Source: Dictyostelium discoideum (lineage: Eukaryota). From it: a DNA stretch of 64,000 nucleotides. The notes below the pieces were generated by a model. The model saw nothing but the letters and a program-made list of their open reading frames with translations. It ran no database searches and was not told the origin of the DNA. The stretch lies in the NCBI GenBank assembly GCA_000004695.1, contig CM000152.2, positions 5,984,001-6,048,000 of the forward strand, in the 5' to 3' direction. A program made the position numbers and the translations under genes. Below are positions 1 to 64,000 of this stretch, one piece after another. Position 1 is the first letter of the stretch; the number at the start of each line of letters is the position of its first letter.

Positions 1-229
1 GAAAATCATTTATTGAAACTAAACCAACATTTTGAAATTGTGTTGATGTTGAACTTGAACTATCAGAAACAGATTGAAATTTATCATGAATTGAAAATAC
101 ATTTGCTTTCTTTTCTTCTTTTAATTTCTCTTTTTTTTTATTAATCTCTTTAATTTCATTCTCTCTTTGTTTTTCTAACATTCTAATTCTATTACCATCT
201 CCTGATGATCCTTTATATTCTGCCATTTA
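1..229 (-). CDS. 5'-terminal exon of a gene that continues beyond the window start. ATG at 229..227 on the minus strand. Hypothetical Lys/Glu-rich protein (MAEYKGSSGDGNRIRMLEKQRENEIKEINKKKEKLKEEKK...), partial.
   Basis: The reverse complement of 1..229 is an open frame starting at an ATG in A-rich context. No family is recognised. Confidence 0.35.
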
Positions 230-232
<3 letters not shown>

Positions 233-308
<76 letters not shown>

Positions 309-320
309 TTATTATTATTG
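233..320. repeat. (ATT)n microsatellite, about 29 units with one interruption.
   Basis: Direct reading of attattatt... at 233..320. Confidence 0.95.
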
Positions 321-350
321 TTTAATGAATTTTTTAAAATTAAAAAAATG

Positions 351-388
<38 letters not shown>

Positions 389-532
389 ACAACGAAAATT
401 TAAAAATAAAAAAAATAAAAATAAAAATAAAAATAAAAAATGTTGATTTGTCTTTTATAAATAAATTAAATTATCATATGAAAAATTATTATTATTGTTA
501 TTATTATTTTATTTATATATGTTACACTAGCG

Positions 533-567
<35 letters not shown>

Positions 568-603
568 CCTAAATAAAAAAAAAAAATTAATTATTTAATT
601 AAT

Positions 604-1197
604 CTATTTGAAGAAAGCTAATTTTTCTTTTAACCATGGTTCAGTTAAAGTTTCAACAGTTTCAGCATTGAATGATTTCATAATTTCTAATTTGTTAACT
701 AAAATTTCTTTATTTGCTGAATAGGTCATAGCTACAGCTGGTGAAATACCTTTTGGCATGAAATAAATGAATACCATTGGGAATGATTGACGACCATCTG
801 GATGAGTGTGTTTATAAACATAAACAATATATCTTGGTGATGTATTTGAAAGTTCTTCTTGTAATTTCTCTAATGAAATATCAACAAATGTTTCTTCAAT
901 TTTGAATTCATGTTTACTTTTATCGATCATAACTGATAATAATATATTAATATCAATATTTATTTTATTTTTTATTTTTATTTTTTTTAAATTAAATTTA
1001 ACTTACAAACCATGGCAGTGTTTTTTGGTGATCTTTCTTTTTTTAAAGCTTTGAATTCTTCAAAATATTCGTCTGGTAAAGTGCAGGTGGCCTATAATAT
1101 TTTTTTTTTTTTTGTCAGTTCATTTTGGTTTTTTTTTTTTATTATTTTGATATAGTTATTAATAAATATAATATGATAAAAAATAGAAAATTACCAT
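604..1197 (-). CDS. Glia maturation factor (GMF) homolog, an ADF-H domain actin/Arp2/3 regulator. Proposed exons on the minus strand: 1197..1195 (ATG only), 1091..1007, 932..604.
   Basis: ORF 604..930 ends ...TEPWLKEKLAFFK, matching the metazoan GMF C-terminus (LTETWLKEKLAFFR). The upstream exon encodes ATCTLPDEYFEEFKALKKERSPKNTAMVF, bounded by a GTAAGT donor (reverse complement of acttac at 1001..1006) and a TATCAG acceptor, and splices in frame to MIDKSKHEF. The one-codon first exon (ATG + gtaatt) is tentative. Confidence 0.7.
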
Positions 1198-1638
1198 TTT
1201 TATATTGTTACTTGATTATAAATTATCGAAAAAAAAAAATAAAAAAAAATAAAAAATATTTAAAAAAAGATTTTTTAAAAAAAAAATTATGAAGACTTTT
1301 CTTTTTTTGAAGCCATTTTTAGCTGTTGTTCGAATGAAAAAATGGGTTTTTTTTTTTTGTGAAAATAATATGTGAATTGAACAAATTGATTTTTTCTTTT
1401 TTTTTTATTTCTTTGTTTTGTTATTATTTTATTTCTTTTTATTTAAAATTAAAAAAAAGTATTTTCTGAATTTTTTTTTTTTTTTTTTTCTGAATTTTTT
1501 TTTTTAATTATTTATTATTTATTATTATTTTTTTATTTTTTTTATTATTTATTATTTATTATTATTTTTTTAAGATTGCCTTTTTTAAAAAATCTATTGA
1601 CAAATTTATTTTTTCACCAATACTCTTCTTTTTATTTT

Positions 1639-1677
<39 letters not shown>

Positions 1678-1769
1678 TTTTTATTTTTTATTTTTTATTT
1701 TTTTTTTTTGAAAGATCTTCACACACATCATATTAGCATTATATACAAATAATAAAAAACTGTATTGAG

Positions 1770-3233
1770 ATGGAGTCAATTTTAGATTTCAACCAACCTT
1801 TAAATATTTCAATTTTGGATCAAACGTTATTACAACAACATGTAAGTAATATATATATATACTTGTTTATAAATTCATTTCACAAAAAACAAATATTAAT
1901 TTTCTAATTTTGAAAAAAAAATATATATAAATAAAAGGATCCAAAAGTTAGCGCAGTATTGAATCAATTCATTCAAAATCCATTAGCATTAGGTAGAGTT
2001 GATGATTTATTAAGATCAAATAATTCAGATAATATTAGATTCTTTGGATTAACAGTATTAGAAAATAATGTTATAAAGAAACAATTATCATTAAATCAAC
2101 AACAAAAAGAAACAATTATAAAGCAATTAATGGAAATGGTATTAAATAATGAAATTGATTCAAAAAATTTATCAATCACCACCACCACCACTACACCATC
2201 TTTAAAAGGATTATTAAGAAAGAAATCAGCATCTATTATTGCTCAAATTTTAGTTAAACAATGGTCTGAATCAAATAATAATAATAATAATTTAAAATTT
2301 GTTGAAAACTATATTTCACAATTATTAGAATTTATTGATAATTCTAATAATAATAGTCAAATGATTCAAAGTGTATTTAATGTATTTAAAAATTTAGCTT
2401 CAAGTGTTGTTCAACAACAACAACAACAACAACAACAACAAGGTGGAGAAAATGAAAAATTAATAAATTCAGAGATTATTTTTAATTCAATTTTTACAAA
2501 ATCAATATCATTATTACAAAAACAACATAATAATACTATTAATACCACAAATCAATTGGTTATTGAAATTTTAAATACTATCATTTCAATGTGGGATTTA
2601 ATTAGTTTAGATTATCTCTTTCAAGGTAATACTTTATTATATTTAGTAAATGGTATTGATTGTGAAAATTTATCAACTAGAATATTATTTATTGATTCTT
2701 TAAAAGAACATATAAATATATTAATTTCAAAAGGAAAGAAAATTCAACAACAACCACAACAACAACAACAACAACAAGTTCAAGAATTTAATAATAAAAT
2801 TAATGAATTAATTCCAAATTTATTTAAAATAATAGTTGAAAAATGTTCAAAATATATAAATTCAAATAAAGGTTTAGGTACTTCATTATTTGAAAATATA
2901 GCAGAATTATTTACAATTTATTTAGAGAATTATTTAATTGTTTTTGAAGGTTTAGGTGGTGGTAGTGGTGGCATTGATATTTCTCAAGTGTTTTTATATG
3001 CTGAAAAGTTTATAATTCAAGTTTTACCATCATTATCTTTAGATTCATCAGTATTATGTTTAGAATATTTAAATATGTTATGTAAAAGTTTTCAACAACA
3101 ACCACAAAGATTATCAATTCATACTCAATATATACCATTATTATTTAATACAATCTTTGAAATTTTAAATAAACATAATGAAGAAGATATAGAAGATGGT
3201 GGTAAAGGTATTTTATATGATCATAATTTAGAA

Positions 3234-3274
<41 letters not shown>

Positions 3275-4669
3275 TTCTGGTAACAGCAATAATAATAATA
3301 ATAATAATAATAATAGTATAGAAGAATGGTTTAAAATTTCAAAATTATTATCAGAAGTTTTAGAATCAATTGGTATTATTTATTTTAATGATTCATTCCA
3401 ATATTATCAAGAGAGATTATCAACAATGATTAGTAATAGATTGATTGAAGGTGAGAATGCTAGTAAATTAGGTTCAATATTTTGGTGTTTAGGTTATCTA
3501 TGTAAATCATCCAATCAATTTGAAAAGATTAGTTTATTCATATCACAATTGGTTCAAAATGGTGCAAATACGAATGAAAATATAATGATGGGTTTATTAT
3601 TTATAATTAGAAAATCAATGAAATATTTACAAACCAAAGAGAATGCTCAAGCCATAAGATCTATTTTAGAGTTTTTAACAAATCAATTATCAAATGGTAT
3701 TGTTGTTATTAAAAGTAATTCATCATCGCCATCAGATTCACCATTAATTGAAATGATCATTCAAACTATAAATATTATCATTACAATTAGGGATCAATTA
3801 ATTCAATCTTTAGACTTCCCAAATTATTATCAACCTTTAAATCAAATAATTTTATCAAATCAACAACAATCAATATTATCACCACATCAAATTAATGAAT
3901 TATATGAATGTATTGGCAAATTATTATTCATACAATTTGGAAGTGATACTAATGATAATAATATTAATGATAATAATATTAATAATAATAATAATAATAA
4001 TAATAATGAATTATTAATTGTTTTACAACCAATTATTGAAAAATTAAAATCAAGTAAATTAATTAATGATAGTGATCGTAATTCAATTAATAATTTATTA
4101 AATAATAATATTTCATTAGCAAAAACAATGAAACATTTATTTAAATATCAAATGATTCAATTATCACCAATATTAATCGATTTATTCAATTGGTCAAATC
4201 AACCATCAAATAATACTTCAAGTAATAGTGGTTCAATTTACTCTTTTAAAAAGAATATTATTGATATTGTTGATTTATATATTAAACAACAACAACCAAA
4301 TCAATCAAATCAATCATTAGAATCATTACAAAATGAAATTTTAAAATATTCAGAATTAATTTATAATGATCCAACAATTAAATCACAAGTTTATAAAGTT
4401 GATGTTTTACCAAAAACTTTATCATTAATAATAACAATTGTTTCAACATTTAAAAATCAATTAAAAAAACAATTGATTGATTATTTATTCACTCCATTCT
4501 TTACTCTTTCAATTCAAGAAGCTGCTCAACAATCTTCTGGTAGTAAAGGATTAAATTTATTAAATAGAATTTGGGAATTAGTTCATTCTGTTGAATTAAA
4601 TAATCCAATTTGTAAGTAAATATATATATATATATATATATTTTTTAAAAAAAAATATATATATATATA

Positions 4670-4704
<35 letters not shown>

Positions 4705-5281
4705 CAAATAATTAATAATTTATTTACTAAAATAATATAATATTATAAACAGTACTTGTGGGTAAAATTTTAAATTATATAGAATTAATTAATTTTTGTA
4801 TTGGTAATATTAGTCCATCTATTCATGGTAGTGCTATTGATTCATTAACCGATTATTTCACAAATATTCGTTTTGTTTCAAATGATGTTGTATCTCAAAT
4901 ATTTGATTTTGATTTAGTTTTAAAAGAAACTGATATAACTTTAAATTTATTATTAAAATCTGATTATCAATCATGTAAGTTTTTTCATTTTTTTTTTTTT
5001 TTTTTTTCCTTTTCTCTTTTTTTTTTTTTTTACTAACTTTTATTATTATTATTTATTATTTATTATTATTTATTATAGCAATCGATAAAATCTTAAAATT
5101 ATTATTTATTATTATTCAATTAACAAATTTAAATGAAGATTTAAAAAAGAGATCAACTATTATATTCAAAGAGAAATTCTCATCAATATCATCAATTGAT
5201 ATAATTTTACAACAAATATTTAATGTTTCAAATACTTTCGAAATGTTTGAAAAATATGTTAAACCAATTTGTAAACAATAA
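1770..5281 (+). CDS. Exportin-T-like karyopherin (tRNA exportin, importin-beta family), about 1056 aa. Exons 1770..1841, 1938..4611, 4753..4974, 5079..5281.
   Basis: Exon 1 MESILDFNQPLNISILDQTLLQQH ends at a GTAAGT donor (1842) and splices in frame at an AG acceptor (1936-1937) into ORF 1959..4619. The N-terminal importin-N-like segment (DNIRFFGLTVLENNVIKK...QQQKETIIKQLMEMV) resembles the XPOT/Los1 N-terminus. The 3' exons are joined by GTAAGT donors at 4612 and 4975 and TAG acceptors, and translation continues to TGT AAA CAA TAA. Confidence 0.6.
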
Positions 5282-5440
5282 AAAAAAAAAAAATTACTTT
5301 TTTTTTTTTTTTTTTTTTTTTTTAATAGAAATAAAAAAAGAAATAAAAAATCTAGATTTATATAAATATTAAAGAAAAAAGTAGTTTTTAAACCTTTTTT
5401 ATTTTATTTTTTTATTTTATTTTATTTTTTTTTATTTATT

Positions 5441-6577
5441 TTAATTTCTATTAATAATTGAATGAATAGAAAGTGATCTTGTTGAACCCCATCTTCTTTT
5501 TGCTTCTTCTAAATCTGGTTGTTTATACCAATTTGGATAAGGTAAATCAGGATTGAAACGATAATTTAAAAATACTTCTTGATTTTTAATTGGTTTAAAT
5601 GCAATCAATAATAATGATCTACGTAATACAGAAGTATCATTAAATATTGAATGTTCAGTGACTGTTTTATTTGGAATATATTGAGATAAATGATTTGGAA
5701 AATTGCTTCTAAAATTATAACTATATGCAATAACATTTGGTTCTTTAGTTTGATCAGTATCACCATCACCATCTTTAGTAATAATTGGTGGATGATTTAT
5801 AAAGTTACCAATTGCAAATGGATTTTTATAACAAAGTAAATCAGTACCACTTGATTTTGTACCAAGTTTTTTAAAGAATTTCTCTTTTAAAATTAATTCA
5901 TCAGCTCGTTTATTCCATGACCTACCATCAATTACTGTGCCATCGTAACGTGATATCATATAATCGTTGTCTGAGATTACATTGGACGGGATATTATCAC
6001 CATCGTATGTGTCACCTGGGTAAATCGCAATGACCGTGCCTGGCACACACTCACCCTCGATGTGCACACCGTAACCTGCTTCCTCATGATTGATGTCAGA
6101 TTTTCTGACATGTAATCTAAATCCACGTGGATGGTCGATTGGGTTACCTTGATTATCTGTCTCTTTGATTTTTAAACATCTCTTTACCTTTTCCTCCATT
6201 GAATAGTATGGTAAATCTTTTAATGGCGGTGGGTAACTATTTTCACCACCATATGAATGTATCAATTCAAACATTTCCATAATTTGTGAATCGATTATCT
6301 CTTTGATTCTATTCTTTTGTTGTATATATTTTGGTGGGTTGTCAATGATTTTATCGAGGTTTTCTTCATTCTCTGTGAATTTCTCGAAATTACCATCATA
6401 TTCATAATAACATGATCTATAAGTCTCAGTTGCAATGTAAGCTTTAAATGTATCAATCATCTCTTGATCACCTTGTGAATAAAGTTGTTTACCATCATTG
6501 TTATTGATTTTACCTTGATTATTCTTTGAAAATTTTAATCCAATATTACGAATTGAATTACTAATTCTATTTATCAT
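5441..6577 (-). CDS. SET-domain protein (SETD9-like putative methyltransferase), 378 aa, single exon.
   Basis: Full-length ORF with SET-like motif order: GYGVHIEGECVPGTVIAIYPG, then GNFINHPP (NH motif), then EVFLNYRF (ELxF/Y motif). Confidence 0.5.
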   Translation of the reverse strand: MINRISNSIRNIGLKFSKNNQGKINNNDGKQLYSQGDQEMIDTFKAYIATETYRSCYYEYDGNFEKFTENEENLDKIIDNPPKYIQQKNRIKEIIDSQIMEMFELIHSYGGENSYPPPLKDLPYYSMEEKVKRCLKIKETDNQGNPIDHPRGFRLHVRKSDINHEEAGYGVHIEGECVPGTVIAIYPGDTYDGDNIPSNVISDNDYMISRYDGTVIDGRSWNKRADELILKEKFFKKLGTKSSGTDLLCYKNPFAIGNFINHPPIITKDGDGDTDQTKEPNVIAYSYNFRSNFPNHLSQYIPNKTVTEHSIFNDTSVLRRSLLLIAFKPIKNQEVFLNYRFNPDLPYPNWYKQPDLEEAKRRWGSTRSLSIHSIINRN

Positions 6578-7157
6578 TATGTCATTGATTTAAATATATA
6601 AATAAAAAAATAAAAAAAATATTAAAAAAAAATTAAAAAATAAAAAAAAAAAATTCGAAATTATTTTTTCCATTTTTTTTTTTTTTTTAAACAAAACTAA
6701 AAAAGAAAATCTGGTAAATCATTTTTTTTTTTTTTTTTTTTTTTCTAATTATTAAATATCCATTATTATTTTTTTTATTATTTTTTTTTATTTTTATTTT
6801 TATTTTTATTTTTATTTTTATTTTTTTTTTTTTTTTTTTTTTTTTTTTGAATTTACTCAAATATTTTTTTTTACAAAATTCAAACAATAAAATATAATAA
6901 AAAATAATTAATAATAATAATTGTAAAAAAAATAAAAAAAATTAATAAATTAAAAAAATATATATTTTTGGATCAATAAAGAATTTTTTAAATTAAAAAT
7001 CAAAAGAGAATTATTAATAAAATTTTATTTGCTAAAAATTATTTTATTGTTTTATTGGTCAATTATTATCATTTTTTATTTTTATTTTTTTTTTTTTTAT
7101 TTTTTATTTTTTTTATTTGGGCGAAAATTAAAAAAAAACAAAAAATTCTAACATAAC

Positions 7158-7199
7158 TTTTACATAGTTTTATGTAAAAATTTTTTTCAATCGCATGCG
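7158..7199 (+). promoter_or_regulatory. Two palindromes about 110-150 bp upstream of the rps11 ATG: tttacatag-tttt-atgtaaa (7158..7177) and the GC palindrome cgcatgcg (7192..7199) in an otherwise AT-only stretch.
   Basis: Self-complementarity read directly from the sequence. A regulatory role is inferred only from position. Confidence 0.3.
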
Positions 7200-7307
7200 C
7201 AGAAATTTTTTTTATTTTTTTTTTATTTTTTTTTTTCAGTTCGGTTAAATTGAAAAAACCTTCATTTTTTATACCCTTTTCCAATTTTTCGTAATAAGTA
7301 GACAAAG

Positions 7308-8503
7308 ATGGCCGATATTCAAGTGCGTAGCGAATTTATGTCTTTTTATTTCTTTATTATTTCTTTTTTTTTTTTTTTAATTTTTTTTTTTTTTATAGAT
7401 AGAAACACATAATAGTTATTGAATAGAATTATATTTTTAAAAAAAAAAAATAATAATAATAATTATAAAAAATAATAATAATTATAAAAAAAAATAATAA
7501 TAACAAAAAAAAAAAAAAAAAATAATAATAATAATAAATAAAAAAAAAAAAAAAAAAAAAATTAAGAGAAATGTTGGAAAAAAATCAATTATTTTGGAAT
7601 CATTAATATCCATACATTAAATATCAGAAACAGGTTAGATTTCCATTATAAAAAAAAAGAGACACATTTAAAACAAATTATTAGATTATAAAGAAAAAAA
7701 AAAACGAAAAAATAAATAATTTTTTTTTTTTGATTCACAATAAAATAATCACAGTTACAGGTAGAAAAATTAATTAAGTGGACAAAGAGATAGAGGAACT
7801 AAAATAATTTACAACCACAACATTTCTCGGTTTTTTTTTTTTTAAAAAAAAAAATTGTACAGATAAAAAAGATATAAAACTATTATGTGTTTAGAGTGGA
7901 TTAAAATCTTATTTTCTTTTTAAAAAATTATTTTATTTGTTATTGTAAAAAAAAAAGAAATATTTTTATATATATTTATTAAATTTAGCAAATTATTAAT
8001 ATCAATTTTTTTTTTTATAATTTTATTTTTATTTTTTTTAAAAAAAATAGGCTGAAAAAGCTTTCCAAAAGCAACAAGTTTCTTTCAAAAACAGATTCCA
8101 ACTTAAAGCCAGCAAAGGTAAAGAAGGTATCAGATATTACAAAAATATCGGTCTTGGTTACAGAACCCCAAAGGATGCCATCGAAGGTACCTACATCGAT
8201 AAGAAATGTCCATTCACCTCAGACGTTTCAATCCGTGGTGCTATCCTCCGTGGTACCGTCATCTCAACCAAAATGAGAAGAACCCTTGTTGTCAGAAGAA
8301 ACTATCTCCACTACATCAAGAAATACAACCGTTTTGAAAAGAGACACTCCAACATCCCAGCCCACGTTTCACCAGCTTTCAACGTAAAGGAAGGTGACTC
8401 TGTTACCATTGGCCAATGTAGACCATTATCCAAAACTGTCAGATTCAACGTCATCAAACACGATATCTCTGCTGCCTCAAAGAAACAATTCAAAGCTTTC
8501 TAA
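7308..8503 (+). CDS. rps11: 40S ribosomal protein S11 (uS17). Exons 7308..7322 (MADIQ) and 8051..8503, separated by a 728-bp first intron.
   Basis: ATGGCCGATATTCAA|gtgcgt donor. The acceptor ...aaaaaaatag|GCT at 8050/8051 gives [16 protein letters not shown]...[27 protein letters not shown]...[17 protein letters not shown]...[14 protein letters not shown], collinear with human RPS11 (MADIQTERAYQKQ...). C-ending codon bias is typical of highly expressed genes. Confidence 0.92.
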
Positions 8504-8718
8504 ATTTGAAAAATAAATAAATAAAAAAAGTTTTGGTTTTATATTAAAAAAAAAAAAAAAAAAAAACATTATTTATTTTATTTATCAAATATATAACTGA
8601 GACAAGAAGTGACAATATTTGCAGAGTATTATAATAAATATACAAGAATGTACAAGAGCTTTTTAAAAGTAATGAAAAAAAGAGCAGAGAGAATAAACAG
8701 AAGCGGAAAAAAAGAAGT

Positions 8719-8892
8719 ATGAATTTAATAGATTTAATATTAATGGCAATATACGTAATAGGAATATCCGGTTTAATTTTTAATAAAAATAATATTATTA
8801 ATATATTAATAATATCAGAATTAAACTTAAGAACATTAGGGATGTTATTTGTGTTATCTTTTATATATATATATATATATATTTATTATTAA
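8719..8892 (+). pseudogene. Truncated ND4L-like ORF (NADH dehydrogenase subunit 4L), 57 codons. Candidate nuclear copy of mitochondrial DNA, or a small hydrophobic ORF.
   Basis: MNLIDLILMAIYVIGISGLIFNKNNIINILIISELNLRTLGMLFVLSF fits the ND4L pattern (G..G....N.I..L...EL.L). It sits in a locally GC-richer block (8570..8880) that ends in an (AT)n run. It is only about 60% of normal ND4L length. Confidence 0.4.
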
Positions 8893-9045
8893 TTTTTTTT
8901 TTTTTTAACATTTTAAAAATGATCAGATTTTTGATTGAGGATTCTGTTTTTTATTTTTATTTTTTTTATTTTTTTTCATTTTTTTTTTATTTTTTTTATA
9001 ATATTTTCACACACCAAATCAAATCCAGGTATTTTAATAATAACA

Positions 9046-9891
9046 ATGAGCCATCTTAGAGGGTCAATTAAAAAAATTGATGAAGCATTAAGTTTGAAAT
9101 GGATAAAATTAAATAAAATTACTTATATTGATTGTAAAGGAAATGAAAGAGTATGTATGATGATGATGATGTTGACGATGACAGTGATAGTGGTATTGAT
9201 GGGATTAAAAAAAAAAAATACAAACTTTAATTCTAATTATAATAATAATAATTTTAAAAAATTAAATAGTTTTGGGAATCAGCATCAAGAACTACAAAGA
9301 AAGGAGATACAGATGGAGTTGATATATTAGCAACAGTGAAAAAAGATGGTAAAAAATATTTAATTGTTGTTGTTCAATATAGAGTTCCAGTTGATAATTT
9401 AGTGATTGAATTTCCAGCTGGTTTAGTTGATAATGATGAAAACTTTGTAAATTCTGCAATTAGAGAATTAAAAGAAGAGACTGGTTATAGAACAACTCCA
9501 GATAAAGTATTATTAACATCACCAATTTTACCATTGGAATGTGGTATGAGTTGTGCTAATGCTAGAATGGTTGTAATTGATGTATGTAATTTTAAACATG
9601 ATTTATAAAATTTTTTTTTTTTTTTGTATTTTCTCCCCCAAATTTTAATCCATTTTTTTTTTTTATTTTCATTTTATTTTTTTATTTTATTTTTAAAATA
9701 TAAATTAGTTGGAGGAAACAATTTGTGAAGAACAAGAATTAGAAGGTTCAGAAAATATTGATATATTTTATTTACCAATGGATAATTTATTTAATGAATT
9801 GGAGGAATTAAGAAAGAAATTAAATTGTGTTGTTAGTATTCAATTATATACATTTGCATTGGGTTTAAATTTTAATAATTTTTTTAAATAA
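9046..9891 (+). CDS. Nudix hydrolase, NUDT5-like ADP-sugar pyrophosphatase, about 199 aa. Exons 9046..9150, about 9270..9581, 9709..9891.
   Basis: Exon 1 (MSHLRGSIKKIDEALSLKWIKLNKITYIDCKGNER|gtatgt), exon 2 (WESASRTTKKGDTDGVDILATVKKDGKKYLIVVVQYRVPVD...PAGLVDNDENFVNSAIRELKEETGY, a Nudix box), then a GTATGT donor at 9582. Exon 3 (LEETICEEQELEGSENIDIFYLPMDNL...) starts at a TAG acceptor. The printed sequence and the ORF track disagree by 1 nt twice within 9241..9300, so the exon 2 start is +/-1. Confidence 0.7.
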
Positions 9892-9979
9892 AAAAAAAAA
9901 AAAAATAAAAAAAAAAAAGAGAAATCTTATTATTATTATTATAATTATATATATTATTTAAAATTTATTATTATTTTGT

Positions 9980-10522
9980 CTATTTCTTTTTCTTTTTAAC
10001 ATCTTTATAAACAATTTGAGAAATATTTCTAATATCTAATGAATTTGTAGGTTCGAAATAATTTGAAGCACCAAATTTCAAAGAAGTGGTTCTACCTTCT
10101 TCAACAGAGATATCAGTTGGTTTTAATGGATTTGATCTTTTCTCTGGGTACATACCAGTGATAAAAATTGGAATTTTACCCATAAATTCAATTTCTGGTA
10201 TCCATTGGAAAGGAATATCTTCAAAGGAGATTCTATCATTGGTAGTGAATGCAATGACAGCAGCATCGGCTTGTTCGTATTGAAGTGCACGAAGTCTTGA
10301 ATAACGATCATCACTTGAAGTATTTACAAAAGTGAAATGAATTGGTTTATTATCAATTTGAATAATACCAGTGAAAATCTTTTCAAAATCATTCTCTGCT
10401 TCAATTCTACAATCTTCTAAAGCAGACATACAATATTCAATTAATAATTCTTTATCTTTTGTTTTATCACCTGCAATTACAATAATTATACTATCACCTG
10501 TACAAACAATTTATAAAAGTAA

Positions 10523-10562
<40 letters not shown>

Positions 10563-11716
10563 AATAAATATTTACTATATTTCTTTTTAATTGGTTTCTT
10601 TATATTTGAAGATGAAGGAATTAATGATTTATTAATTGGATTTTCAGTTGATTGTTGTAATTGATTTTCTTTTTTTTTCTTTTCTTTTTCTTTTTCAAAT
10701 TGTTTAACTCTATTAATAAATTCAGAATCTCTTGCATTTAAATTTTCTTCTTTCTTTTCAATATTTTTTAATTTTTCATTTAATTTCTTTTTAGATTCTT
10801 CATTGATATTATTGATTCTTTCATCCAATTTCTTTTTAGATTCTTCATTGATACTATTGATTTCTTCTTCTAACTTTTTCTTTGATTCCAATTGAATAGA
10901 GTTCATTTTCTTTTCCATTTCAAGATTAACTGTTTTCATTTTCAATTTAACTTGGTCATCAATCATTTTTTGATGTTCAGCTTTCATTCTTTCGGTTTTG
11001 ATATGATTTTTCTTTCCAATTAAGCATTTGTTAATTGATTCAATGATACCAGTATTGATTTTATTACCTTTAATTGTTAATGCTAAAAAACGATATTTAA
11101 TGAATTCAGGATTCTCGAATTGATGAAGGAAAGCATTGGCACCAGCATCACCAATTCCACAGAAAAACAATGAAAGATTCTTTAAACGACTTGAACCATT
11201 GATTAATTTGGATAAAATGATAGCACCTTCATTGGAGATTTTATTACTATTTAAATGAATGGTTTCTAATGTATGATTGACTGATAATGCATCTACTAAA
11301 TATTCCATTGATTTACCGGTTATATCACATTCAGAGATATATAATGATTTAAGTACACATTGTTTTGATTTCAATGATTGACATAATAATTTTAAACCTT
11401 GATCACCAATTGGATTATTATCTAACTTTAAGAATAACAAATAACGATTACTTTCAATACCTTCACATAAATGTTTTATACCTATATCTGTAATACTATT
11501 ACTTGAGAGATCTAATGATGAAACAATAGCTTGCTGCCCTAAAGCTTTGGAAATAGTTTTTACACCTTCATCACCCAAATTAATATTTTCTAACTTTATT
11601 AATGGGTGTGATTTTCCATTCATTAATACTTTAGAAATGGTTTTTGGATCATGATCACCAATCTTTTTAAAAAGATGACCTGCAGCTTCTAATGATACAC
11701 AATTATCATATTCCAT
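9980..11716 (-). CDS. Multidomain protein of about 552 aa: N-terminal RNI-type leucine-rich repeats, a central K/E-rich coiled coil, and a C-terminal degenerate Rho-type GTPase domain (pseudo-GTPase). Exons 11716..10576 and 10497..9980.
   Basis: ORF 10523..11716 holds LRRs (LDLSSNSITDIGIKHLCEGI..., LKLDNNPIGDQGLKLLCQSL...) and EESKKKL repeats. A GTAAAT donor (reverse complement of atttac at 10570..10575) and a CAG acceptor (10500..10498) join it in frame (phase 1) to ORF 9980..10429. The C-terminal FVNTSSDDRYSRLRALQYEQADAAVIAFTTNDRISFEDIPFQWIPEI aligns with Rac [47 protein letters not shown], but the P-loop reads IVIAGDKTKDKE instead of GDGAVGKT and DTAGQ is replaced by NTSSD. Confidence 0.65.
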
Positions 11717-11939
11717 TGTTTCTTTTTTTTTTTTTTTTTTTTTGATTTTTTTTTTTTTTTTTATTATTTATTTATGTATTTATTTTAATTTATAATATAA
11801 TTTTATAGAATTATGATGGAAAAAAAAATATATATAAATAAAATTTAAAAATTAAATAAATACAATTATATATAATTATAAAGTAATAAAGGGAATAATA
11901 AATTTAATAAACTTTTTTTTTTTTTTTTTAAATTATAAA

Positions 11940-11986
<47 letters not shown>

Positions 11987-12204
11987 GGAAGGTTAGATTA
12001 ATAATCCTTTTTTTGGACTTTAAAAAATTACTGTAATTTTTAAAGTCTTTAAAAAAAAAGTTTTTTTTGTAAAAAATAATTTTATAAAAAAAAAAAAAAA
12101 AAAATTATTTAAATTTTAATTACATTTTATTTTGAGTTATAAAACACTATTTTTTTAAAATAAATTAAATAATATTAAATAAAATTATTAATAATGTATT
12201 TTAT

Positions 12205-12241
<37 letters not shown>

Positions 12242-12775
12242 ATAATAATTACCATCTAACAAGTATCGAGTTCGAAGGATATTAAATAAAAAAATGGATA
12301 TATATAAATAAATTAAAAAAATAATAAATAAGTAAATAAATAAATAAATAAATAATAAATAAATGTTATACAAAAGGTGTTGATATTTTTTAAAGGGAAA
12401 AAAAAAAAAAAAAAAAAACTATTTTAGTAAATTTTTTTAAAAAAAAAAAAAAATAAATAAAAAAAAAAAGAATTTTAGTAATTTTACTTCCCAATATGTT
12501 TTTTTTTTTTTTCATAGTTATGCTTTTAAAACACATATTAAAATTAATAGTAAAAATAAATCACACTGTTTAAAAAATTTCCATATCTAGTGGGGTTAAA
12601 AGTAAAAAAAAATAATTATTTTAGATTTTTTTTTTTTTTTTTTTACCAATTTAAAAATAGTTGTACACACGCAATAAGATTTTTTTTTTGTTTTTAAAGT
12701 TTTAAATTTATTACTATTAAGATTTCTTTTTTTTTTTTTTTTTTTTACTTTTTTTTTTTTTACCTTATTATTTAT

Positions 12776-12813
<38 letters not shown>

Positions 12814-12863
12814 ATTACTTTTCTTATATATATAGTGATACTAAATTAATAAATTAAAATTAA

Positions 12864-14409
<1,546 letters not shown>

Positions 14410-15478
14410 CTTTTTTATATTGTTATTGTTTTATTGTTATTGTTGTTGTTGTTGTTGTGGTGGTGGTGGTGGTATAGTGGTGGTTGAGGTGGTAGTAGAA
14501 GTTTAATATATTGTATTACTATTATTACTATTGGTACTATTGCTAAAGGTCGGGTCAACTTAACACTAATGAATCTTGAGCAATGATAATTGATTGTAAT
14601 AAAAAAATAATAAAAAAACAATAATATTTCTATATATTTTTTTTTTTTTACTATTTATTATTTATTATTATTATTATTGGTAATAATAAACGAGTTTATA
14701 GTTAGTATGATAACAATAAAACGTTTGGTGGCGATTATAACAACAGTTATGATGTAAAACTTTTTTAGTGAATTTGACACAACGATGATGTTTTTTTTTT
14801 TTTTTTTTTTTTTTTTGGTTTTTTTTTTTTTTGATTTTTTTTTTTTTTACAAATTTTTTTTAGAAAGAAAAAAAATAAAAGTACATACACAAAAACGAGG
14901 GTATATTTTTATTTTTTTTTATTTTTTTTTTATTTTTTTATTTATTTTTTTTTCTTCCAAAAAAAAAAAAAAAAAAAAAAAAAGAGAGAAGGATAATTAT
15001 GTATGTGTAGATAAAATTACTAATTATCAAACATAAACCAAAAAATTTATAAATAGTTTTTTTTTTTTTTTCTGCTTTTTTATTTTTTAATTTTTTTTTT
15101 ATTTTTTTTTTTTTTTTTATTTTTTTGTGTTTTCACATTGATTTTTTTCTTTTTTGTTTTAAAAAATGAAAAATAATTTAAAAAAAATAGAAATTGATAA
15201 AAAAAAAGATATTTTAAAAATAGTTGGCACAAAAAAAAAAAACCTAAAAAAAAAAAAAAAAGTCAAATATCTAAGACGAGTTATTATGAGAAAAGTGTGA
15301 TTTGAATCCGATTGGGTGTATGCAGCGCTTGAAAAAATAAAAATAAAAAAAAATATTTTTAAAAAAGGAAAAACAAAAAAATAAAAAAAAGAAGCAAACA
15401 AAAAAAAAAAAAAAAAAAAAAAGAAAAGCAAACTGAAATAAAATTAAATAAAAATAAAAATAAAAATAAATTGTAATA

Positions 15479-15766
15479 TTATTGGCTATCAATAAGTTTG
15501 CTTTTGTTGTTTAAAAATGGGTTATTATTATAATTATTGTTGGTATTGTTTTGATTAAAATTATTATTATTATTAATTGTTAAAGGTATAAATTTCTTTT
15601 GGTTTGTTGATTTTTGTTCAAATTTAAGGTTGTGATGTTGTGAATTATTAATTTGTTTTGGTGGCGAAGGTGTAGTAATTAAAGCATTTGGAATCACAAA
15701 ATTATTTTGTGAAACAGAGTATGCAAAATATAGAATAACAATATTTGAATAGATAAATGTTCTCAT
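15479..15766 (-). CDS. Possible small secreted Asn-rich protein (95 aa) with a signal-peptide-like N-terminus (MRTFIYSNIVILYFAYSVSQ).
   Basis: An ORF with a hydrophobic N-terminus followed by low-complexity sequence. No homology is recognised, and it could be spurious in this AT-rich intergenic region. Confidence 0.2.
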   Translation of the reverse strand: MRTFIYSNIVILYFAYSVSQNNFVIPNALITTPSPPKQINNSQHHNLKFEQKSTNQKKFIPLTINNNNNFNQNNTNNNYNNNPFLNNKSKLIDSQ

Positions 15767-15891
15767 TTGTTTTAGTCTGTTGTTTTTTTTATTTTTAATT
15801 TATTTAATTTTTTTAGTTTTTTTTTTTTTTATTAAAAAAAATAATTATAGGTTTTATTTATATGATTAATATAATATAATATAATAAAATG

Positions 15892-15932
<41 letters not shown>

Positions 15933-16044
15933 ATATTTTTGATAAATAAAATAATAAAAAAAAAAAAAAAAAAAATAAAAATAAGAAAAAAAAAAAAAAA
16001 AAAAAACAAAAAAAAAAATAGAAAAATAATAAAAAAAAAAATAA

Positions 16045-16073
16045 GTGGGATGGTGTGTGGTTGTGGGGTGAGT
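16045..16073 (+). promoter_or_regulatory. GT-rich G-box-like motif (gtgggatggtgtgtggttgtggggtgag) directly after a poly(A) run.
   Basis: Seen directly. It resembles the GT/CACCC-type G-box elements of Dictyostelium promoters. Function is not established. Confidence 0.25.
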
Positions 16074-16292
16074 TAATAATACTATCAAATTATTTGAAAA
16101 AAAAAAAAAAAAAATCATTCCAAAACAATGAAAGATATTTTATTGCTTTTTTTTTTTTCTATTAATACATCATTTATCTAAACTTTACTTTTTTTTTTTT
16201 TTAAATTTTTTTGAATATATTGTTTGAATATATAAATATTACTTTTTAAATAAATATAGTATTATAATTATGTAATTGATTAACTTTGAATA

Positions 16293-16323
<31 letters not shown>

Positions 16324-17078
16324 TCAACAGAAATTGTCAATAAAAAAATCAAACTTGAGGAAATCTATTAAATTGATTTAAAAATATTAAATTAAATTTT
16401 ATTTTGGAATTTCTTTATTTGGAAAATAAATTAATTTAAATTTTTTTTTTAATTTTTTTTTTTTTTTAAATTAATTTTTTTTTTTTTTTTTTTTTTTTTA
16501 AATGGTAATTACACAAAATGGTTAAAAAAAAAAAAAAAAAGAAAAAAAAAGTAAAAAAATTAATTCTAGTAAAAAGGAAAGATCTACCTTTATTAATTTT
16601 TTTTATTTTTTTTTTTAAAATCGAAAAATATTTTGAATAAAAAAATAAAAAAAAATAAAAAAAAAAATAATAAAATAATTAAAATTAAATAAATCAACAA
16701 AATTGAAAATATCTATTTTTTTTTTTTTAGTAGCCAACCAAACAATTAATTAAAAAAAAAAAAAAAAAAAAAAAAGTTATTAAATATTTTAAATTTAATT
16801 TTAAAAGAAATAATTAAGAATAATTATTTTTTTTTAAATTTCAGAAATGATTATATAAATTTCTATTTTCATAAAAATGGGAAATATAAAAAAAATTTGG
16901 AATTTAATTTTTTTTTAAATTTTTTTTATTTTTTAAAACATCACCACGCAATTAATTATTTTTATTTTCATATTTTAATATTTTTTTTTTTTTTTTTTTT
17001 TTTATTAAACATTAAAAAAAAAAAAAAAAAATAAATATTCATTCATTAAAATCATAATAATAATATAAAAATTATATA

Positions 17079-17232
17079 ATGACAGAGGTTGAAGAAAACT
17101 TTTTTAAATCAGTTGATTTACATAAAGATTTTTCAGAAGATTTAAATAGAGTTAAAAATTTTAAAGAAAGAGCAATTAAAAATAATGCAAAGGTTATTTT
17201 AATTACAGTAAGCTAGATTGATCCCATTATCA

Positions 17233-17268
<36 letters not shown>

Positions 17269-18350
17269 TTTTTTTTTAGTTATTTAATTAATTATTATTT
17301 TTCCAATAGTCAGGTGGTACGATTGTACCATTTGAAAAGAATATGGTTAGATTTTTAGATAATTTTAGTGGTGGTAATCGTGGTGCAACAACAGCAGAAT
17401 ATTTTTTACAAAAAGGATATTATGTATTATTTTTATCAAGAAAGAATTCCCTTCAACCGTTTGTAAAGAATTTAATGTTACATGAGACCAACTTCTTTAC
17501 ATATTTAGGTATAAATGAAAATGATGGTGGTAATGGTAGAAATAATAATAATAATAATAATGAAAATGAATTTAAAAATGATAATGATACAATTTTATCA
17601 CCGTCGTTGGATGTTATAAAGAATCATGTTTGTATTGGTGAAGATTACTATTATGAAGTTTCAAAAGAGTATTTAAAATGGAAGAAATTCTGTGAAAATG
17701 GTAGTTTGGAGAGAGTTAATTTCGAAACTGTTGGTGAATATTTATATTTATTAAAAAACATTTCAACTGAGTTATCAATTTTAAAGAGTAATTTAATAGT
17801 GTATGCAGCGGCTGCAGTATCAGATTTCTATATACCATTGGACATGATGGCACAACATAAAATTCAATCAAAGAATCAGTCATTGACAATCACATTGGAT
17901 CCAGTGCCGAAAATGATTAAATTCTTAGTAGACAATTGGTGTCCAAATTCATACATTGTCACATTCAAATTAGAAACTGATCAAACCATTTTAAATGAAA
18001 AATGTTTAGCATCATTATCAAATTATAATCATCAATTAGTAATTGGTAATCTATTATCAGATTACAGAAATTGGGTAATATTTCATCAACAACAATCTAA
18101 GCCAATAATTGTTAAAAGAGAACTAACACAATTCCAAATTCAACAACAACAAAAATTATCACCATCATCTTCTTATTCTTTAAAAAATGATAATCATGAT
18201 CATCATCATGATCATCATCATGATCATCATGACCATGATCATCAACATCAACAAAAACAACCAATTGGTGTTGATCATCCAATTGAATATAATATTGGTG
18301 AAAAATTAATTGAATTACATAATGAATTTATTAATAAAAATAGTAATTAA
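17079..18350 (+). CDS. Phosphopantothenoylcysteine synthetase (PPCS, CoA biosynthesis), about 389 aa. Exons 17079..17207 and 17310..18350. C-terminal His/Asp repeat tail.
   Basis: Exon 1 [43 protein letters not shown]|gtaagc. Acceptor ccaatag|TCA gives [47 protein letters not shown], collinear with human PPCS (VTSGGT...VRFVDNFSAGRRGATSAE). Confidence 0.8.
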
Positions 18351-18358
18351 TTTTTTTA

Positions 18359-18604
18359 TTATATTTTTTTATTTAAATAATTTGATTGATTTGAAATACT
18401 TTGCATTTGAATACAAACACCTTTGAATTCATTTAAAAGTGATTCCATTCTTTTAATTTTTCTATTATTTTGACTTGCAATTGTAATATTATCTAAAAAT
18501 AATTGGAAATAATTATTATTAATTTGAAGTAAAATTTCATTCTCTTTTTCATAATGTGATATTGTTGATTCAATTTTTAATAAAATTTCATTAAATGGTT
18601 TTGG

Positions 18605-18664
<60 letters not shown>

Positions 18665-18949
18665 TAAATTTACTACAAAACTTGTACATTGAGAAAAGAT
18701 TTGATTTTGGTAATTTCTTAATAATTTAATATATGGGTGAGTAGATTCACAGTCAATTTCAAGTTCACTATCATTTGAATCATCTTGATTTAAAAATTCT
18801 ATATTATTTGTTGGTGGAAAGTCATAATCAGCATCATTATCTTGAAAGAGCATTTGAGAGGATTCATTAACAGAAGAAGCAATCTCTAAGTATTTAGTAT
18901 TTGAAATATAATAAAGTGAGTTTTCGTTATTTAAATTATTAAAATTCAT
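18359..18949 (-). CDS. Hypothetical protein, 196 aa, with a poly-Asn tract. Single exon.
   Basis: Complete ORF from ATG to stop. It is convergent with PPCS, and the two stop codons are only 8 bp apart. No family is recognised. Confidence 0.45.
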
Positions 18950-19093
18950 TTTATTTTATTTTATTATTTTATTTTATTTTATTTTTTTTTTTGGATATTT
19001 ATTTAAAATTTAAAAAATATTTATCGTTGGATGAATGATTATTATTTTTTTTTTTTTCATTGGTGTTTACATAGTTTTTTTTTTTTTATTTGG

Positions 19094-19195
19094 GTGGTGT
19101 CAGTATTTATTTTTTGGGGTGTCAGTGAAAGAATATATTTTTTCATAGAAATATCTTTTTTTTTTTTTGATATTTTTTTTATTTTTCACTGACAC
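19094..19195 (+). promoter_or_regulatory. Cluster of GTGTCAGT(G/A) motifs: two direct copies (19094..19104, 19117..19130) and a perfect 12-bp inverted copy (tttcactgacac, 19184..19195). Lies in the divergent intergenic region between the 18949(-) gene and midA.
   Basis: Read directly. gtgtcagtgaaa and tttcactgacac are exact reverse complements. Confidence 0.35.
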
Positions 19196-19475
19196 TTTAT
19201 AGGAAAAAAAAAGATATTCCAATATTTTGAATAGGAAAATGAAGAACATATTTATTATAAATCAGATAAAATTATAATTTAAATATTCATTAATTTTTAT
19301 TTTTAAAGAGTATATTTATGGGAAAAAATAAAAAAAAAAAAATAATTAAAATAAAAAAAAAAAAACAAAATATTTTTTTTTTTTTTTCAAGAGCAATAAA
19401 AATGATGTTTTTTTCATAAATTTGTGAAAACAAACGCAAAAAAAAAAGCGTAAAATTTCATTTTAATTAATAAAT

Positions 19476-21040
<1,565 letters not shown>

Positions 21041-21173
21041 ATAAATCTATTTTTATTTAAAACTATTAATTAGTTTAGTTAAGATTTTTATTTACAATTT
21101 AATAATAATATTATTATTATTATTATTTTAATTTCTAAGAAATAGAGAAGGTGAAAAAAAAAAAAAAAAGGTT

Positions 21174-21638
21174 TTACATATAATGGTCATTATCAAAACC
21201 TGGTGGAGTAAAATCATCTCTATCTGGCATTCCTCTACCCCTACCACTTGGTGGAATTCCACCAGTTGGTGGACCAAATGGATCGAATCTAGCACCTGGA
21301 GGAACAGCACCTCTTGGTAAACGTTGTTCATAACCAGGTAAACCTGTACCATATGGATTATTTCCTCCACCATATGGATTATGAATATTGCCAAAACCTG
21401 GATGATCACGACCTACTTGACCACCTTGTCCTGGAAACACTCCAGGTCCTCTTGTTTGGCCTGGATAAAATGGTGGATTATGACCAAATACAGGGAATCC
21501 AGGTGGATAAAGATCAGGATCTTGATCACCACCACCATTAAACCCTCCTCTATATCTATTACTACCCCTTTGTGGATCACCAACTCTAAGAGGATCATCA
21601 TCTTCAAAATCACGTTGATTATTTGGTGGTCTTCTTTC

Positions 21639-21670
<32 letters not shown>

Positions 21671-22260
21671 GCTGTGGTTGTTGTTCTTGCATATTAGTTG
21701 GTATTCTAACTAAACCAGGAACTAATGGATTTATTATACTATATTCAAAAATTGAAATAAATTCTTTTAAATTTAATAATAAATTTTCAACATCCTTATA
21801 TTCTGTATTTTTAACTAATTTATCAGTACTATTATTTTTATTATTATTTTATGAATGTTAAAAATAAAATATTAGTATTAATACTCAGTATTCATTCATG
21901 AATTATTATTATTATTATTATTTTATAAACTTACTCAACATCTAGTGTATGGATTTTATCATTTTTATCTTTTATCATTGCATTTACTAATAAGAGATTA
22001 CCCATTCTTAAACATTTGAAATGAAAAGTTTTACCAGGTGCCAAATGATTAATTAAATCTAATGTATATGAATCTGCATTGGAATTCCAATTCGTTGGTA
22101 CAACTTTATCATTTGTTTCTTCTCCTCCTTCTAATTTGAATTCGTGTTTATTTAAAATTAATGCTATTACTAATACTGCAACATCATATTTATCCCTAAT
22201 CCCAATTGAATTATCATTACCAATTAATGATTTTAAACGTTCTTTTATGAAATTTTCCAT
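21174..22260 (-). CDS. Proteasome inhibitor PI31 (PSMF1) homolog, about 326 aa. Exons 22260..21935 and 21828..21174.
   Basis: N-terminal FP-like domain ORF (21931..22260) plus a Pro/Gly-rich C-terminus with LPRGAVPPGARFDPFGPP, identical in core to human PI31 PPGAVPPGARFDPFGP, and terminal PPGFDNDHYM (cf. PPGYDDMYL). The exons join via GA|gtaagt (the donor overlaps an in-frame TAA) and an aataatag|T acceptor, in phase 2. Confidence 0.8.
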
Positions 22261-22653
22261 TATTTATTTGTTTATTATTATTATTATTTAATTTATTTAT
22301 TATGTGCGACTTCACAAAAACAAACATGTTTTAATTAAAAAAAAAAAAAATTAAAAAAAATTAAAAAAAATTAAAATAAAATAAAATAAAAAAAAAAATA
22401 AAAAAATTAAAATAAAATAATTGAATTAAATTTAATTTAAATAGCCAAATTAGGGAAAAAAAAAGATATTTATAATAAATGGCCTTCTCCCTTTATAAAA
22501 TTAGAATCTTTTCCTTTCCATTTTAATAAAAAAAAAAAAATAATAAAAAAAATAAAAAAAAATTACAACTAGGTTAACAAAATAAAAGTTAACTCGAACC
22601 ACAATGCTCAAAAATATCATCTTGGAACTGGTGTTTTCTTCCAATTTTAAAAC

Positions 22654-22723
22654 TGATTTTTAAAACTTCATTTTTCAATTCTAATGATTTAATTGAATTT
22701 GATGAAATTCTATTTAAAACATG
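22654..22723 (+). repeat. Direct-repeat copy 1 (about 70 bp) upstream of the TIP30-like gene. Its partner is at 23963..24028.
   Basis: ...aatgatttaattgaatttgatgaaattctatttaaaacatgg versus ...aatgattcaattttgaatttgatgaaaatgctatttaagacattg, about 75-80% identity. Confidence 0.6.
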
Positions 22724-23025
22724 GTAATTAATTTTTATTATTAATTTTAATTAATAAAAAAAAAAAAAAAAAAAATTTAAAATATCAGCTTTAAAACTTG
22801 TTTTTCAAGACCACACAATAATATAACATTATTTATCAAATTTGTAACATCTACCACTTCTAATTTTTTTTTTGCTTAACATAATGAAGATTGTAAAAAA
22901 CCAAAATTTTTTTTTTTTTTTTTTTTCCCACATATGAATTTGTTGTTCATTGTGGAAAAAATTTTACCTTTTTCGAAATTAAATCCAACCACCTTAACAA
23001 TTTACACCCAATTACATTTTGAGAG

Positions 23026-23077
<52 letters not shown>

Positions 23078-23140
23078 CAATTTTACAAGTTTTTTTTTTT
23101 TTTTTTTATCAAATTAATAATTATTAAAAAAAAAAAAAAA

Positions 23141-23848
23141 ATGAATGTAATTTGTATGGGATCAAGTGGGTTTGTTGGAAAAGAAGTTTTAAAACAATTA
23201 ATTAAAAATGAAAATATAAATAAAATAACATGTATTGTTAGAAAACCATTAACAGATATTGAAGATAATGTAAAAACTAATTTTATAATTCATAATGATT
23301 TTTTAAATTATTCAGAAGAATTTTTAAAAGAATTAGTTCAATCTCATCAAGCATGTATTTGGACAATTGGTGGTAGAAGAAGTCAATTTCCAACAAAAGA
23401 AGAATACGAAAAAGTTTCAATTGACTATACAATTACATTTGCAAATGGTATTGTAAATGCACTAAAATCAAAAACTCAACCACCAACTCCATTCACATTC
23501 ATTTATTGTAGTGGTATGGGTGCAAATGAAAAAGCAAATGAATCAATTATAAATAGAATTGAAATTGAAACTAGGGTTGTTAAAGGTAAAGTTGAAAGAT
23601 CATTAACAGAAATTCAAAATTCAAATTCAAATATTTTTAATCTTTTAATATTCAGACCAGGTGGTATTACTGAAAATCAAAATAATTTTATTCAATGGTT
23701 ATTATCATCTTTCACTGTTGATTTATCACATTTATCAAATGTAATAATTAATAAATTAATTAATTCAAATCAAAATACAACATCAACAACAACAACAACC
23801 ACAACAACAACAATATTTTTTAATAAAGATATTTATAATTATAAATAA
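23141..23848 (+). CDS. NAD(P)-binding Rossmann-fold oxidoreductase, HTATIP2/TIP30-like. 235 aa, single exon.
   Basis: N-terminal GSSGFVGKEVL dinucleotide-binding motif, and ...LLIFRPGGI resembling the TIP30 FRPGVL motif. Confidence 0.55.
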   Translation: MNVICMGSSGFVGKEVLKQLIKNENINKITCIVRKPLTDIEDNVKTNFIIHNDFLNYSEEFLKELVQSHQACIWTIGGRRSQFPTKEEYEKVSIDYTITFANGIVNALKSKTQPPTPFTFIYCSGMGANEKANESIINRIEIETRVVKGKVERSLTEIQNSNSNIFNLLIFRPGGITENQNNFIQWLLSSFTVDLSHLSNVIINKLINSNQNTTSTTTTTTTTTIFFNKDIYNYK

Positions 23849-23962
23849 TTAATTAAATCTGGAAAAAATAAAATTTTTTTTTGTTTTATAATGGGGTACC
23901 TCTTCTAAAAATTTTCTTTATTTTTTGAATTTTCAATTATTTATTTTTTAAAATTTAATATT

Positions 23963-24028
23963 GATTTTTCATATTTTAATATTAATGATTCAATTTTGAA
24001 TTTGATGAAAATGCTATTTAAGACATTG
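23963..24028 (+). repeat. Direct-repeat copy 2, partner of 22654..22723, downstream of the TIP30-like gene.
   Basis: See copy 1. Confidence 0.6.
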
Positions 24029-24279
24029 AAATTGTTTTTTATTATACATTTTAAATATTACTAAAATAAATTAGAATTTAAATTTTATTTTTATTTTTAT
24101 TTTTATAATAATAAAAATATATTACCAAATCTTAATAGAAATTAATAAATAAATTTTATTTTAAATATAAAAAAACAATTCTAATTTAATTTAAATATAA
24201 ATGAGTGTGCTATAGAATGTATCTAAAAATTAGGTTTAACACACACAAAAACGATAAAAATCTTTAACATTGTCGTAAG

Positions 24280-25450
24280 AACTCATTGATTGTAATGCTG
24301 TTACAATTTAAATACATGGTAACAATTTAAATACATAGTATCTTCAACTTCTTTATTTTGCGTTGAAATTCGGGTGGAATATCTTTAGATTGTTCATTTT
24401 TAAAGGGTGTTGGAAATGGTTGTAAGGAATCTTTTAATTCTTCGTTTTCTCTTTTAATAACAATAGTTTAAATTTCTTTGTCTGGTGATTTATTAAAATT
24501 TGATTCTTTTTCTTTTTCTTTTTCATTTTCTTCAATACCATCAGTTACATTTTTGAACATTTTATTTGCAGCCTTTTTTTGTTTTTAATGGGTTTAACTA
24601 AACCTAAATCAAAAAATATAAACTTTTCTTCATTGATATATTTATATTTGCCAACATGTCTTAATGATAAACTGAATGTAAATAACCTGATTCTGAAAAT
24701 TGTTTACAAGCTTCCATTAATCTTTAAAACCATCTTTGTTGTAATCATCAGAGGTTTATAAAATGGCATCAATAAACAAGGCTCACCATTAATTAAAACC
24801 TAGGTTTTGATTCCCCAAATATCAGACCAAGGTTTACTTTCTTCATTAATAACCGATATATCTTTGTTTTTGACGAAAAACTTGATTACAAATGCTTTGG
24901 CTTGTCTGTTAATTGCTCACCATGCTTTACCATCAATACCTGAACCTAAATCTTAAATTAAATAAATCTTTTTATTATTTTTCTCGTCTTCAATATCTTC
25001 AATTACATATGATATTGATACTGTATTATAATTATTATTATCTTTATTTTCATAATCAGTAAAACCAATTTTATATATTTTTCTGCTCAATCATATGGTC
25101 AACTCTTTGATTACATGCTCTTTCTCAAACATATGCACAGTGTATCCAATATTTTTGGTATAAGCTGCTACTTTGAAACTAGAATCGCATGGTTGGATGG
25201 TAACAAATTCGTTGAAACTGAAAAACTTGAAGAATTGTCAAGTATGCCCATATCAAAATTAAATTCACTATTCCTTAATCAAACTCAAGTTCCATTAAGA
25301 CTCAAACTGGATGATACAAATAAATCAGTTTCATGTCATCAATTCTGTAAAACCAATAATATTAGTAGATTCTTATTTGTATCACCAAAAATAACTTACA
25401 CTGATCGTACCTCAAATATCAATTTTTTTTATTTTATTTTTTCAAAAATT
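24280..25450 (-). pseudogene. Decayed coding relic. The segment is GC-richer and its long reading frames (mainly on the minus strand) are broken by stops and frameshifts. It may be a transposable-element or gene fragment.
   Basis: Minus-strand conceptual translation gives ...IYKIGFTDYENKDNNNYNTVSISYVIEDIEDEKNNKKIYLI*DLGSGIDGKAW*AINRQAKAFVIKFFVKNKDISVINEESKPWSDIWGIKT*VLINGEPCLLMPFYKPLMITTKM... It contains a 2x tandem 21-mer (aacaatttaaatacatRgta at 24298..24340). No family was confidently recognised. Confidence 0.3.
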
Positions 25451-25695
25451 TAAAAGAATTTTGCCAAATTAAGTAATTAATTTTTTATTTTTCAGTTAAA
25501 ATTAAAAAAGATAAGGAAAAATAAAAAAAATAAAAAATAAAATAATTTAAGAAGATAAACGAAAAAAAAAATAAATAAATAAATAAATAAAATAAATAAA
25601 TAAATATATAGATTTAAAAAAAAAAAAAAAAAAATTTTCAAAAGTGCCGAGGCAGCGTAGGTGTTAAGGTATTCATTTTATTATAGACTATTTAA

Positions 25696-25878
25696 GGTAT
25701 TACTGAAAATCAAAATAAATTAATTCAATGGTTTCTATCATCTTTCAGTATTGATTTATCACCATGTAATAATTGAACAATTAATTAATTCACAAAAAGT
25801 AAATCAAAAACAACAACAACAATGATATTTTTAATAAAAATATTTATAATTATAATTAATTAAATCTGGAAAAATAAA
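25696..25878 (+). repeat. Diverged duplicate (about 85% identity) of 23663..23874, that is the last 180 bp of the TIP30-like CDS plus its 3' flank. A gene-fragment copy 1.8 kb downstream of the parent.
   Basis: ggtattactgaaaatcaaaataa(a/t)tt(a/t)attcaatggtt...atttataattata(a)ataattaattaaatctggaaaaa(a)taaaa is present at both sites. Confidence 0.8.
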
Positions 25879-26034
25879 AAAAAAAAAAAAAAAAAATATT
25901 TATAACTTGAGGTCCCAAAAAATAAAAAAAAAATTAAAAATGAAATAAAATTAAAAATAAAAATAAAAGAAAATTGAAAAAAAAAAAAAAAAAAAAAACG
26001 AGTCACTTTTTTTTTTGTCGGTTTTTTCATTTTT

Positions 26035-26074
<40 letters not shown>

Positions 26075-26117
26075 TAATTATTATTGCAACATATATATTT
26101 TTTCAAAAAAAATAAAT

Positions 26118-28946
26118 ATGGTAAAAGCATATTTAAAGTTTGTTCAAGATAAAGTTTTTGGGTTAATATCAACTAGTAATTCTATATTGGATGGTAGTGG
26201 TAAATTAGCAATTACAGGATGTGGTGAACGTATAAGTATTTGGGATTTACGTAAACAAGTGTTAAATCAATCATTATATGAAGAAGATATAAAAGCAGAA
26301 GTTACAAATGTATGTTTAAGTAAGGATGGTGCATTATTAGCATCTGGCTATTCAGATGGGTCAATTAGAATTTGGTCAATGTCAGATTACCAATTACAAG
26401 CAGTTTTCAATGGACATAGAGGATCGGTTACAACAATGACATTCAATCGTTTAGGTAATATTTTAGTATCTGGAAGTAAAGATACAGAAGTGATAGTATG
26501 GGATATTATAACGGAATCAGGTCTATTCCGTTTACGTGGTCATCGTGATCAAATTACCTCTGTTAAATTATTAGAACGTTCAAATCATTTAATTACAAGT
26601 TCAAAAGATGGATTTATAAAGATTTGGGATACCGAAACTCAACATTGTATTCAAACAATTGTTGGACATCGTAATCCAATTTGGGGTATCGATGTGAACC
26701 CCGATGAAACTCGTTTATGTTCATGTACAAGTGATAATCAAATTCGTTTTTGGCGTATACCATCAAATGAAAGACAAAGAGAGGATGGAAGTGGTATTGA
26801 ACCAAAATTCATTGTAAATACACCAATCAATAGTGCAGTTATAATTCCAGATGAAATTAATGAAGATGGTAGTAAAAAAGAAAATAGTAACAATAGTAAT
26901 AATAATGATATAGATGATTTAGAAATTATTTCAGAAGAAGAATTTGCAAAATATTATGGTTCAATAACTGTTAAAGCAGAATCTGTATCTGGTGTACGTT
27001 TTGATCCAACAAATAAAATTTTAGCAGTCCAATCAACTGGTAAATTTGTTGATCTTTTTAAAATTACACATTATGATACAATGAAACTTGAAGAGATTTC
27101 AATAGTTGAAGAGATGAGACATCGTCAAACTATTAAAACCTCATCAAAGGTTAGATTCTTTTCATTTGGTAATGATATTAAACATTGGAATAAATTTGTA
27201 ATAACTTTAGCAGGTAATTCATTGGAAGCTTATGAAATTAAAGAAAAGGAACAAGGTGGTGGAGCATTTGAAGTTTCATCAACATTGGATCAAGCAGGTC
27301 ATCGTTCTGATATTCGTTCATTATCTTTATCATCAAATGATCAAATGTTGGTTTCAACAAGTTCAGAATCAGTTAAAGTTTGGAATATGAAATCATTATC
27401 ATGCATTCGTTCAATTGCATGTGATTATGGTTTGTGTACTGTATTTGCACCAGGTAATTTACATGTTATCGTTGGTACTAAAACTGGAACAATTGAAGTG
27501 TTTGAATTGGCATCGGCAGCACGTGTTGCCTCGATTAAAGCTCATGAAGGTTCAGTTTGGTCATTGGTTTTGACACCTGATCTTCGTGGTGTAACAAGTG
27601 GTGGTGCAGATAAGTTGGTTAAATTTTGGGATTTTGAATTAATTGCAAGTCAAGAGAATTCAAAACATAAGGTTCTCAATCTTTCACTCACAAAAACACT
27701 TAAAGTAGAATCCGATGTTTTAGCCTTGAAATATAGTGCCGATAATAAATTTTTAGCAGTTTCATTATTAGATAATACCGTTAAGATTTTCTACACCGAT
27801 ACAGTTAAATTCCATCTTTCATTATATGGTCATAAGTTACCAGTGATGTGTTTGGATATCAGTGACGATAGTACATTGATTATTACAGGTTCAGCCGATA
27901 AAAACATTAAAATCTGGGGTTTAGATTATGGTGATTGTCATAAATCATTCTTTGCTCATGACGATTCAATCATGCAAGTTTCATTCATACCATCAACTCA
28001 TCATTTCATATCAGCAAGTAAAGATAAACGTATAAAGTATTGGGATGCCGATAAATTTGAACATATTCAAACCATTGAAGCTCATCATGGTGAAGTTTGG
28101 TCACTTGCAATGGGATCGGTTGGTGATTTCTTTATAAGTGGTAGTCATGATCGTTCAATTAGAATTTTCAATCAAACTGAAACTCCAATTTTCGTTGAAT
28201 CAGATCGTCAAAGAGAAATGGAACAAACTTGGGAAGCCACATTAGAGGATGACACTCGTATGCGTACAAAAGAAATGTTGGAAGAGAATGCAGCAGCTGG
28301 TAAACAAACTCTCGAAACCATTATGGCTGGTGAAGATATTTTAGATGCAATTGAACTTTGCGTTCAAGAGAAATTCAAAATTGATGAATATGAAAAACTA
28401 TTGAAAACCACTAAAAATCAAGATGAAATCCCACTCTATCAACCAAACATTATCATGTTGGGTCTCTCTCCATCTGAATACCTTTGGAATAGAATCAACA
28501 GAATTAGACCAAGTGATTTAGAAGAAGCCCTTAGAGTATTACCCTTCTCTGTAATGAGAACACTTTTCGAATATTTCAATCTATGGGTCGATCAATCTGG
28601 AAAGAGTGTTGAATTCATTTTCAAATGTTCTTTCTTTTTAATTCAAACTCATCAAAATCAATTATCAGTTTCAACAGAATTCATACCAATTTTACAACAT
28701 TTAAATACATCAATTAAAAATCGTTTACAAAAAGAAAGATTCACATTAGGTTTTAATAGATCTGCATTATCATTTGTTAAACGTGAAATTGAAATTAATC
28801 AACAATATAAATTTTTTGATTCTGATTTATATTTAAATAAAAATAATAAAAATAATAAAGATAAAGATAGTAATAATAATAAGAAAGATAATAAGAAAGA
28901 TAATAAGAAAGATAATGAAAAATCATTAAAAAGAAATAGAAAATAA
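26118..28946 (+). CDS. WD-repeat protein 3 (WDR3/Utp12), a small-subunit processome component. 942 aa, single exon.
   Basis: MVKAYLKFVQDKVFGLISTSNSI...ISIWDLRKQ...GYSDGSIRIWSM...NGHRGSVTTMTFNRLGNILVSGSKDTEVIVWDIITESGLFRLRGHRDQITSVKLL...HCIQTIVGHRNPIWGIDVNPDE is collinear with human WDR3. The C-terminal Utp12 region is present. The ORF-track start at 25974 lies upstream in a poly-K/F low-complexity run; ATG 26118 is the likely start. Confidence 0.8.
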   Translation: MVKAYLKFVQDKVFGLISTSNSILDGSGKLAITGCGERISIWDLRKQVLNQSLYEEDIKAEVTNVCLSKDGALLASGYSDGSIRIWSMSDYQLQAVFNGHRGSVTTMTFNRLGNILVSGSKDTEVIVWDIITESGLFRLRGHRDQITSVKLLERSNHLITSSKDGFIKIWDTETQHCIQTIVGHRNPIWGIDVNPDETRLCSCTSDNQIRFWRIPSNERQREDGSGIEPKFIVNTPINSAVIIPDEINEDGSKKENSNNSNNNDIDDLEIISEEEFAKYYGSITVKAESVSGVRFDPTNKILAVQSTGKFVDLFKITHYDTMKLEEISIVEEMRHRQTIKTSSKVRFFSFGNDIKHWNKFVITLAGNSLEAYEIKEKEQGGGAFEVSSTLDQAGHRSDIRSLSLSSNDQMLVSTSSESVKVWNMKSLSCIRSIACDYGLCTVFAPGNLHVIVGTKTGTIEVFELASAARVASIKAHEGSVWSLVLTPDLRGVTSGGADKLVKFWDFELIASQENSKHKVLNLSLTKTLKVESDVLALKYSADNKFLAVSLLDNTVKIFYTDTVKFHLSLYGHKLPVMCLDISDDSTLIITGSADKNIKIWGLDYGDCHKSFFAHDDSIMQVSFIPSTHHFISASKDKRIKYWDADKFEHIQTIEAHHGEVWSLAMGSVGDFFISGSHDRSIRIFNQTETPIFVESDRQREMEQTWEATLEDDTRMRTKEMLEENAAAGKQTLETIMAGEDILDAIELCVQEKFKIDEYEKLLKTTKNQDEIPLYQPNIIMLGLSPSEYLWNRINRIRPSDLEEALRVLPFSVMRTLFEYFNLWVDQSGKSVEFIFKCSFFLIQTHQNQLSVSTEFIPILQHLNTSIKNRLQKERFTLGFNRSALSFVKREIEINQQYKFFDSDLYLNKNNKNNKDKDSNNNKKDNKKDNKKDNEKSLKRNRK

Positions 28947-29021
28947 AATAAAAATTAAAATTTATAATATATGTACATGTGATTAATTAATTCTTTTTTT
29001 TTTTTTTTTTTTTTTTATTAT

Positions 29022-30257
29022 TTAATTTGGATTTGCTAAAATATGAACAGCAAAATTTAAATCAGTTGATCTTGAAACTAAAGATTCTTGAATCATATTT
29101 GAGAATTTAATTGCAGCTTGTTCATTTGTTAGATCTAAAGCTAAAGCATCACGAAGATAATAGATATCAGATTTTTTACTTAATTCTGGTAAACCACCAC
29201 CAACCATCATTAGGAAAAGGTTGAGGATGACATTTGCATGTTTTCTAATTGTATTGTAAGCTCTTGAACATAGGTCTTCGAAATTTTTGAAATTGTTTTC
29301 ACCACCAATTACATTTGCAAATGCATTGGTGAATACAAAGGGAGCCCTCTCTCTTTTTATTCCATTCCAAGTTTGAACATTTCCCAAGAATCTACCATGA
29401 TCAATATGAAATAGATGGCCAGATTTTGTGATCATAATATTGTCATTATGTCTATCACCAATACCCAATATATAAGAATAAACACAACAACCAGCACAAG
29501 ATCTAATGAAATTTTCAACGGCATTACTATACTCCAATTCTGATGGGTTCTCTTGTTTTAACCATTGAGAGATCACAGTCTCTGAGAATGCAGCAGTGAT
29601 ACCACCTTGTTGTTTTTGAATCTCTGCAATTGTAATTGAGTCACCAACAACCTCAATCATACCCTCCATTGGACCCGTTGCAATACATCTATAAGTAATA
29701 GTTTGTAAATCTATACCATCATCCAACCACATCTTATCCATAATATTAATCATTTGAATAACTAATTGATCTTGTCTTAAATCATCACCAGCTTTAAAAA
29801 TCACAAAACTATTATCACCCATCGGATCATAATTTTCAATTGATAAAAATAATGGTAAAGTTTTTGATTCTTTAACTTTACAACCATTAACATCAATTCT
29901 TTTACCTCTAAATTCTGGATTAATTGGTGTTTTAAAATCTTCTTGATAATTTAATAAATCATTATTACCATTACCACCATTACTACCACCACCACCTAAA
30001 ACTTGAATTAAATAATCTTTTCTTTTATTATTTGGTACATTTTTTACACCAAGTGCAACTTGTTTAATTTTACTATACATTTGATATTGTTTATAAATTT
30101 CTAATAATTTTTCATCACTACAACCTCTTAAAAAAATTTCTAAAATTAATTGATACCTTTCTAACCATTGTGGATATTGAATTACTGAATTATTATTATT
30201 ATTATTAAATTCTGAATTATTTGTAATATAATTATCATTATCATTATCATTATTATA

Positions 30258-30307
<50 letters not shown>

Positions 30308-33089
30308 CACCATTATTATCAATATTATTATTATTATCATTAATTTCATTTGGATTAATACCATTTTTTAAAGTTAAAATTTCAGCTTTAATTTGCCAAA
30401 AGAAAATATGAGCCATATTTTGTTTATTTAATAAAACACGACGAATTAGGAATTTTGAAAGTATTGAATAATGATGTGGTTCATGTTTAATTGCTTGAAT
30501 TAATTGTGGAAGATACATAGTGATATCATCATCATTCATTTTACAAAGATTTTGAATTGCAAAATTTCTAACTTGTCTATCTAGGAATGATTGACTTAAT
30601 AATTCTAAACTATCAATTGGATTTTCAAATTGTGGACAATTCATTAATAACCAATAAAACTCTTGAACTGATTCACTATCATTCCAAGGCACAGATAAAA
30701 TTAATTTTGAAATTGAATTATTCATTTGATTTTTACAATAATTTCTATTCTTCCAAATTAATTCTTTTTCTTCTTTTTTTAAATCTGTTAATACATCCTT
30801 TTTCAAAATTGAATTTATAATTAACTGATTTTGATTTGAATCTGGTGTTGACATTGTTGACATGAAATACTTTTCTTCAAGTATTTGTAATTGATGATTA
30901 TCTAATGGTTCTGGTGAGAAGTAAATTGATTGTAATGATAAATCAATTTCAAATGATAGCATTAACGTTTCAAAATCATCTTCATTACTTTCATTATAAT
31001 TTGTAAAATTATTATTATTATTTTGATTTTGATTTTTATTTTTATTAAAATAATTTCTATGTAAATAAGTTGGATTAAAAATTTTATCATTTGACCATAA
31101 TTTTAAATTCATAAAACCAGTATTTAATTTATTTTTATAATTCCAAATATGATAATTTATCCAACCAATGATTGTATCATTAATTAAAACTTTTAAAGAA
31201 ATGATTGCATTTGATGGAATTTGATTGAATGATGGACCTTCCAAGGTACATAACCAACTTGGATTGCTTGATAATGGTAATTTCGGAGTTTGCATTTCAT
31301 TTGAAATTTTATAAAATTCACCTTGATAAATTTGTGCTAAAACATAGATTTTAGAAGAACTTGTATTCTTTATACCATAAAGTTTACCAATTCTTGAAAT
31401 ATCGAAATTTTTTAAACTACCAATTCTAATTTTAAAATTTTTACCACACCCATATGATAGATTCGATGGGAATATATTCTCATTCAATTGTTGGTCAAAG
31501 AAAATATTCTTTTCAAGTTGTTGATTAAATTGAAAATCATATGAATCCAATTGAAATTTATTTATTTCAATCATATTAAATTGATTAATTAAAATCAATA
31601 ATAAATCAATTTTCTTTTGTCTTCTAGATTTTGAATTTATATAACCAATTGAAGATAATTGAGATTGTTGATTTGTTAAATAAATTTCAAGACCACGAAT
31701 TTTAATTAAAAATTTATTCGATTGAATTTCGTGATGCTCAGATTCGATTATTTTTTGAAACTTTTTAAATATCAATTCTTTTAATTCACCAATTGTACTT
31801 TGAATACTACAAACAAATGTTTTAATTATATTCTTTGTAATATATAATCTAATTGTACAATTTGATTCTGTCAATGACCAATTTGAACTTAAATTTAAAT
31901 TATTTATTGATTTTTGTTTTAATATCATAAAATTTGGTAATGATATCATTGATGTTGATGGTGATGATGACATTGGTGATGATGACAATGATGACATTGG
32001 TGATGTTGATGGACTAAACATTAATAATCTTTTATTTAATGATGATGATGATGGTGAACATGATTTCCAACTATTACCAATAAACTGTTCAAATTCTTCA
32101 TTATTATTATTACTACTATTATTATTATTCATTGCAATATTAATTGCATTTGATTTTAAAATTGATTTAAATAAATTATTTGATGATGATGATTTACTAT
32201 TTGTTATACTATTATTATTATTATTATTATTATTATTGTTATTATCTTGTAAATTATTTAAACTATTACAACTTTGTGATAGTGGACGAGAATTACCAAT
32301 TATTAAAGAAAGTTGAGAAGTTGATGATTTTAAAGAAGGTAATGATGACATTGAAGAATTTGGTGAAGTTGGTGGTGATGAAAAAGGTGATATATTATTA
32401 CCAAGTATGTTTGGTGGTGTTGTTATTGTTGGTGTTGTTGTTGTTGTTGATGATGATGATTGTAATAAAGTTGTTTCATTATCTAATTGAATTTGATGAG
32501 ATTTAACTTGATCTAAAAATTTAATCATTTTATTTCTAAAACTAATTGATTCTTCAGTTGATCTATTATTCTCTAATAATAAATCGTTTCCTAAAATCGT
32601 TGACATTTGAGTATTAAATTCATCTTCAACAAATTTTGAAACTATATATAAATCAATTGACTGATTTTTATTTATATTTGAAAAGTATGGTATATATTTT
32701 AAAGGTTGTTGATTTTGTGATACCGCTTGAAAATAATAATTTGATGAAGTTTTTAAAATTAATTGTTCCATTGAGTAGATTCTTAACCTTTTTAAAATCA
32801 CTGCATCAATTGAATCAATATGTTGATAAATTTTATTTGATAAACTTTGAATAGTATCAAATTCTAAACTATAACTTAACTGGTACGTTATCGTTGGTGT
32901 AATAATATTTATCGGATACCTAATTGAATTTTCAAATGCAAAAATTGGTAAATTATTATTCGAATTTGATAAACTCTCTTTAATTTTCATTTTCCTCTCT
33001 TTTTGTTTAATTTGTATTGATTCAATCTTTTTATTAAATTCTTCTTCTGCTGTTAACAATACTGTTGTTGTTGTTGCTGTTGTTTCTAT

Positions 33090-33159
<70 letters not shown>

Positions 33160-33573
33160 AATTCATTAGTTTCTTTCTTTTTATGTAAATTATTACTATC
33201 GAATGAACTTTGTTTAATTAATAATTTTGATAAATTTTCAAAACTTAAACTACTATCTGATGAACCATTACTACTAATGATTGAACTACCACCATTGCTA
33301 CTACCACCATTACTACTAATGAATGAAGTTGTTGATGAATTTGGTGATTTTAAAGTTTTAATATTATTTTCTAAAGAGATTACTAAATTATTCATAATTT
33401 CATTATCCAATATTGTAATGTACATACTATTTGGTCCACTATTCGTTAAATTTACACTTTTATTAATTTTATCTAACTCTTCTAATAATAATTCATATTC
33501 AATTTTATTATTTTTAATTCTTTCTTTTTCTTGTAATATTTTCTATTAAAAAAAAAAAATTATTAAAATTATT

Positions 33574-33660
<87 letters not shown>

Positions 33661-34337
33661 TATAAAAATAAAATTGAATTTTTATTAATACATACATTAT
33701 GATTTTCAATTTTTGATTCAGTTGAAGTTATTAATTGATTTAAATGATTGGTTTTACTTGAATTAATAATTGATGAATCATTAAGTTTAGTTTCTAAATG
33801 GTGACAATTAATTTCAAATTCTTTTAATTGTCTAAATGATTGTGAATTGTTTAATGGTGAACTTGAATTATAAGACTTTTCAAATTCTTTACTTTTTATT
33901 AACCCATTTTCAAATTTATCTTTTTCTTTTTGAATTTGATTTCTTAATAATTCAATCTCTTTTTCATTTGAATTATTTGTTACTTCAATTTTATTATTTA
34001 AATCAATGATTTGAATTGATAATTTTCTATTTTGTTCTTCAATATTTTCAAATTCCTGAAAAAATTAAAAAAAAATAAAATAAAAAAAATAAAAAATAAA
34101 AAAAAAAAATAAAAAAAATAAAAAAATAAAAAAATAATTAATAATTTTAAAAATTATTATTTAAAAAAATGAAAATAATAATTTTTAAAAAATTATATTT
34201 ACTTGTTTTCTTTTAATTTTGTCAATTTTTACGGCATTATAGAGTTTTAAAATTTTAGTTTCAGTTTCTTGGTTTTTGGATTTAAGTTGATTAATAATTT
34301 CTTCATTATTGGTATAATTATTATTGTTATCGTTCAT
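29022..34337 (-). CDS. Class I phosphoinositide 3-kinase catalytic subunit (p110-like) with a long low-complexity N-terminal extension, about 1671 aa. Exons 34337..34203, 34055..33696, 33542..29022.
   Basis: Catalytic region GDDLRQDQLVIQMINIMDKMW...IEVV...SCAGCCVYSYILGIGDRHNDNIMITKSGHLFHIDHGRFLGN...KRERAPFVFT is p110-type rather than Vps34-type. Upstream exons MNDNNNNYTNNEEIINQLKSKNQETETKILKLYNAVKIDKIKRKQ|gtaaat and EFENIEEQNRKLS...ESKIENHN|gtatgt join in phase 0 through a ttttttcag acceptor and a ttttaatag acceptor at 33543..33547, opening 39 codons upstream of the ORF-track Met. Confidence 0.85.
33573..33660. repeat. (AAT)n microsatellite, about 29 units, in PI3K intron 2.
   Basis: Direct reading. 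Confidence 0.95.
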
Positions 34338-34592
34338 TCTTATTACTTTTATTATTTTTTTATTTTTATTTTTTTTATTTTTTTTTTTATTTTTGTTTTA
34401 TATTTGCATTATTTTGCTTTGGTATTTTTGTAAAAGATTTTATTTTGTAAAAAAAAAAAAAAAAAAAAATATAAAATAAAATTTTTTTTTTTTTTTGATC
34501 ACCTGCAGGTAGATATTTTATAAAAAAAAAAAAAAAATAAAAATAAAAAAATAAAAAAATAAAAAAATAAAAAATAAAAAATAAAAAATAAA

Positions 34593-34616
34593 TGTGGGTG
34601 GTGTGTGAGTGGTGTC
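34593..34616 (+). promoter_or_regulatory. GT-rich G-box-like element tgtgggtggtgtgtgagtggtgtc in the 770-bp divergent intergenic region between the PI3K start (34337) and the Vps15 start (35111).
   Basis: Seen directly, and the only G-containing island in that interval. The G-box interpretation is by analogy to GBF-type sites. Confidence 0.35.
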
Positions 34617-34779
34617 TCAACGAACAACGTTTTAAAACTTAAAAATAACAAAAAAAAAAAAAAAATAAAAAATAATAATAAAAAATAATAATAATTAATC
34701 CATTTTTTAATATTAATTACATTATTTTAAATCTGAAAATTTATGTCTTGAATTAAGAAATAAAAAAAATAAAATAAAA

Positions 34780-34813
<34 letters not shown>

Positions 34814-35110
34814 TAATTTAAAAAAAAAAAAAAAATTAATTTTTCACTTTTTTTTTTTTTTTTTTTTTTTTTTTATTTTTGAAATTAGTTTTAAAAACAG
34901 CATCAATCAACACACAAGCTTTGTTGTTCATTTTAATATAGAACACACATTCACACACACGACTCATTACAATTGAATCGATAAAAATAATAATAAAATA
35001 TAATAAACAACAGGCGTCTGTAGTAAAATAAAATAAAAATAAAATAAAATAATAATTAAGTATTAATTTTATACAATAATATATTTTTATATATATACAA
35101 AATATAAAAT

Positions 35111-41130
<6,020 letters not shown>

Positions 41131-41725
41131 AAACAATAATAATAATAAATTTTTTTTTTTATCTATGTTATAATTTATATATTTGTTTGTATTTATTTTT
41201 TAATTTTATTGACAATTGAATTAATAATGATGTAAAATAATATTATTCAAAATATTTAAGAAAGTAGAGTCCTAAAAAAAAATAATCTATCTAAAATAAT
41301 ATCTCCAAATAAATAAAAATTAATATCATATTCTTTCATGTATATATATATATATTTTTTTTTTCACTATTTGGATTGACTGTGTGGTCTGAAGATAATT
41401 ATTATTTTTTAAAGAATTTGACTTTTTTTTTTTTTAAAAATATTAAAAATAAATAATAATAAATTAAAAATAATATAAAAAAAAAAAAAGAATAATAATT
41501 ATTTTATAAATTATCTGCAACCAATATTAAATATTTTATTTTTATTAGTTTTTTTTATTTTTTTTTTTATAGGAAATTTTTTTTTTTTTACTTTTATTTT
41601 TAATTTTATACTTTTTATCACAGCAACTAATTATATTAATAGAGCAGAAAATAAAAAATTAAGCTTCACAAAGAAAAAAAAAAAAAAAAATTAAAATAAA
41701 AATAATAATAAAAAATTAAGCTTCA

Positions 41726-41726
<1 letters not shown>

Positions 41727-41792
<66 letters not shown>
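41727..41792. repeat. Poly(A) homopolymer of 66 nt. It is preceded by two copies of aataaaaaattaagcttcacaaa (41650..41672 and 41708..41729) and followed by a GT-rich block.
   Basis: Direct reading. Confidence 0.95.
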
Positions 41793-41793
<1 letters not shown>

Positions 41794-41796
<3 letters not shown>

Positions 41797-41846
41797 GGTG
41801 GTTGATTGAGTGTGTTTGATAAAAGTGTGGGTGTGTTAGTGTGTTT
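41794..41846 (+). promoter_or_regulatory. GT-rich block tttgggtggttgattgagtgtgtttgataaaagtgtgggtgtgttagtgtgt, G-box-like, about 450 bp upstream of the 42305 gene.
   Basis: Seen directly. Same motif class as 34593, 16045 and 62155. Confidence 0.3.
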
Positions 41847-42274
41847 ATTTAAATACAATGTGAATCATGTAATATTTCTATTTTTATTCATAATACTATT
41901 TTGTGTTTTTTTTTGTTTTTTTTTTTTTTAAAAAAAAAATAAAAATAATATTATTTTAATTATTTTTTTTTTTTGTTTTTATTATTTTTTTTCTTTTTTT
42001 TTATTTTTATTTTTATTTTTATATTTTATTCATTCACTTTTTTCCTCTATTAATCAATTTGTTCAATAAATTAATTTCAAAAAATAAATAAATAAAATTA
42101 AATAATATTTTTTTTATAATTTACAAAAAAAAAAAAAAAAAAAAATTAAAAATAAAAAATATAAAAAAAAAAAAATAGTAACACAACATATTATTATTAA
42201 TTTAATCTTGGAAAAATAAAAATAATAATAATAATAACAATTTAAGAAAATAAAAAAAATAATAAAAATTAATT

Positions 42275-42304
<30 letters not shown>

Positions 42305-42305
<1 letters not shown>

Positions 42306-45004
42306 TGTTAAACACAAAATCTTTTAATAATCATGAATTTATTATAAGTTCACCATCAAATATTTCACAAAGTACAATATCATTAATAAATAATAGTTCA
42401 TTAATTGGTAATTTAACAACAAATGAAGTTTTATTAGTTGGAATTAATCCAATTAAATGTAGTAAACCATTCAACAATGAATTTGAAATTAATCAAGATA
42501 TGAATAAAAAATTGGAAATGTTAGTTGAAAAAAAAGATTTTAAGAAAATTAAATCAATGATTGTAAAAGGTGAAAGATTTTACGTAACTCAAGAACTTTA
42601 CATACCAATTCTATTGTTTTGTCATGACAATGATTTCTATGAAAAACTTTTTAGATATGGGTTATTATTCGATACCAATTTAATCAAATTATCAGTTTTA
42701 ATCAATGAACCAACATCATTGGATTTAATGATAAATGTATTTGCAAATGGTTGGAATAATCATAGAAATGTTGGTTTTGAATTTTATAAAAACATTCTAA
42801 GGTTCGCAATTGAGAATAATACAACACAAACACCAACTAATAGAATCATAACATTCATGGCAAAGAAAGTAAACAAAACCGATGTGGCATTCATCATTGC
42901 AAATTTTATTAAACAACAATTTGATGAATATGAAACCAATCAATTCAAAGATAGAATCAATCAAAATAAAATTATTTCATCATGTGATTACATTAATTCA
43001 TTACATCTAAGAGTAAATGTATTGGAGGACCTTATAAATGAAAATTTTGAAAAGTTAACAAAACTCCATTACCTTCAATCAAACTCAAACTCAAACTCAA
43101 CAACATCAAAATTGAAAAAGTCTCAACTTCATGATATTGACGAATATGAATATTATGAAAGTTTATTAATTAAAAGGGAAATTGAAATTTGTGCAGCCAT
43201 TGAAACTGAAAAATTTGAAAGATCAAAAATATTTGGAATACAAACCGACTATAGTTTATCAAAAAGAATTGAAGGTTTCATTTGGGAATACTTTGAATTG
43301 ACTATGGAGAAGGCAATTAAAGATATGTCAAAGAAGATCTCTGCAAGTAGAATTCCATTTGTTAATAGCCATTACTCTGATTGTAAACTTTATCCAAAAT
43401 TTCATTTACTAGGTTACCTTAAACCTGAACATAGAATCATCTTTGAAAAGTATGATTACTATAATGATGGTGAATATGGTAAAATCAATACCTACAAAAG
43501 ATTCAATCTTTTAGATGAAAACAATTATGACATTTCAATATTAAAAAATCAATTAATCATTGAAAGTTATAAACTAAATGTATTTGGTAATGTTAAAAAT
43601 TTCATTAGTAACAATACCTCATTTAAAAATTCAAATACAGGTTTTGAATATTATGAATGGTCTGATATTTATCAATACACTAGAGAAACTAAAATTGGTT
43701 GTTTAAATTATTCAAATATTTTATTTAATGATAATTATTTTTTAATTAAAGTTGAAGATATTTATTGTTTTGAAGAATATAATAAAAAGAAAAAGAAGAA
43801 TAATATAAATAATAATAATAATAATTATAATAAAAATAATAATAATTATAATGGTTTTGAATTTACAAATGAAAAAGAAATTGAATCTTTTGAAATTCAA
43901 GAAAGTATTAATGGTATGAGTCCATATGCATTTAAACAATTAAGAGCAAAAAAAGTTAAACAAATTACACCTCCAATAATATTATCAAAAGAAGAAATTG
44001 AAAATCAATTATTAAAGGAAAAGGAATTTGAAAAACAATTGATTGAAGAGAAAAAGATTGAAAAAACAATACAAAAGAATAAAAAGAAATTGGAATTGGT
44101 TAAACAGAAACAAGCTGAAACCGATTCACAAAACAAATTAGATAAAAAGAATGAACAAGAACTTGAAAAGAAACAAAAAGAATTAGATTTTGAAAAAGAG
44201 AAAAAACAATTTGAAAACCAACAAAAGCAAAAACAAAAAAATAAATTAAAACAAAAACAACAACAAAAACAAAAGAATTTACAATTAAGAGTTTCACATC
44301 CTAATTGTCCAGCTTCAACATTATCAGTACCATTTTCATCTTCTTCCTCTTCCTCCTCCTCTTCTTCCTCTTCTTCATTAGCATCATCCTCATCATCATT
44401 AATAACTTCAAATGTTTCATTATCTTTATCACCTTCCTCATTAGCATTATCATCATCAACCTCATCAACCTCATCAATAATATCCTCATCCTCTTCTTCA
44501 CCATGTCAAAATTCAACGGCTTTAGAATATCCATTTATATCCTCCCCCTCAATTGATTCAACAACATCCAACACTTTACCAAATAATAATAATAATTTTA
44601 ATAATAATAATTTTAATAATATTAATAATTTCAATAATTTTAATAATTTTAATAATATCAATAATATTAATAATATTAATATTTATATTAATAATATTGA
44701 TATTAATAATAGTAATTATAATAGTAATTATAATTCTAAACCAAACAAAATTACAAATAATATTAATATTTATGTTGATGAAGCATCATTAAAGTATTAT
44801 CAATTAAATTTCTTTAAAATTGAAAATGATGATGATATTGATCCAAATATTCAACATGAAATTGATATAAAAGTAAATAGTTTAGTTGAAGATGATGATG
44901 ATTGTGAAAGTGAAGATGAAACAATAGATAATTATACACATAATATCAACAACAACAACAATACTAATAATAACAACAATAGCTACTTTCAAACTATTTA
45001 TTAA
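42305..45004 (+). CDS. Hypothetical protein, 899 aa. It has a structured N-terminal half, a K/E/Q-rich coiled-coil segment, a poly-Ser tract and an Asn-rich tail. Single exon.
   Basis: Complete ORF with an ATG in A-rich context. No family is recognised. Confidence 0.5.
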
Positions 45005-45324
45005 TTGCACTTCCTTTATTTCTTAAAATAAAATAATAATTTTCCAAAAAAATAAAAAAATAAAAAAAAATAAAAAAATAAAAAAAATTAAAAAAAAACT
45101 ACAAAAAATAAAACTTTTTCTTTCTTTTTAAAATAATTATTTATTTTTATTTTACTTCTATTATAATATTTATTATTATTATTACTATTATTATTATTAT
45201 CATTATTATTATTATTATTATTACTATTATTATTATTATTATTTTTAAAAATACATTCCAATAGGAAAATTTGTAATGGGAGAGGAAAGGAGGAGAAGAA
45301 GGGATGAATAAACTGATACGAGGT

Positions 45325-45900
45325 TCAATATTGAACTTGTTGTGGTTGTTGTAATTGTTGTTGTTGTTGTAATTGTTGTTGTAACTGTTGTTGTTGTAAT
45401 TGTAATTGTTGTTGTTGTTGTTCTAATTGTAATTGTTGTTGATATTGTAAATGGAAAAGTAAATGTGGATGAATTTCTGGTTCTTGTGGTTGTTCTGGTT
45501 CTTCTTTTTCTGGTGATGGTGATCTTGATCTTCTGTTTAAACCACATTCAATAACTTTATCATTTACAACATCAATAACACATTCATCCTTATTCATTAC
45601 AGACTCTTTGTATAAAATATATGGTAAACCGACAACTAAAACACAAGAGATAACTTCCAATACTTTACTCTTAAAATAACCATCTTTTGTAAAATTAAAT
45701 TCATCATTATTTATAACATCAAAACCATTTCTATATAAACGGAAATGTGTATGCTGTATTTTAAAAATAAAAAATTAAAAAAAAAAAAAAATTAAATAAA
45801 TATGATAGCTAGATTCGCTTTTTGTTTTTTAAAATTGTTAAAATAATATAATATTAATTGTATTAAAAATAAAAATAATAAAAAATTAAAAGAAGAGAGG

Positions 45901-45940
<40 letters not shown>

Positions 45941-46187
45941 ATACAAATTTGGTTGGAGGAGTTACTAAAAATGTATCACCAGCAAGTGTAAATCTTGTTA
46001 CATATTCTCTGGTGATTGATGGTATTTCAACAATATCATTCATCTTTATTGTTACTGTTTCTTGATGGTTACGAATTTCAAGAATATAATTTATTGAAAA
46101 ACCAGAATTTTTAAAATTCCATGTGGTTTTATGAACTCTATCTTTATCATCACCCGTTGGAATTGCTGAAATGTAAGTTTTTGGCAT
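45325..46187 (-). CDS. Hypothetical protein of about 223 aa with a Gln/Leu-rich C-terminus. Exons 46187..45945 and 45753..45325.
   Basis: Exon 1 MPKTYISAIPTGDDKDRVHKTTWNFKNSGFSINYILEIRNHQETVTIKMNDIVEIPSITREYVTRFTLAGDTFLVTPPTKF|gtatgt. Acceptor ttaaaatacag|CAT is in frame with ORF 45325..45660 (HTHFRLYRNGFDVINNDEF...). Confidence 0.5.
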
Positions 46188-47308
46188 TTTAAAATTGTAA
46201 TAATTTATTTATTTATTTATTTTTAATTGTATAATAATAAAATATTTATTTGTTTAATAAAAAATCAATTGTTTAAAAAAATAAAAAAAAAGAAAATAAA
46301 AAAAATGGTTTAAAATTTTTTTTTTTTTTTTTTTTTGTTTTTTTTTTTTTTTTGTTTTATAACTTAAGTTCTATAAATAAATTTTTGAATTTAATTCTTT
46401 CTATTATCTTTTTTTTTTTTTTTTTTTTTTTGTTTTTTTTTTTTTTTTTTTTGTTTTTTTTTTTTTTTTTTTTTTGTTTGATTATGATAAAGAAAAATAA
46501 AAAAAAAAAAAACCATTTTAAAAAAATTATCACTCAAATTTTTAATTATTTACCAGAAAAGAAACTCAAAAAAAAAAAAAAAACAAACATTTGACACTTA
46601 TTTCTTTTTTGGCTGGGCAAATAATTAAAAAAAAAACAAAAAAAAAAAATCTCTGGTTGAAATTGAATTTTTTGGCTTTAAAAAAAAATAAAAAAAAAAT
46701 AAAAATTTGAATTTTTTAAAATGGAGTCTAGGTTCAACACTTTGTATGGGCAATATATAGGAGACATAATTCTATTATATTATCAATAGTAACATATATT
46801 TTGAAAAATTTAAACAAAGAATAAGAGAATTTTCTATACCCGGTGAGCACATATTTATGATCTTGTTTTATTTTTTTAAACCAACCAATTTCTTTTATTT
46901 GTTTATTTATTTTTCTTTTTTTTTTTTTTTTTTTTTTTTTTTCTCATATTTTAATTTTTTTTTTTTTTTTTTTTTTTATTTCAGTGACGGATTAAATAAA
47001 TAATTTAATTTTAATAATAATAATAATATTCAAAGAAATTAACAAATATTTTCAATGTTTGTGTGTCGGTTGAAATTTTATTTTTTTAAATTATTTTTTT
47101 ATTTTTTTTTTATTTTTTTTTTTTTTTAATAAACTTAAAAATCTAAAAAAATTCTGATTTGATTTTTTATCATAATTTTACCAATTTTTTATTTTTATTT
47201 TTTATTATTTATTTTTATTTTTGTTTAAATTTTTTTTATTTTTTTTATTTTTTTTTTATTTTTTTTATTTTATGTGTATATATAAATAAATAATTAAAAT
47301 CAAAAGAA

Positions 47309-47649
47309 ATGTCATTATTTTATACAAAAGATGCAATTTCAGATTTCGAAAAAATACTAAATGGTTTAAATACATTTGATTCATTCCCACCTTTAAGAAT
47401 TTTATCTTTAGCAACTTATTGTAGAAAAGAAGAAGTTAAAGATTTTTTTAGTTTTATAGATTCAAATGGTGATACTTGTTTAACATTTATAATTCAATCA
47501 ACCGTTGAAAATAATGTAACACAACAATATAGATCAATTGTAGATAAATTTAAATTATTAGAAGAAAATATTGAACTTTTAAATTTACCAAATTCATATG
47601 GTGAGGTAGTGTATAAATATATTCTATATTTAATAATTTATTTGAATTG

Positions 47650-47695
<46 letters not shown>

Positions 47696-50199
47696 TATAC
47701 ATATAATTAATTTTTTATTTTCTTAAATAAAAAAAGACACCATTACATGTTTCATCAATATCAAATAATATAGAGTTTATGAAATTATTAGTTTTACAAG
47801 GAGTTGATGGATCATTAAAAGATAATAGAAATATGACAGCATTGGATATTGCGGTGATGATGGATCATAAAACAATTATTAAAGAATTAAAGAAATTGAA
47901 AACATCAATGATGACAATGGAACAAACATCAATTTATCAATGGGGTCAAATTTTAACAAGTAGTTTAACATTGAAATCATGTGCAAAAGCAACCAATATG
48001 TTATTTAATGATGAAATTTCAGCACCAATTCAAACAGAGTTTGGACAAAATTATAATTTAATTCTAACTGATACTGGTGCAGTGTATAGTTCAGGTTTAT
48101 GCTCCTATGGTAAAACAGGGCATAAAAAGAAGAGAGATGTATTAATACCAACACAAATATTAGAATTATCAAATAAACGTATCAAATCAATCGCATGTGG
48201 TACACATCATTCTTTGGCAATGGATGATTTGGGTCAAGTTTATTCTTGGGGGAATGGCGCAAGTGGTAGGTTGGGCCTGGGTAACGATTTCAGTATAGTA
48301 CCAACACCAACATTAATCAGCGTTATCAATAGATTTGGTTCTAATGAAATTGCCACTGCAATTGCAGCGGGTTGTGATAATTCAATGATATTAGGCTCAA
48401 ATGGAGATGTATACAGTTTCGGCAGTAATTTACATTATAAACTTGGTTATAAGGAGTGTGATGGCGCATTGGGGTTCCAATCAACTCCTAAGAAAATACC
48501 ATCAATACTTCAAATGAAATCAATTGCATGTGCAAGTTGGCATTCTGTATTCTTGGATCTCAAAGGCAGAGTTTATACATGTGGTTCAAGTACGAATGGT
48601 AGATTGGGTCGAGCAATTAGTTCCTATAGTTCATTTTACCCAGAACGTGTCTCAATCACCAATAGCAAAACCAATGGAACACTTCCACAAGAGGAAGTCA
48701 TTAAGCAAATTGCATGTGGTACTAATTTTACAACAGTTTTATCTGAAAGTGGTTCACTCTATTCATGGGGTGTAAATACGAAATCTCAATTGGGTTTAAT
48801 TAATTTAGTTGGAATTTCAGAGTATTATTCTCAACCAAAATTAGTAACTGCTTTAAACCCTTATACAATTCATTCATTTGCTGTTGGCGATCAACATGTT
48901 GTAGCATTGTCTGATCAAGGTGAAGTTTTCTGTTATGGTGATAATAGTACGCTTCAATGTGGTTTTGGTGAAGTATTAAATTTTGAGATTAATTTAACAA
49001 AAGTTAAAATTGAAACTACTTCATCCGATGCACCAATCATTGGTGGTGGTGGTGTTTTTAAAGTTTCTGCAGGTGGTTCAAATACTATGATATCATTATC
49101 ATCAGATCATAATATATTTGGTGAAGAATTATTAAAATCTTTAAATCTTCAAATGTTTACAGATTGTCGTTTAATTATTAATGATAATAAAGAACAATTC
49201 ATACAGGCTCATCAAGTTGTTTTAGCAGCACGTTCAAATAAATTTAATAAATTATTGGAATTACAACATAATTCAACTTTGGTTGGTGTTGATCAACAAC
49301 AACAGCAACAACAACAATGTAAAATACCACTCACTCAAACTACATTTTTAAAATCATTTATTGAATCAATTGGTACATTTGATATTGATGGTAATGAAAA
49401 TAGAGTATTGTATATTAGTTTTCCATCAATTTCATCAATTTCAATATTATCATTATTATTGAAATATATTTACTCTGATCATACTATTCTATCACAAAGC
49501 ACTAATCAAGAGTTGGGTGAATTAGCACATAGTTTAGAAATTGAAAGATTAGCATACCTTTGTAATTTCTCACATGGTAAATCATTAGATAAATTACCAA
49601 CATCAACATTACTTGAAGATTTTAGAATTTTAAAAGATCCTAAATTCTCTTCAATTTATTCAGATATTAAATTTAAATGTATTAATAATGGTGGTGGTGG
49701 TGGTGATGGTAATATGGTAGATGAGGCATATTTAGAAAAAAATAAACAACAAATTGAAACAGTTGAAAGTTATAAATTATTTGCATATACAGGTTCAAGT
49801 TATTTTAAAACAATGTTAAGTGGTAGTTTTATTGAAAGTAATAAAAAAGAGATTGAATTATTTGAAACTTCAGCATCAAGTTTAAGATTACTTTTAAATT
49901 ATTGTTACAGTGAAGAAATTCCAACCGATTCAAATGATTGTATTGATTGTATTATCATTTGTGATGTTCATCAAATTTCAAGAGCAAAAGATTCTTGTGC
50001 TGCTAAAATTAGATCTCAAATTGATATTCAATACATTTGTTACATTTATCATATCTCTTTAATCTATAATGTAAAATTATTAAAAACTTGGTGTCAAGCT
50101 AATTTTAATAGTATAGCTGATATTAAAGCATTACCTTATTTTAATCAATTACCAATAGAAATTCAATCAGAATTAAATTCAATAAAGAAAAAATATTAA
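47309..50199 (+). CDS. IBtk-like protein: ankyrin repeats, RCC1 repeats and two BTB domains. About 919 aa. Exons 47309..47605 and 47737..50199.
   Basis: Exon 1 ends ...LNLPNSYGE|gtagtg. Acceptor aaaaaag|ACA gives TPLHVSSISNN... (ankyrin), then RCC1 motifs (VYSWGNGASGRLGLG, VYSFGSNLHYKLGY, LYSWGVNTKSQLGL). BTB domains follow at DCRLIINDNKEQFIQAHQVVLAARSNKFNKLLE and YSDIKFKCIN...YKLFAYTGSSYFKTMLSGSF. Confidence 0.7.
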
Positions 50200-50360
50200 A
50201 TTTCTAGTTAAAAAAAAAAAAAAAATAAAAAAAAAAAAATTAAACATATACATATAGTTTAAAAACTTATTCAAATTGAAGAAAGAAAGAATAAACTTAA
50301 AAAAAAAAAAAACATTTAAAATTATAATTAAGTAAAAAATATAATTTATTTTTTTAATTT

Positions 50361-50736
50361 TTAATGGGTGGAATAGTAGAAAAATGCACATCCAGCAACA
50401 ACTAAAACAAAGATAATAGCGATGAAATAAATACCCTGTTTTTTTTTTTAATTTAATACAATTTATTAATATTTGTTTTTTAATTTTTTTTATTTTTTTT
50501 ATTTATTTATTATTTTGTATACATACTGCAAGTATTATTGAAGCAAATACAATTCTTCTTGCATGGATATTAGGTGATCTTATATATACAATGTTGAAAA
50601 GTAATGGTAACCAAAAAAATACACCCAAAATTATGAATGTTAATGAAAATGGATAATCATGTTCAAATTCTTTTGAATTTGATTCTGATTTATTTTTACA
50701 AATTTCATTTCCTTTTTTAAATTCAGGACTTGCTCC
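50361..50736 (-). CDS. Small two-pass membrane protein, paralog A. Last two exons 50736..50527 and 50435..50361; the 5' exon was not located.
   Basis: ...EFEHDYPFSLTFIILGVFFWLPLLFNIVYIRSPNIHARRIVFASIILA|gtatgt, then aaaaaaacag|GIYFIAIIFVLVVAGCAFFYYSTH*. The exon at 50736 begins directly at a caatag acceptor with an in-frame TAA upstream, so an upstream exon is needed. Confidence 0.45.
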
Positions 50737-51229
50737 CCTATTGTATTAAAATTAAAAAAAAAAAAGTAAAGATAAAATAGAAACGGGAAAAAAAAAAAAA
50801 AAAAAAATAAAAATAAGGAAAAGGAAAATAAAAAATAAAAAAAAAAAAGGAAAACGAAAATAAAAAAAACCCTAAAAAGGATAGTTTACAAATAAAATTT
50901 TTATTAATTTTTGAATGTGGGGAAAACCAAAAAATTCTAGATGTAAAAACACAGTTATTTAATAATAAAAAGTAGAAATAAAAATGGTGGTTGAGGTTAA
51001 AAAAAAATATATATAAAATTGTTACAAGGTATATGTTTCTCATTGGAATTATTAAACATATAATAATAAAAAAAAAAATTGGTAAAAACTAAAAAAAGTA
51101 TAGAAAAAAAAAAAAAGATTGAATAATCTTCATAGTATTAAAAAATTGATAAATTAAATAAAAATGATTGTTAATTTAATTTTTATTTTTTGTCAATTAT
51201 TTGACTTTTTATTTTAAAAATGGAAAAGT

Positions 51230-51654
51230 TTATATATAGTTCAATGGGGGATAAAGGTAAGAAATTGTCAATGAAATAACAGTAGCAATAAAATAACAAG
51301 TCTTTTTTAAAAAGAATAAAAGAGGAAATTTTAATATGTTATTATTGCTTTTTTATATTTTTTTTTTAATTTTTTTTTTTATTTACGTACTCCTATTATT
51401 AATGATGCTACAGAAAATCTTCTTGCTTGAATATTGGGAGATCTAAAAAATATAAGGTTGAAAATTAAAGGTAGCCAAAGAAATAAACCAGAAATTAAAA
51501 ATACTAAAGAATGTCTATAATCATCAGAATAATCTTTAACTCTTTGATTGTTATAATTTTGATTTATTTTTTCAAATTCTTTATTATTTTTAAATGACTT
51601 TGATTCATTCCCATTTTTTTCTACATCTAATTTATTTAAAATTTTTTCAGTCAT
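51230..51654 (-). CDS. Small two-pass membrane protein, paralog B, about 111 aa. Exons 51654..51391 and 51301..51230.
   Basis: MTEKILNKLDVEKNGNESKSFKNNKEFEKINQNYNNQRVKDYSDDYRHSLVFLISGLFLWLPLIFNLIFFRSPNIQARRFSVASLIIG|gtacgt, then ttttaaaaaag|TCYFIATVISLTISYLYPPLNYI*. Confidence 0.6.
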
Positions 51655-51956
51655 TTTAATTTATAAGAAAATAAAGTAAATTAAATTATATAACAACAAG
51701 ATAAAAAAATAATATTCACAATTTAAAAAAAAAAAAAAAAAAAATTTAATAGTGGACTTTTAAAAACAACACAGTCTTTGGAATAAAAGATATGTGTTTT
51801 TTATTTATTTTCAATAATTTTTCCAAGTTACCCCATTGTATTTTCAATTTTTATTAATTTTAATTTATTATTGTTATTTGAATTATTCTTTTTTTTTTTT
51901 ATAATTTTTTTTTTTATTAATATTATTTTAAAATATTCAATATAATAATCAATAAA

Positions 51957-52220
51957 ATGGAAGATTGTAATAATAATAATTATGAGGAAAATGAAAATGG
52001 GGCACAATTTAAATTATACAATAAAGACAAAGAAATAAACAATCCACAAACAAAATTTGATCAAAATGATTTAGATTATAAACTTGATTATGAATTTTCG
52101 TTAGGTTTTTTAATTGTTGGCATATTTTCATGGTTTTCATTTTTTTTTTATTTTATACATTAGATCTCTCAAAATTCTCATGCAAGAAGAATGTCTGCTA
52201 CATCAATAGTTATTGGAGTA

Positions 52221-52251
<31 letters not shown>

Positions 52252-52376
52252 CTGGAATATTAAAAAACTAAAAATTATTTTATTTTAATTTTCTTATAAT
52301 AAAGAGTTCTTATTTTATTTTTTTCTTTCTATTTTGGGTTGTGTTAACAGTTCCAAAGGAATACTATTATTATTAA
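51957..52376 (+). pseudogene. Small two-pass membrane protein, paralog C, with an in-frame TAG at 52161..52163 where paralogs A and B encode R/S. Exons 51957..52217 and 52305..52376.
   Basis: ...FSLGFLIVGIFSWFSFFFYFIH*ISQNSHARRMSATSIVIG|gtatgt, then aataaag|SSYFIFFFLFWVVLTVPKEYYYY*. The same frame continues through the TAG. Confidence 0.5.
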
Positions 52377-52389
52377 TTTAAAAAAAAAA

Positions 52390-52425
<36 letters not shown>

Positions 52426-52541
52426 TTAAATAATAAAAAAAAAATAATAATAAATAATTAATTTAAAGGATACTAAGTTATCTAATATTTTTTAAAATTA
52501 AGATTTGTTATTTTTTATTAAAGCTGCTATATTTGGGTGTT

Positions 52542-52636
52542 GTAGGGAAATTTTAGATTTTTTTTTTTCCTGGCTGTTGGGAAAAAAGCGCTATTTTTCC
52601 CTACACTGCTTAGTGAAATTTTTCACTACAGCCGGG
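52542..52636. other. GC-containing island with three interleaved inverted repeats: gtagggaaa/tttccctac (52542..52550 / 52597..52605), cctggctgt/acagccggg (52569..52577 / 52628..52636) and the hairpin tagtgaaa-tt-tttcacta (52611..52628). It is a candidate small structured RNA or regulatory element. A second island with the same AGCGCT core lies at 52707..52760.
   Basis: Complementarity read directly. It sits in the AT-only intergenic region between paralog C and the 53460 gene. Confidence 0.3.
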
Positions 52637-53459
52637 AAAAAAAAAATCTGCTTATTTTCACCGACCAAAAATAAATAAATGTTATTATTTGTTATAGTTA
52701 TTGTTGCAAGCGCTTAAAAAAGCTGAGAAATTTTTCAAATTAGATCCTGAAAAAATCGCAGCACCTAAGGTGAAAAAAAAAAAATTAAAAAATTTTATTT
52801 TAGCTTTTTTTTAATATTTTTTTAAATAAAAACAATCACTTTTTGTTAAATTACAACTTTGTTTTTAAATCAATACTTAATTTATTTATTATTATTATTA
52901 TTTTTTTTTTTTTATTTTTTTTTTATTTTTCTTTTTTATTTTTTTTTTATTTTTTTATTTTAGTTTATTTTAAAAATCTTTTAGTGAAATTATAATTTAT
53001 TTGATCTTTTTTTGTTTTTAATTTTAATAATGCATTTTTGTTTTTAGATTTATTATTGGGGTGGAAAAAATTATAATAATAAATTAAAAAAAAAAAGATC
53101 ATTCAACAAAGGGTTTGTCTCATCGCAAAAAAACTGAAAAAAAATTAAAAAAAAAATGTTTTTGTCATAAACACAAAAAAAAAAATATCTAAATGCTCAA
53201 AATATTTTGATTTTGATTTTTTGGGCAAGAAATTTGTAAAGTTGATTGGATGTAAAAAATTAAGTTTTTTTTTTAAATTTTATTTTTTACTTTCTAAATT
53301 TTAAAAAAAAAAGTTGATCATTATTTTTATTTTTTTTAATTTTTTTTTCATTATTTTTTTCTTTTAAACAGTGCAACTGGTAATACACCTCATATTTTTT
53401 TTTTATTATTTCCAAAATTAAATTTTTTATTTTTTTTTTTTTTTGAGGTAAAATGGAAA

Positions 53460-53834
53460 ATGGATCAACATAAAAATATTTTATTTAAAAGAATAGAGGA
53501 AATATCAACCAGAGAATTATATCATTTACAAACTAAAGTTAAAATAATAAAATTATTAGAAGAATTAACACAAGAAGATGTTAAAGAAATTGTCAAAAAT
53601 AAAATATTTAATGAATTAAAATCCCCAAGAGATTTATTAAACCATAAAAAAACCCATAGTTTTATTAAATCTTCAAATGAAGGAGTATTTATACCCATAA
53701 AAAGAAATATTGAAAGGATTAATTTAATAAAATTAGATATATTAAATTTACAATTTTATAATACTATTATTGATAACAACAATAACAACAACAACAACAA
53801 CGACAACGACAACGACAACAACAACAACAACCAA

Positions 53835-53878
<44 letters not shown>

Positions 53879-53938
53879 TAATGGATTAAATGATAATCAA
53901 CAAAATAAAGAAAATGATGATTTCGAAAATGATCAAAT

Positions 53939-53986
<48 letters not shown>

Positions 53987-54046
53987 TAATGGATTAAATG
54001 ATAATCAACAAAATAAAGAAAATGATGATTTCGAAAATGATCAAAT

Positions 54047-54112
<66 letters not shown>

Positions 54113-54218
54113 TGTATTAAATGATAGTCAACAAAATAAAGAAAATGATGATGATGGTAGAGATTACAATCCTATATATGTTGATTATAATGACTTCGAA
54201 AATGATCTAATTGATAGA

Positions 54219-54314
<96 letters not shown>

Positions 54315-57300
54315 TATATTGATAAATCAAAAATTGAAGAAAGACCAATAGCAGATGATCTTTTTCAAATTCAATCATTTTTACATCCATCCATTGATGA
54401 TACTATTCAACATAATCATAAATCTGATAGTGAAGTTTCAACACCATCAATATGTTCTATATCACCATTACAACCAATTACAACTCATCAACTACAACAT
54501 AATAAAATAAATAAATCAATTGATAACAGTTTCAACTTTGGAAATGATAATAATAATAATATTAGTAATAATAAGTTAACAAATGTTAGTGAAATAAAAA
54601 ATAAAATAATAGAAATCTTAGATTATTATATTAAATCTCACGAACAATTCATTCAAGAGTTTATAAGATTAGCTCATGATCCAAATAAAAATCCAGACTC
54701 TCTATTTGAAGAGTTTCCAGTAATACTTGGTGAAGATTTGGTTTTTAGAGAATTAAATTCATTAAAAAAAGGCTATGAAATTTCTTCATATGATACAAGA
54801 GTGCATAGATTTGTTCATTTTAATAAAACTGGTGTAAATAAAGGTAGAACAGTGAATAATGTTTACTTTAAAAATGGTGACTCTGGTTTATTAAATCCAG
54901 CAAAAGAGGATGCGGTTTATCAAATTTATAAATTAATATTCCCAACATTTTTTCATGAACTAATTGCACCCACACAATTTTTAAGAGTTGTAGATTTACC
55001 AATAATGCCAGATATAGGTGAAAAAAATACAAATGGAATTTTTCCAAAAAGAGAATATAACAAAGTTATGGGTTCTATGAACCCAACAGAAGTCTATGAA
55101 ATTGATCCTCAATTTCAAAAAAAAGTGGAATCAGAAATTTTAAAAAAGAGTCAAGTAAATCTTCAAGCATCTTTAATAATTAAAGGTGAAACACTAGAGT
55201 CATTTTTACAAAAACATTCAGACCCAAACAATCAATATGGAATTGAAAACTTAGATATTAAAAGTTATAGTGCTCATATATTATCAAGTCTATTAATTAT
55301 CCCAACAGATTGTAAACCTGATAACTTAATAGTAAATGAATTAAATAAATTGGTTGTAATTGACAACGATAGAGCATTTGAATGTGGTGAAATTAAAAAA
55401 CATGGAAGTTCCGAAGATATTATTGGTGCAAAAAATATATTGTATATATTAAAGCCATTAATGAATAGACAAATTGATAAAGAAGTAATACAAGAGTTCA
55501 TTGGGCATCATCCAAATGAATTACTTTTAAAATGGTTATTATCATTACATGAAAAAGAAAATTTATATGATTCATTAATTAAATTTTCCACCGATTTTGT
55601 TTCTCAAGATGAAAAACATACTAAGAATACTATAAATTTACCACTTAAATTTCATAAAGGTTGGATAACATCAATGTTGGATAGATTTAAATTAATTAAT
55701 AAAACATTAAAAGAATCAAATTTTAAAATATCACATCAACAGTTATTTAAAGTTGTTCATCCATTAGCAAGTTTATTTTATAAATTTGCATCAAAAGAAA
55801 TTGGTGGAGATCCACTTGATCAAATTTATCATATCTATGATTATAGTGAAATAGAAACAAAAAAAAAAATTAATTTAGAATTTAAATATTTACTAAAAAA
55901 ATATTCAAATTTACCACATGAATTAGAAAAACTTAATTCAATTCGACCTCTTTCGAAACCAGATTTAACAATAGTTGAAACAATTAAAGAATTATTATTA
56001 GTTTCAAAAGTAAAACATTTTGATTGTCCTATTAAATTTTTAAAATTAATTTTACAATTTATAAATAATTTCAATTGTAATAATAATAATAATGATAATA
56101 ATAATAGAGAAACATTCATATTTCATGAATCATGGGTTGAATCAAATTATATGATTTTAATAAAATTATTTCAAAGTGATATCTCAACAGAATTAATTGA
56201 AACATTTATAAAAAACACATCAATTACAATTGAAAATATAAAAACAAATTCTTCAATTTTACATACAGCAATAAAATCAAAAAATGATAATTTATGTAAT
56301 CAAATTCAATTTTTAGTAGAGTTTGGAGAAGATATTAATAGAATTCATGATAATTTAACACCATTAGATTTAGCTGTACAAGCGAAACAATTTCAAACAT
56401 TTGTTAAAATAATAGAATTGGGTGGTGGTTTAAATGCAAACAATGAAAACATTAAAAATTATTATAGTACTTTGACACATGATCAAAAATGTCAATTAAA
56501 GCCATTAATTGAAAATCAATTATTTCACGTTAATCCAAATTTAATATGGGAACTATCATTAGATTATCTATTACCAATTATTAATGATGAAGAAATTTAT
56601 AATAATAATAATAAAATAATTTTTGGTTTAGTAAATAAAAGAAAAATTTCAGAAACTATTTGGAATACATTATTTGATTCAAAAGGTTTGCCAAATAAAC
56701 CAATTGAGCGTGGAAAGAGATCAGTCATATTAATTGAAAATAAAGAATATGGATTAGGAATTTATTTTAAATTTAAACCACAATTTCCAGGTATTGAATA
56801 TGCAGTTGGAAAATTATCAGAGAAATTGTTTGGATCATTTTCACATAATATCGAATTGGTATATATAAATAAAGAATCAGTATTACTATCTCAAAAAGTT
56901 TATGGTGAACCAATAATATCAACATTAAAAAATGATCCAACAATTTTAAAAACAATTGATAAATCAAATTTATCAAAACAAATTGTATTTGCAATTTTAA
57001 TTAATAATGCAGATGGAAATTTAGGAAATTTTATAATATCACCAACAACAAATCCAAATTGTAATAGATTGATTTCAATTGATAATGATCAATCATTTGT
57101 ACCGGCAGCTTATTCAACTGGTGGTTTTTTACTTAGTAAAGTTATATTAAGAATTCAAAATGTATTATTTTTATTAGATGAAATGTTTGAACCAATACAT
57201 CAAGATGTAATCAATTCAATTATTAATATTGATATAGATAAATTATTTAAAGATTGGGTGAACATATTAATGAGTCATCATAATGATACAATACATCATT

Positions 57301-58643
57301 TGAAATGTATGAAATATGATATACATGAAGATTCAATAATTGGTATACCATTTAGTACCGATAGTATGAAATCATTATTTACAAAGATAACTAGAATTCA
57401 AAGACAATTTATAAAAGGTAAATCAATGACTCATTTAGAATTATTAACTCTATTAGAACCATTGATTGCAATTAGATATACACCCTTTCTTTTAAATAAA
57501 AAAATTTCAACCTTTGATAAATTCACCAACCTTATGAGTATCACTGAAAAAGATATAAATAAATTATTAATTGCCTCATCTTGCACAATTAATGATTCAC
57601 AAATGATCTTGGTTACAAGAGACATACAAAATCCAAAAACCCTACAAAAAGAATTATTCCATGGTAAATATAGACCAGAGATAGCATTCAAAGAAATGAA
57701 ACAACATTTTTCAAACATTGATGAAGTATTGGAACAATTGAAAATGAATAAACAAGCAAACATTACAATTACAGATCATCAACTCGAAGATTTATTAAAA
57801 GAAACAGATTTTAGCAAATATGATATAAATCAAGAAAAGCTATTATTTGAATTGATAAAACAATCACAGATTAAATACGTTTATTTAAAGAATTGTTCAA
57901 GTATTGATTCAAAAACTTTTGGGGAATTTAAAATCAATTTAATTACAAAGATGGATTTATCAGGTTGTTCAAATTTAATATATTTTGGTTATTATATATT
58001 TTTAAGTAGTAGTATTATAACTTTACCATCATTAACTCATTTCAAAGCTAGTGGTTGTAATAAATTAAGTCAAATTGTTATTGAATCACCTCATTTAAGA
58101 ATTTTAGATTTATCAGATTGTCCATTATTACAAGATTTTCTAACCTATAGAGCAACAGGTTTACAATCATTGAATTTAAATGGTTCAATTAATAATTCAA
58201 AAGTTTTAGATAATATAAATAGTTATACAGAATTAACTTATTTAAACATTTCAAGAATCATTGGTGATGTTAATGTTTCAGAATTACATTTCCTTTTCAA
58301 AGAATTACAACGTTTAGTTGCAAAAGAAATAAAATCTTTGAAACTTGTTTATTTAGTTCTTCCAAATATTAAAAAAATAGATTTTGAACATTGTAATGAT
58401 TTGGAAACAATTTTTAATTCTAGAAAAAACTTTCACCAAGAACAACATATTGAAATTTGTGTTCATAATTCCGAAAAGGTTAAAATTAAAAAAGAATTAA
58501 AACCAATGTATCATTATTCAATAGATAAATTATTAATTCATTCAATTCAAGATTTAAATGATATTAAACAATATAATTATGATTTATTAAATGGTAAAAA
58601 TTATTATTTAAAATTTAGTAATGATTTTAATTTTATATTATAA
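53460..58643 (+). CDS. Giant multidomain protein (1727 aa as a single ORF) with two PI3/PI4-kinase-like modules of the PI4K type II kind, an ankyrin-like segment and C-terminal Cys-containing LRRs. It is probably spliced to the downstream FNIP-repeat ORF.
   Basis: Module 2: GIYFKFKPQFPGIEYAVGKLSEKL...QIVFAILINNADGNLGNFIISP...RLISIDNDQSF. Compare PI4KII GSYFVKD...KPK.EEPYG and [20 protein letters not shown]...IAAIDNGLAF. Module 1: LLIIPTDCKPDNLIVNELNKLVVIDNDRAFE. LRR-like region LSGCSNL...LDLSDCPLLQ. An internal perfect tandem repeat lies at 53838..54300. Confidence 0.55.
53838..54300 (+). repeat. In-frame tandem repeat inside the 53460 gene. Two perfect 108-bp units (53871..53978 and 53979..54086, NKNNGLNDNQQNKENDDFENDQIDS + (N)n) plus a diverged third unit, flanked by (AAT)n.
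   Basis: Identical nucleotide strings aataaaaataatggattaaatgataatcaacaaaataaagaaaatgatgatttcgaaaatgatcaaattgatagtaataat occur twice. Confidence 0.85.
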
Positions 58644-58765
58644 AAATTTATTATTAATTTTTATTTTTTATTTTTTTTTTATTATTATTAGGGTCAGATA
58701 ATATTTCAAAACGTGAAACTATATTAAAATTTAGTAATGATTTTGATTTTAAAGTTTTATACACT

Positions 58766-60628
58766 ATGATACCAGATGATATTAAAAATTTATGTTTAGG
58801 TAATATTAAAATTCCATTTCATTTACAATCAATACCAGATTCTGTAAAGATGATAACTTTTGATGATGGTTATAGCCATAGGATCAGTCCTTTAAATATT
58901 CCAACTAAAATTAAAACTTTATGTTTTGGTAATGTTACATTTCGTATTGATCCTAAGTCAATACCATCAACGGTTACAGAATTAAGATTTTGTAAAGGAT
59001 TTAATCATGTTATTGTACCAATTTTCATACCAAAATCAGTTATAACAATGTATTTGGGTGAAATCGATTATCCATTAAAAAGGTATTCAATCCCTCAATC
59101 TATAAAAACTGTATGGTTTTATGAATTTTATCATCCAATTAACAAAGATGTAATACCAATCACAGTTGAAAAAATGATAATTTGTAGTATAAAATCAAAA
59201 TTAGTAAATGGTTCAATACCATCAACTATAAAGGAATTAAGACTATGTAATGGTTTTAATATTAATTTAACTCATGGTATAATACCAAATACTTTAGAGA
59301 GATTATATATTGGCAAAATTACATATCCATTATCAAGAAGTTCTTTACCTTTAGTTAAAGAATTAATATTTTATAATAATTTCAACCATATATTAACATC
59401 AGATTTAATACCAGATTCAGTTAAAAAACTTAGTTTTGATAAAATTGAAAATGCATTAAGTGAAAATGTAATCCCATCAAATGTTAAAGTTTTATATTTT
59501 ACTAGAGGTTATAAACATCCAATATCTTCAAAAATAATTCCAAATAATACTGAAACATTAATTATTGGCGATATTAAATATCCAATGGACCATGATGCAA
59601 TTCCTTCAACTTTAAAACATTTAATATTAACAAATGGATTTCATAAAACTAATATCACATTGGAAATGATACCTAAAACTATTAAAAAGTTAACGCTTGG
59701 TAAAATCAATGACCCAATTAAAATAAAACAAATACCAACCTCTGTAAAATGTTTAGCATTAGGAGAATTTAATGAAACTATATCAAGAATGATACCAAAA
59801 ACAGTTGAATCATTATTTTTTGCTAATATTACTTATCCCTTCACATCGAATTTAATACCATCAAATATTAGTACTTTAGGTTTTTATGGTGGATTTAATC
59901 ATGAAATTAAATTCAAAATGATACCAAACACAATTAATTCACTTTATTTTGGTAATTCAAATCGAGTGGCTGAAAGAGATTCAATTCCTACAAATATTAA
60001 AAATTTAGAATTCAATGAAATGTTTGCATTTAAAATTACAAATAATTTAATTCCAATTACCATTGAACAATTAACATTGGGTGAAATTAAATATCCACTT
60101 GAAGTCAATTCAATACCATCAAATGTAACAACGTTAATTCTTGGTGATGGTTTTAATCATGAAATTAAATCATTAAATATAATTCCAAACACTATTGAAA
60201 CTTTAAAATTAGAAGATATCGAATATCCATTACATTTAAATTTACTTGATTTAAAAATAAAGAATTTAATAATAACTCGAGGTTATAAATTTTATGTTGA
60301 TCCAAATGAAATACCTGAAACTGTTGAAAAACTTTATTTAGGTAAAATTAAACAACCAATAAAAGCAGATTCAATACCACCAACTGTTAAAGAATTAATT
60401 TTATGTGATGGATTCAATCATAAAATAACACCAGATTTAATTCCAAAAACAATTGAAACTATATCAATTGGTTTCATTATTTATCCATCATCAATTTATT
60501 CAATACCAAACACTGTAAAATTATTAAATATTGGTATGGGATTCCCTCTTGAAATCAATGCAGAAGATTTTCCAAAATCAACTAAATTAAATTTTAAGAA
60601 TTCATCAATTAATACTAAAATTCTTTAA
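58766..60628 (+). CDS. FNIP-repeat protein, 620 aa as a stand-alone ORF. It is probably exon 2 of the 53460 gene, joined through a candidate intron at 58618..58691.
   Basis: About 20 tandem about 22-residue FNIP/LRR-like repeats (IPxSVKxLxFGxxFNHxIxxxxIPxTVxxLxxG). A 30-bp duplication of the upstream gene's terminal codons (aatttagtaatgattttRattttaWa) sits just 5' of the ATG. Confidence 0.75.
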   Translation: MIPDDIKNLCLGNIKIPFHLQSIPDSVKMITFDDGYSHRISPLNIPTKIKTLCFGNVTFRIDPKSIPSTVTELRFCKGFNHVIVPIFIPKSVITMYLGEIDYPLKRYSIPQSIKTVWFYEFYHPINKDVIPITVEKMIICSIKSKLVNGSIPSTIKELRLCNGFNINLTHGIIPNTLERLYIGKITYPLSRSSLPLVKELIFYNNFNHILTSDLIPDSVKKLSFDKIENALSENVIPSNVKVLYFTRGYKHPISSKIIPNNTETLIIGDIKYPMDHDAIPSTLKHLILTNGFHKTNITLEMIPKTIKKLTLGKINDPIKIKQIPTSVKCLALGEFNETISRMIPKTVESLFFANITYPFTSNLIPSNISTLGFYGGFNHEIKFKMIPNTINSLYFGNSNRVAERDSIPTNIKNLEFNEMFAFKITNNLIPITIEQLTLGEIKYPLEVNSIPSNVTTLILGDGFNHEIKSLNIIPNTIETLKLEDIEYPLHLNLLDLKIKNLIITRGYKFYVDPNEIPETVEKLYLGKIKQPIKADSIPPTVKELILCDGFNHKITPDLIPKTIETISIGFIIYPSSIYSIPNTVKLLNIGMGFPLEINAEDFPKSTKLNFKNSSINTKIL

Positions 60629-60634
60629 ATTACT

Positions 60635-60810
60635 TTATGGGGTATATGTAATAATAATAAAAAAAAAAAGAATAATTAAAATAAAAAAAAATAAAAATAA
60701 AACACTGGAAAATTAAAAAACAAAAACTAAAAATTATTTTATTTAAATAAACAGTTCTTTTTTTTCTTTTTATTTTGAGTTATGGTAACAATTCCCAAGG
60801 AATTTTATTT
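60635..60810 (+). repeat. Diverged copy (about 75%) of 52195..52376, the exon-intron junction plus terminal exon of small-TM paralog C. An orphan 3' fragment of that family downstream of the FNIP ORF.
   Basis: ttatggggtatatgtaa ...actggaaaattaaaaaacaaaaactaaaaattattttattt...aaacagttcttttttttctttttattttgagttatggtaacaattcccaaggaat aligns with ttattggagtatgtaaa...actggaatattaaaaaactaaaaattattttatttt...aaagagttcttattttatttttttctttctattttgggttgtgttaacagttccaaaggaat. Confidence 0.65.
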
Positions 60811-61139
60811 AATAATTAAAAGGAATATTTATGCAGTACTTTGACTAAAAACCCCAAATGTAATAGCTGTAATAATAATAAAAAAAAAATAAAAAATAAA
60901 AAATAAAAAATAAAGATTGTTGTAATTTTAAATAATAAAAAAGAAAATTTAAAAATAAAAATAATAAAAAAGTGATAATTTGTTATTTACTTAAAAAAAA
61001 AAAATGGAAATAATTTATTTATTTATTTATTTATGTTTAGTTAATTGATTTTTTTTATTTTTTTTTTTTTCTAATGAAGATAGATATATGTTTTTACATT
61101 TCATTAAGTATGGTTGGTTAGTTTTTTGATTAAAATAAT

Positions 61140-61895
<756 letters not shown>

Positions 61896-62123
61896 TTATA
61901 TATTTATTTGTTTATTTGTTTGTTTGTATGTATGTTTGTATGTTAGTTTGGTTTTTTGTTTGGAAAGCCATTATTGTGAATTTTAAATTTTATTTATAAA
62001 TAAAAAAAAAAAGTGAAAAAAAAAAAAAAGAAAAAAAGCAATCACAGACTAAAAATAACCTTTTTTTTTTTTTTTATTGAAAAAAATTCAATTTTTTTTT
62101 TTATTATAATTTATTTTCTTTTT

Positions 62124-62155
<32 letters not shown>

Positions 62156-62462
62156 GATGGGTGGATGTTTTTTTTATTAAAATCCAATTGGTTGTAATAA
62201 TCTATTTAATTTTTTATTTTTTCATTTTTTTTTTTATAAAATCAAATTCTTTTTTCTTAAATTTTTAATCATTTTTAGTTTTTTTAAATTTTTTTTTTTT
62301 TTTTTTTTTTTTTTGTGGAACATATGTTTCAAAATTACTTTTTATTTTATTTAATTTTATTTTATTTTTTTTTTTTTTATAATTCCTTATAAGTTATTTT
62401 AAAAAATAAATAAGAATATTAGTTAGACAAACAAAAAAGATTTTATTTAATTTTAAAAAAAA

Positions 62463-62824
62463 ACAATCAAAGATTTCAAAATCTATTTGGTGCACCAATA
62501 ATTGAATCTAAAGAATGTCAAGAAATTATTCAAAGAGTTTATGATAAATTTAAAATTAAAAATGATGAAATTATAATCAATAAAACTGAACAACAAATTA
62601 AAGATTACTCAACTCAATGTGATAATATGTTCACTCTTGGTTTCATCGTTGGTGATATCGCCATTTGTCAACTTATACTTAAACATTATCCAAATCTTTT
62701 TAAAATCACTCAATATGCCTTGACAAGGGCAATAAAAGCGAATAAAATTCATATTATCAAGTTTTATTATCATAACAACAATGATAATTTAATTATAAAT
62801 TTAAAAGATGATCAACCATTTTAG
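62463..62824 (+). CDS. Open frame of at least 120 codons (...FGAPIIESKECQEIIQRVYDKFKIKNDEIIINKTEQQIKDYSTQCDNMFTLGFIVGDIAICQLILKHYPNLFKITQYALTRAIKANKIHIIKFYY...). The start is unresolved. Possible gene or gene fragment.
   Basis: The frame is open far upstream of the ORF-track Met (62627) without an obvious ATG or splice acceptor. No family is recognised. Confidence 0.2.
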
Positions 62825-63384
62825 ATCATTTAAAATCTGAACTTTTAAATCATCAAGATTATAAATTTGATATTAATTGGTTAAATTAAAAAAAAAAAAT
62901 AATAATAAAACAAGAAATCGTGATTCAAATTTAATAAATTAATTAATTAATTAAATAAATAAAAAATTATATATAAAAAATTAAAAAAATAAAATAAAAA
63001 ATTTAAATTCAAGACAGTTAAAAAGTAATACATTCATTTTTTTTTTATTTTATGTTTTTTGGGTGCTCTATCTTCAAGCACTAAATTCACACCAAAAATA
63101 CATAAAAGATTTTTTAAAATAAAAATTAATAAAATAAAAAAACAATCGAAGATTTGGTGAAAAATTTCTTTGAAAAAAAACTTTGGAGTTCAAAAAAAAA
63201 ATATCTTTTTTTTTTTTTTTTTTTTTTTAATTTAATTTTATTTTAATTTAATTTTTTTTTTTTTTTTTCATTTTTTTTTTTTCAACAATTTTTTTAATTT
63301 TTTTTTTTTTTTTTTTTTTTTTTAAACCATATCCAAAAATAAAAATAAAAATAAAAATAAATATAAATATTAAAATAAATAAAA

Positions 63385-64000
63385 ATGGAAGAAAATAAAT
63401 CGATAATTACCACAACCGTTAAATCTGATAAACCAATTGGTTCATATGAAAATGGTGAATATTTATTTTGGAAAGTGTTTAATAATAAATATTTATTAAA
63501 TTTTATAATTTATAAGATTCAAACATCAGAATGGGAATACTATCAAGACCATTATCAAATTCATGCAGAGAATAGATGGAAATTTAAAGATGTTTTTTCA
63601 TTTGATTGGCTGATAATAAATCAACAATTCCCATTGTTAAAGAATAAAATTGAAAATAATGATTTCATTTTATTCGATAAAAAATCAATTCATATTCTAT
63701 TTAAAGAATTTTCAATTTTAAGTGGTACTAAAAAAGTTTTACCAAAATTAGCAAATAGTTACGATGAAAATGGTGATTATGGTAATGCTGAAGATGGCCA
63801 AGATGATGATGAAGATGATGATGATGACGAAGATGCTAAAAATGAAAATAATGAATATAAAAGAAAAGATGAAAAAAAAGCATTAATTTTAAAAGAAATT
63901 TTAATTTCATTATTAGAAAAAAAAAGAAACCAATTTGAAATTTGTGATCTTACAAAACTAGCAGTTATTAATAATAGTATTGAAGGTATTAAAATATTAA
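63385..64000 (+). CDS. 3'-partial hypothetical protein with an acidic D/E tract (MEENKSIITTTVKSDKPIGSYENGEYLFWKVFNNKYL...). It continues past the window end.
   Basis: ATG at 63385 in A-rich context, open to position 64000. It is not in the ORF track because it runs off the edge. Confidence 0.4.
   Translation, partial: MEENKSIITTTVKSDKPIGSYENGEYLFWKVFNNKYLLNFIIYKIQTSEWEYYQDHYQIHAENRWKFKDVFSFDWLIINQQFPLLKNKIENNDFILFDKKSIHILFKEFSILSGTKKVLPKLANSYDENGDYGNAEDGQDDDEDDDDDEDAKNENNEYKRKDEKKALILKEILISLLEKKRNQFEICDLTKLAVINNSIEGIKIL

Follow-up and report, generated by a model that had tools for sequence, protein, structure and literature searches.

A 259-bp fragment of mitochondrial DNA (mtDNA) resides in chromosome 3 of Dictyostelium discoideum, in the spacer between the ribosomal protein gene rps11 (uS17) and a NUDIX hydrolase gene, and constitutes a dead nuclear copy of mtDNA (NUMT) that is restricted to the laboratory lineage, a reading whose probability is here put at about 95%. 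The insert starts 94 nt past the rps11 stop codon and ends 189 nt ahead of the NUDIX start, within a stretch of 64,000 nt that was analysed at its full length (the window) and to whose numbering all positions refer (Table 1). It is a young, lineage-specific NUMT and, as such, the product of an ordinary and known kind of event.

The identity of the upstream neighbour as rps11 derives from the Pfam families PF16205 (Ribosomal_S17_N) and PF00366 (Ribosomal_S17), both found on orthologous gene models, and its stop codon is followed by three overlapping AATAAA motifs at 8512..8525. The single-exon ORF 5441..6577 (-), near which the insert is located, is identical to XP_640148.1 / DDB_G0282599 of AX4.

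Table 1. Features of the insert and of its immediate surroundings in the window.
Feature	Position	Strand	Remarks
rps11 (uS17), end of last exon	8273..8503	+	stop TAA at 8501..8503; upstream neighbour, outside the insert
Left junction, 9 nt 'atatataac'	8589..8597	.	in neither the mtDNA at this place nor the empty alleles (L007-L010); filler or diverged flank
NUMT, 259-bp colinear ungapped copy of mtDNA	8598..8856	+	delimited by blastn and GC contrast
3' end of mitochondrial rps2, last 40 codons and TGA	8600..8722	+	translated as RQEVTIFAEYYNKYTRMYKSFLKVMKKRAERINRSGKKEV up to the stop; one residue off the mitochondrial version
nad4L, codons 1-46 of 98	8719..8856	+	compared with NP_050108.1 and eight other dictyostelid nad4L proteins
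Chimeric 57-codon ORF, 46 mitochondrial and 11 nuclear-flank codons (SFIYIYIYIYY)	8719..8892	+	stop TAA at 8890..8892
Right junction 'tta', 3-nt microhomology	8854..8856	.	common to the end of the mitochondrial fragment and the empty site (…aatTTAtctttt…)
(AT)10 microsatellite	8863..8882	.	nuclear flank; (AT)4 or shorter in empty alleles
T14 run	8893..8906	+	conserved in empty alleles
NUDIX hydrolase gene, start	9046..9048		ATG; downstream neighbour

Mitochondrial origin and limits of the insert

The place had been flagged in the first-pass annotation as a candidate mitochondrial-DNA insertion, with a BLASTN comparison against the mitochondrial nad4L region as the proposed check. That comparison returned a highly significant match, in which the insert aligns to laboratory-type D. 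discoideum mtDNA at 256 of 259 positions (98.8%) with 0 gaps and E = 6e-128, thus establishing its mitochondrial origin along with its boundaries. The homology includes a portion that had been overlooked, since the insert holds, upstream of the nad4L ATG, the last 121 nt of rps2. A second ORF at 8609..8722 ends within the ATG of the ND4L-like ORF, so that at 8719..8722 an ATGA makes the rps2 TGA overlap the nad4L ATG exactly as in mtDNA. In the mitochondrial contigs, the gene upstream of nad4L carries PF00318 (Ribosomal_S2), with its stop overlapping the nad4L ATG, and a Pfam scan of the rps2-tail ORF of the insert gave no match. That the DNA match runs across the rps2/nad4L boundary spoke for a copy of the mtDNA itself, as opposed to a resemblance at the protein level.

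Gene order on the metagenomic contigs (rpl6 … nad11-nad5-rps4-rps2-nad4L-nad4/nad2) is of the dictyostelid mitochondrial type, and the order nad11-nad5-rps4-rps2-nad4L on the D. discoideum mitochondrial contigs is also that of the dia3 cluster as published (PMC4030964). The insert shares with this cluster the rps2/nad4L junction and its stop/start overlap, but it copies 259 bp only, and starvation-induced expression is a feature of the cluster.

Taken at the level of the peptide, the ND4L-like frame might be regarded as an AT-rich ORF that mimics the hydrophobic pattern of ND4L by chance, given that its Pfam match is by itself weak (E = 0.0043, below gathering) and that peptides rich in I, L, N, K and F readily arise from AT-rich DNA. 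Nucleotide identity of 98.8% over the whole 259 bp, reaching 121 nt upstream of the ORF into rps2, leaves this explanation with no probability at all.

As mtDNA reference, Logan contigs encoding an nad4L identical to NP_050108.1 were used in place of NC_000895. Ten such contigs (L011-L020) present a single haplotype over the 259-bp region, and the runs SRR26869267, SRR28564542 and SRR24091722 contain the matching mitochondrial haplotype together with an AX4-identical nuclear SET-domain protein, so that this haplotype goes with a nuclear genome of the kind seen in the window. Identity of the insert falls to 249/259 (96.1%, blastn, ungapped) against the mitochondrial contig of a wild strain (L006, GCA_054859385.1), whose translated nad4L equals NP_050108.1, the D. 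discoideum reference mitochondrial protein, and to just 78-83% at the DNA level, in matches that also span the gene boundary, against other dictyostelid mtDNAs from metagenomes. The best match being laboratory-type D. discoideum mtDNA, the source must be the organism's own mitochondrial lineage. The mtDNA of a foreign species was also considered as a donor and ruled out by this same difference between 256/259 and 78-83%.

The insert also stands out by composition, with 22.4% GC vs 7.4% in the left flank (8504..8597) and 12.1% in the right one (8857..9046), within a window that is extremely AT-rich overall (21.9% GC). A block of locally higher GC had been reported at 8570..8880; the block is real, but its limits were wrong and are those of the insert. 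No second mtDNA-derived segment was detected in the window by blastn against ~24 kb of D. discoideum mtDNA.

The chimeric 57-codon reading frame

The ND4L-like ORF exists as first described, with the 57 residues as quoted and its ATG at 8719, 215 nt downstream of the rps11 stop codon. Its residues 1-46 are identical to mitochondrial nad4L (NuoK, PF00420, NP_050108.1) at 44 of 46 positions, including the conserved NKNNIINILIISELNL stretch, and it matches Pfam Oxidored_q2 (PF00420) over profile positions 2-43 of 95 (E = 0.0043, 17.2 bits). This score lies under the gathering threshold of 26.1 because the profile is covered only in part, and the ORF thus does not qualify as a full-domain nad4L. 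Unlike the mitochondrial protein, the nuclear copy is devoid of the C-terminal 52 residues, has two invariant residues mutated, and is intergenic. The proposal that nad4L is cut short by an (AT)n run does not hold: homology ends with codon 46 at 8856, the (AT)10 run belongs to the nuclear flank, and what truncates nad4L is the end of the captured fragment. The ORF is therefore an accident, in which the mitochondrial frame continues into AT-rich nuclear flank.

A search of a large protein collection with the ORF retrieved two clusters of 98-aa nad4L proteins of metagenomic (Logan) origin at 69-71% identity, while the exact 57-aa protein is absent from this collection of 15 billion proteins. An old insert, as these protein identities and the 78-83% DNA identity to metagenomic nad4L would suggest, was considered and overturned by the 98.8% match to D. 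discoideum. In several new Dictyostelium assemblies, mitochondrial nad4L lies within fused 'hypothetical protein' models of 229-512 aa (e.g. rps2+nad4L), and D. discoideum nad4L clusters under a 360-aa fused gene model as representative. These fused models are the reason why the D. discoideum nad4L was missed by the first homology search.

Empty orthologous sites and reality of the insert

The orthologous region was obtained, via the neighbouring SET-domain gene, from four other assemblies, two of wild D. discoideum (GCA_054859385.1 and GCA_054859355.1) and two of D. cf. discoideum (GCA_054859235.1 and GCA_054859205.1). In all four the rps11-NUDIX spacer measures 235-280 nt, as compared with 542 nt in the window, and alignment reveals a clean empty site in each of them (4/4). 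An empty orthologous site in the relatives indicates insertion and not deletion, and the insert is thereby confined to the lineage of the window.

Given that mtDNA is high-copy in Dictyostelium libraries and that the segment is bounded by low-complexity sequence where assemblers can mis-join (A21 on the left, (AT)10 and T14 on the right), abundant mitochondrial reads might have been joined by mistake into the nuclear scaffold. Three observations speak against such an artefact. (i) Over 9.1 kb, 2 mismatches and 8 indels separate the window from the chromosome-level assembly GCA_054883475.1 (CM142509.1), which must therefore have been assembled independently, from a very close strain; nevertheless, the 259-bp insert, its two junctions and the (AT)10 run are the same in both, letter for letter. 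(ii) The insert carries three substitutions found in none of the mitochondrial contigs examined. (iii) Continuous nuclear sequence is present on both sides, with a matching small target deletion. The identical insert in an independent assembly, together with the three private substitutions, excludes an assembly chimera, the probability of which is practically nil, and the insert is real.

Junctions and mechanism of insertion

At the left edge the mtDNA reads …gagggaa|TGAGAC… and the window …atataac|TGAGAC…, while at the right edge …GTGTTA|gcatcc… in the mtDNA becomes …GTGTTA|tctttt… in the window. The empty allele of the two wild D. discoideum assemblies is …tatcaa ttattataatttaatta tctttt(at)4ttatt… and the filled allele is …tatcaa atatataac [259 bp] tctttt(at)10ttatt…. 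About 17 nt of the target have thus been replaced by 9 nt of filler and the mitochondrial fragment, these sizes being approximate since the comparison strains are ~3% diverged and the AT-rich flanks are indel-prone. Neither a target-site duplication nor a poly(A) tail is present at the junctions. Expansion of the microsatellite coincides with the insertion, (AT)10 being also found in the assembly of the same lineage and (AT)4 or shorter in the four empty-site genomes.

Capture by end joining at double-strand breaks is an established route of NUMT formation. The pattern of the junctions here suggests that end-joining repair of a double-strand break is the most likely mechanism, during which an mtDNA fragment extending across the rps2/nad4L overlap would have been captured. 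A DNA intermediate is the default assumption; an RNA intermediate would be formally admissible as well, as the fragment crosses a gene boundary but the genes share one cluster.

Private substitutions and age of the insertion

Three changes are private to the NUMT and occur in no mitochondrial sequence examined, namely 8610 C>T, 8745 A>G and 8830 G>A. All of them are nonsynonymous, producing Ala>Val in rps2 (8610) and I9M and G38R in nad4L (8745 and 8830, respectively). Among nine mitochondrial nad4L proteins, taken from D. discoideum, D. citrinum, D. intermedium and environmental dictyostelids, neither I9 nor G38 varies. Changes at invariant residues appear to indicate neutral decay of the copy. 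The three are also all transitions, with the mitochondrial side unchanged since the transfer, numbers that are too small for significance.

Between the laboratory and wild-strain (L006) mitochondrial haplotypes, 7 sites differ in the 259 bp, and at 7/7 the NUMT agrees with the laboratory haplotype. In the nad4L part, where outgroups align gap-free, at least 2 of these 7 sites (8754 and 8796) are derived on the laboratory-type branch. Since the NUMT shares these laboratory-derived states, the transfer probably took place late on that branch. The insertion falls on the lineage leading toward the laboratory strains (NC4/AX type), later than the divergence of this lineage from the remaining D. discoideum and D. 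cf. discoideum isolates that have been sequenced.

Assemblies of the laboratory lineage differ by ~0.02%, so low a divergence that growth in culture could by no means account for three substitutions within 259 bp. The three amount to 1.2%, which is high for a young insert, the imbalance between NUMT and mitochondrial changes not being significant; the fragment may have carried mutations or damage before its capture, or its insertion may itself have been mutagenic. Unless one of these was the case, the insertion probably predates strain isolation and laboratory culture.

Relative to the window, nuclear sequence diverges by ~3% in both wild D. discoideum assemblies and by 4-6% in those of D. cf. 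discoideum, and mtDNA divergence between the laboratory type (L011) and L006 (GCA_054859385.1) is ~4.5%. Values of ~3% in nuclear DNA, with many indels, and of ~4.5% in mtDNA among assemblies labelled D. discoideum are high within one species.

Function and possible effects on neighbouring genes

Judged from its sequence and distribution, the insert is presumably a non-functional pseudogene fragment: an intact nad4L is still present in mtDNA, and the nuclear copy is without more than half of the gene. A functional nuclear gene or exon would take the form of an nad4L relocating to the nucleus, of a hydrophobic micropeptide, or of a segment within a spliced gene. The genetic code of D. discoideum mtDNA is the standard one, and with it the frame, open over 57 codons and placed just downstream of a highly expressed gene, would be readable in the nucleus. 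Nevertheless, (i) the copy comprises only 46 of the 98 codons and scores below the Pfam gathering threshold, (ii) mtDNA retains its own intact gene, (iii) no gene model exists at the locus in the annotated assembly and the exact protein occurs in no protein source searched, (iv) the insert is missing from conspecific and sister genomes, (v) the private changes strike invariant residues, and (vi) the included piece of rps2 would make no sense in a relocated nad4L. A functional gene is on these grounds very improbable. In particular, a longer spliced nuclear gene, which had been named as the finding that would speak against an insertion, receives no support, since the annotated assembly has no gene model between rps11 and the NUDIX gene and the ORF is absent from the four relatives.

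A neutral insert could still have a regulatory side effect, altering NUDIX expression or 3' end formation of rps11 in laboratory strains, a proposal that would supplement the NUMT reading, not compete with it. The insert lies ~70 nt past the AATAAA motifs of rps11 and ~7 nt upstream of the AT run and T14 (8863..8906), which, as Dictyostelium promoters generally go, would be a TATA/oligo-dT element and the probable core promoter for NUDIX. With the insertion the spacer has roughly doubled, from 235-280 to 542 nt, and the expansion from (AT)4 to (AT)10 adjoins this presumed element. On the other hand, core promoters in Dictyostelium are short, and the putative promoter element next to the NUDIX gene has been left intact. 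A side effect is unlikely. Less likely again is the combined reading in which the insert would be among a very small number of demonstrably recent, presence/absence-polymorphic NUMTs of Dictyostelium, a sign of ongoing mitochondrion-to-nucleus transfer in a genome from which recent insertions are reportedly missing, and would at the same time measurably alter neighbour expression in all NC4-derived strains relative to wild ones.

Comparison with surveyed NUMTs and significance

NUMTs are ubiquitous. For D. discoideum, a BLAST survey of 2010 (Hazkani-Covo et al., PMC2820518) counted 2 hits totalling 0.175 kb, and another of 2017, also by BLAST (Hazkani-Covo and Martin, PMC5570036), 147 hits corresponding to 122-132 insertions, recent insertions being hardly seen in Dictyostelium in the latter. 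The total of the former (2 hits, 175 bp) is smaller than the 259-bp fragment alone, possibly due to hard low-complexity masking that split or hid the match. As with the surveyed NUMTs, the present locus consists of a short, colinear, presumably non-functional piece of mtDNA in intergenic nuclear DNA; its junctions suggest a small target deletion, filler and microhomology, of the kind to be expected if the fragment was captured in end-joining repair. Set against the near absence of recent insertions in the 2017 survey (PMC5570036), it is 98.8% identical to its source and lineage-specific, and thus stands at the young extreme; the survey lists may or may not include it. A literature search retrieved no individual description of this insert. 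Human NUMTs are reportedly polymorphic, and the presence of this insert likewise varies between strains.

With this locus there is at least one young NUMT on record for a genome that had yielded almost none to the surveys, and its junctions look typical of break repair, here in extremely AT-rich DNA. From a practical point of view, the insert is a clean presence/absence marker by which the laboratory (NC4/AX) lineage can be told apart from isolates of wild D. discoideum. It is also a mapping hazard, in that short reads from the 259-bp segment can be assigned to the wrong genome, nuclear or mitochondrial, and the NUMT bases at 8610, 8745 and 8830 could pass for heteroplasmic variants of rps2 or nad4L. 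The understanding of NUMTs, of complex I and of gene transfer is unchanged by it.

Other features of the window

Across the whole window (1..64000) neither tRNA genes (ARAGORN) nor Rfam families at the gathering threshold were found. A Ras-like ORF (9980..10429) and a leucine-rich-repeat (LRR) ORF (10523..11716), both (-), are also present; in most related assemblies they make up one LRR+Ras gene model of 551-552 aa, which is split into two genes in one assembly (L007). Five stretches (~3205..3340, 13220..13400, 33576..33660, 36316..36426 and 54202..54314) show a mutual similarity of 88-90% with three-base offsets, and are trinucleotide-type repeats, typical of both coding and intergenic DNA of Dictyostelium.

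Follow-up and report, generated by a model that had tools for sequence, protein, structure and literature searches.

The window analysed here is a 64,000-nucleotide stretch of Dictyostelium discoideum DNA, and the feature under study is a two-exon gene on its reverse strand. The encoded protein has four parts: seven leucine-rich repeats (LRRs) of the ribonuclease inhibitor (RI)/NLRP type, an E/K-rich helix of about 120 residues, a basic disordered linker and a C-terminal Rho-family G-domain (Table 1). Its 552-aa product is identical to D. discoideum AX4 XP_640151.1 / EAL66162.1 / UniProt Q54S88, whose sole annotation is "leucine-rich repeat-containing protein". The gene was previously in public databases as a predicted protein; its architecture is unusual nonetheless, and a literature search by Q54S88, XP_640151, EAL66162 and Dictyostelium pseudoGTPase found no gene-specific paper. 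The neighbouring gene is CrsA (DDB_G0282607).

Table 1. Features of the Q54S88 gene, with positions in the window and residues of the 552-aa product.
Feature	Positions	Strand	Residues	Basis and remarks
Whole gene, start to stop codon	9980..11716	-	1-552	Two exons; spliced translation = XP_640151.1/Q54S88
Exon 1, 1141 nt	10576..11716	-	1-380 + codon 381 base 1	Spliced translation
Phase-1 intron, 78 nt	10498..10575	-		GTAAAT...ACAG, 9% GC; exactly at linker/G-domain boundary
Exon 2, 518 nt	9980..10497	-	381-552	Spliced translation; includes TAG stop (9980-9982)
RI/NLRP-type LRR domain	11027..11659	-	~20-230	Pfam LRR_6, RI sequence match, AF2, Foldseek
Long E/K-rich alpha-helix, predicted single	10694..11053	-	222-341	AF2 helix H222-341
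45-nt (15-aa) tandem repeat	10774..10888	-		TRF; INxINEESKKKLxE units
Disordered basic linker	10577..10693	-	342-380	AF2 pLDDT <50 for 336-379
Rho-family pseudo-GTPase domain	9983..10497	-	381-552 (codon 381 base 1 at 10576)	Pfam Ras, PDB matches, AF2, Foldseek
P-loop remnant GDKTKDKE (vs GDGAVGKT)	10448..10471	-	390-397	Alignments
Switch II remnant NTSSDDRYSRLRALQYEQAD	10265..10324	-	439-458	Alignments; catalytic DxxGQ lost, YxRLRxLxY docking patch kept
G4 remnant MYPE instead of T/NKxD	10142..10153	-	496-499	Alignment; M496 invariant
C-terminal polybasic tail KKKKK, without CAAX box	9983..9997	-	548-552	K549-K551 invariant

This is a real gene of D. discoideum with two exons. An earlier note on this DNA had joined the two open reading frames by splicing, and the join holds: the product matches RefSeq exactly, and a phase-1 intron lies within one codon of the same boundary in D. 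firmibasis, D. purpureum and C. fasciculata. Reading through the intron ends the frame after 17 extra codons, within its AT-rich sequence. Exon 2 cannot stand alone, since its first ATG (at 10429) comes after the conserved residues SDSIIIVIAGDKTKDKELLIEYC, and a relative (L001) carries the full LRR–helix–G-domain architecture in a single unbroken ORF. One automated annotation of D. cf. discoideum does split the locus into a 383-aa and a 176-aa gene, the latter starting at an ATG inside the intron, as it would be if the fusion were an annotation artefact that merged an LRR–helix protein with a small Rho-like protein. That ATG is absent from AX4, where a start at the first ATG of exon 2 would delete β1, the P-loop and helix 1, a loss of 23 strongly conserved residues. 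Together with the conserved intron position and phase, and with the environmental sequences P0010 and P0030 that hold both halves in one continuous ORF, this makes separate genes extremely unlikely.

The N-terminal repeats, described in the earlier note as RI/NLR-like, match Pfam LRR_6 at 3e-17, RI at 1e-46 and NLRP5/14/3 at 1e-24 to 1e-31, and Foldseek matches their fold to RI/NLRP at 1e-12. The AF2 model predicts seven β-strand/helix units with a spacing of 28-32 residues, with pLDDT ~77-97 over residues 21-230 and lower values at the N-terminal cap, the motif of which is conserved. The 28-29-residue repeats, the LRR_6/RI match and the predicted α/β horseshoe place the domain among the RI-like LRR proteins. 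A RanGAP-like LRR was also considered, prompted by plant WPP/RanGAP-like proteins among the weak LRR matches, and was rejected: RI and NLRP are far stronger and no RanGAP-specific feature was seen.

The following segment contains 25 K and 20 E per 120 residues, and TRF places the tandem repeat (period 45, 2.0-2.3 copies, match 84-93%) within the predicted helix. Both TRF and AF2 thus uphold the helical repeat region that had been called an EESKKKL-repeat coiled coil. The coiled coil itself is one of two options, the other being a single-α-helix spacer, and the helix may be a monomeric single α-helix rather than a dimerising coiled coil. The linker is the least conserved segment of the protein. 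Modelling of the 552-aa protein and of its C-terminal domain, which the earlier note had proposed, returned the LRR domain, the helix and a Rho-like G-domain, with a pTM of 0.84 for the domain and 0.48 at full length, where confident interdomain packing is absent.

The C-terminal domain was expected to match the Ras/Rho family with substituted G1, G3 and G4 motifs, and it does. Pfam Ras (PF00071) scores 37.7-39.6 bits, above the cutoff of 21.6 (39.6 bits, E 5e-10, for the C-terminal 172 aa), compared with 150-240 bits for intact Rho domains of other architectures. In a PDB sequence search, the best 60 matches are all RhoA, Rac1, RhoB or RhoC (top 2e-12); a profile of nine family sequences improves the top value to 1.7e-20, and its best 60 matches are solely Rho-family chains. 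Scored against reference sequences, the profile gives 73.9 bits for RhoA, 71.7 for Rac1 and 62.6 for Cdc42 versus 38.9 for Rab1A, 35.2 for Ran and 24.8 for HRas (62.6-73.9 for Rho/Rac/Cdc42 and 22-39 for Rab/Ran/Ras/Rap overall). The AF2 domain model has a pLDDT of 87, and the best 50 Foldseek matches to it all come from the Rho family (TM 0.70-0.79). The profile score above the curated cutoff and the predicted fold indicate a G-domain of the Ras superfamily, and the nearness to Rho/Rac/Cdc42 over the other branches of the superfamily shows that it descends from the Rho family.

We mapped the nucleotide-binding motifs on HMMER and MAFFT alignments, numbered after Rac1. The alignment confirms that the P-loop is replaced and that DTAGQ has become NTSSD, as the earlier note claimed, and refines the P-loop remnant to GDKTKDKE, which keeps Gly10, Asp11 and Lys16 and carries Asp for G15 and Glu for T17. 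Across the 12 aligned sequences, G390, D391, D395 and K396 are invariant, as are N439-T440-S441 and S447-E455. In Rac1 numbering, Asp replaces G15, Glu/Asp T17, Asn D57 and Asp Q61; MxxE/D stands where Rac1 and its kin have N/TKxD, and SAK has gone. The family motifs read GDxxxDK[EDCN], NTS[SGA][DHN] and Mxx[ED]. G15D and D57N occur in all members. Thr17 is a Mg2+ ligand in Rho proteins, and this position is acidic in nearly all members; the T35 position holds N, S, R or K, with T in C. fasciculata only. Phe28, N/T115 and K116, like SAK, are lost across the family. In the alignment, functional G1-G5 motifs (GxxxxGK[ST], T35, DxxGQ, [NT]KxD, SA[KL]) are absent from the domain. For the NKxD box, which had been called absent, the T/NK part is indeed lost (M-Y-P-E), but an acidic residue remains at the Asp118 position, Asp in most orthologs, so "absent" is slightly overstated.

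The losses extend beyond the pocket. All members have an 8-9-residue deletion in place of the Rho insert helix (β5–α4), where the AF2 domain model shows only a 3-residue helical turn (118-120) between E111-116 and H132-141. There is no CAAX prenylation box: the protein ends without a Cys, although all members conserve the polybasic stretch. Switch I is mostly rewritten, with a 2-residue insertion, and the domain model predicts an extra β-strand. W56 is changed to V/M/I, A59 to S, Q61 to D/H/N, D65 to S and H103 to Phe. What is retained is the switch II patch (Y64, R66, L67, R68, L70 and Y72), Lys16, Thr58 and W97-x-P-E of helix 3. On sequence grounds, the loss of the nucleotide-binding motifs assigns the domain to the class i pseudoGTPases, and both binding and hydrolysis of GTP have probably been lost.

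Some residual nucleotide binding may persist, as Lys16 and the acidic residue at 118 are kept. A stronger version of this idea is that the domain works as an atypical nucleotide-binder with a non-canonical pocket, a constitutively loaded Rho like Rnd or RhoH. It would fit the retention of Gly10/Asp11 and Thr58 beside these two residues, the Thr35 of C. fasciculata, and the N-terminal domain of p190RhoGAP, which binds GTP without hydrolysis (PMC10211241). The substitutions at 15 and 57 found in all members weigh against it: Rac(G15A) and RhoA(G17A) are unable to bind nucleotide and so hold activated GEFs with high affinity (PMC3608494; PMC7351999), and Rac2 D57N has reduced GTP binding and is dominant negative (PMC5927519). 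With the acidic residue for Thr17, the loss of Phe28, N/T115, K116 and SAK, and a Pfam Ras score of merely 38-40 bits, we consider a working binder distinctly improbable.

The earlier note asked whether the motif loss is conserved in other dictyostelids. We found eleven orthologs, covering the sampled dictyostelid genera Dictyostelium, Polysphondylium, Tieghemostelium, Synstelium, Cavenderia, Acytostelium and Heterostelium, plus two environmental sequences, and the motifs are broken alike in every one. A profile search of 1.84 billion representatives returned only five family clusters above 190 bits, four dictyostelid and one environmental, and with P0030 as the query a word-indexed search contributed P0010 alone; these environmental sequences come from JGI 3300032739 and Logan (contig 41% GC). 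Longer multidomain matches were rejected as relatives, being tandem Rho, RhoBTB, ubiquitin–VWA–Rho and F-box–Rho proteins with intact G-domains. Between D. discoideum and D. firmibasis, the G-like domain has a dN/dS of 0.035, the LRR domain 0.135 and the helix 0.089. Purifying selection is therefore strongest on the dead G-domain, which is more constrained than any other part.

The gene is single-copy per species and its synteny is conserved, with a NUDIX gene (L002-L004) and a TLC-domain gene (L002 and L003). These features, and the very strong purifying selection on the G-like domain (dN/dS 0.035), speak against a further possibility, by analogy with immune receptors: that the Rho mimic baits bacterial toxins or effectors (GEF mimics, GAP mimics, Rho-modifying toxins) or guards the Rac pathway, with the LRRs sensing or relaying. 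Dictyostelids eat bacteria, many bacterial effectors bind Rho switch regions, the LRRs are of the NLRP/RI type, and the Rho-like bait keeps switch II; YopE acts on Dictyostelium Racs (PMC2724381). If true, this would be the logic of NLR-integrated decoys (cf. plant NLRs) built without NACHT. However, neither arms-race diversification nor copy-number variation is seen, NACHT, TIR and other signalling domains are absent from the Pfam scan, and two residues that toxins target, T35 and Q61, are altered in this domain. An immune guard or decoy thus appears very unlikely.

As the motifs are broken alike in every species, the most likely role is therefore nucleotide-independent docking in Rac/Rho signalling. 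Specifically, we propose, with a probability of about 0.45, that the protein is a scaffold that docks a partner from the Rho pathway, possibly a RacGEF, through a Rho mimic resembling the nucleotide-free state. The LRR horseshoe of seven RI-type repeats would offer a protein-binding surface, the E/K-rich helix would serve as a spacer and/or dimerisation rod, and the flexible basic linker would join it to the Rho-derived G-domain. The latter would be permanently nucleotide-free-like, acting by binding and not by switching. Lacking a lipid anchor, the protein could still be kept on acidic membranes by its polybasic tail, so that a partner would be tethered or titrated where the LRR domain and the tail direct. 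There are precedents for non-binding or scaffold pseudoGTPases in p190RhoGAP pG1/pG2 and CENP-M (PMC10211241), and the idea in the earlier note that the protein may serve Rho signalling as a scaffold or decoy is plausible.

The Rho switch II patch is bound by GEFs and many other partners, and Rac1 G15, T17 and D57, all substituted here, are the positions where mutation gives nucleotide-free or dominant-negative Rho proteins that stay bound to GEFs. The retained patch and the changes at G15/T17/D57 would therefore make a Rac exchange factor or another switch II reader the likeliest partner. Both RhoGDI (PMC8253491) and the ELMO RBD (PMC7351999) contact Y64, R66, L67 and L70; RhoGDI is an unlikely partner because H103 is Phe and the prenyl group is absent. 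Since residues read by GEFs are changed (W56, A59, Q61, D65 and switch I), a canonical DH or DOCK interface is not assured. A milder form of the decoy reading, in which the protein is the cell's own, genetically encoded "dominant-negative Rac" and titrates or positions RacGEFs, seems to us somewhat unlikely.

Alternatively, the G-like domain could be mainly intramolecular or structural, folding on or dimerising with the LRR domain or the helix, for example to autoinhibit the LRRs, with the Rho link reflecting ancestry only. LRR domains that bind small GTPases are known (SHOC2–MRAS, RanGAP–Ran), the LRR and G-like domains are conserved together in every ortholog, and fold-back is permitted by the flexible linker in the AF2 model; the rewritten switch I and the extra predicted β-strand would also fit. 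Against this, the full-length model lacks confident interdomain packing, the invariant residues form the generic Rho partner-docking patch and not a new surface, and the LRR domain evolves ~4x faster than the G-like domain, which a tight co-evolving contact does not predict. We regard an intramolecular module as unlikely, and docking of an external Rho-pathway partner remains the preferred reading.

PseudoGTPases are a small, poorly understood group of pseudoenzymes, few of which are clearly Rho-derived, and we found no described pseudoGTPase in the literature with an LRR–helix–Rho architecture. The positions that researchers mutate to obtain nucleotide-free or dominant-negative Rho are here naturally substituted and fixed in all dictyostelid orthologs found. 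Such fixation, with tighter constraint on the altered domain than on the rest of the protein, suggests that a permanent "GEF-trap-like" Rho module belongs to the ordinary signalling machinery of these cells. Dictyostelium is genetically tractable and its repertoire of Rac proteins, GEFs and GAPs is very large, which makes quick testing possible. If the GEF-dock idea is true, it could reveal new wiring of Rac signalling; if the domain is purely a structural remnant, the result is still an annotation upgrade for Q54S88 and its orthologs.

Among known systems, the Roco proteins (LRRK2, Dictyostelium GbpC/Pats1/Roco4), a family abundant in Dictyostelium, also carry LRRs ahead of a Ras-superfamily G-domain on a single chain. 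The kinship with Roco or NLR proteins that the earlier note had evoked does not stand. Unlike Roco proteins, Q54S88 combines RI-type LRRs, not the short typical type, with a dead Rho-like domain instead of an active Roc, with ~150 residues of helix and linker between them; the Pfam scan of the full protein gives no match to a COR domain or kinase, and the protein ends 5 residues past helix 5. With NLRs and ribonuclease inhibitor it shares the LRR subtype of 28-29-residue RI-like repeats, but it has only seven of them, starting at about residue 20, and neither an effector domain nor a NACHT/NB-ARC match in the Pfam scan. RhoBTB proteins (e.g. P0047) likewise fuse an atypical Rho domain to protein-interaction modules; in these the Rho domain is N-terminal, is followed by BTB domains and keeps its P-loop (P0047 reaches 160 bits with Pfam Ras), whereas in Q54S88 the domain order and partner domains differ and the motifs are lost.

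The domain itself is closest to the Rho GTPases Rac1, RhoA and Cdc42, with which it shares the fold, the best sequence scores, YxRLRxLxY, W97-x-P-E and a C-terminal polybasic cluster. It differs from them in its degenerate G1/G3/G4/G5, in the deletion of 8-9 residues at the Rho insert, in the missing CAAX box and in forming the C-terminus of a 552-aa multidomain protein. Entamoeba EhRho1 (3reg), which is without a Rho insert, ranks third in Foldseek, and the Rho-insert helix is missing in the Q54S88 domain likewise. The class i pseudoGTPases p190RhoGAP pG1/pG2 and CENP-M are similar in having a G-domain fold, lost motifs and a presumed interaction or scaffold role in a larger assembly (PMC10211241). 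Those domains show no recognisable Rho ancestry, and their partners and architectures are different; in Q54S88 the Rho identity and the switch II patch are clear, and the loss of nucleotide binding is inferred from sequence. Finally, the family carries natural, invariant substitutions at the positions 15, 17 and 57 altered in the engineered or disease mutants Rac1 G15A, RhoA G17A/V/E and Rac2 D57N. Rac1 T17N, which PMC3608494 mentions only among its vectors, belongs to the same group. The Q54S88 family has Asp and not Ala at 15, and Glu/Asp and not Asn at 17, and its extra changes in switch I, W56, A59 and Q61 may weaken GEF recognition.

Joining the two collinear minus-strand ORFs from 10576 to 10497, the junction given in the earlier note, removes a 78-nt intron (GTAAAT...ACAG, 9% GC) and yields a CDS of 1659 nt (552 codons plus stop). 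This is the reference gene model, as the product is 100% identical to D. discoideum AX4 XP_640151.1 (EAL66162.1; UniProt Q54S88), which the database names just 'leucine-rich repeat-containing protein'. The gene is thus already predicted, with its Pfam domains precomputed in public resources, and our literature search found no published description of the protein. The DNA is AT-rich, as is usual for Dictyostelium: GC content is 25-30% in the exons and falls to 7-17% in intergenic windows; the two A/T homopolymers near and within the gene are typical of Dictyostelium non-coding DNA.

Four lines of sequence support indicate that the locus is one gene. First, exon 2 offers no start codon that could serve: its earliest ATG, at 10429, lies downstream of 23 residues (SDSIIIVIAGDKTKDKELLIEYC) that make up beta1, the P-loop and helix 1 and rank among the best conserved in the family. 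Second, a phase-1 intron lies at the linker/G-domain boundary in D. firmibasis (87 nt) and D. purpureum (72 nt) and, in the distant Cavenderia fasciculata (83 nt), at most one codon from the D. discoideum position. Third, the environmental relatives P0010 and P0030 encode the LRR, helix and G-like domain within a single unbroken ORF (98-1735 on L001, the contig carrying P0010). Finally, annotated full-length orthologs occur in all dictyostelid genomes matched. One automated annotation of a D. cf. discoideum strain favours two separate genes, with models of 383 aa and 176 aa (P0024/P0026; KAM9980087/KAM9980086), the latter beginning MIFTG at an intron-internal ATG. AX4 reads ATT GTT TGT there and lacks that ATG, and we rejected the split as an apparent gene-calling artefact; given the startless exon 2, the conserved intron and the continuous ORFs of P0010 and P0030, two genes are scarcely credible.

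Features of the LRR-pseudoRho gene, its protein and its surroundings (protein parts from AlphaFold2)
Feature	Position	Strand	Size	Description
LRR-pseudoRho gene	9980-11716	-	552 aa	two collinear ORFs, 11716-10523 and 10429-9980
A/T homopolymer	10532-10556		25 nt	within the intron
A/T homopolymer	11941-11995		~50 nt	upstream of the gene
LRR domain	aa ~20-230			seven strand-helix units, pLDDT mostly 88-97
Long helix	aa 222-341		120 residues	continuous; 25 Lys and 20 Glu
Tandem repeat	10774-10888		45 nt / 15 aa unit	inside the long helix
Linker	aa 336-379			disordered
G-domain	aa 382-551			compact
NUDIX hydrolase gene	8935-9891	+		multi-exon, convergent; last ORF ends 88 nt from the LRR-pseudoRho stop at 9980
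TLC-domain exon	13397-13672	-		upstream neighbour; TRAM/LAG1/CLN8 domain, 1e-21
ORF	5441-6577	-	378 aa	no Pfam match at E<=0.01
ORF	17343-18350	+	335 aa	DFP domain (2e-13), phosphopantothenoylcysteine synthetase-like; histidine/aspartate-rich low-complexity tract

AlphaFold2, run on the full-length protein with a 12-sequence alignment as input, predicted the four parts tabulated (mean pLDDT 80.5), in line with the layout first read from the sequence. The pTM was 0.48, and the placement of the domains relative to each other is therefore undefined in the model. The long helix could either dimerise as a coiled coil or stand alone as a single alpha-helix that acts as a spacer. The LRRs match Pfam LRR_6 (3e-17) and, by sequence, ribonuclease inhibitor (1e-46) and NLRP5/14/3 (1e-24 to 1e-31), and the best Foldseek matches are likewise ribonuclease inhibitor and NLRPs (~1e-12), bearing out their assignment to the RI/NLRP type.

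The C-terminal domain is Rho-derived. It matches Pfam Ras at 5e-10, a Ras/Rho family match with substituted G1, G3 and G4, as the earlier note had anticipated. The best 60 phmmer matches in the PDB are RhoA, Rac1, RhoB or RhoC in 60/60 cases, and the best 60 of the family profile are all Rho family, including plant ROPs (1e-20 to 5e-19). Against manually entered reference sequences, the profile scored RhoA (73.9 bits), Rac1 (71.7) and Cdc42 (62.6) above Rab1A (38.9), Ran (35.2), Rab5A (34.2), HRas (24.8) and Rap1A (22.2). AlphaFold2 of the domain alone gave pLDDT 87 and pTM 0.84, and the best 50 Foldseek matches of this model are all Rho-family structures (TM 0.70-0.79), among them Entamoeba EhRho1, which is without the Rho insert.

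Judged from an alignment of 10 family members in Rac1 numbering, the nucleotide-binding motifs are dead in the same way across the family. G10 and D11 are kept, G12 is K or N, G15 is D in 10/10 members, K16 is kept in all, T17 is E, D, C or N, and F28 is aliphatic or T. T35 is N, S, R or K, with T in C. fasciculata only; D57 is N in all members, A59 is S, G60 is S, G or A, and Q61 is D, H or N. N/T115 is M in all members, K116 and SAK/SAL are lost, D118 is E or D (H once), 8-9 residues of the Rho insert are deleted, and the C-terminus is KKKKK with no CAAX. Against Pfam Ras the family domain scores ~38-40 bits and intact Rho domains 150-240 bits. The pseudo-GTPase call is thus upheld and its motif loss is conserved across dictyostelids; the substitutions first described stand, but the lysine of the P-loop and the acid of the NKxD box are both retained. 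These two residues, Lys16 and the acid at position 118, would suit an atypical but active nucleotide binder, which G15D, D57N and the loss of F28, N115, K116 and SAK make quite improbable. Among the Rho-specific residues, R66, R68, L70 and Y72 never vary, Y64 is mostly retained, one environmental sequence has Val in place of L67, and W97, P99 and E100 are retained in all aligned members. W56, A59, Q61 and D65 are altered, and switch I is mostly changed, with a 2-residue insertion and a predicted extra strand.

Orthologs occur in D. discoideum strains, D. citrinum, D. dimigraforme, D. firmibasis, D. purpureum, Polysphondylium violaceum, Tieghemostelium lacteum, Synstelium polycarpum, C. fasciculata, Acytostelium subglobosum and Heterostelium album. 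The P. violaceum model (P0004, 715 aa), probably two merged gene models, lacks the KKKKK end and extends beyond the G-like domain into Hikeshi-like sequence (PF05603/PF21057); that of H. album (P0011, 378 aa) lacks LRR units 2-6 but has the N-terminal cap, last LRR, helix and G-like domain, and its shortness probably reflects missed exons rather than a true short form. When 1.84 billion representative proteins were searched exhaustively with the profile, just five family clusters scored above 190 bits, four dictyostelid and one environmental (P0030, with relative P0010); matches below 190 bits are all intact Rho in other contexts. P0010 (L001, JGI 3300032739, 2520 nt, 41% GC, ORF intronless) and P0030 (Logan) share the full architecture, with 56% identity to each other and 33% each to D. 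discoideum, and the family may extend past the sequenced dictyostelids.

The gene is single-copy. Among contigs carrying ortholog loci, L002, L003 and L004 conserve the NUDIX neighbour, and L002 and L003 the TLC-domain neighbour as well; by species, the NUDIX neighbour is present in D. firmibasis, D. purpureum and C. fasciculata. The TLC gene probably encodes the ceramide synthase CrsA (DDB_G0282607 in PMC11402645). Nei-Gojobori dN/dS between D. discoideum and D. firmibasis is 0.035 for the G-like domain, 0.089 for the helix, 0.135 for the LRR and about 1.6 for the linker (36 low-complexity codons). No other part of the protein is as constrained as the dead domain, which is therefore not a decaying remnant. 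In a bacterivore, NLR-type LRRs lend appeal to the idea of an immune decoy or guard, but single copy, conserved synteny and the lowest dN/dS in the supposed bait make it very improbable.

We put the probability that this is a conserved pseudoGTPase of Rho descent, set in a novel architecture, at roughly 0.85. Three invariant substitutions fall at Rac1 positions 15, 17 and 57, with well-known mutational effects. Rac1 G15A and RhoA G17A are unable to bind nucleotide and for that reason bind activated GEFs with high affinity, a property used to capture GEFs from lysates (PMC3608494; PMC7351999); Rac2 D57N has reduced GTP binding and is dominant negative (PMC5927519), and T17N is the standard dominant-negative Rac (myc-RacT17N reagent listed in PMC3608494). 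The Y64/R66/L67/L70 patch, used by RhoGDI (PMC8253491) and the ELMO RBD (PMC7351999), is preserved. Because of these substitutions and this patch, a Rho-pathway docking scaffold, in keeping with the scaffold idea that the earlier note reasonably raised, is our best, though tentative, reading, to which we give slightly less than even odds. The C-terminal module would act as a constitutive nucleotide-free-like Rho mimic, docking a partner that reads switch II, while the LRR horseshoe would bind a different partner, the helix would space or dimerise the protein and the polybasic tail would favour acidic membranes. A RacGEF would be the most plausible partner, although a GEF is a doubtful assignment; with W56, A59, Q61, D65 and switch I altered, the canonical GEF interface is not guaranteed. 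RhoGDI is argued against by Phe at H103 and the absent prenyl group. That the domain is instead an intramolecular or structural module is unlikely, as confident packing is absent from the AlphaFold2 model and surface conservation falls on the generic Rho docking patch. The protein is a clean candidate, open to experimental test, for a 'nucleotide-free Rho' module that evolution has fixed.

The analogies first drawn with Roco and NLR proteins proved too loose: compared with Roco proteins, COR and kinase domains are absent, the LRR class is different and the G-domain is a dead Rho type, and compared with NLRs there is no NACHT domain. RhoBTB differs in domain order, partner domains and an intact P-loop. 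p190RhoGAP pG1/pG2 and CENP-M belong to the same heterogeneous pseudoGTPase group (PMC10211241), but the LRR-pseudoRho domain is clearly Rho-derived and retains the switch II surface. A protein of Phalansterium solitarium (P0042; EukProt EP01116, 384 aa), with a C-terminal coiled coil after its Rho-like domain, shares K12, S60-D61-D62, S65, A69, E73, the Rho-insert deletion and a DTQSDDQFSRYRALNYEE-type switch II. Unlike the family, it keeps an intact P-loop (GDKGCGKT), DT and the SKKD box, and may for this reason represent an active cousin lineage of the dead domain.

What the first reader, a model, noticed from the sequence alone, without database searches (positions are those of the whole stretch)
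22654..25878. Patchwork of segmental duplications and a decayed coding relic around the TIP30-like gene
The gene at 23141..23848 is flanked by about 70-bp direct repeats (22654..22723 and 23963..24028). Its last 180 bp plus 3' flank are duplicated 1.8 kb downstream (25696..25878). The interval between holds GC-richer sequence whose long frames are interrupted by stops (24280..25450), plus a tandem 21-mer. This looks like a repeat or transposon-mediated rearrangement, possibly a gene-fragment capture event or a nested insertion that later decayed.
Basis: seen in the sequence. Interest (0 to 1): 0.5.

Follow-up and report, generated by a model that had tools for sequence, protein, structure and literature searches.

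The report
Decayed kinase-like gene copy between duplications
The odd patch is evolutionary debris: a truncated copy of a kinase-like (DUF5898) gene landed between two Dictyostelium genes, duplicated bits of its neighbour, and has since rotted differently in each lineage, so it is ordinary apart from a likely mis-annotated gene.

Summary
The repeats are real. The 3' 186 nt of the NAD(P)-binding gene DDB_G0282619 plus its flank (23663-23873) recur at 25696-25879. A ~150-nt upstream block (R1a, 22645-22794) recurs at 23946-24094 (R1b).

The "relic" is a pseudogene of the kinase-clan family DUF5898 (Pfam E = 2e-19). I found no transposon signature. Its C-terminal half lies on the minus strand (25077-24310) and carries 4 nonsense and 4 frameshift lesions. 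Its middle part (25078-25420) is inverted onto the plus strand, with ~130 bp and ~270 bp lost at the two junctions.

D. citrinum, D. firmibasis and D. dimigraforme have the two flanking genes directly adjacent. All four D. discoideum-complex lineages examined carry the insert with identical duplication edges. Each has decayed differently:
- AX4 has the inversion plus stops.
- D. cf. discoideum is collinear with one frameshift.
- Strains ACTFIR and ACTFIW have lost the C-terminal half.

So this was one DNA-level duplicative insertion in the stem of the complex. The interleaved R1a-c1-R1b-c2 order suggests a ~1.3-kb tandem duplication whose second copy was overwritten.

The annotated gene DDB_G0282621 is the inverted fragment and shows no coding constraint. 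Interest is low.

The parts
22645..22794 (+). R1a: upstream copy of the ~150-nt direct repeat. It lies in the divergent PI31 / DDB_G0282619 intergenic region.
   Evidence: Gapped alignment to 23946-24094, z = 7.8. The core gives 65 bits against a background of at most 44. Orthologous copies are at L003 7527-7611, L007 5633-5756 and L008 5641-5755. It is not detectable in the outgroups L004-L006.
23141..23848 (+). Intact gene DDB_G0282619: a 235-aa NAD(P)-binding Rossmann protein, weakly TIP30/HTATIP2-like.
   Evidence: ORF. PF13460 E = 1.9e-6. Exact match to EAL66169.1/Q54S81. Orthologs at 78-92% identity in four other species. Divergence from D. cf. discoideum is 0.023, against about 0.07-0.12 for the neutral parts. 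PDB hits 2fmu and 2bka.
23663..23873 (+). c1: source copy of the duplicated segment, i.e. the last 186 nt of the CDS plus 3' flank. Weaker similarity spans 23637-23900.
   Evidence: blastn to 25696-25879 at 79%, E = 2e-45. Seven-sequence alignment. Tree with reciprocal c1 and c2 clades.
23946..24094 (+). R1b: second copy of the R1 repeat, about 45 nt after the end of c1.
   Evidence: Its proximal part is also present at L003 8795-8838, followed there by a ~150-bp deletion, so it predates the AX4 / D. cf. discoideum split.
24160..24340 (-). 3' flank and extreme 3' end of the inserted DUF5898 copy. Includes the AX4-specific 19-nt tandem duplication at 24303-24340.
   Evidence: Collinear with L003 8835-9020. 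TRF period 19 x 2.0 copies. L003 has a single unit.
24310..25077 (-). Segment B: C-terminal half of the DUF5898 pseudogene. The Pfam domain falls at about 24644-24952. It carries 4 nonsense mutations (24953-5, 24917-9, 24800-2, ~24470) and frameshifting deletions of 7, 4, 1 and 1 nt.
   Evidence: PF19250 70 bits against a cut-off of 28.9, model positions 1-109 of 109. tblastn with P0001 and P0002 in frames -1 and -3. Three-way alignment polarising the lesions.
25078..25420 (+). Segment A: middle part of the DUF5898 gene (aa 181-295 of DDB_G0282827), inverted relative to segment B and to all relatives. It holds the ORF 25115/25133-25453, annotated as DDB_G0282621.
   Evidence: tblastn frame +2, 65% identity, E = 3e-41. 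It is the reverse complement of L003 10024-10368 at 91%. L003 9895-10023 and 10369-10640 are missing at the junctions. Exact match of the ORF to XP_640159.1/Q54S80.
25421..25636 (.). AT-rich low-complexity spacer, (AAAT)n and poly-A. It replaces the N-terminal coding part that D. cf. discoideum still has.
   Evidence: Alignment to L003 10640-10790. TRF arrays 25497-25635.
25640..25670 (.). GC-richer block (GTGCCGAGGCAGCGTAGGTGTTAAGG) at the right edge of the insert. Its origin is unknown.
   Evidence: Conserved at the same place in L003, L007 and L008. There is no other copy in the window, in the paralog locus or in the outgroup loci. No tRNA or Rfam match.
25696..25879 (+). c2: decayed second copy of the DDB_G0282619 3' end. 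It is contiguous with the upstream region of the WD-repeat gene, whose ATG is at 26118.
   Evidence: D. citrinum L004 8523-9351 aligns contiguously to window 25696-26500. It has an 8-nt deletion relative to c1. c2 copies diverge at 0.07-0.10, against 0.015-0.035 for c1 copies.

Best explanation
The window matches Dictyostelium discoideum chromosome 3 at the AX4 genes DDB_G0282619 and DDB_G0282621. The patch is the scar of a DNA-level duplicative insertion, followed by neutral decay.

The event happened in the stem lineage of the D. discoideum species complex, after the split from D. citrinum. A 5'-truncated, promoterless copy of a DUF5898 (protein-kinase-clan) paralog was placed in reverse orientation in the ~270-bp spacer between the NAD(P)-binding gene and the WD-repeat gene. 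The donor probably lay on the same chromosome arm.

The insertion is tied to a duplication of local sequence. The repeats are interleaved as R1a - c1 - R1b - c2. That order is what a ~1.3-kb tandem duplication of the unit [R1 ... gene ... 3' flank] would leave if the interior of its second copy (promoter plus 5' two-thirds of the CDS) was replaced by the DUF5898 fragment. A single multi-template-switch repair or replication event (MMBIR/FoSTeS-like) would give the same product.

The copy was probably dead on arrival and decayed independently afterwards:
- In the AX4 lineage, a 343-bp internal inversion with ~130-bp and ~270-bp junction deletions, 4 nonsense mutations, 4 frameshift deletions and a 19-nt tandem duplication.
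- In D. cf. discoideum, a 2-nt frameshift, an (AAT)n expansion and a ~150-bp deletion in R1b.
- In strains ACTFIR and ACTFIW, deletion of the whole C-terminal half.

Shown: the homologies, the boundaries, the empty sites, the inversion and the lesions. Inferred: the order of steps, the donor and the molecular mechanism.
For: Repeats exceed chance.

The relic is DUF5898: Pfam 70 bits with full model coverage, and 57-69% aa identity to DDB_G0282827, ACTFIT_012022 and ACTFIW_005561/005589.

Empty site: in D. citrinum, D. firmibasis and D. dimigraforme the two genes are 155-273 bp apart. D. citrinum aligns contiguously across the junction.

Shared insert: D. cf. discoideum, ACTFIR and ACTFIW carry the insert with the same c1/c2 edges.

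The NJ tree puts the c1 and c2 copies in reciprocal clades, with D. citrinum and D. dimigraforme outside.

The inversion and junction deletions are resolved at base level. All paralogs and the three other lineages are collinear, so the AX4 state is derived.

Lesions are polarised with a paralog as outgroup.

Neutral decay: divergence is 0.06-0.12 in the insert, against 0.01-0.023 in the neighbouring genes.

5' truncation: the most intact copy starts at about aa 93 of DDB_G0282827 (about aa 128 of the 591-aa paralog) and abuts (AAAT)n.

The paralog locus L002 lies about 190 kb away on the same chromosome record.
Against: The true donor is not identified. The best paralog DNA identity is only 76-84%.

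R1 cannot be found in the outgroups, so which R1 copy is the original is unknown. Both could derive from a third source.

No remnant of the supposed second copy's promoter or 5' CDS survives. The tandem-duplication step therefore rests only on the interleaved repeat order.

The ~45-nt junction filler (23901-23945) and the GC-richer block at 25640-25670 have no identified source.

I could not search the whole genome or a Dictyostelium TE library.
Confidence: 0.8

Rival explanations
1. Transposon-mediated gene-fragment capture or nested TE insertion. A Dictyostelium element (TRE, DIRS, Skipper, DGLT, Tdd, DDT, thug) carried or caused the patchwork. The repeats would then be element termini or target-site duplications.
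For: Direct repeats flank both the gene and the insert. Two short pieces (23901-23945 and 25640-25670) have no identified source.
Against: The only protein-domain hit in six frames of 23850-25700 is DUF5898. There is no RT, RNase H, integrase or transposase hit. The relic's relatives are single-copy cellular genes. No tRNA gene lies within 20000-29000, and TRE elements target tRNA genes (the targeting rule is from my own knowledge). No terminal inverted repeats above the AT-rich background were listed. Nothing recurs elsewhere in the window. The repeats are copies of local unique sequence (the gene's 3' end and its upstream region), not element ends. At ~210-250 bp the duplication is far longer than a typical TSD.
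Confidence: 0.04
2. Processed pseudogene. An mRNA of a DUF5898 paralog was reverse-transcribed, for example by a TRE/LINE-like enzyme, and inserted. This would explain the 5' truncation.
For: The copy lacks the first ~90-125 codons and any promoter. 5' truncation is typical of LINE-mediated retrocopies (general knowledge).
Against: The flanking duplication is ~210-250 bp, and an unrelated local piece (R1b) sits between the gene's 3' end and the junction. There is no clear poly(A)/poly(T) tract abutting the copy's 3' end at 24095-24340. The paralogs appear intronless: the 'intron' in the L002 gene model merely bridges a frame change. The classic intron test is therefore uninformative.
Confidence: 0.07
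3. The DUF5898 gene and the c1/c2 duplication are ancestral, and the outgroups lost them by recombination between c1 and c2.
For: Recombination between 200-bp direct repeats would regenerate exactly the single-copy state seen in the outgroups (inference).
Against: This needs three independent precise losses, or one loss placed against the distance pattern. The single D. citrinum copy falls outside both the c1 and c2 clades, with D. dimigraforme. No DUF5898 remnant exists in the 155-273-bp spacers.
Confidence: 0.04
4. The inverted fragment is a newborn functional gene (DDB_G0282621), possibly spliced to the duplicated 3' end of DDB_G0282619 as in gene model ACTFIT_011952. On this view it would not be debris.
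For: Segment A has no stop or frameshift, while segment B has 8 disabling lesions in about twice the length; the Poisson probability of zero is about 0.02 (my estimate). All three indels against D. cf. discoideum are multiples of 3. Two annotations call a gene there. The GT...AG arithmetic fits a 117-aa chimera.
Against: The AX4-lineage substitution rate in segment A (10/336) equals that of the dead segment B (12/476). AX4-specific codon changes are 6 nonsynonymous to 2 synonymous. Differences are spread evenly over codon positions, 9/4/8. The same segment carries frameshifts in ACTFIW. The fragment has no Pfam domain. The splice donor GTACCT is poor. No paper in the library mentions the gene.
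Confidence: 0.05

Closest known systems
Duplicated (non-processed) pseudogenes arising from dispersed segmental duplication
   Same: It is a partial copy of a cellular gene placed at a new intergenic site. It lacks a promoter and 5' end, evolves at the neutral rate, and accumulates stops, frameshifts, deletions and an inversion.
   Different: It comes with an interleaved duplication of the target locus (R1 and the neighbour's 3' end). The decay can be followed in four independent lineages.
Complex rearrangements by replicative template switching (FoSTeS/MMBIR) or multi-template DSB repair, as described mainly in human and yeast genomes
   Same: It is a patchwork of short templated segments from nearby (1.2 kb upstream) and distant (probably ~190 kb) sources, in mixed orientation. 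The departure point is duplicated and there is short unassigned filler at the junctions.
   Different: The mechanism is inferred from an old product. At ~15% divergence, junction microhomology can no longer be read. A two-step history (tandem duplication, then replacement) fits equally well.
Gene-fragment capture by transposons (Pack-MULEs, Helitrons)
   Same: A gene fragment sits at an ectopic site between direct repeats.
   Different: There are no TIRs, no TE protein and no multi-copy termini. The repeats are copies of unique local sequence, and the duplication is ~210-250 bp rather than a short TSD.
DUF5898 (PF19250) proteins such as DDB_G0282827
   Same: The relic matches the full Pfam model and is 57-65% identical to DDB_G0282827 over both segments.
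   Different: It is not an intact member. It is 5'-truncated, internally inverted, and has 8 disabling lesions.

Membership tests
DUF5898 (Pfam PF19250, PKinase clan) | Sequence match to the family HMM above the gathering threshold | tested here: met
   70.0 bits against a cut-off of 28.9, model positions 1-109 of 109, on the conceptual minus-strand translation. 67.2 bits in the six-frame scan. Clan membership as listed in PMC9758233.
DUF5898 (Pfam PF19250, PKinase clan) | Intact, collinear open reading frame (a functional member) | tested here: not met
   There are 4 nonsense mutations and 4 frameshift deletions. There is an internal inversion with two junction deletions. The 5' ~90-125 codons are absent. 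It is therefore a pseudogene.
Transposable-element insertion or TE-mediated capture | TE-encoded protein domains (RT, RNase H, integrase, transposase) or their relics | tested here: not met
   Pfam scan of all six frames of 23850-25700 at E <= 0.1 returned only DUF5898.
Transposable-element insertion or TE-mediated capture | Element termini (TIR/LTR) and a short target-site duplication | tested here: not met
   The listed inverted repeats are poly-A/poly-T low complexity. The flanking direct repeats are ~150-nt and ~210-nt copies of unique local sequence.
Transposable-element insertion or TE-mediated capture | Multiple copies in the genome, or a match to a Dictyostelium repeat library | not testable with these tools
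   Only the 64-kb window and eight fetched loci could be searched. No extra copies were found there.
Processed pseudogene (retrocopy) | Loss of the parent's introns | tested here: inconclusive
   The paralogs appear intronless. The 68-nt 'intron' in the L002 model bridges a frame change.
Processed pseudogene (retrocopy) | 3' poly(A) tract directly followed by a short TSD | tested here: not met
   R1b and ~100 nt of mixed AT-rich sequence lie between the copy's 3' end and the junction. The duplication is ~210-250 bp. The AT-rich background makes this a weak test.
Lineage-specific insertion (derived state) | Empty orthologous site in outgroups and a filled site with identical edges in the ingroup | tested here: met
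   Empty in L004, L005 and L006. Filled with the same edges in the window, L001, L003, L007 and L008. Reciprocal c1 and c2 clades.
TIP30/HTATIP2-like SDR (the label given to the intact gene) | Significant similarity to TIP30 or the NAD_binding_10 family | tested here: inconclusive
   PF13460 scores 28.3 bits against a cut-off of 27.2, E = 1.9e-6. The best PDB hits are 2fmu (E = 0.0021) and 2bka (E = 0.011), over the N-terminal 100 residues only.

The most novel reading that the evidence does not exclude
The inversion created a new small gene. The stop-free 106-117-aa ORF on the inverted DUF5898 segment (DDB_G0282621 / ACTFIT_011952) may be spliced onto the duplicated tail of the neighbouring NAD(P)-binding gene. 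If it is expressed and retained in the AX4 lineage, it would be a dated, step-by-step example of gene birth from pseudogene debris.
Probability: 0.05. Interest if true: 0.5.

Novelty: new member of a known kind. Interest (0 to 1): 0.2.

Why it matters
Mostly housekeeping.
- An annotated D. discoideum 'protein-coding gene' (DDB_G0282621, UniProt Q54S80) is an inverted fragment of a DUF5898 pseudogene. It should probably be re-labelled.
- The odd repeats around DDB_G0282619 have no transposon involvement that I could detect.

The locus is also a tidy natural example of a dated duplicative insertion. The empty site, a near-intact copy and three different decay routes are all available in sequenced relatives. 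That could serve as a small case study of rearrangement and pseudogene decay in an extremely AT-rich genome. It opens no major question.

Tried and rejected
- An apparent link between R1 and the 3' flank of the paralog locus (L002 6514-6616) shrank to 24 nt plus low-complexity A/T when only the informative core was used. I dropped it.
- A very sensitive blastn without dust produced hundreds of AT-rich background hits. It served only as an empirical background.
- A fuzzy-regex search for the GC-richer block timed out. I replaced it with blastn-short, which found no source.
- Looking up the AX4 paralog DDB_G0282827 by exact protein failed. The ACTFIT paralog locus L002 was used instead, and its own gene model bridges a frame change.
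- tRNA and Rfam scans of the region gave nothing above threshold.
- Segment A was tested for coding constraint. None was found, so the 'new gene' reading was demoted.
- PDB sequence search with DDB_G0282827 gave no meaningful hit.
- The intron test for retroposition was uninformative.
- I did not use structure prediction, fold search or the representative-protein search, because the question was settled by comparative genomics.
Full report
IDENTITY OF THE WINDOW

The sequence is extremely AT-rich. Intergenic GC is 0.09-0.19 and coding GC is 0.25-0.45.

The 235-aa product of 23141-23848 is an exact match to D. discoideum AX4 DDB_G0282619 (Q54S81). The ORF 25133-25453 is an exact match to AX4 DDB_G0282621 (Q54S80).

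A second D. discoideum assembly (GCA_054883475.1, locus L001) is 99.7-99.8% identical over its 12.7-kb overlap with the window. It is identical between 23801 and 25976.

Neighbours are a PI31 proteasome-regulator gene on the minus strand (21174-22260; Pfam PI31_Prot_N and PI31_Prot_C) and a ~940-aa WD-repeat gene starting at 26118.

CHECKING THE OBSERVATION

Both repeat pairs are real.

- The 3'-end duplicate: 23663-23873 matches 25696-25879 at 79% over 211 columns (E = 2e-45). Its gapped local score is 17.7 SD above first-order-Markov shuffles.
- The '70-bp' flanking repeat is really about 150 nt: 22645-22794 (R1a) against 23946-24094 (R1b), z = 7.8. With the informative cores alone it scores 65 bits. 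The best unrelated hit anywhere in the window or in six related loci scores 41-44 bits.
- The 'tandem 21-mer' is a 19-nt unit x 2.0 copies at 24303-24340.

WHAT THE RELIC IS

The conceptual minus-strand translation matches Pfam DUF5898 (PF19250) over the entire model, at 70 bits against a gathering score of 28.9. A six-frame scan of 23850-25700 finds nothing else. DUF5898 is listed among the families of Pfam's protein-kinase clan (PMC9758233).

The nearest proteins are D. discoideum DUF5898 proteins: DDB_G0282827, ACTFIT_012022, ACTFIR_000936, ACTFIW_005561 and ACTFIW_005589. Identity is 57-69%.

tblastn shows the relic is two pieces in opposite orientation.

- Segment A: aa 181-295 of DDB_G0282827 map to 25079-25417 on the PLUS strand, with no stop or frameshift.
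- Segment B: the C-terminal half maps to 25072-24534 on the MINUS strand, in two frames and with stops.
- The two pieces abut head-to-head at about 25075-25079.

COMPARATIVE GENOMICS

I fetched the orthologous locus from seven other assemblies, using the NAD(P)-binding protein as anchor.

In D. citrinum (L004), D. firmibasis (L005) and D. dimigraforme (L006), the NAD(P)-binding gene is followed after 155-273 bp by the WD-repeat gene. D. citrinum L004 8523-9351 aligns as one contiguous HSP to window 25696-26500. So the outgroups have one copy of the 3' end and an empty site.

In D. cf. discoideum (L003), the same site holds a collinear minus-strand DUF5898 copy.

- It covers aa 93-485 of DDB_G0282827, with no stops and one 2-nt frameshift.
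- It is flanked by the same c1 and c2 copies. The edges are identical to the base: copy 2 begins at GGTATTACTG, preceded by the same GC-richer block, and copy 1 ends at AAATCTGGAAAAA.

Two further strains labelled D. discoideum but about 8% divergent here (ACTFIR, L007; ACTFIW, L008) also have R1a, c1, c2 and the right-hand block. They retain only the collinear N-terminal and middle part of the DUF5898 copy. The whole C-terminal half is deleted, with additional small deletions in L007.

An NJ tree of the ~200-nt duplicated segment places the four c1 copies and the four c2 copies in reciprocal clades. D. citrinum and D. dimigraforme fall outside. Distances are c1-c2 0.13-0.17, c2-c2 0.07-0.10 and c1-c1 0.015-0.035.

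There was therefore one duplication and insertion event in the stem of the D. discoideum complex, after the split from D. citrinum.

THE AX4-SPECIFIC INVERSION

Window 25078-25420 is the reverse complement of L003 10024-10368, at 91% identity. L003 9895-10023 (~130 bp, coding aa ~296-340) and L003 10369-10640 (~270 bp, the N-terminal coding part) have no counterpart in the window.

All paralogs and the other three lineages are collinear. The inversion with junction deletions is therefore derived in the AX4 lineage.

DECAY

I polarised the lesions using D. cf. discoideum and the paralog L002 as references.

AX4 segment B carries:
- nonsense mutations TCA>TAA (24953-5), TTA>TGA (24917-9), TTG>TAG (24800-2) and CAA>TAA (~24470);
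- frameshifting deletions of 7, 4, 1 and 1 nt;
- one in-frame 3-nt deletion.

D. cf. discoideum has its own 2-nt deletion, a run of about 50 AAT codons, and an 8-nt deletion. It has also lost ~150 bp of R1b.

Divergence between AX4 and D. cf. discoideum is 0.06-0.12 across the insert. It is 0.010-0.023 in the three neighbouring genes.

IS SEGMENT A (DDB_G0282621) A GENE?

Evidence for:
- It is stop-free, while segment B has 8 disabling lesions.
- Its three indels against D. cf. discoideum are all multiples of 3.
- One assembly's annotation splices it (25133-25406) to the c2 fragment (25697-25776), giving a 117-aa chimera, ACTFIT_011952.

Evidence against:
- Its AX4-lineage substitution rate (10/336) equals that of segment B (12/476).
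- AX4-specific codon changes are 6 nonsynonymous to 2 synonymous.
- Differences are spread 9/4/8 over codon positions.
- The same segment has frameshifts in ACTFIW.
- It has no Pfam domain.

I read the open frame as chance survival, and the annotation as a call on a pseudogene fragment.

HOW IT AROSE (INFERENCE)

The most intact copy begins at about aa 93 of DDB_G0282827, which is about aa 128 of the 591-aa ACTFIW_005561, and directly abuts (AAAT)n. The inserted piece was therefore 5'-truncated and promoterless, and probably dead on arrival.

A paralog locus (L002) lies ~190 kb away on the same chromosome record. DNA identity to it is only 76-84%, so the true donor is not established.

The repeats are interleaved as R1a - c1 - R1b - c2. 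A tandem duplication of a ~1.3-kb unit running from R1 to just past the gene's 3' flank gives exactly that order. The interior of the second copy would then have been replaced by the DUF5898 fragment. Alternatively, one repair or replication event with several template switches (3' end of the gene, then upstream R1, then the distant paralog in reverse, then back ~240 bp upstream of the departure point) would give the same product.

R1a-R1b identity (~77%) and c1-c2 identity (~79%) are similar, which is compatible with a single burst. With ~15% divergence at the junctions, microhomology cannot be read, so I cannot choose between the two models.

Two short pieces have no identified source: the filler at 23901-23945 and the GC-richer block at 25640-25670.

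RIVALS

- TE-mediated capture lacks every testable hallmark: no TE domains, no termini, no extra copies in the sequence held, no tRNA target.
- Retroposition would explain the 5' truncation. It does not explain the long duplication or R1b lying between the copy's 3' end and the junction. The intron test is uninformative because the paralogs look intronless.
- Ancestral presence with loss in the outgroups is contradicted by the tree and by parsimony.

VERDICT

This is an ordinary duplicated pseudogene with an unusually well-documented history, plus a probable mis-annotation of DDB_G0282621.

Noticed in passing
window 25133-25453 (and 25133-25406 + 25697-25776): AX4 annotates this ORF as the protein-coding gene DDB_G0282621 (Q54S80, 106 aa). 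A newer assembly models a 117-aa spliced chimera with the duplicated tail of DDB_G0282619 (ACTFIT_011952). Both sit on the inverted fragment of a DUF5898 pseudogene and show no coding constraint.
   Followed up: yes
L003 9735-9858 (D. cf. discoideum copy of the DUF5898 insert): A run of about 50 consecutive AAT (Asn) codons sits where AX4 and the paralogs have only a few (NKDNNNYN / NKDDD). This is a lineage-specific triplet expansion inside the near-intact copy.
   Followed up: partly
P0002 (DDB_G0282827) aa 149-200; P0015: Upstream of the kinase-clan DUF5898 domain, the intact paralogs carry a motif (D-ILIITHRGIPKGVIQLK). It gives a sub-threshold hit to HSDR_N_2, a PD-(D/E)xK nuclease-like domain (E = 0.028). 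A weak ABC1 atypical-kinase hit (E = 0.032) falls over the C-terminal part. This hints at a nuclease-like plus kinase-like architecture, but it is unverified.
   Followed up: partly
L002 5001-6316 (paralog ACTFIT_012022): The gene model uses a 68-nt 'intron' that merely bridges a frame change. The product lacks about 100 residues present in AX4 DDB_G0282827 and the ACTFIW paralogs. This paralog may itself be damaged in that strain, or the model is wrong.
   Followed up: partly
window 22560-22645: A GC-richer block (…GTTAACTCGAACCACAATGCTCAAAAATATCATCTTGGAACTGGTG…) lies in the divergent PI31 / DDB_G0282619 intergenic region, just left of R1a. It falls within a stretch that is ~90% conserved with D. 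cf. discoideum (22000-22647 = L003 6556-7213). It could be a 5' UTR or a regulatory element. I did not examine it.
   Followed up: no
L007 and L008 (strains ACTFIR, ACTFIW): These assemblies are labelled D. discoideum but differ from AX4 at this locus by about 8% in alignable DNA. That is as much as 'D. cf. discoideum' does, which suggests cryptic species-level divergence within the name.
   Followed up: no

Follow-up and report, generated by a model that had tools for sequence, protein, structure and literature searches.

Gene content of the locus

The window analysed here, a stretch of 64,000 nucleotides, lies on chromosome 3 of Dictyostelium discoideum AX4. It contains three small paralogs (A, B and C), annotated there as DDB_G0282635 and DDB_G0282637. 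Proteins of the window match D. discoideum entries at 99%, with P0004 corresponding to DDB_G0282635 and P0017 to DDB_G0282637. The features discussed below are the following.

50736..50361, minus strand: paralog A, with an exon at 50736..50527, an intron at 50526..50436 and exon 2 at 50435..50361
50737..50760, minus strand: site of the start-removing deletion in A, 44 bp lost including the ATG and the first codons (alignment A7)
51654..51230, minus strand: paralog B, with exon 1 at 51654..51391, an intron at 51390..51302 and exon 2 at 51301..51230, including the TAA
51655..51956, no strand: 302-bp spacer separating B from C, the two being transcribed divergently
51957..52376, plus strand: paralog C (DDB_G0282637), with exon 1 at 51957..52217, an intron at 52218..52304 and exon 2 at 52305..52376
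52137..52200, plus strand: lesion cluster in C relative to L005 and outgroups, with C>T at 52137, A>T at 52142, A>T at 52149, G>A at 52200 and two indels
60678..60821, plus strand: orphan relic consisting of a C-type intron tail and terminal exon, 76% identical to C
60822..60918, plus strand: co-duplicated flank, homologous to sequence downstream of C

The initial annotation described a cluster of three small paralogs, and pairwise BLASTP comparisons confirm this (E values from 1e-20 to 2e-24, 41-46% identity). Kyte-Doolittle hydropathy likewise retrieves the two hydrophobic segments expected in each of A, B and C. The common intron position also holds, as a phase-0 intron is found at the identical alignment column in all three genes. 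When the window is taken together with five further loci (L001 to L005), 20 of 21 whole or partial copies carry this intron, the exception being a B-type fragment in L003, and exon 2 always starts with (S/T/G)xYF; this arrangement belongs to the close, group-4 members of the family. For A, B and C compared to L001 and L002 (strains and the closest sister species), dN/dS ranges from 0.23 to 0.35. Pfam gives no match, in agreement with the earlier statement that no family could be recognised. These data support A, B and C as real paralogous genes of a family without a recognised name. No additional family copies were found in the window beyond A, B, C and the fragment at 60.7 kb.

The 302-bp spacer between B and C is presumed to be a putative shared promoter region. 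A head-to-head pair of a C-type and a B-type gene is seen again in L002 (as C-B and C'-B2), L003 and L004. The proteins consist of a polar N-terminal region followed by helix 1, a short basic loop and helix 2. Helix 1, the first hydrophobic helix of the family, conserves Gly...Trp-x-Pro...Phe-Asn, the basic loop reads (R/K)S-x-N-x-x-A-R-(R/K), and helix 2 is split by the phase-0 intron.

Paralog B and the AX4 gene models

B is the sole intact stand-alone copy in the window. Its spliced translation is 111 aa long. The 111-aa model P0002 matches it at 94% identity, the orthologues of B in two sister species measure 104 and 120 aa, and dN/dS is 0.23-0.28. The AX4 annotation does not contain B as a separate 111-aa gene, and the fused models DDB_G0282635 (P0004) and P0001 borrow its first exon. 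DDB_G0282635 is B exon 1 fused to A. The DDB_G0282637 model P0017 (Q54S72, 94 aa) excises 52116..52163 as a 48-nt 'intron', hiding an in-frame TAG. Both AX4 models are artefacts, DDB_G0282635 being built around the deletion in A and DDB_G0282637 around a probable sequence error in C. A comparable effect is visible in the near-identical assembly, where a FNIP gene model begins at the ATG of C and absorbs C exon 1.

Loss of the start codon in paralog A

A is 5'-truncated, with 94 open codons, no in-frame ATG and an in-frame TAA just upstream. It had been suggested that a 5' exon of A was missing. Alignment A7 (window, L005, L001 and L002) gives a different picture, in which the ATG was lost with a 44-bp deletion inside the same exon. 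This deletion is common to the window and the near-identical L005, while the more distant L001 and L002 retain the ATG. In the ancestral A, the ATG lies within this exon, 39 nt 5' of GGAGCAAGT, and the orthologues in L001 and L002 begin with MNDS(R/K)KYDIESTSGASPEF. Downstream of the deletion, the ORF of A carries no disabling mutation. A is most likely a recent pseudogene, present in databases only because gene finders spliced the first exon of B onto it.

Another reading is that A stayed alive after its start loss as a B-A fusion, encoding a protein with two hairpins in tandem and four helices, the arrangement of the database models DDB_G0282635 and ACTFIT_011999. The residue left by the deletion immediately before the ORF, the AT-rich '...aatacaatag', looks like a 3' splice site. 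Since the ORF is undamaged over its 94 codons and the deletion made this acceptor-like site, a fusion transcript is conceivable, and B exon 1 is fused to A in two independent annotations. In its sharper variant, the start-less A may have been captured by B exon 1 in the NC4 lineage, a gene fusion caught at birth. We nevertheless consider the fusion unlikely. Joining the normal phase-0 donor of B to the aatacaatag acceptor yields ...IIG-GSKS-stop. Model P0001 requires a donor shifted by 4 nt and a G-rich acceptor, and model P0004 requires an extra frame-shifting intron which deletes helix 1 of B. Moreover, B still ends in a conserved terminal exon and stop of its own, around 490 bp upstream of A, and the two are separate genes in every other genome compared. 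The fusion intron would measure around 650 nt, which is long by the standards of D. discoideum. Loss of function in A after the deletion therefore remains the preferred reading.

The in-frame TAG of paralog C

The reading frame of C is broken by a TAG at 52161..52163. This codon was initially placed opposite the R/S of A and B; in the alignment it is found opposite the I/F preceding the conserved R. Pairwise alignment with L005 shows two indels and four substitutions, all within 64 bp. The indels, a TA deletion after about 52157 and a CT insertion at about 52168, lie 10 nt apart, and only these 10 nt are shifted in frame: CATTAGATCT. Thus the TAG results from a -2/+2 frameshift pair and not from a point nonsense mutation.

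L005 is colinear with the window over 40302..61663 at 99.6% identity. Its C is intact, a normal gene in the sister lab strain, and reads GIFSWFPLFFNFIYIRSQNSHARRM in the region of the TAG. Based on its chromosome-level record and its near-identity and colinearity with the window, L005 (CM142509.1) is probably AX2-214. New assemblies, including AX2-214, were described by Holland et al. 2025 (PMC12745789), who found AX4 and AX2 to be 99.5% identical at the tgrBC locus. The C copies of L002, L003 and L004 share the L005 state at the lesion sites, the TAG is absent from all four, and C is intact in two sister species. In the 2.9 kb around the cluster, differences between the window and L005 are almost confined to 52137-52200. 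Every difference that could be polarised with outgroups is derived in the window: the clusters at 45805-18 (five changes in 14 bp) and 52137-69, and the single sites 50737, 52200 and 53832. Across the 21 kb, zero polarised differences are derived in L005. This one-sided distribution argues that the lesion of C most likely reflects a base-calling error in the 2005 reference; the alternative is a lesion specific to AX4. Resequencing had been named in advance as a way to expose the TAG as a sequence error, and the independent long-read assembly, 99.6% identical and with an intact C, comes close to doing so.

The TAG had been interpreted as the mark of either a young pseudogene or a read-through site. 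Of these, only the young pseudogene survives, ranking below a reference error in likelihood. C would then be truly inactivated in the AX3/AX4 lineage, by one complex event such as error-prone repair, slippage or strain-derivation mutagenesis. The lesion is present in the window, where the AX4 annotators modelled around the TAG (P0017), and both indels fall within dinucleotide microrepeats (ATATAC and TCTC) that are natural slippage sites. Copy loss can also be demonstrated in this family, with C deleted in L001 and A truncated in the window. On the other hand, over 21 kb the derived state is always on the side of the window, in six changes within 64 bp, in a second cluster of five within 14 bp (45805-18) and at three single sites, and such a density far exceeds the expectation between two lab descendants of one isolate. 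Nitrosoguanidine is expected to give changes of the G:C>A:T type, and the changes in C are not of this type. Read-through or other recoding of the TAG, giving a full-length C protein in AX4, is effectively excluded. The frame is restored 3' of the TAG and the remainder of C, including the terminal exon, is intact, but this restoration is achieved only by the -2 and +2 indels bracketing 10 nt. In the peptide that results, SFFFYFIH*IS, other residues stand in place of the Pro and Asn that are invariant in the family and of its near-invariant Arg, and an intact allele exists in the sister strain. To our knowledge, no stop-codon reassignment is known in Dictyostelium. A programmed read-through or recoding site was rejected as well, as the TAG is not conserved (absent from L005, L002, L003 and L004) and its sense context is lost. 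A base-calling error in the reference is therefore retained as the probable explanation.

The fragment at 60.7 kb

A 175-bp copy of the C junction and terminal exon was initially reported at 60635..60810. The fragment is real, with a solid match at 60678..60821 (76% identity) and a local Smith-Waterman score of 38, compared to a window-wide null with a mean of 13, a standard deviation of 3.2 and a maximum of 25. The junction part does not hold: 60635..60650 (TTATGGGGTATATGTAA) is the native 3' flank of a FNIP gene and is kept in D. cf. discoideum, which has no fragment. The fragment itself contains no exon 1, its Trp codon is now TGA, and it sits in the 3' flank of a FNIP-repeat gene. It is a dead relic of a C-type 3' end.

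The fragment is present in L001 and L005; in L002 and L004 no such fragment was seen 3' of the FNIP gene. Within the adjoining co-duplicated flank, the core TAAAAACCCCAAATGTAATAGCTGTAATAA matches, in colinear orientation, the L001 segment adjoining B, and homology to L001 stops at 60918. Relative to a 30-nt flank motif, the fragment is placed on one side in the window and on the other in L001. The fragment, with a copy of the 3' flank of C, was probably left by a segmental duplication beside FNIP-repeat gene copies. A model in which a large tandem duplication ended at the FNIP stop codon, with the fragment marking its breakpoint, was considered and rejected, since the sequence after the stop is the native flank of the gene, conserved in D. 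cf. discoideum. The proposal that the family duplicates in pieces is supported in so far as partial copies do occur: besides the 60.7-kb fragment, L003 contains C and B copies truncated at the 5' end, and L002 has an orphan terminal exon of the C' type.

Birth and decay of copies

Taken together, the region is best read (with a probability of roughly 0.75) as a locus of Dictyostelia-specific, uncharacterised proteins of ~100-120 aa which evolves by local duplication, inversion, deletion and decay, with B intact, A start-less, C lesioned and the 60.7-kb relic dead. The existence of partial copies, and of a structured, GC-richer 250-nt element adjoining C at 52520-52775, could also suggest pieces of a repeat or mobile element instead of genes. 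This is very improbable, as the copies are restricted to syntenic sites beside the same neighbours in five genomes, are under purifying selection (dN/dS 0.23-0.35) and conserve their splice structure. No terminal repeats, transposase or nearby tRNA genes were found, and tRNA-targeted retroelements are unsupported because the window has no tRNA genes. Rfam, applied to the whole window at gathering thresholds, gave nothing; sub-threshold miRNA-like matches occur at 52400-53100. The whole case, read as turnover of gene copies, is one of ordinary gene birth and death without sign of a new mechanism.

The main value of these results is a correction of the AX4 gene models. In-frame stops in the 2005 reference should be compared with the new long-read assemblies before a biological reading is given. 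The family also illustrates, cleanly and on a small scale, how genes arise and disappear in a lineage-specific group of membrane proteins.

Wider family and predicted protein

A profile search among 1.84 billion representatives gave 37 matches at E<1e-3, with profile E values from 1e-42 to 1e-4. The family occurs throughout the Dictyostelia: the matches that were looked up belong to the dictyostelids D. purpureum, D. firmibasis, P. violaceum, H. album and T. lacteum, and the others are a single euglenid protein, a single EukProt transcriptome entry and several proteins without names from metagenomes or run assemblies. A word-indexed protein search with a broad profile added only two dictyostelid proteins. 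The core D[FY]xxSL..G...[WF]xP..F[NG]..[YF][IL][RK]SxNxxA[RK], followed by the second hydrophobic helix, is matched in full by A and B; C matches it in L005 and is disrupted in the window. DDB_G0282635, DDB_G0282637 and their dictyostelid homologues, for example DDB_G0281147, DICPUDRAFT_41377 and PPL_02347, share a two-helix core, D[FY]xxSLxxFxLGxFxxxP[WLF]xF[GN]xxY[LI][KR]SxNxxA[RK]. DDB_G0282635 and DDB_G0282637 are labelled 'transmembrane protein' in dictyBase and UniProt (Q54S72), and no paper on either was found. A distant paralog, DDB_G0281147, is mentioned only among the genes listed in a REMI chemorepulsion screen (PMC9073555).

AlphaFold2 predicts a two-helix hairpin (helices 23-70 and 75-104, mean pLDDT 65) with helix 1 drawn as continuous. 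A conserved Gly and Pro lie inside helix 1, and the loop carries three basic and zero acidic residues, which hints only indirectly at a re-entrant first segment with cytosolic N-terminus and loop as in CD225 proteins. The products are probably small membrane proteins of the hairpin type, with the basic loop facing the cytosol; this prediction, like a possible role as membrane adaptors or regulators, is of low confidence.

Pfam was scanned with A, B and C, with 10 distant homologues and with the full set of 42 domain sequences; no hit passed the threshold and no family recurred. The best E value in a PDB sequence search was 0.42, and Foldseek against the PDB gave no match below E=1. The two-helix core could represent a real, previously undescribed membrane-protein domain family across Dictyostelia and a few other protists, with Pro-rich N-termini in the long members, a dispanin-like layout and rapid turnover of the small group-4 members beside FNIP-repeat genes; we regard this broader reading as unlikely. 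In it, the parallel to the dispanins would consist of a first hydrophobic segment with a kink, followed by a basic loop on the cytosolic side and a transmembrane helix.

Comparison with known hairpin proteins

PEN-2, HtrII and TMEM230/134 have a predicted helical hairpin of similar length. However, they share no common sequence motif with the family and all scores are below significance (PEN-2 and HtrII with E>1 in Foldseek; TMEM_230_134 with E values of 0.002-0.07 in two of the 42 members in Pfam).

The CD225/dispanin proteins (PF04505: IFITM, PRRT2, TRARG1) were compared as well. With the CD225 Pfam gathering score at 27.1 bits, five control CD225 sequences scored 86-103 bits, and no CD225 profile match was found for A, B and C at E<=10, nor for the 10 distant homologues or the 42 domain sequences at E<=1. 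PRRT1 appeared in the PDB search only at E=3.2. An hhalign comparison of A5 (42 sequences) with A6, which contains only five CD225 sequences and is thus shallow and of limited power, gave a probability of 15% over 23 columns, confined to the loop end and helix 2. The family loop is also about 10-13 residues shorter and without the GD...A...S...AK signature. CD225 membership was therefore rejected as unsupported, and the resemblance is one of layout, not demonstrated homology. Both groups comprise small proteins with a variable, often Pro-rich N-terminus, a Pro in the first hydrophobic segment and a short basic loop starting with (K/R)S before the second helix, and by eye the D-Y...W-P...N-I-V...S-R-N of PRRT2 resembles the family motif.

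Gene structures and family content

The gene structures of three small two-helix membrane-protein paralogs were rebuilt by hand in the window, which has a GC content of about 20%, long A/T runs and AT-rich short introns:

50736..50527 and 50435..50361, minus strand: paralog A, 94 codons without an ATG, in-frame TAA just upstream
51654..51391 and 51301..51230, minus strand: paralog B, 111 aa, intact
51957..52217 and 52305..52376, plus strand: paralog C, TAG at 52161..52163

As proposed in the initial annotation, A, B and C are paralogs (pairwise BLASTP E values of 1e-20 to 2e-24) with two hydrophobic segments in each protein, and their introns indeed share one position, being all in phase 0 and in an identical alignment column. 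A helical hairpin is predicted by AlphaFold2 (13-sequence alignment; mean pLDDT 65). The B protein matches D. discoideum proteins with 99% identity, and the AX4 models DDB_G0282635 (P0004) and DDB_G0282637 (P0017, UniProt Q54S72) derive from exactly the window sequence, which identifies the window as the AX4 reference, chromosome 3. A scan of the window revealed no additional family copies beyond those described here.

Exact-protein look-ups in the Holland et al. 2025 assemblies (PMC12745789) retrieved these syntenic loci:

L005: D. discoideum, chromosome-level CM142509.1, colinear with window 40302..61663 at 99.6% identity; A (truncated), B and C, as in AX4
L001: more divergent D. discoideum isolate, 86-95% identity to the window; A, B and C', with C deleted
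L002 and L003: two loci of the sister species D. cf. discoideum; L002 has A, B, C, B2 and C'
L004: sister species D. dimigraforme; B, C and C'

L005 is probably AX2-214, since this is the one lab strain sequenced in that study and AX4 and AX2 are 99.5% identical at a different chromosome-3 locus (Holland et al. 2025, PMC12745789).

A loop-motif scan across all loci, with each copy spliced, gathered 21 copies and partial copies, all but one of which share the phase-0 intron and have (S/T/G)xYF at the start of the terminal exon. Four types occur at the cluster locus, namely A, B (plus its duplicate B2), C and C'. The C-type and B-type genes are arranged head-to-head and were duplicated as a pair. 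Against L001 and L002, the orthologues of A, B and C have dN/dS values of 0.23-0.35, which indicates that these are real coding genes. L003 repeats the C'-B2-C-B order; at 10550-10758 (minus) and 11035-11161 (plus), its C copy is 5'-truncated and its B copy partial, the latter without start codon or recognisable terminal exon. One A-type copy (P0013, 112 aa; L006 6001-6432) is dispersed, lying off-cluster on a separate contig of the L001 assembly; protein searches found no AX4 counterpart.

The TAG in paralog C

L005 encodes an intact C (...GIFSWFPLFFNFIYIRSQNSHARRMSAAS...). Over 2.9 kb around the cluster, the window and L005 differ almost only at 52137..52200, where base-by-base comparison gives three substitutions in a T-rich stretch (C>T, A>T, A>T), a TA deletion within ATATAC, a CT insertion within TCTC and G>A at 52200. 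The 10 nt between the two indels (CATTAGATCT) are consequently translated out of frame: they read CAT TAG ATC T in the window, the in-frame reading being (TA)C ATT AGA TCT. The TAG is thus a frameshift by-product. It aligns with the I/F preceding the conserved Arg, not with the R/S to which it had been assigned, and the surrounding peptide no longer contains the Pro and Asn that are invariant in the family, nor the near-invariant Arg. Read-through of the TAG, one of the two explanations originally offered, is effectively excluded by this origin and by the local loss of these residues, C being intact in L005.

The other explanation, a young pseudogene, is less likely than a reference error. The C copies of D. 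cf. discoideum and D. dimigraforme agree with L005, which makes the window state the derived one. Across 21.3 kb, about seven places differ between the window and L005 besides homopolymer lengths. A second cluster, with 5 substitutions in 14 bp, lies at 45805-45818 in an AT-rich, intron-like stretch; here L001 and L002 side with L005, the window state again being derived or erroneous. All differences that can be polarised with an outgroup, namely both clusters and sites 50737, 52200 and 53832, have the ancestral state in L005 and the derived one in the window. If L005 is AX2, both strains descend from one isolate, and the most plausible cause of such a one-sided, clustered excess, and with it of the lesion in C, would be miscalled bases in the Sanger-era reference. 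An A30 run is located 25-90 bp from the C cluster, and Sanger reads degrade at such runs. A true complex lesion specific to AX3/AX4 is the less likely alternative.

Two annotation models that involve C are artefacts. DDB_G0282637 avoids the TAG by excising 52116..52163 as a 48-nt GT..AG 'intron', and the L005 model of the large neighbouring FNIP-repeat gene (L005 1036-9698, 2447 aa) begins at C's ATG, C's first exon thereby being absorbed.

The lost start of paralog A

In L001 and L002, A starts with ATG AAT GA(C/T) TCT, giving MNDS(R/K)KYDIESTS and then GGAGCAAGTCC. A 44-bp gap in the window and L005 takes out the ATG and first codons, and the bases remaining upstream have drifted (alignment A7). 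Hence A lacks no 5' exon, contrary to what had been supposed. It is regarded as a recent pseudogene. Both database models rescue A via B's first exon, P0001 through a donor 4 nt past B's normal donor plus a G-rich acceptor, P0004 through an extra mini-intron, which shifts the frame and costs B its first helix. Expression of A within a B-A fusion transcript is an improbable, minor alternative, as splicing from the normal donor of B to the AT-rich 'aatacaatag' acceptor leads to a stop after four codons.

The orphan fragment and the FNIP region

Downstream of C, the following features were found:

52520-52775: GC-richer element of ~250 nt between C and the FNIP gene
53460-60628: FNIP gene with poly-Asn tracts, C-terminal exon with 13 FNIP repeats (Pfam E = 1e-82)
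60678..60821: orphan fragment, solid similarity to C (intron tail and terminal exon), Trp TGG changed to TGA
to ~60918: flank continuing from the fragment, core TAAAAACCCCAAATGTAAT(A/G)GCTGTAATAA
61140-61733, minus strand: Ras/Rho-type small GTPase, whose mechanical ORF opens with a poly-Lys run that is merely a translated A-tract

The orphan fragment is genuine, with a local alignment score of 38 against a window-wide null with mean 13, sd 3.2 and maximum 25. The core of its flank matches the L001 sequence adjoining B, i.e. the region downstream of C's position. The proposed 'junction' portion did not hold: the sequence directly after the FNIP stop codon is the gene's native flank, kept in D. 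cf. discoideum, so that its similarity to C is coincidental. The fragment is found in both L001 and L005; in L002 and L004, no copy of it was detected 3' of the FNIP gene. In L001, C' is intact and lies beyond the fragment, together with a second copy of the FNIP gene. At the equivalent place in L002, downstream of the FNIP gene, lies an orphan C'-type terminal exon (~925-975, minus; ...tataaatag, then SSYFANWINFW and stop), with the start of another FNIP copy ~0.9 kb beyond. Based on these adjoining copies, the fragment is a decayed remnant inside an array whose units each combine a small gene with an FNIP gene.

In AX4, the FNIP gene's 5' region (53423-54512, compared with L001 6-877 and 8444-9653) is 90-94% identical to the second L001 copy and only ~86% to the positional orthologue, to which the body is 95% identical, suggesting recombination or gene conversion among FNIP gene copies. 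Just 3' of C, an ~85-nt segment (52445-52540) is inverted relative to L001 9800-9900 and also to the copy flanking the fragment (60845-60880). The GC-richer element contains a long hairpin (arms 52559-86 and 52619-46; RNA fold z = -4.0) and gave no Rfam family above threshold; a MITE and an ncRNA are among the candidates. The surrounding stretch (~52546-53033) has no counterpart in L001 and is either an AX4/AX2-lineage insertion or an L001 deletion.

Protein family and function

Searched with a profile, 1.84 billion representative proteins yielded only 37 matches at E<1e-3. The matches that were looked up comprise dictyostelid proteins of five further species, a single protein from a euglenid, a single EukProt transcriptome entry and several metagenome or run-assembly proteins without names. 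The family core is D[FY]xxSLxxFxLGxFxxxP[WLF]xF[GN]xxY[LI][KR]SxNxxA[RK]....S, followed by the second helix. Long members in other dictyostelids (P0019, P0022, P0029, P0035, P0038) carry poly-Pro tracts at the N-terminus (e.g. DPRLLPPPPPP) and share a conserved SNY(M/F)NW(T/S)LP(Y/F)Y before the core, which may form a protein-interaction region. In agreement with the initial annotation, Pfam, PDB and fold searches gave no significant match. CD225/dispanin membership, suspected from the layout, is not supported by a profile-profile probability of 15% over 23 columns (Pfam-validated controls). The sole trace in the literature is the distant paralog DDB_G0281147, in a gene list from a REMI chemorepulsion screen (PMC9073555). 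Tentatively, these could be small hairpin membrane proteins with a cytosolic basic loop and an adaptor or regulator role.

Overall, the original observation holds and the genes are genuine. What catches the eye is ordinary for a fast-turnover, lineage-specific gene family: one copy is truncated, another probably carries a reference error, and a relic of duplication is left. The useful yield lies in annotation corrections.
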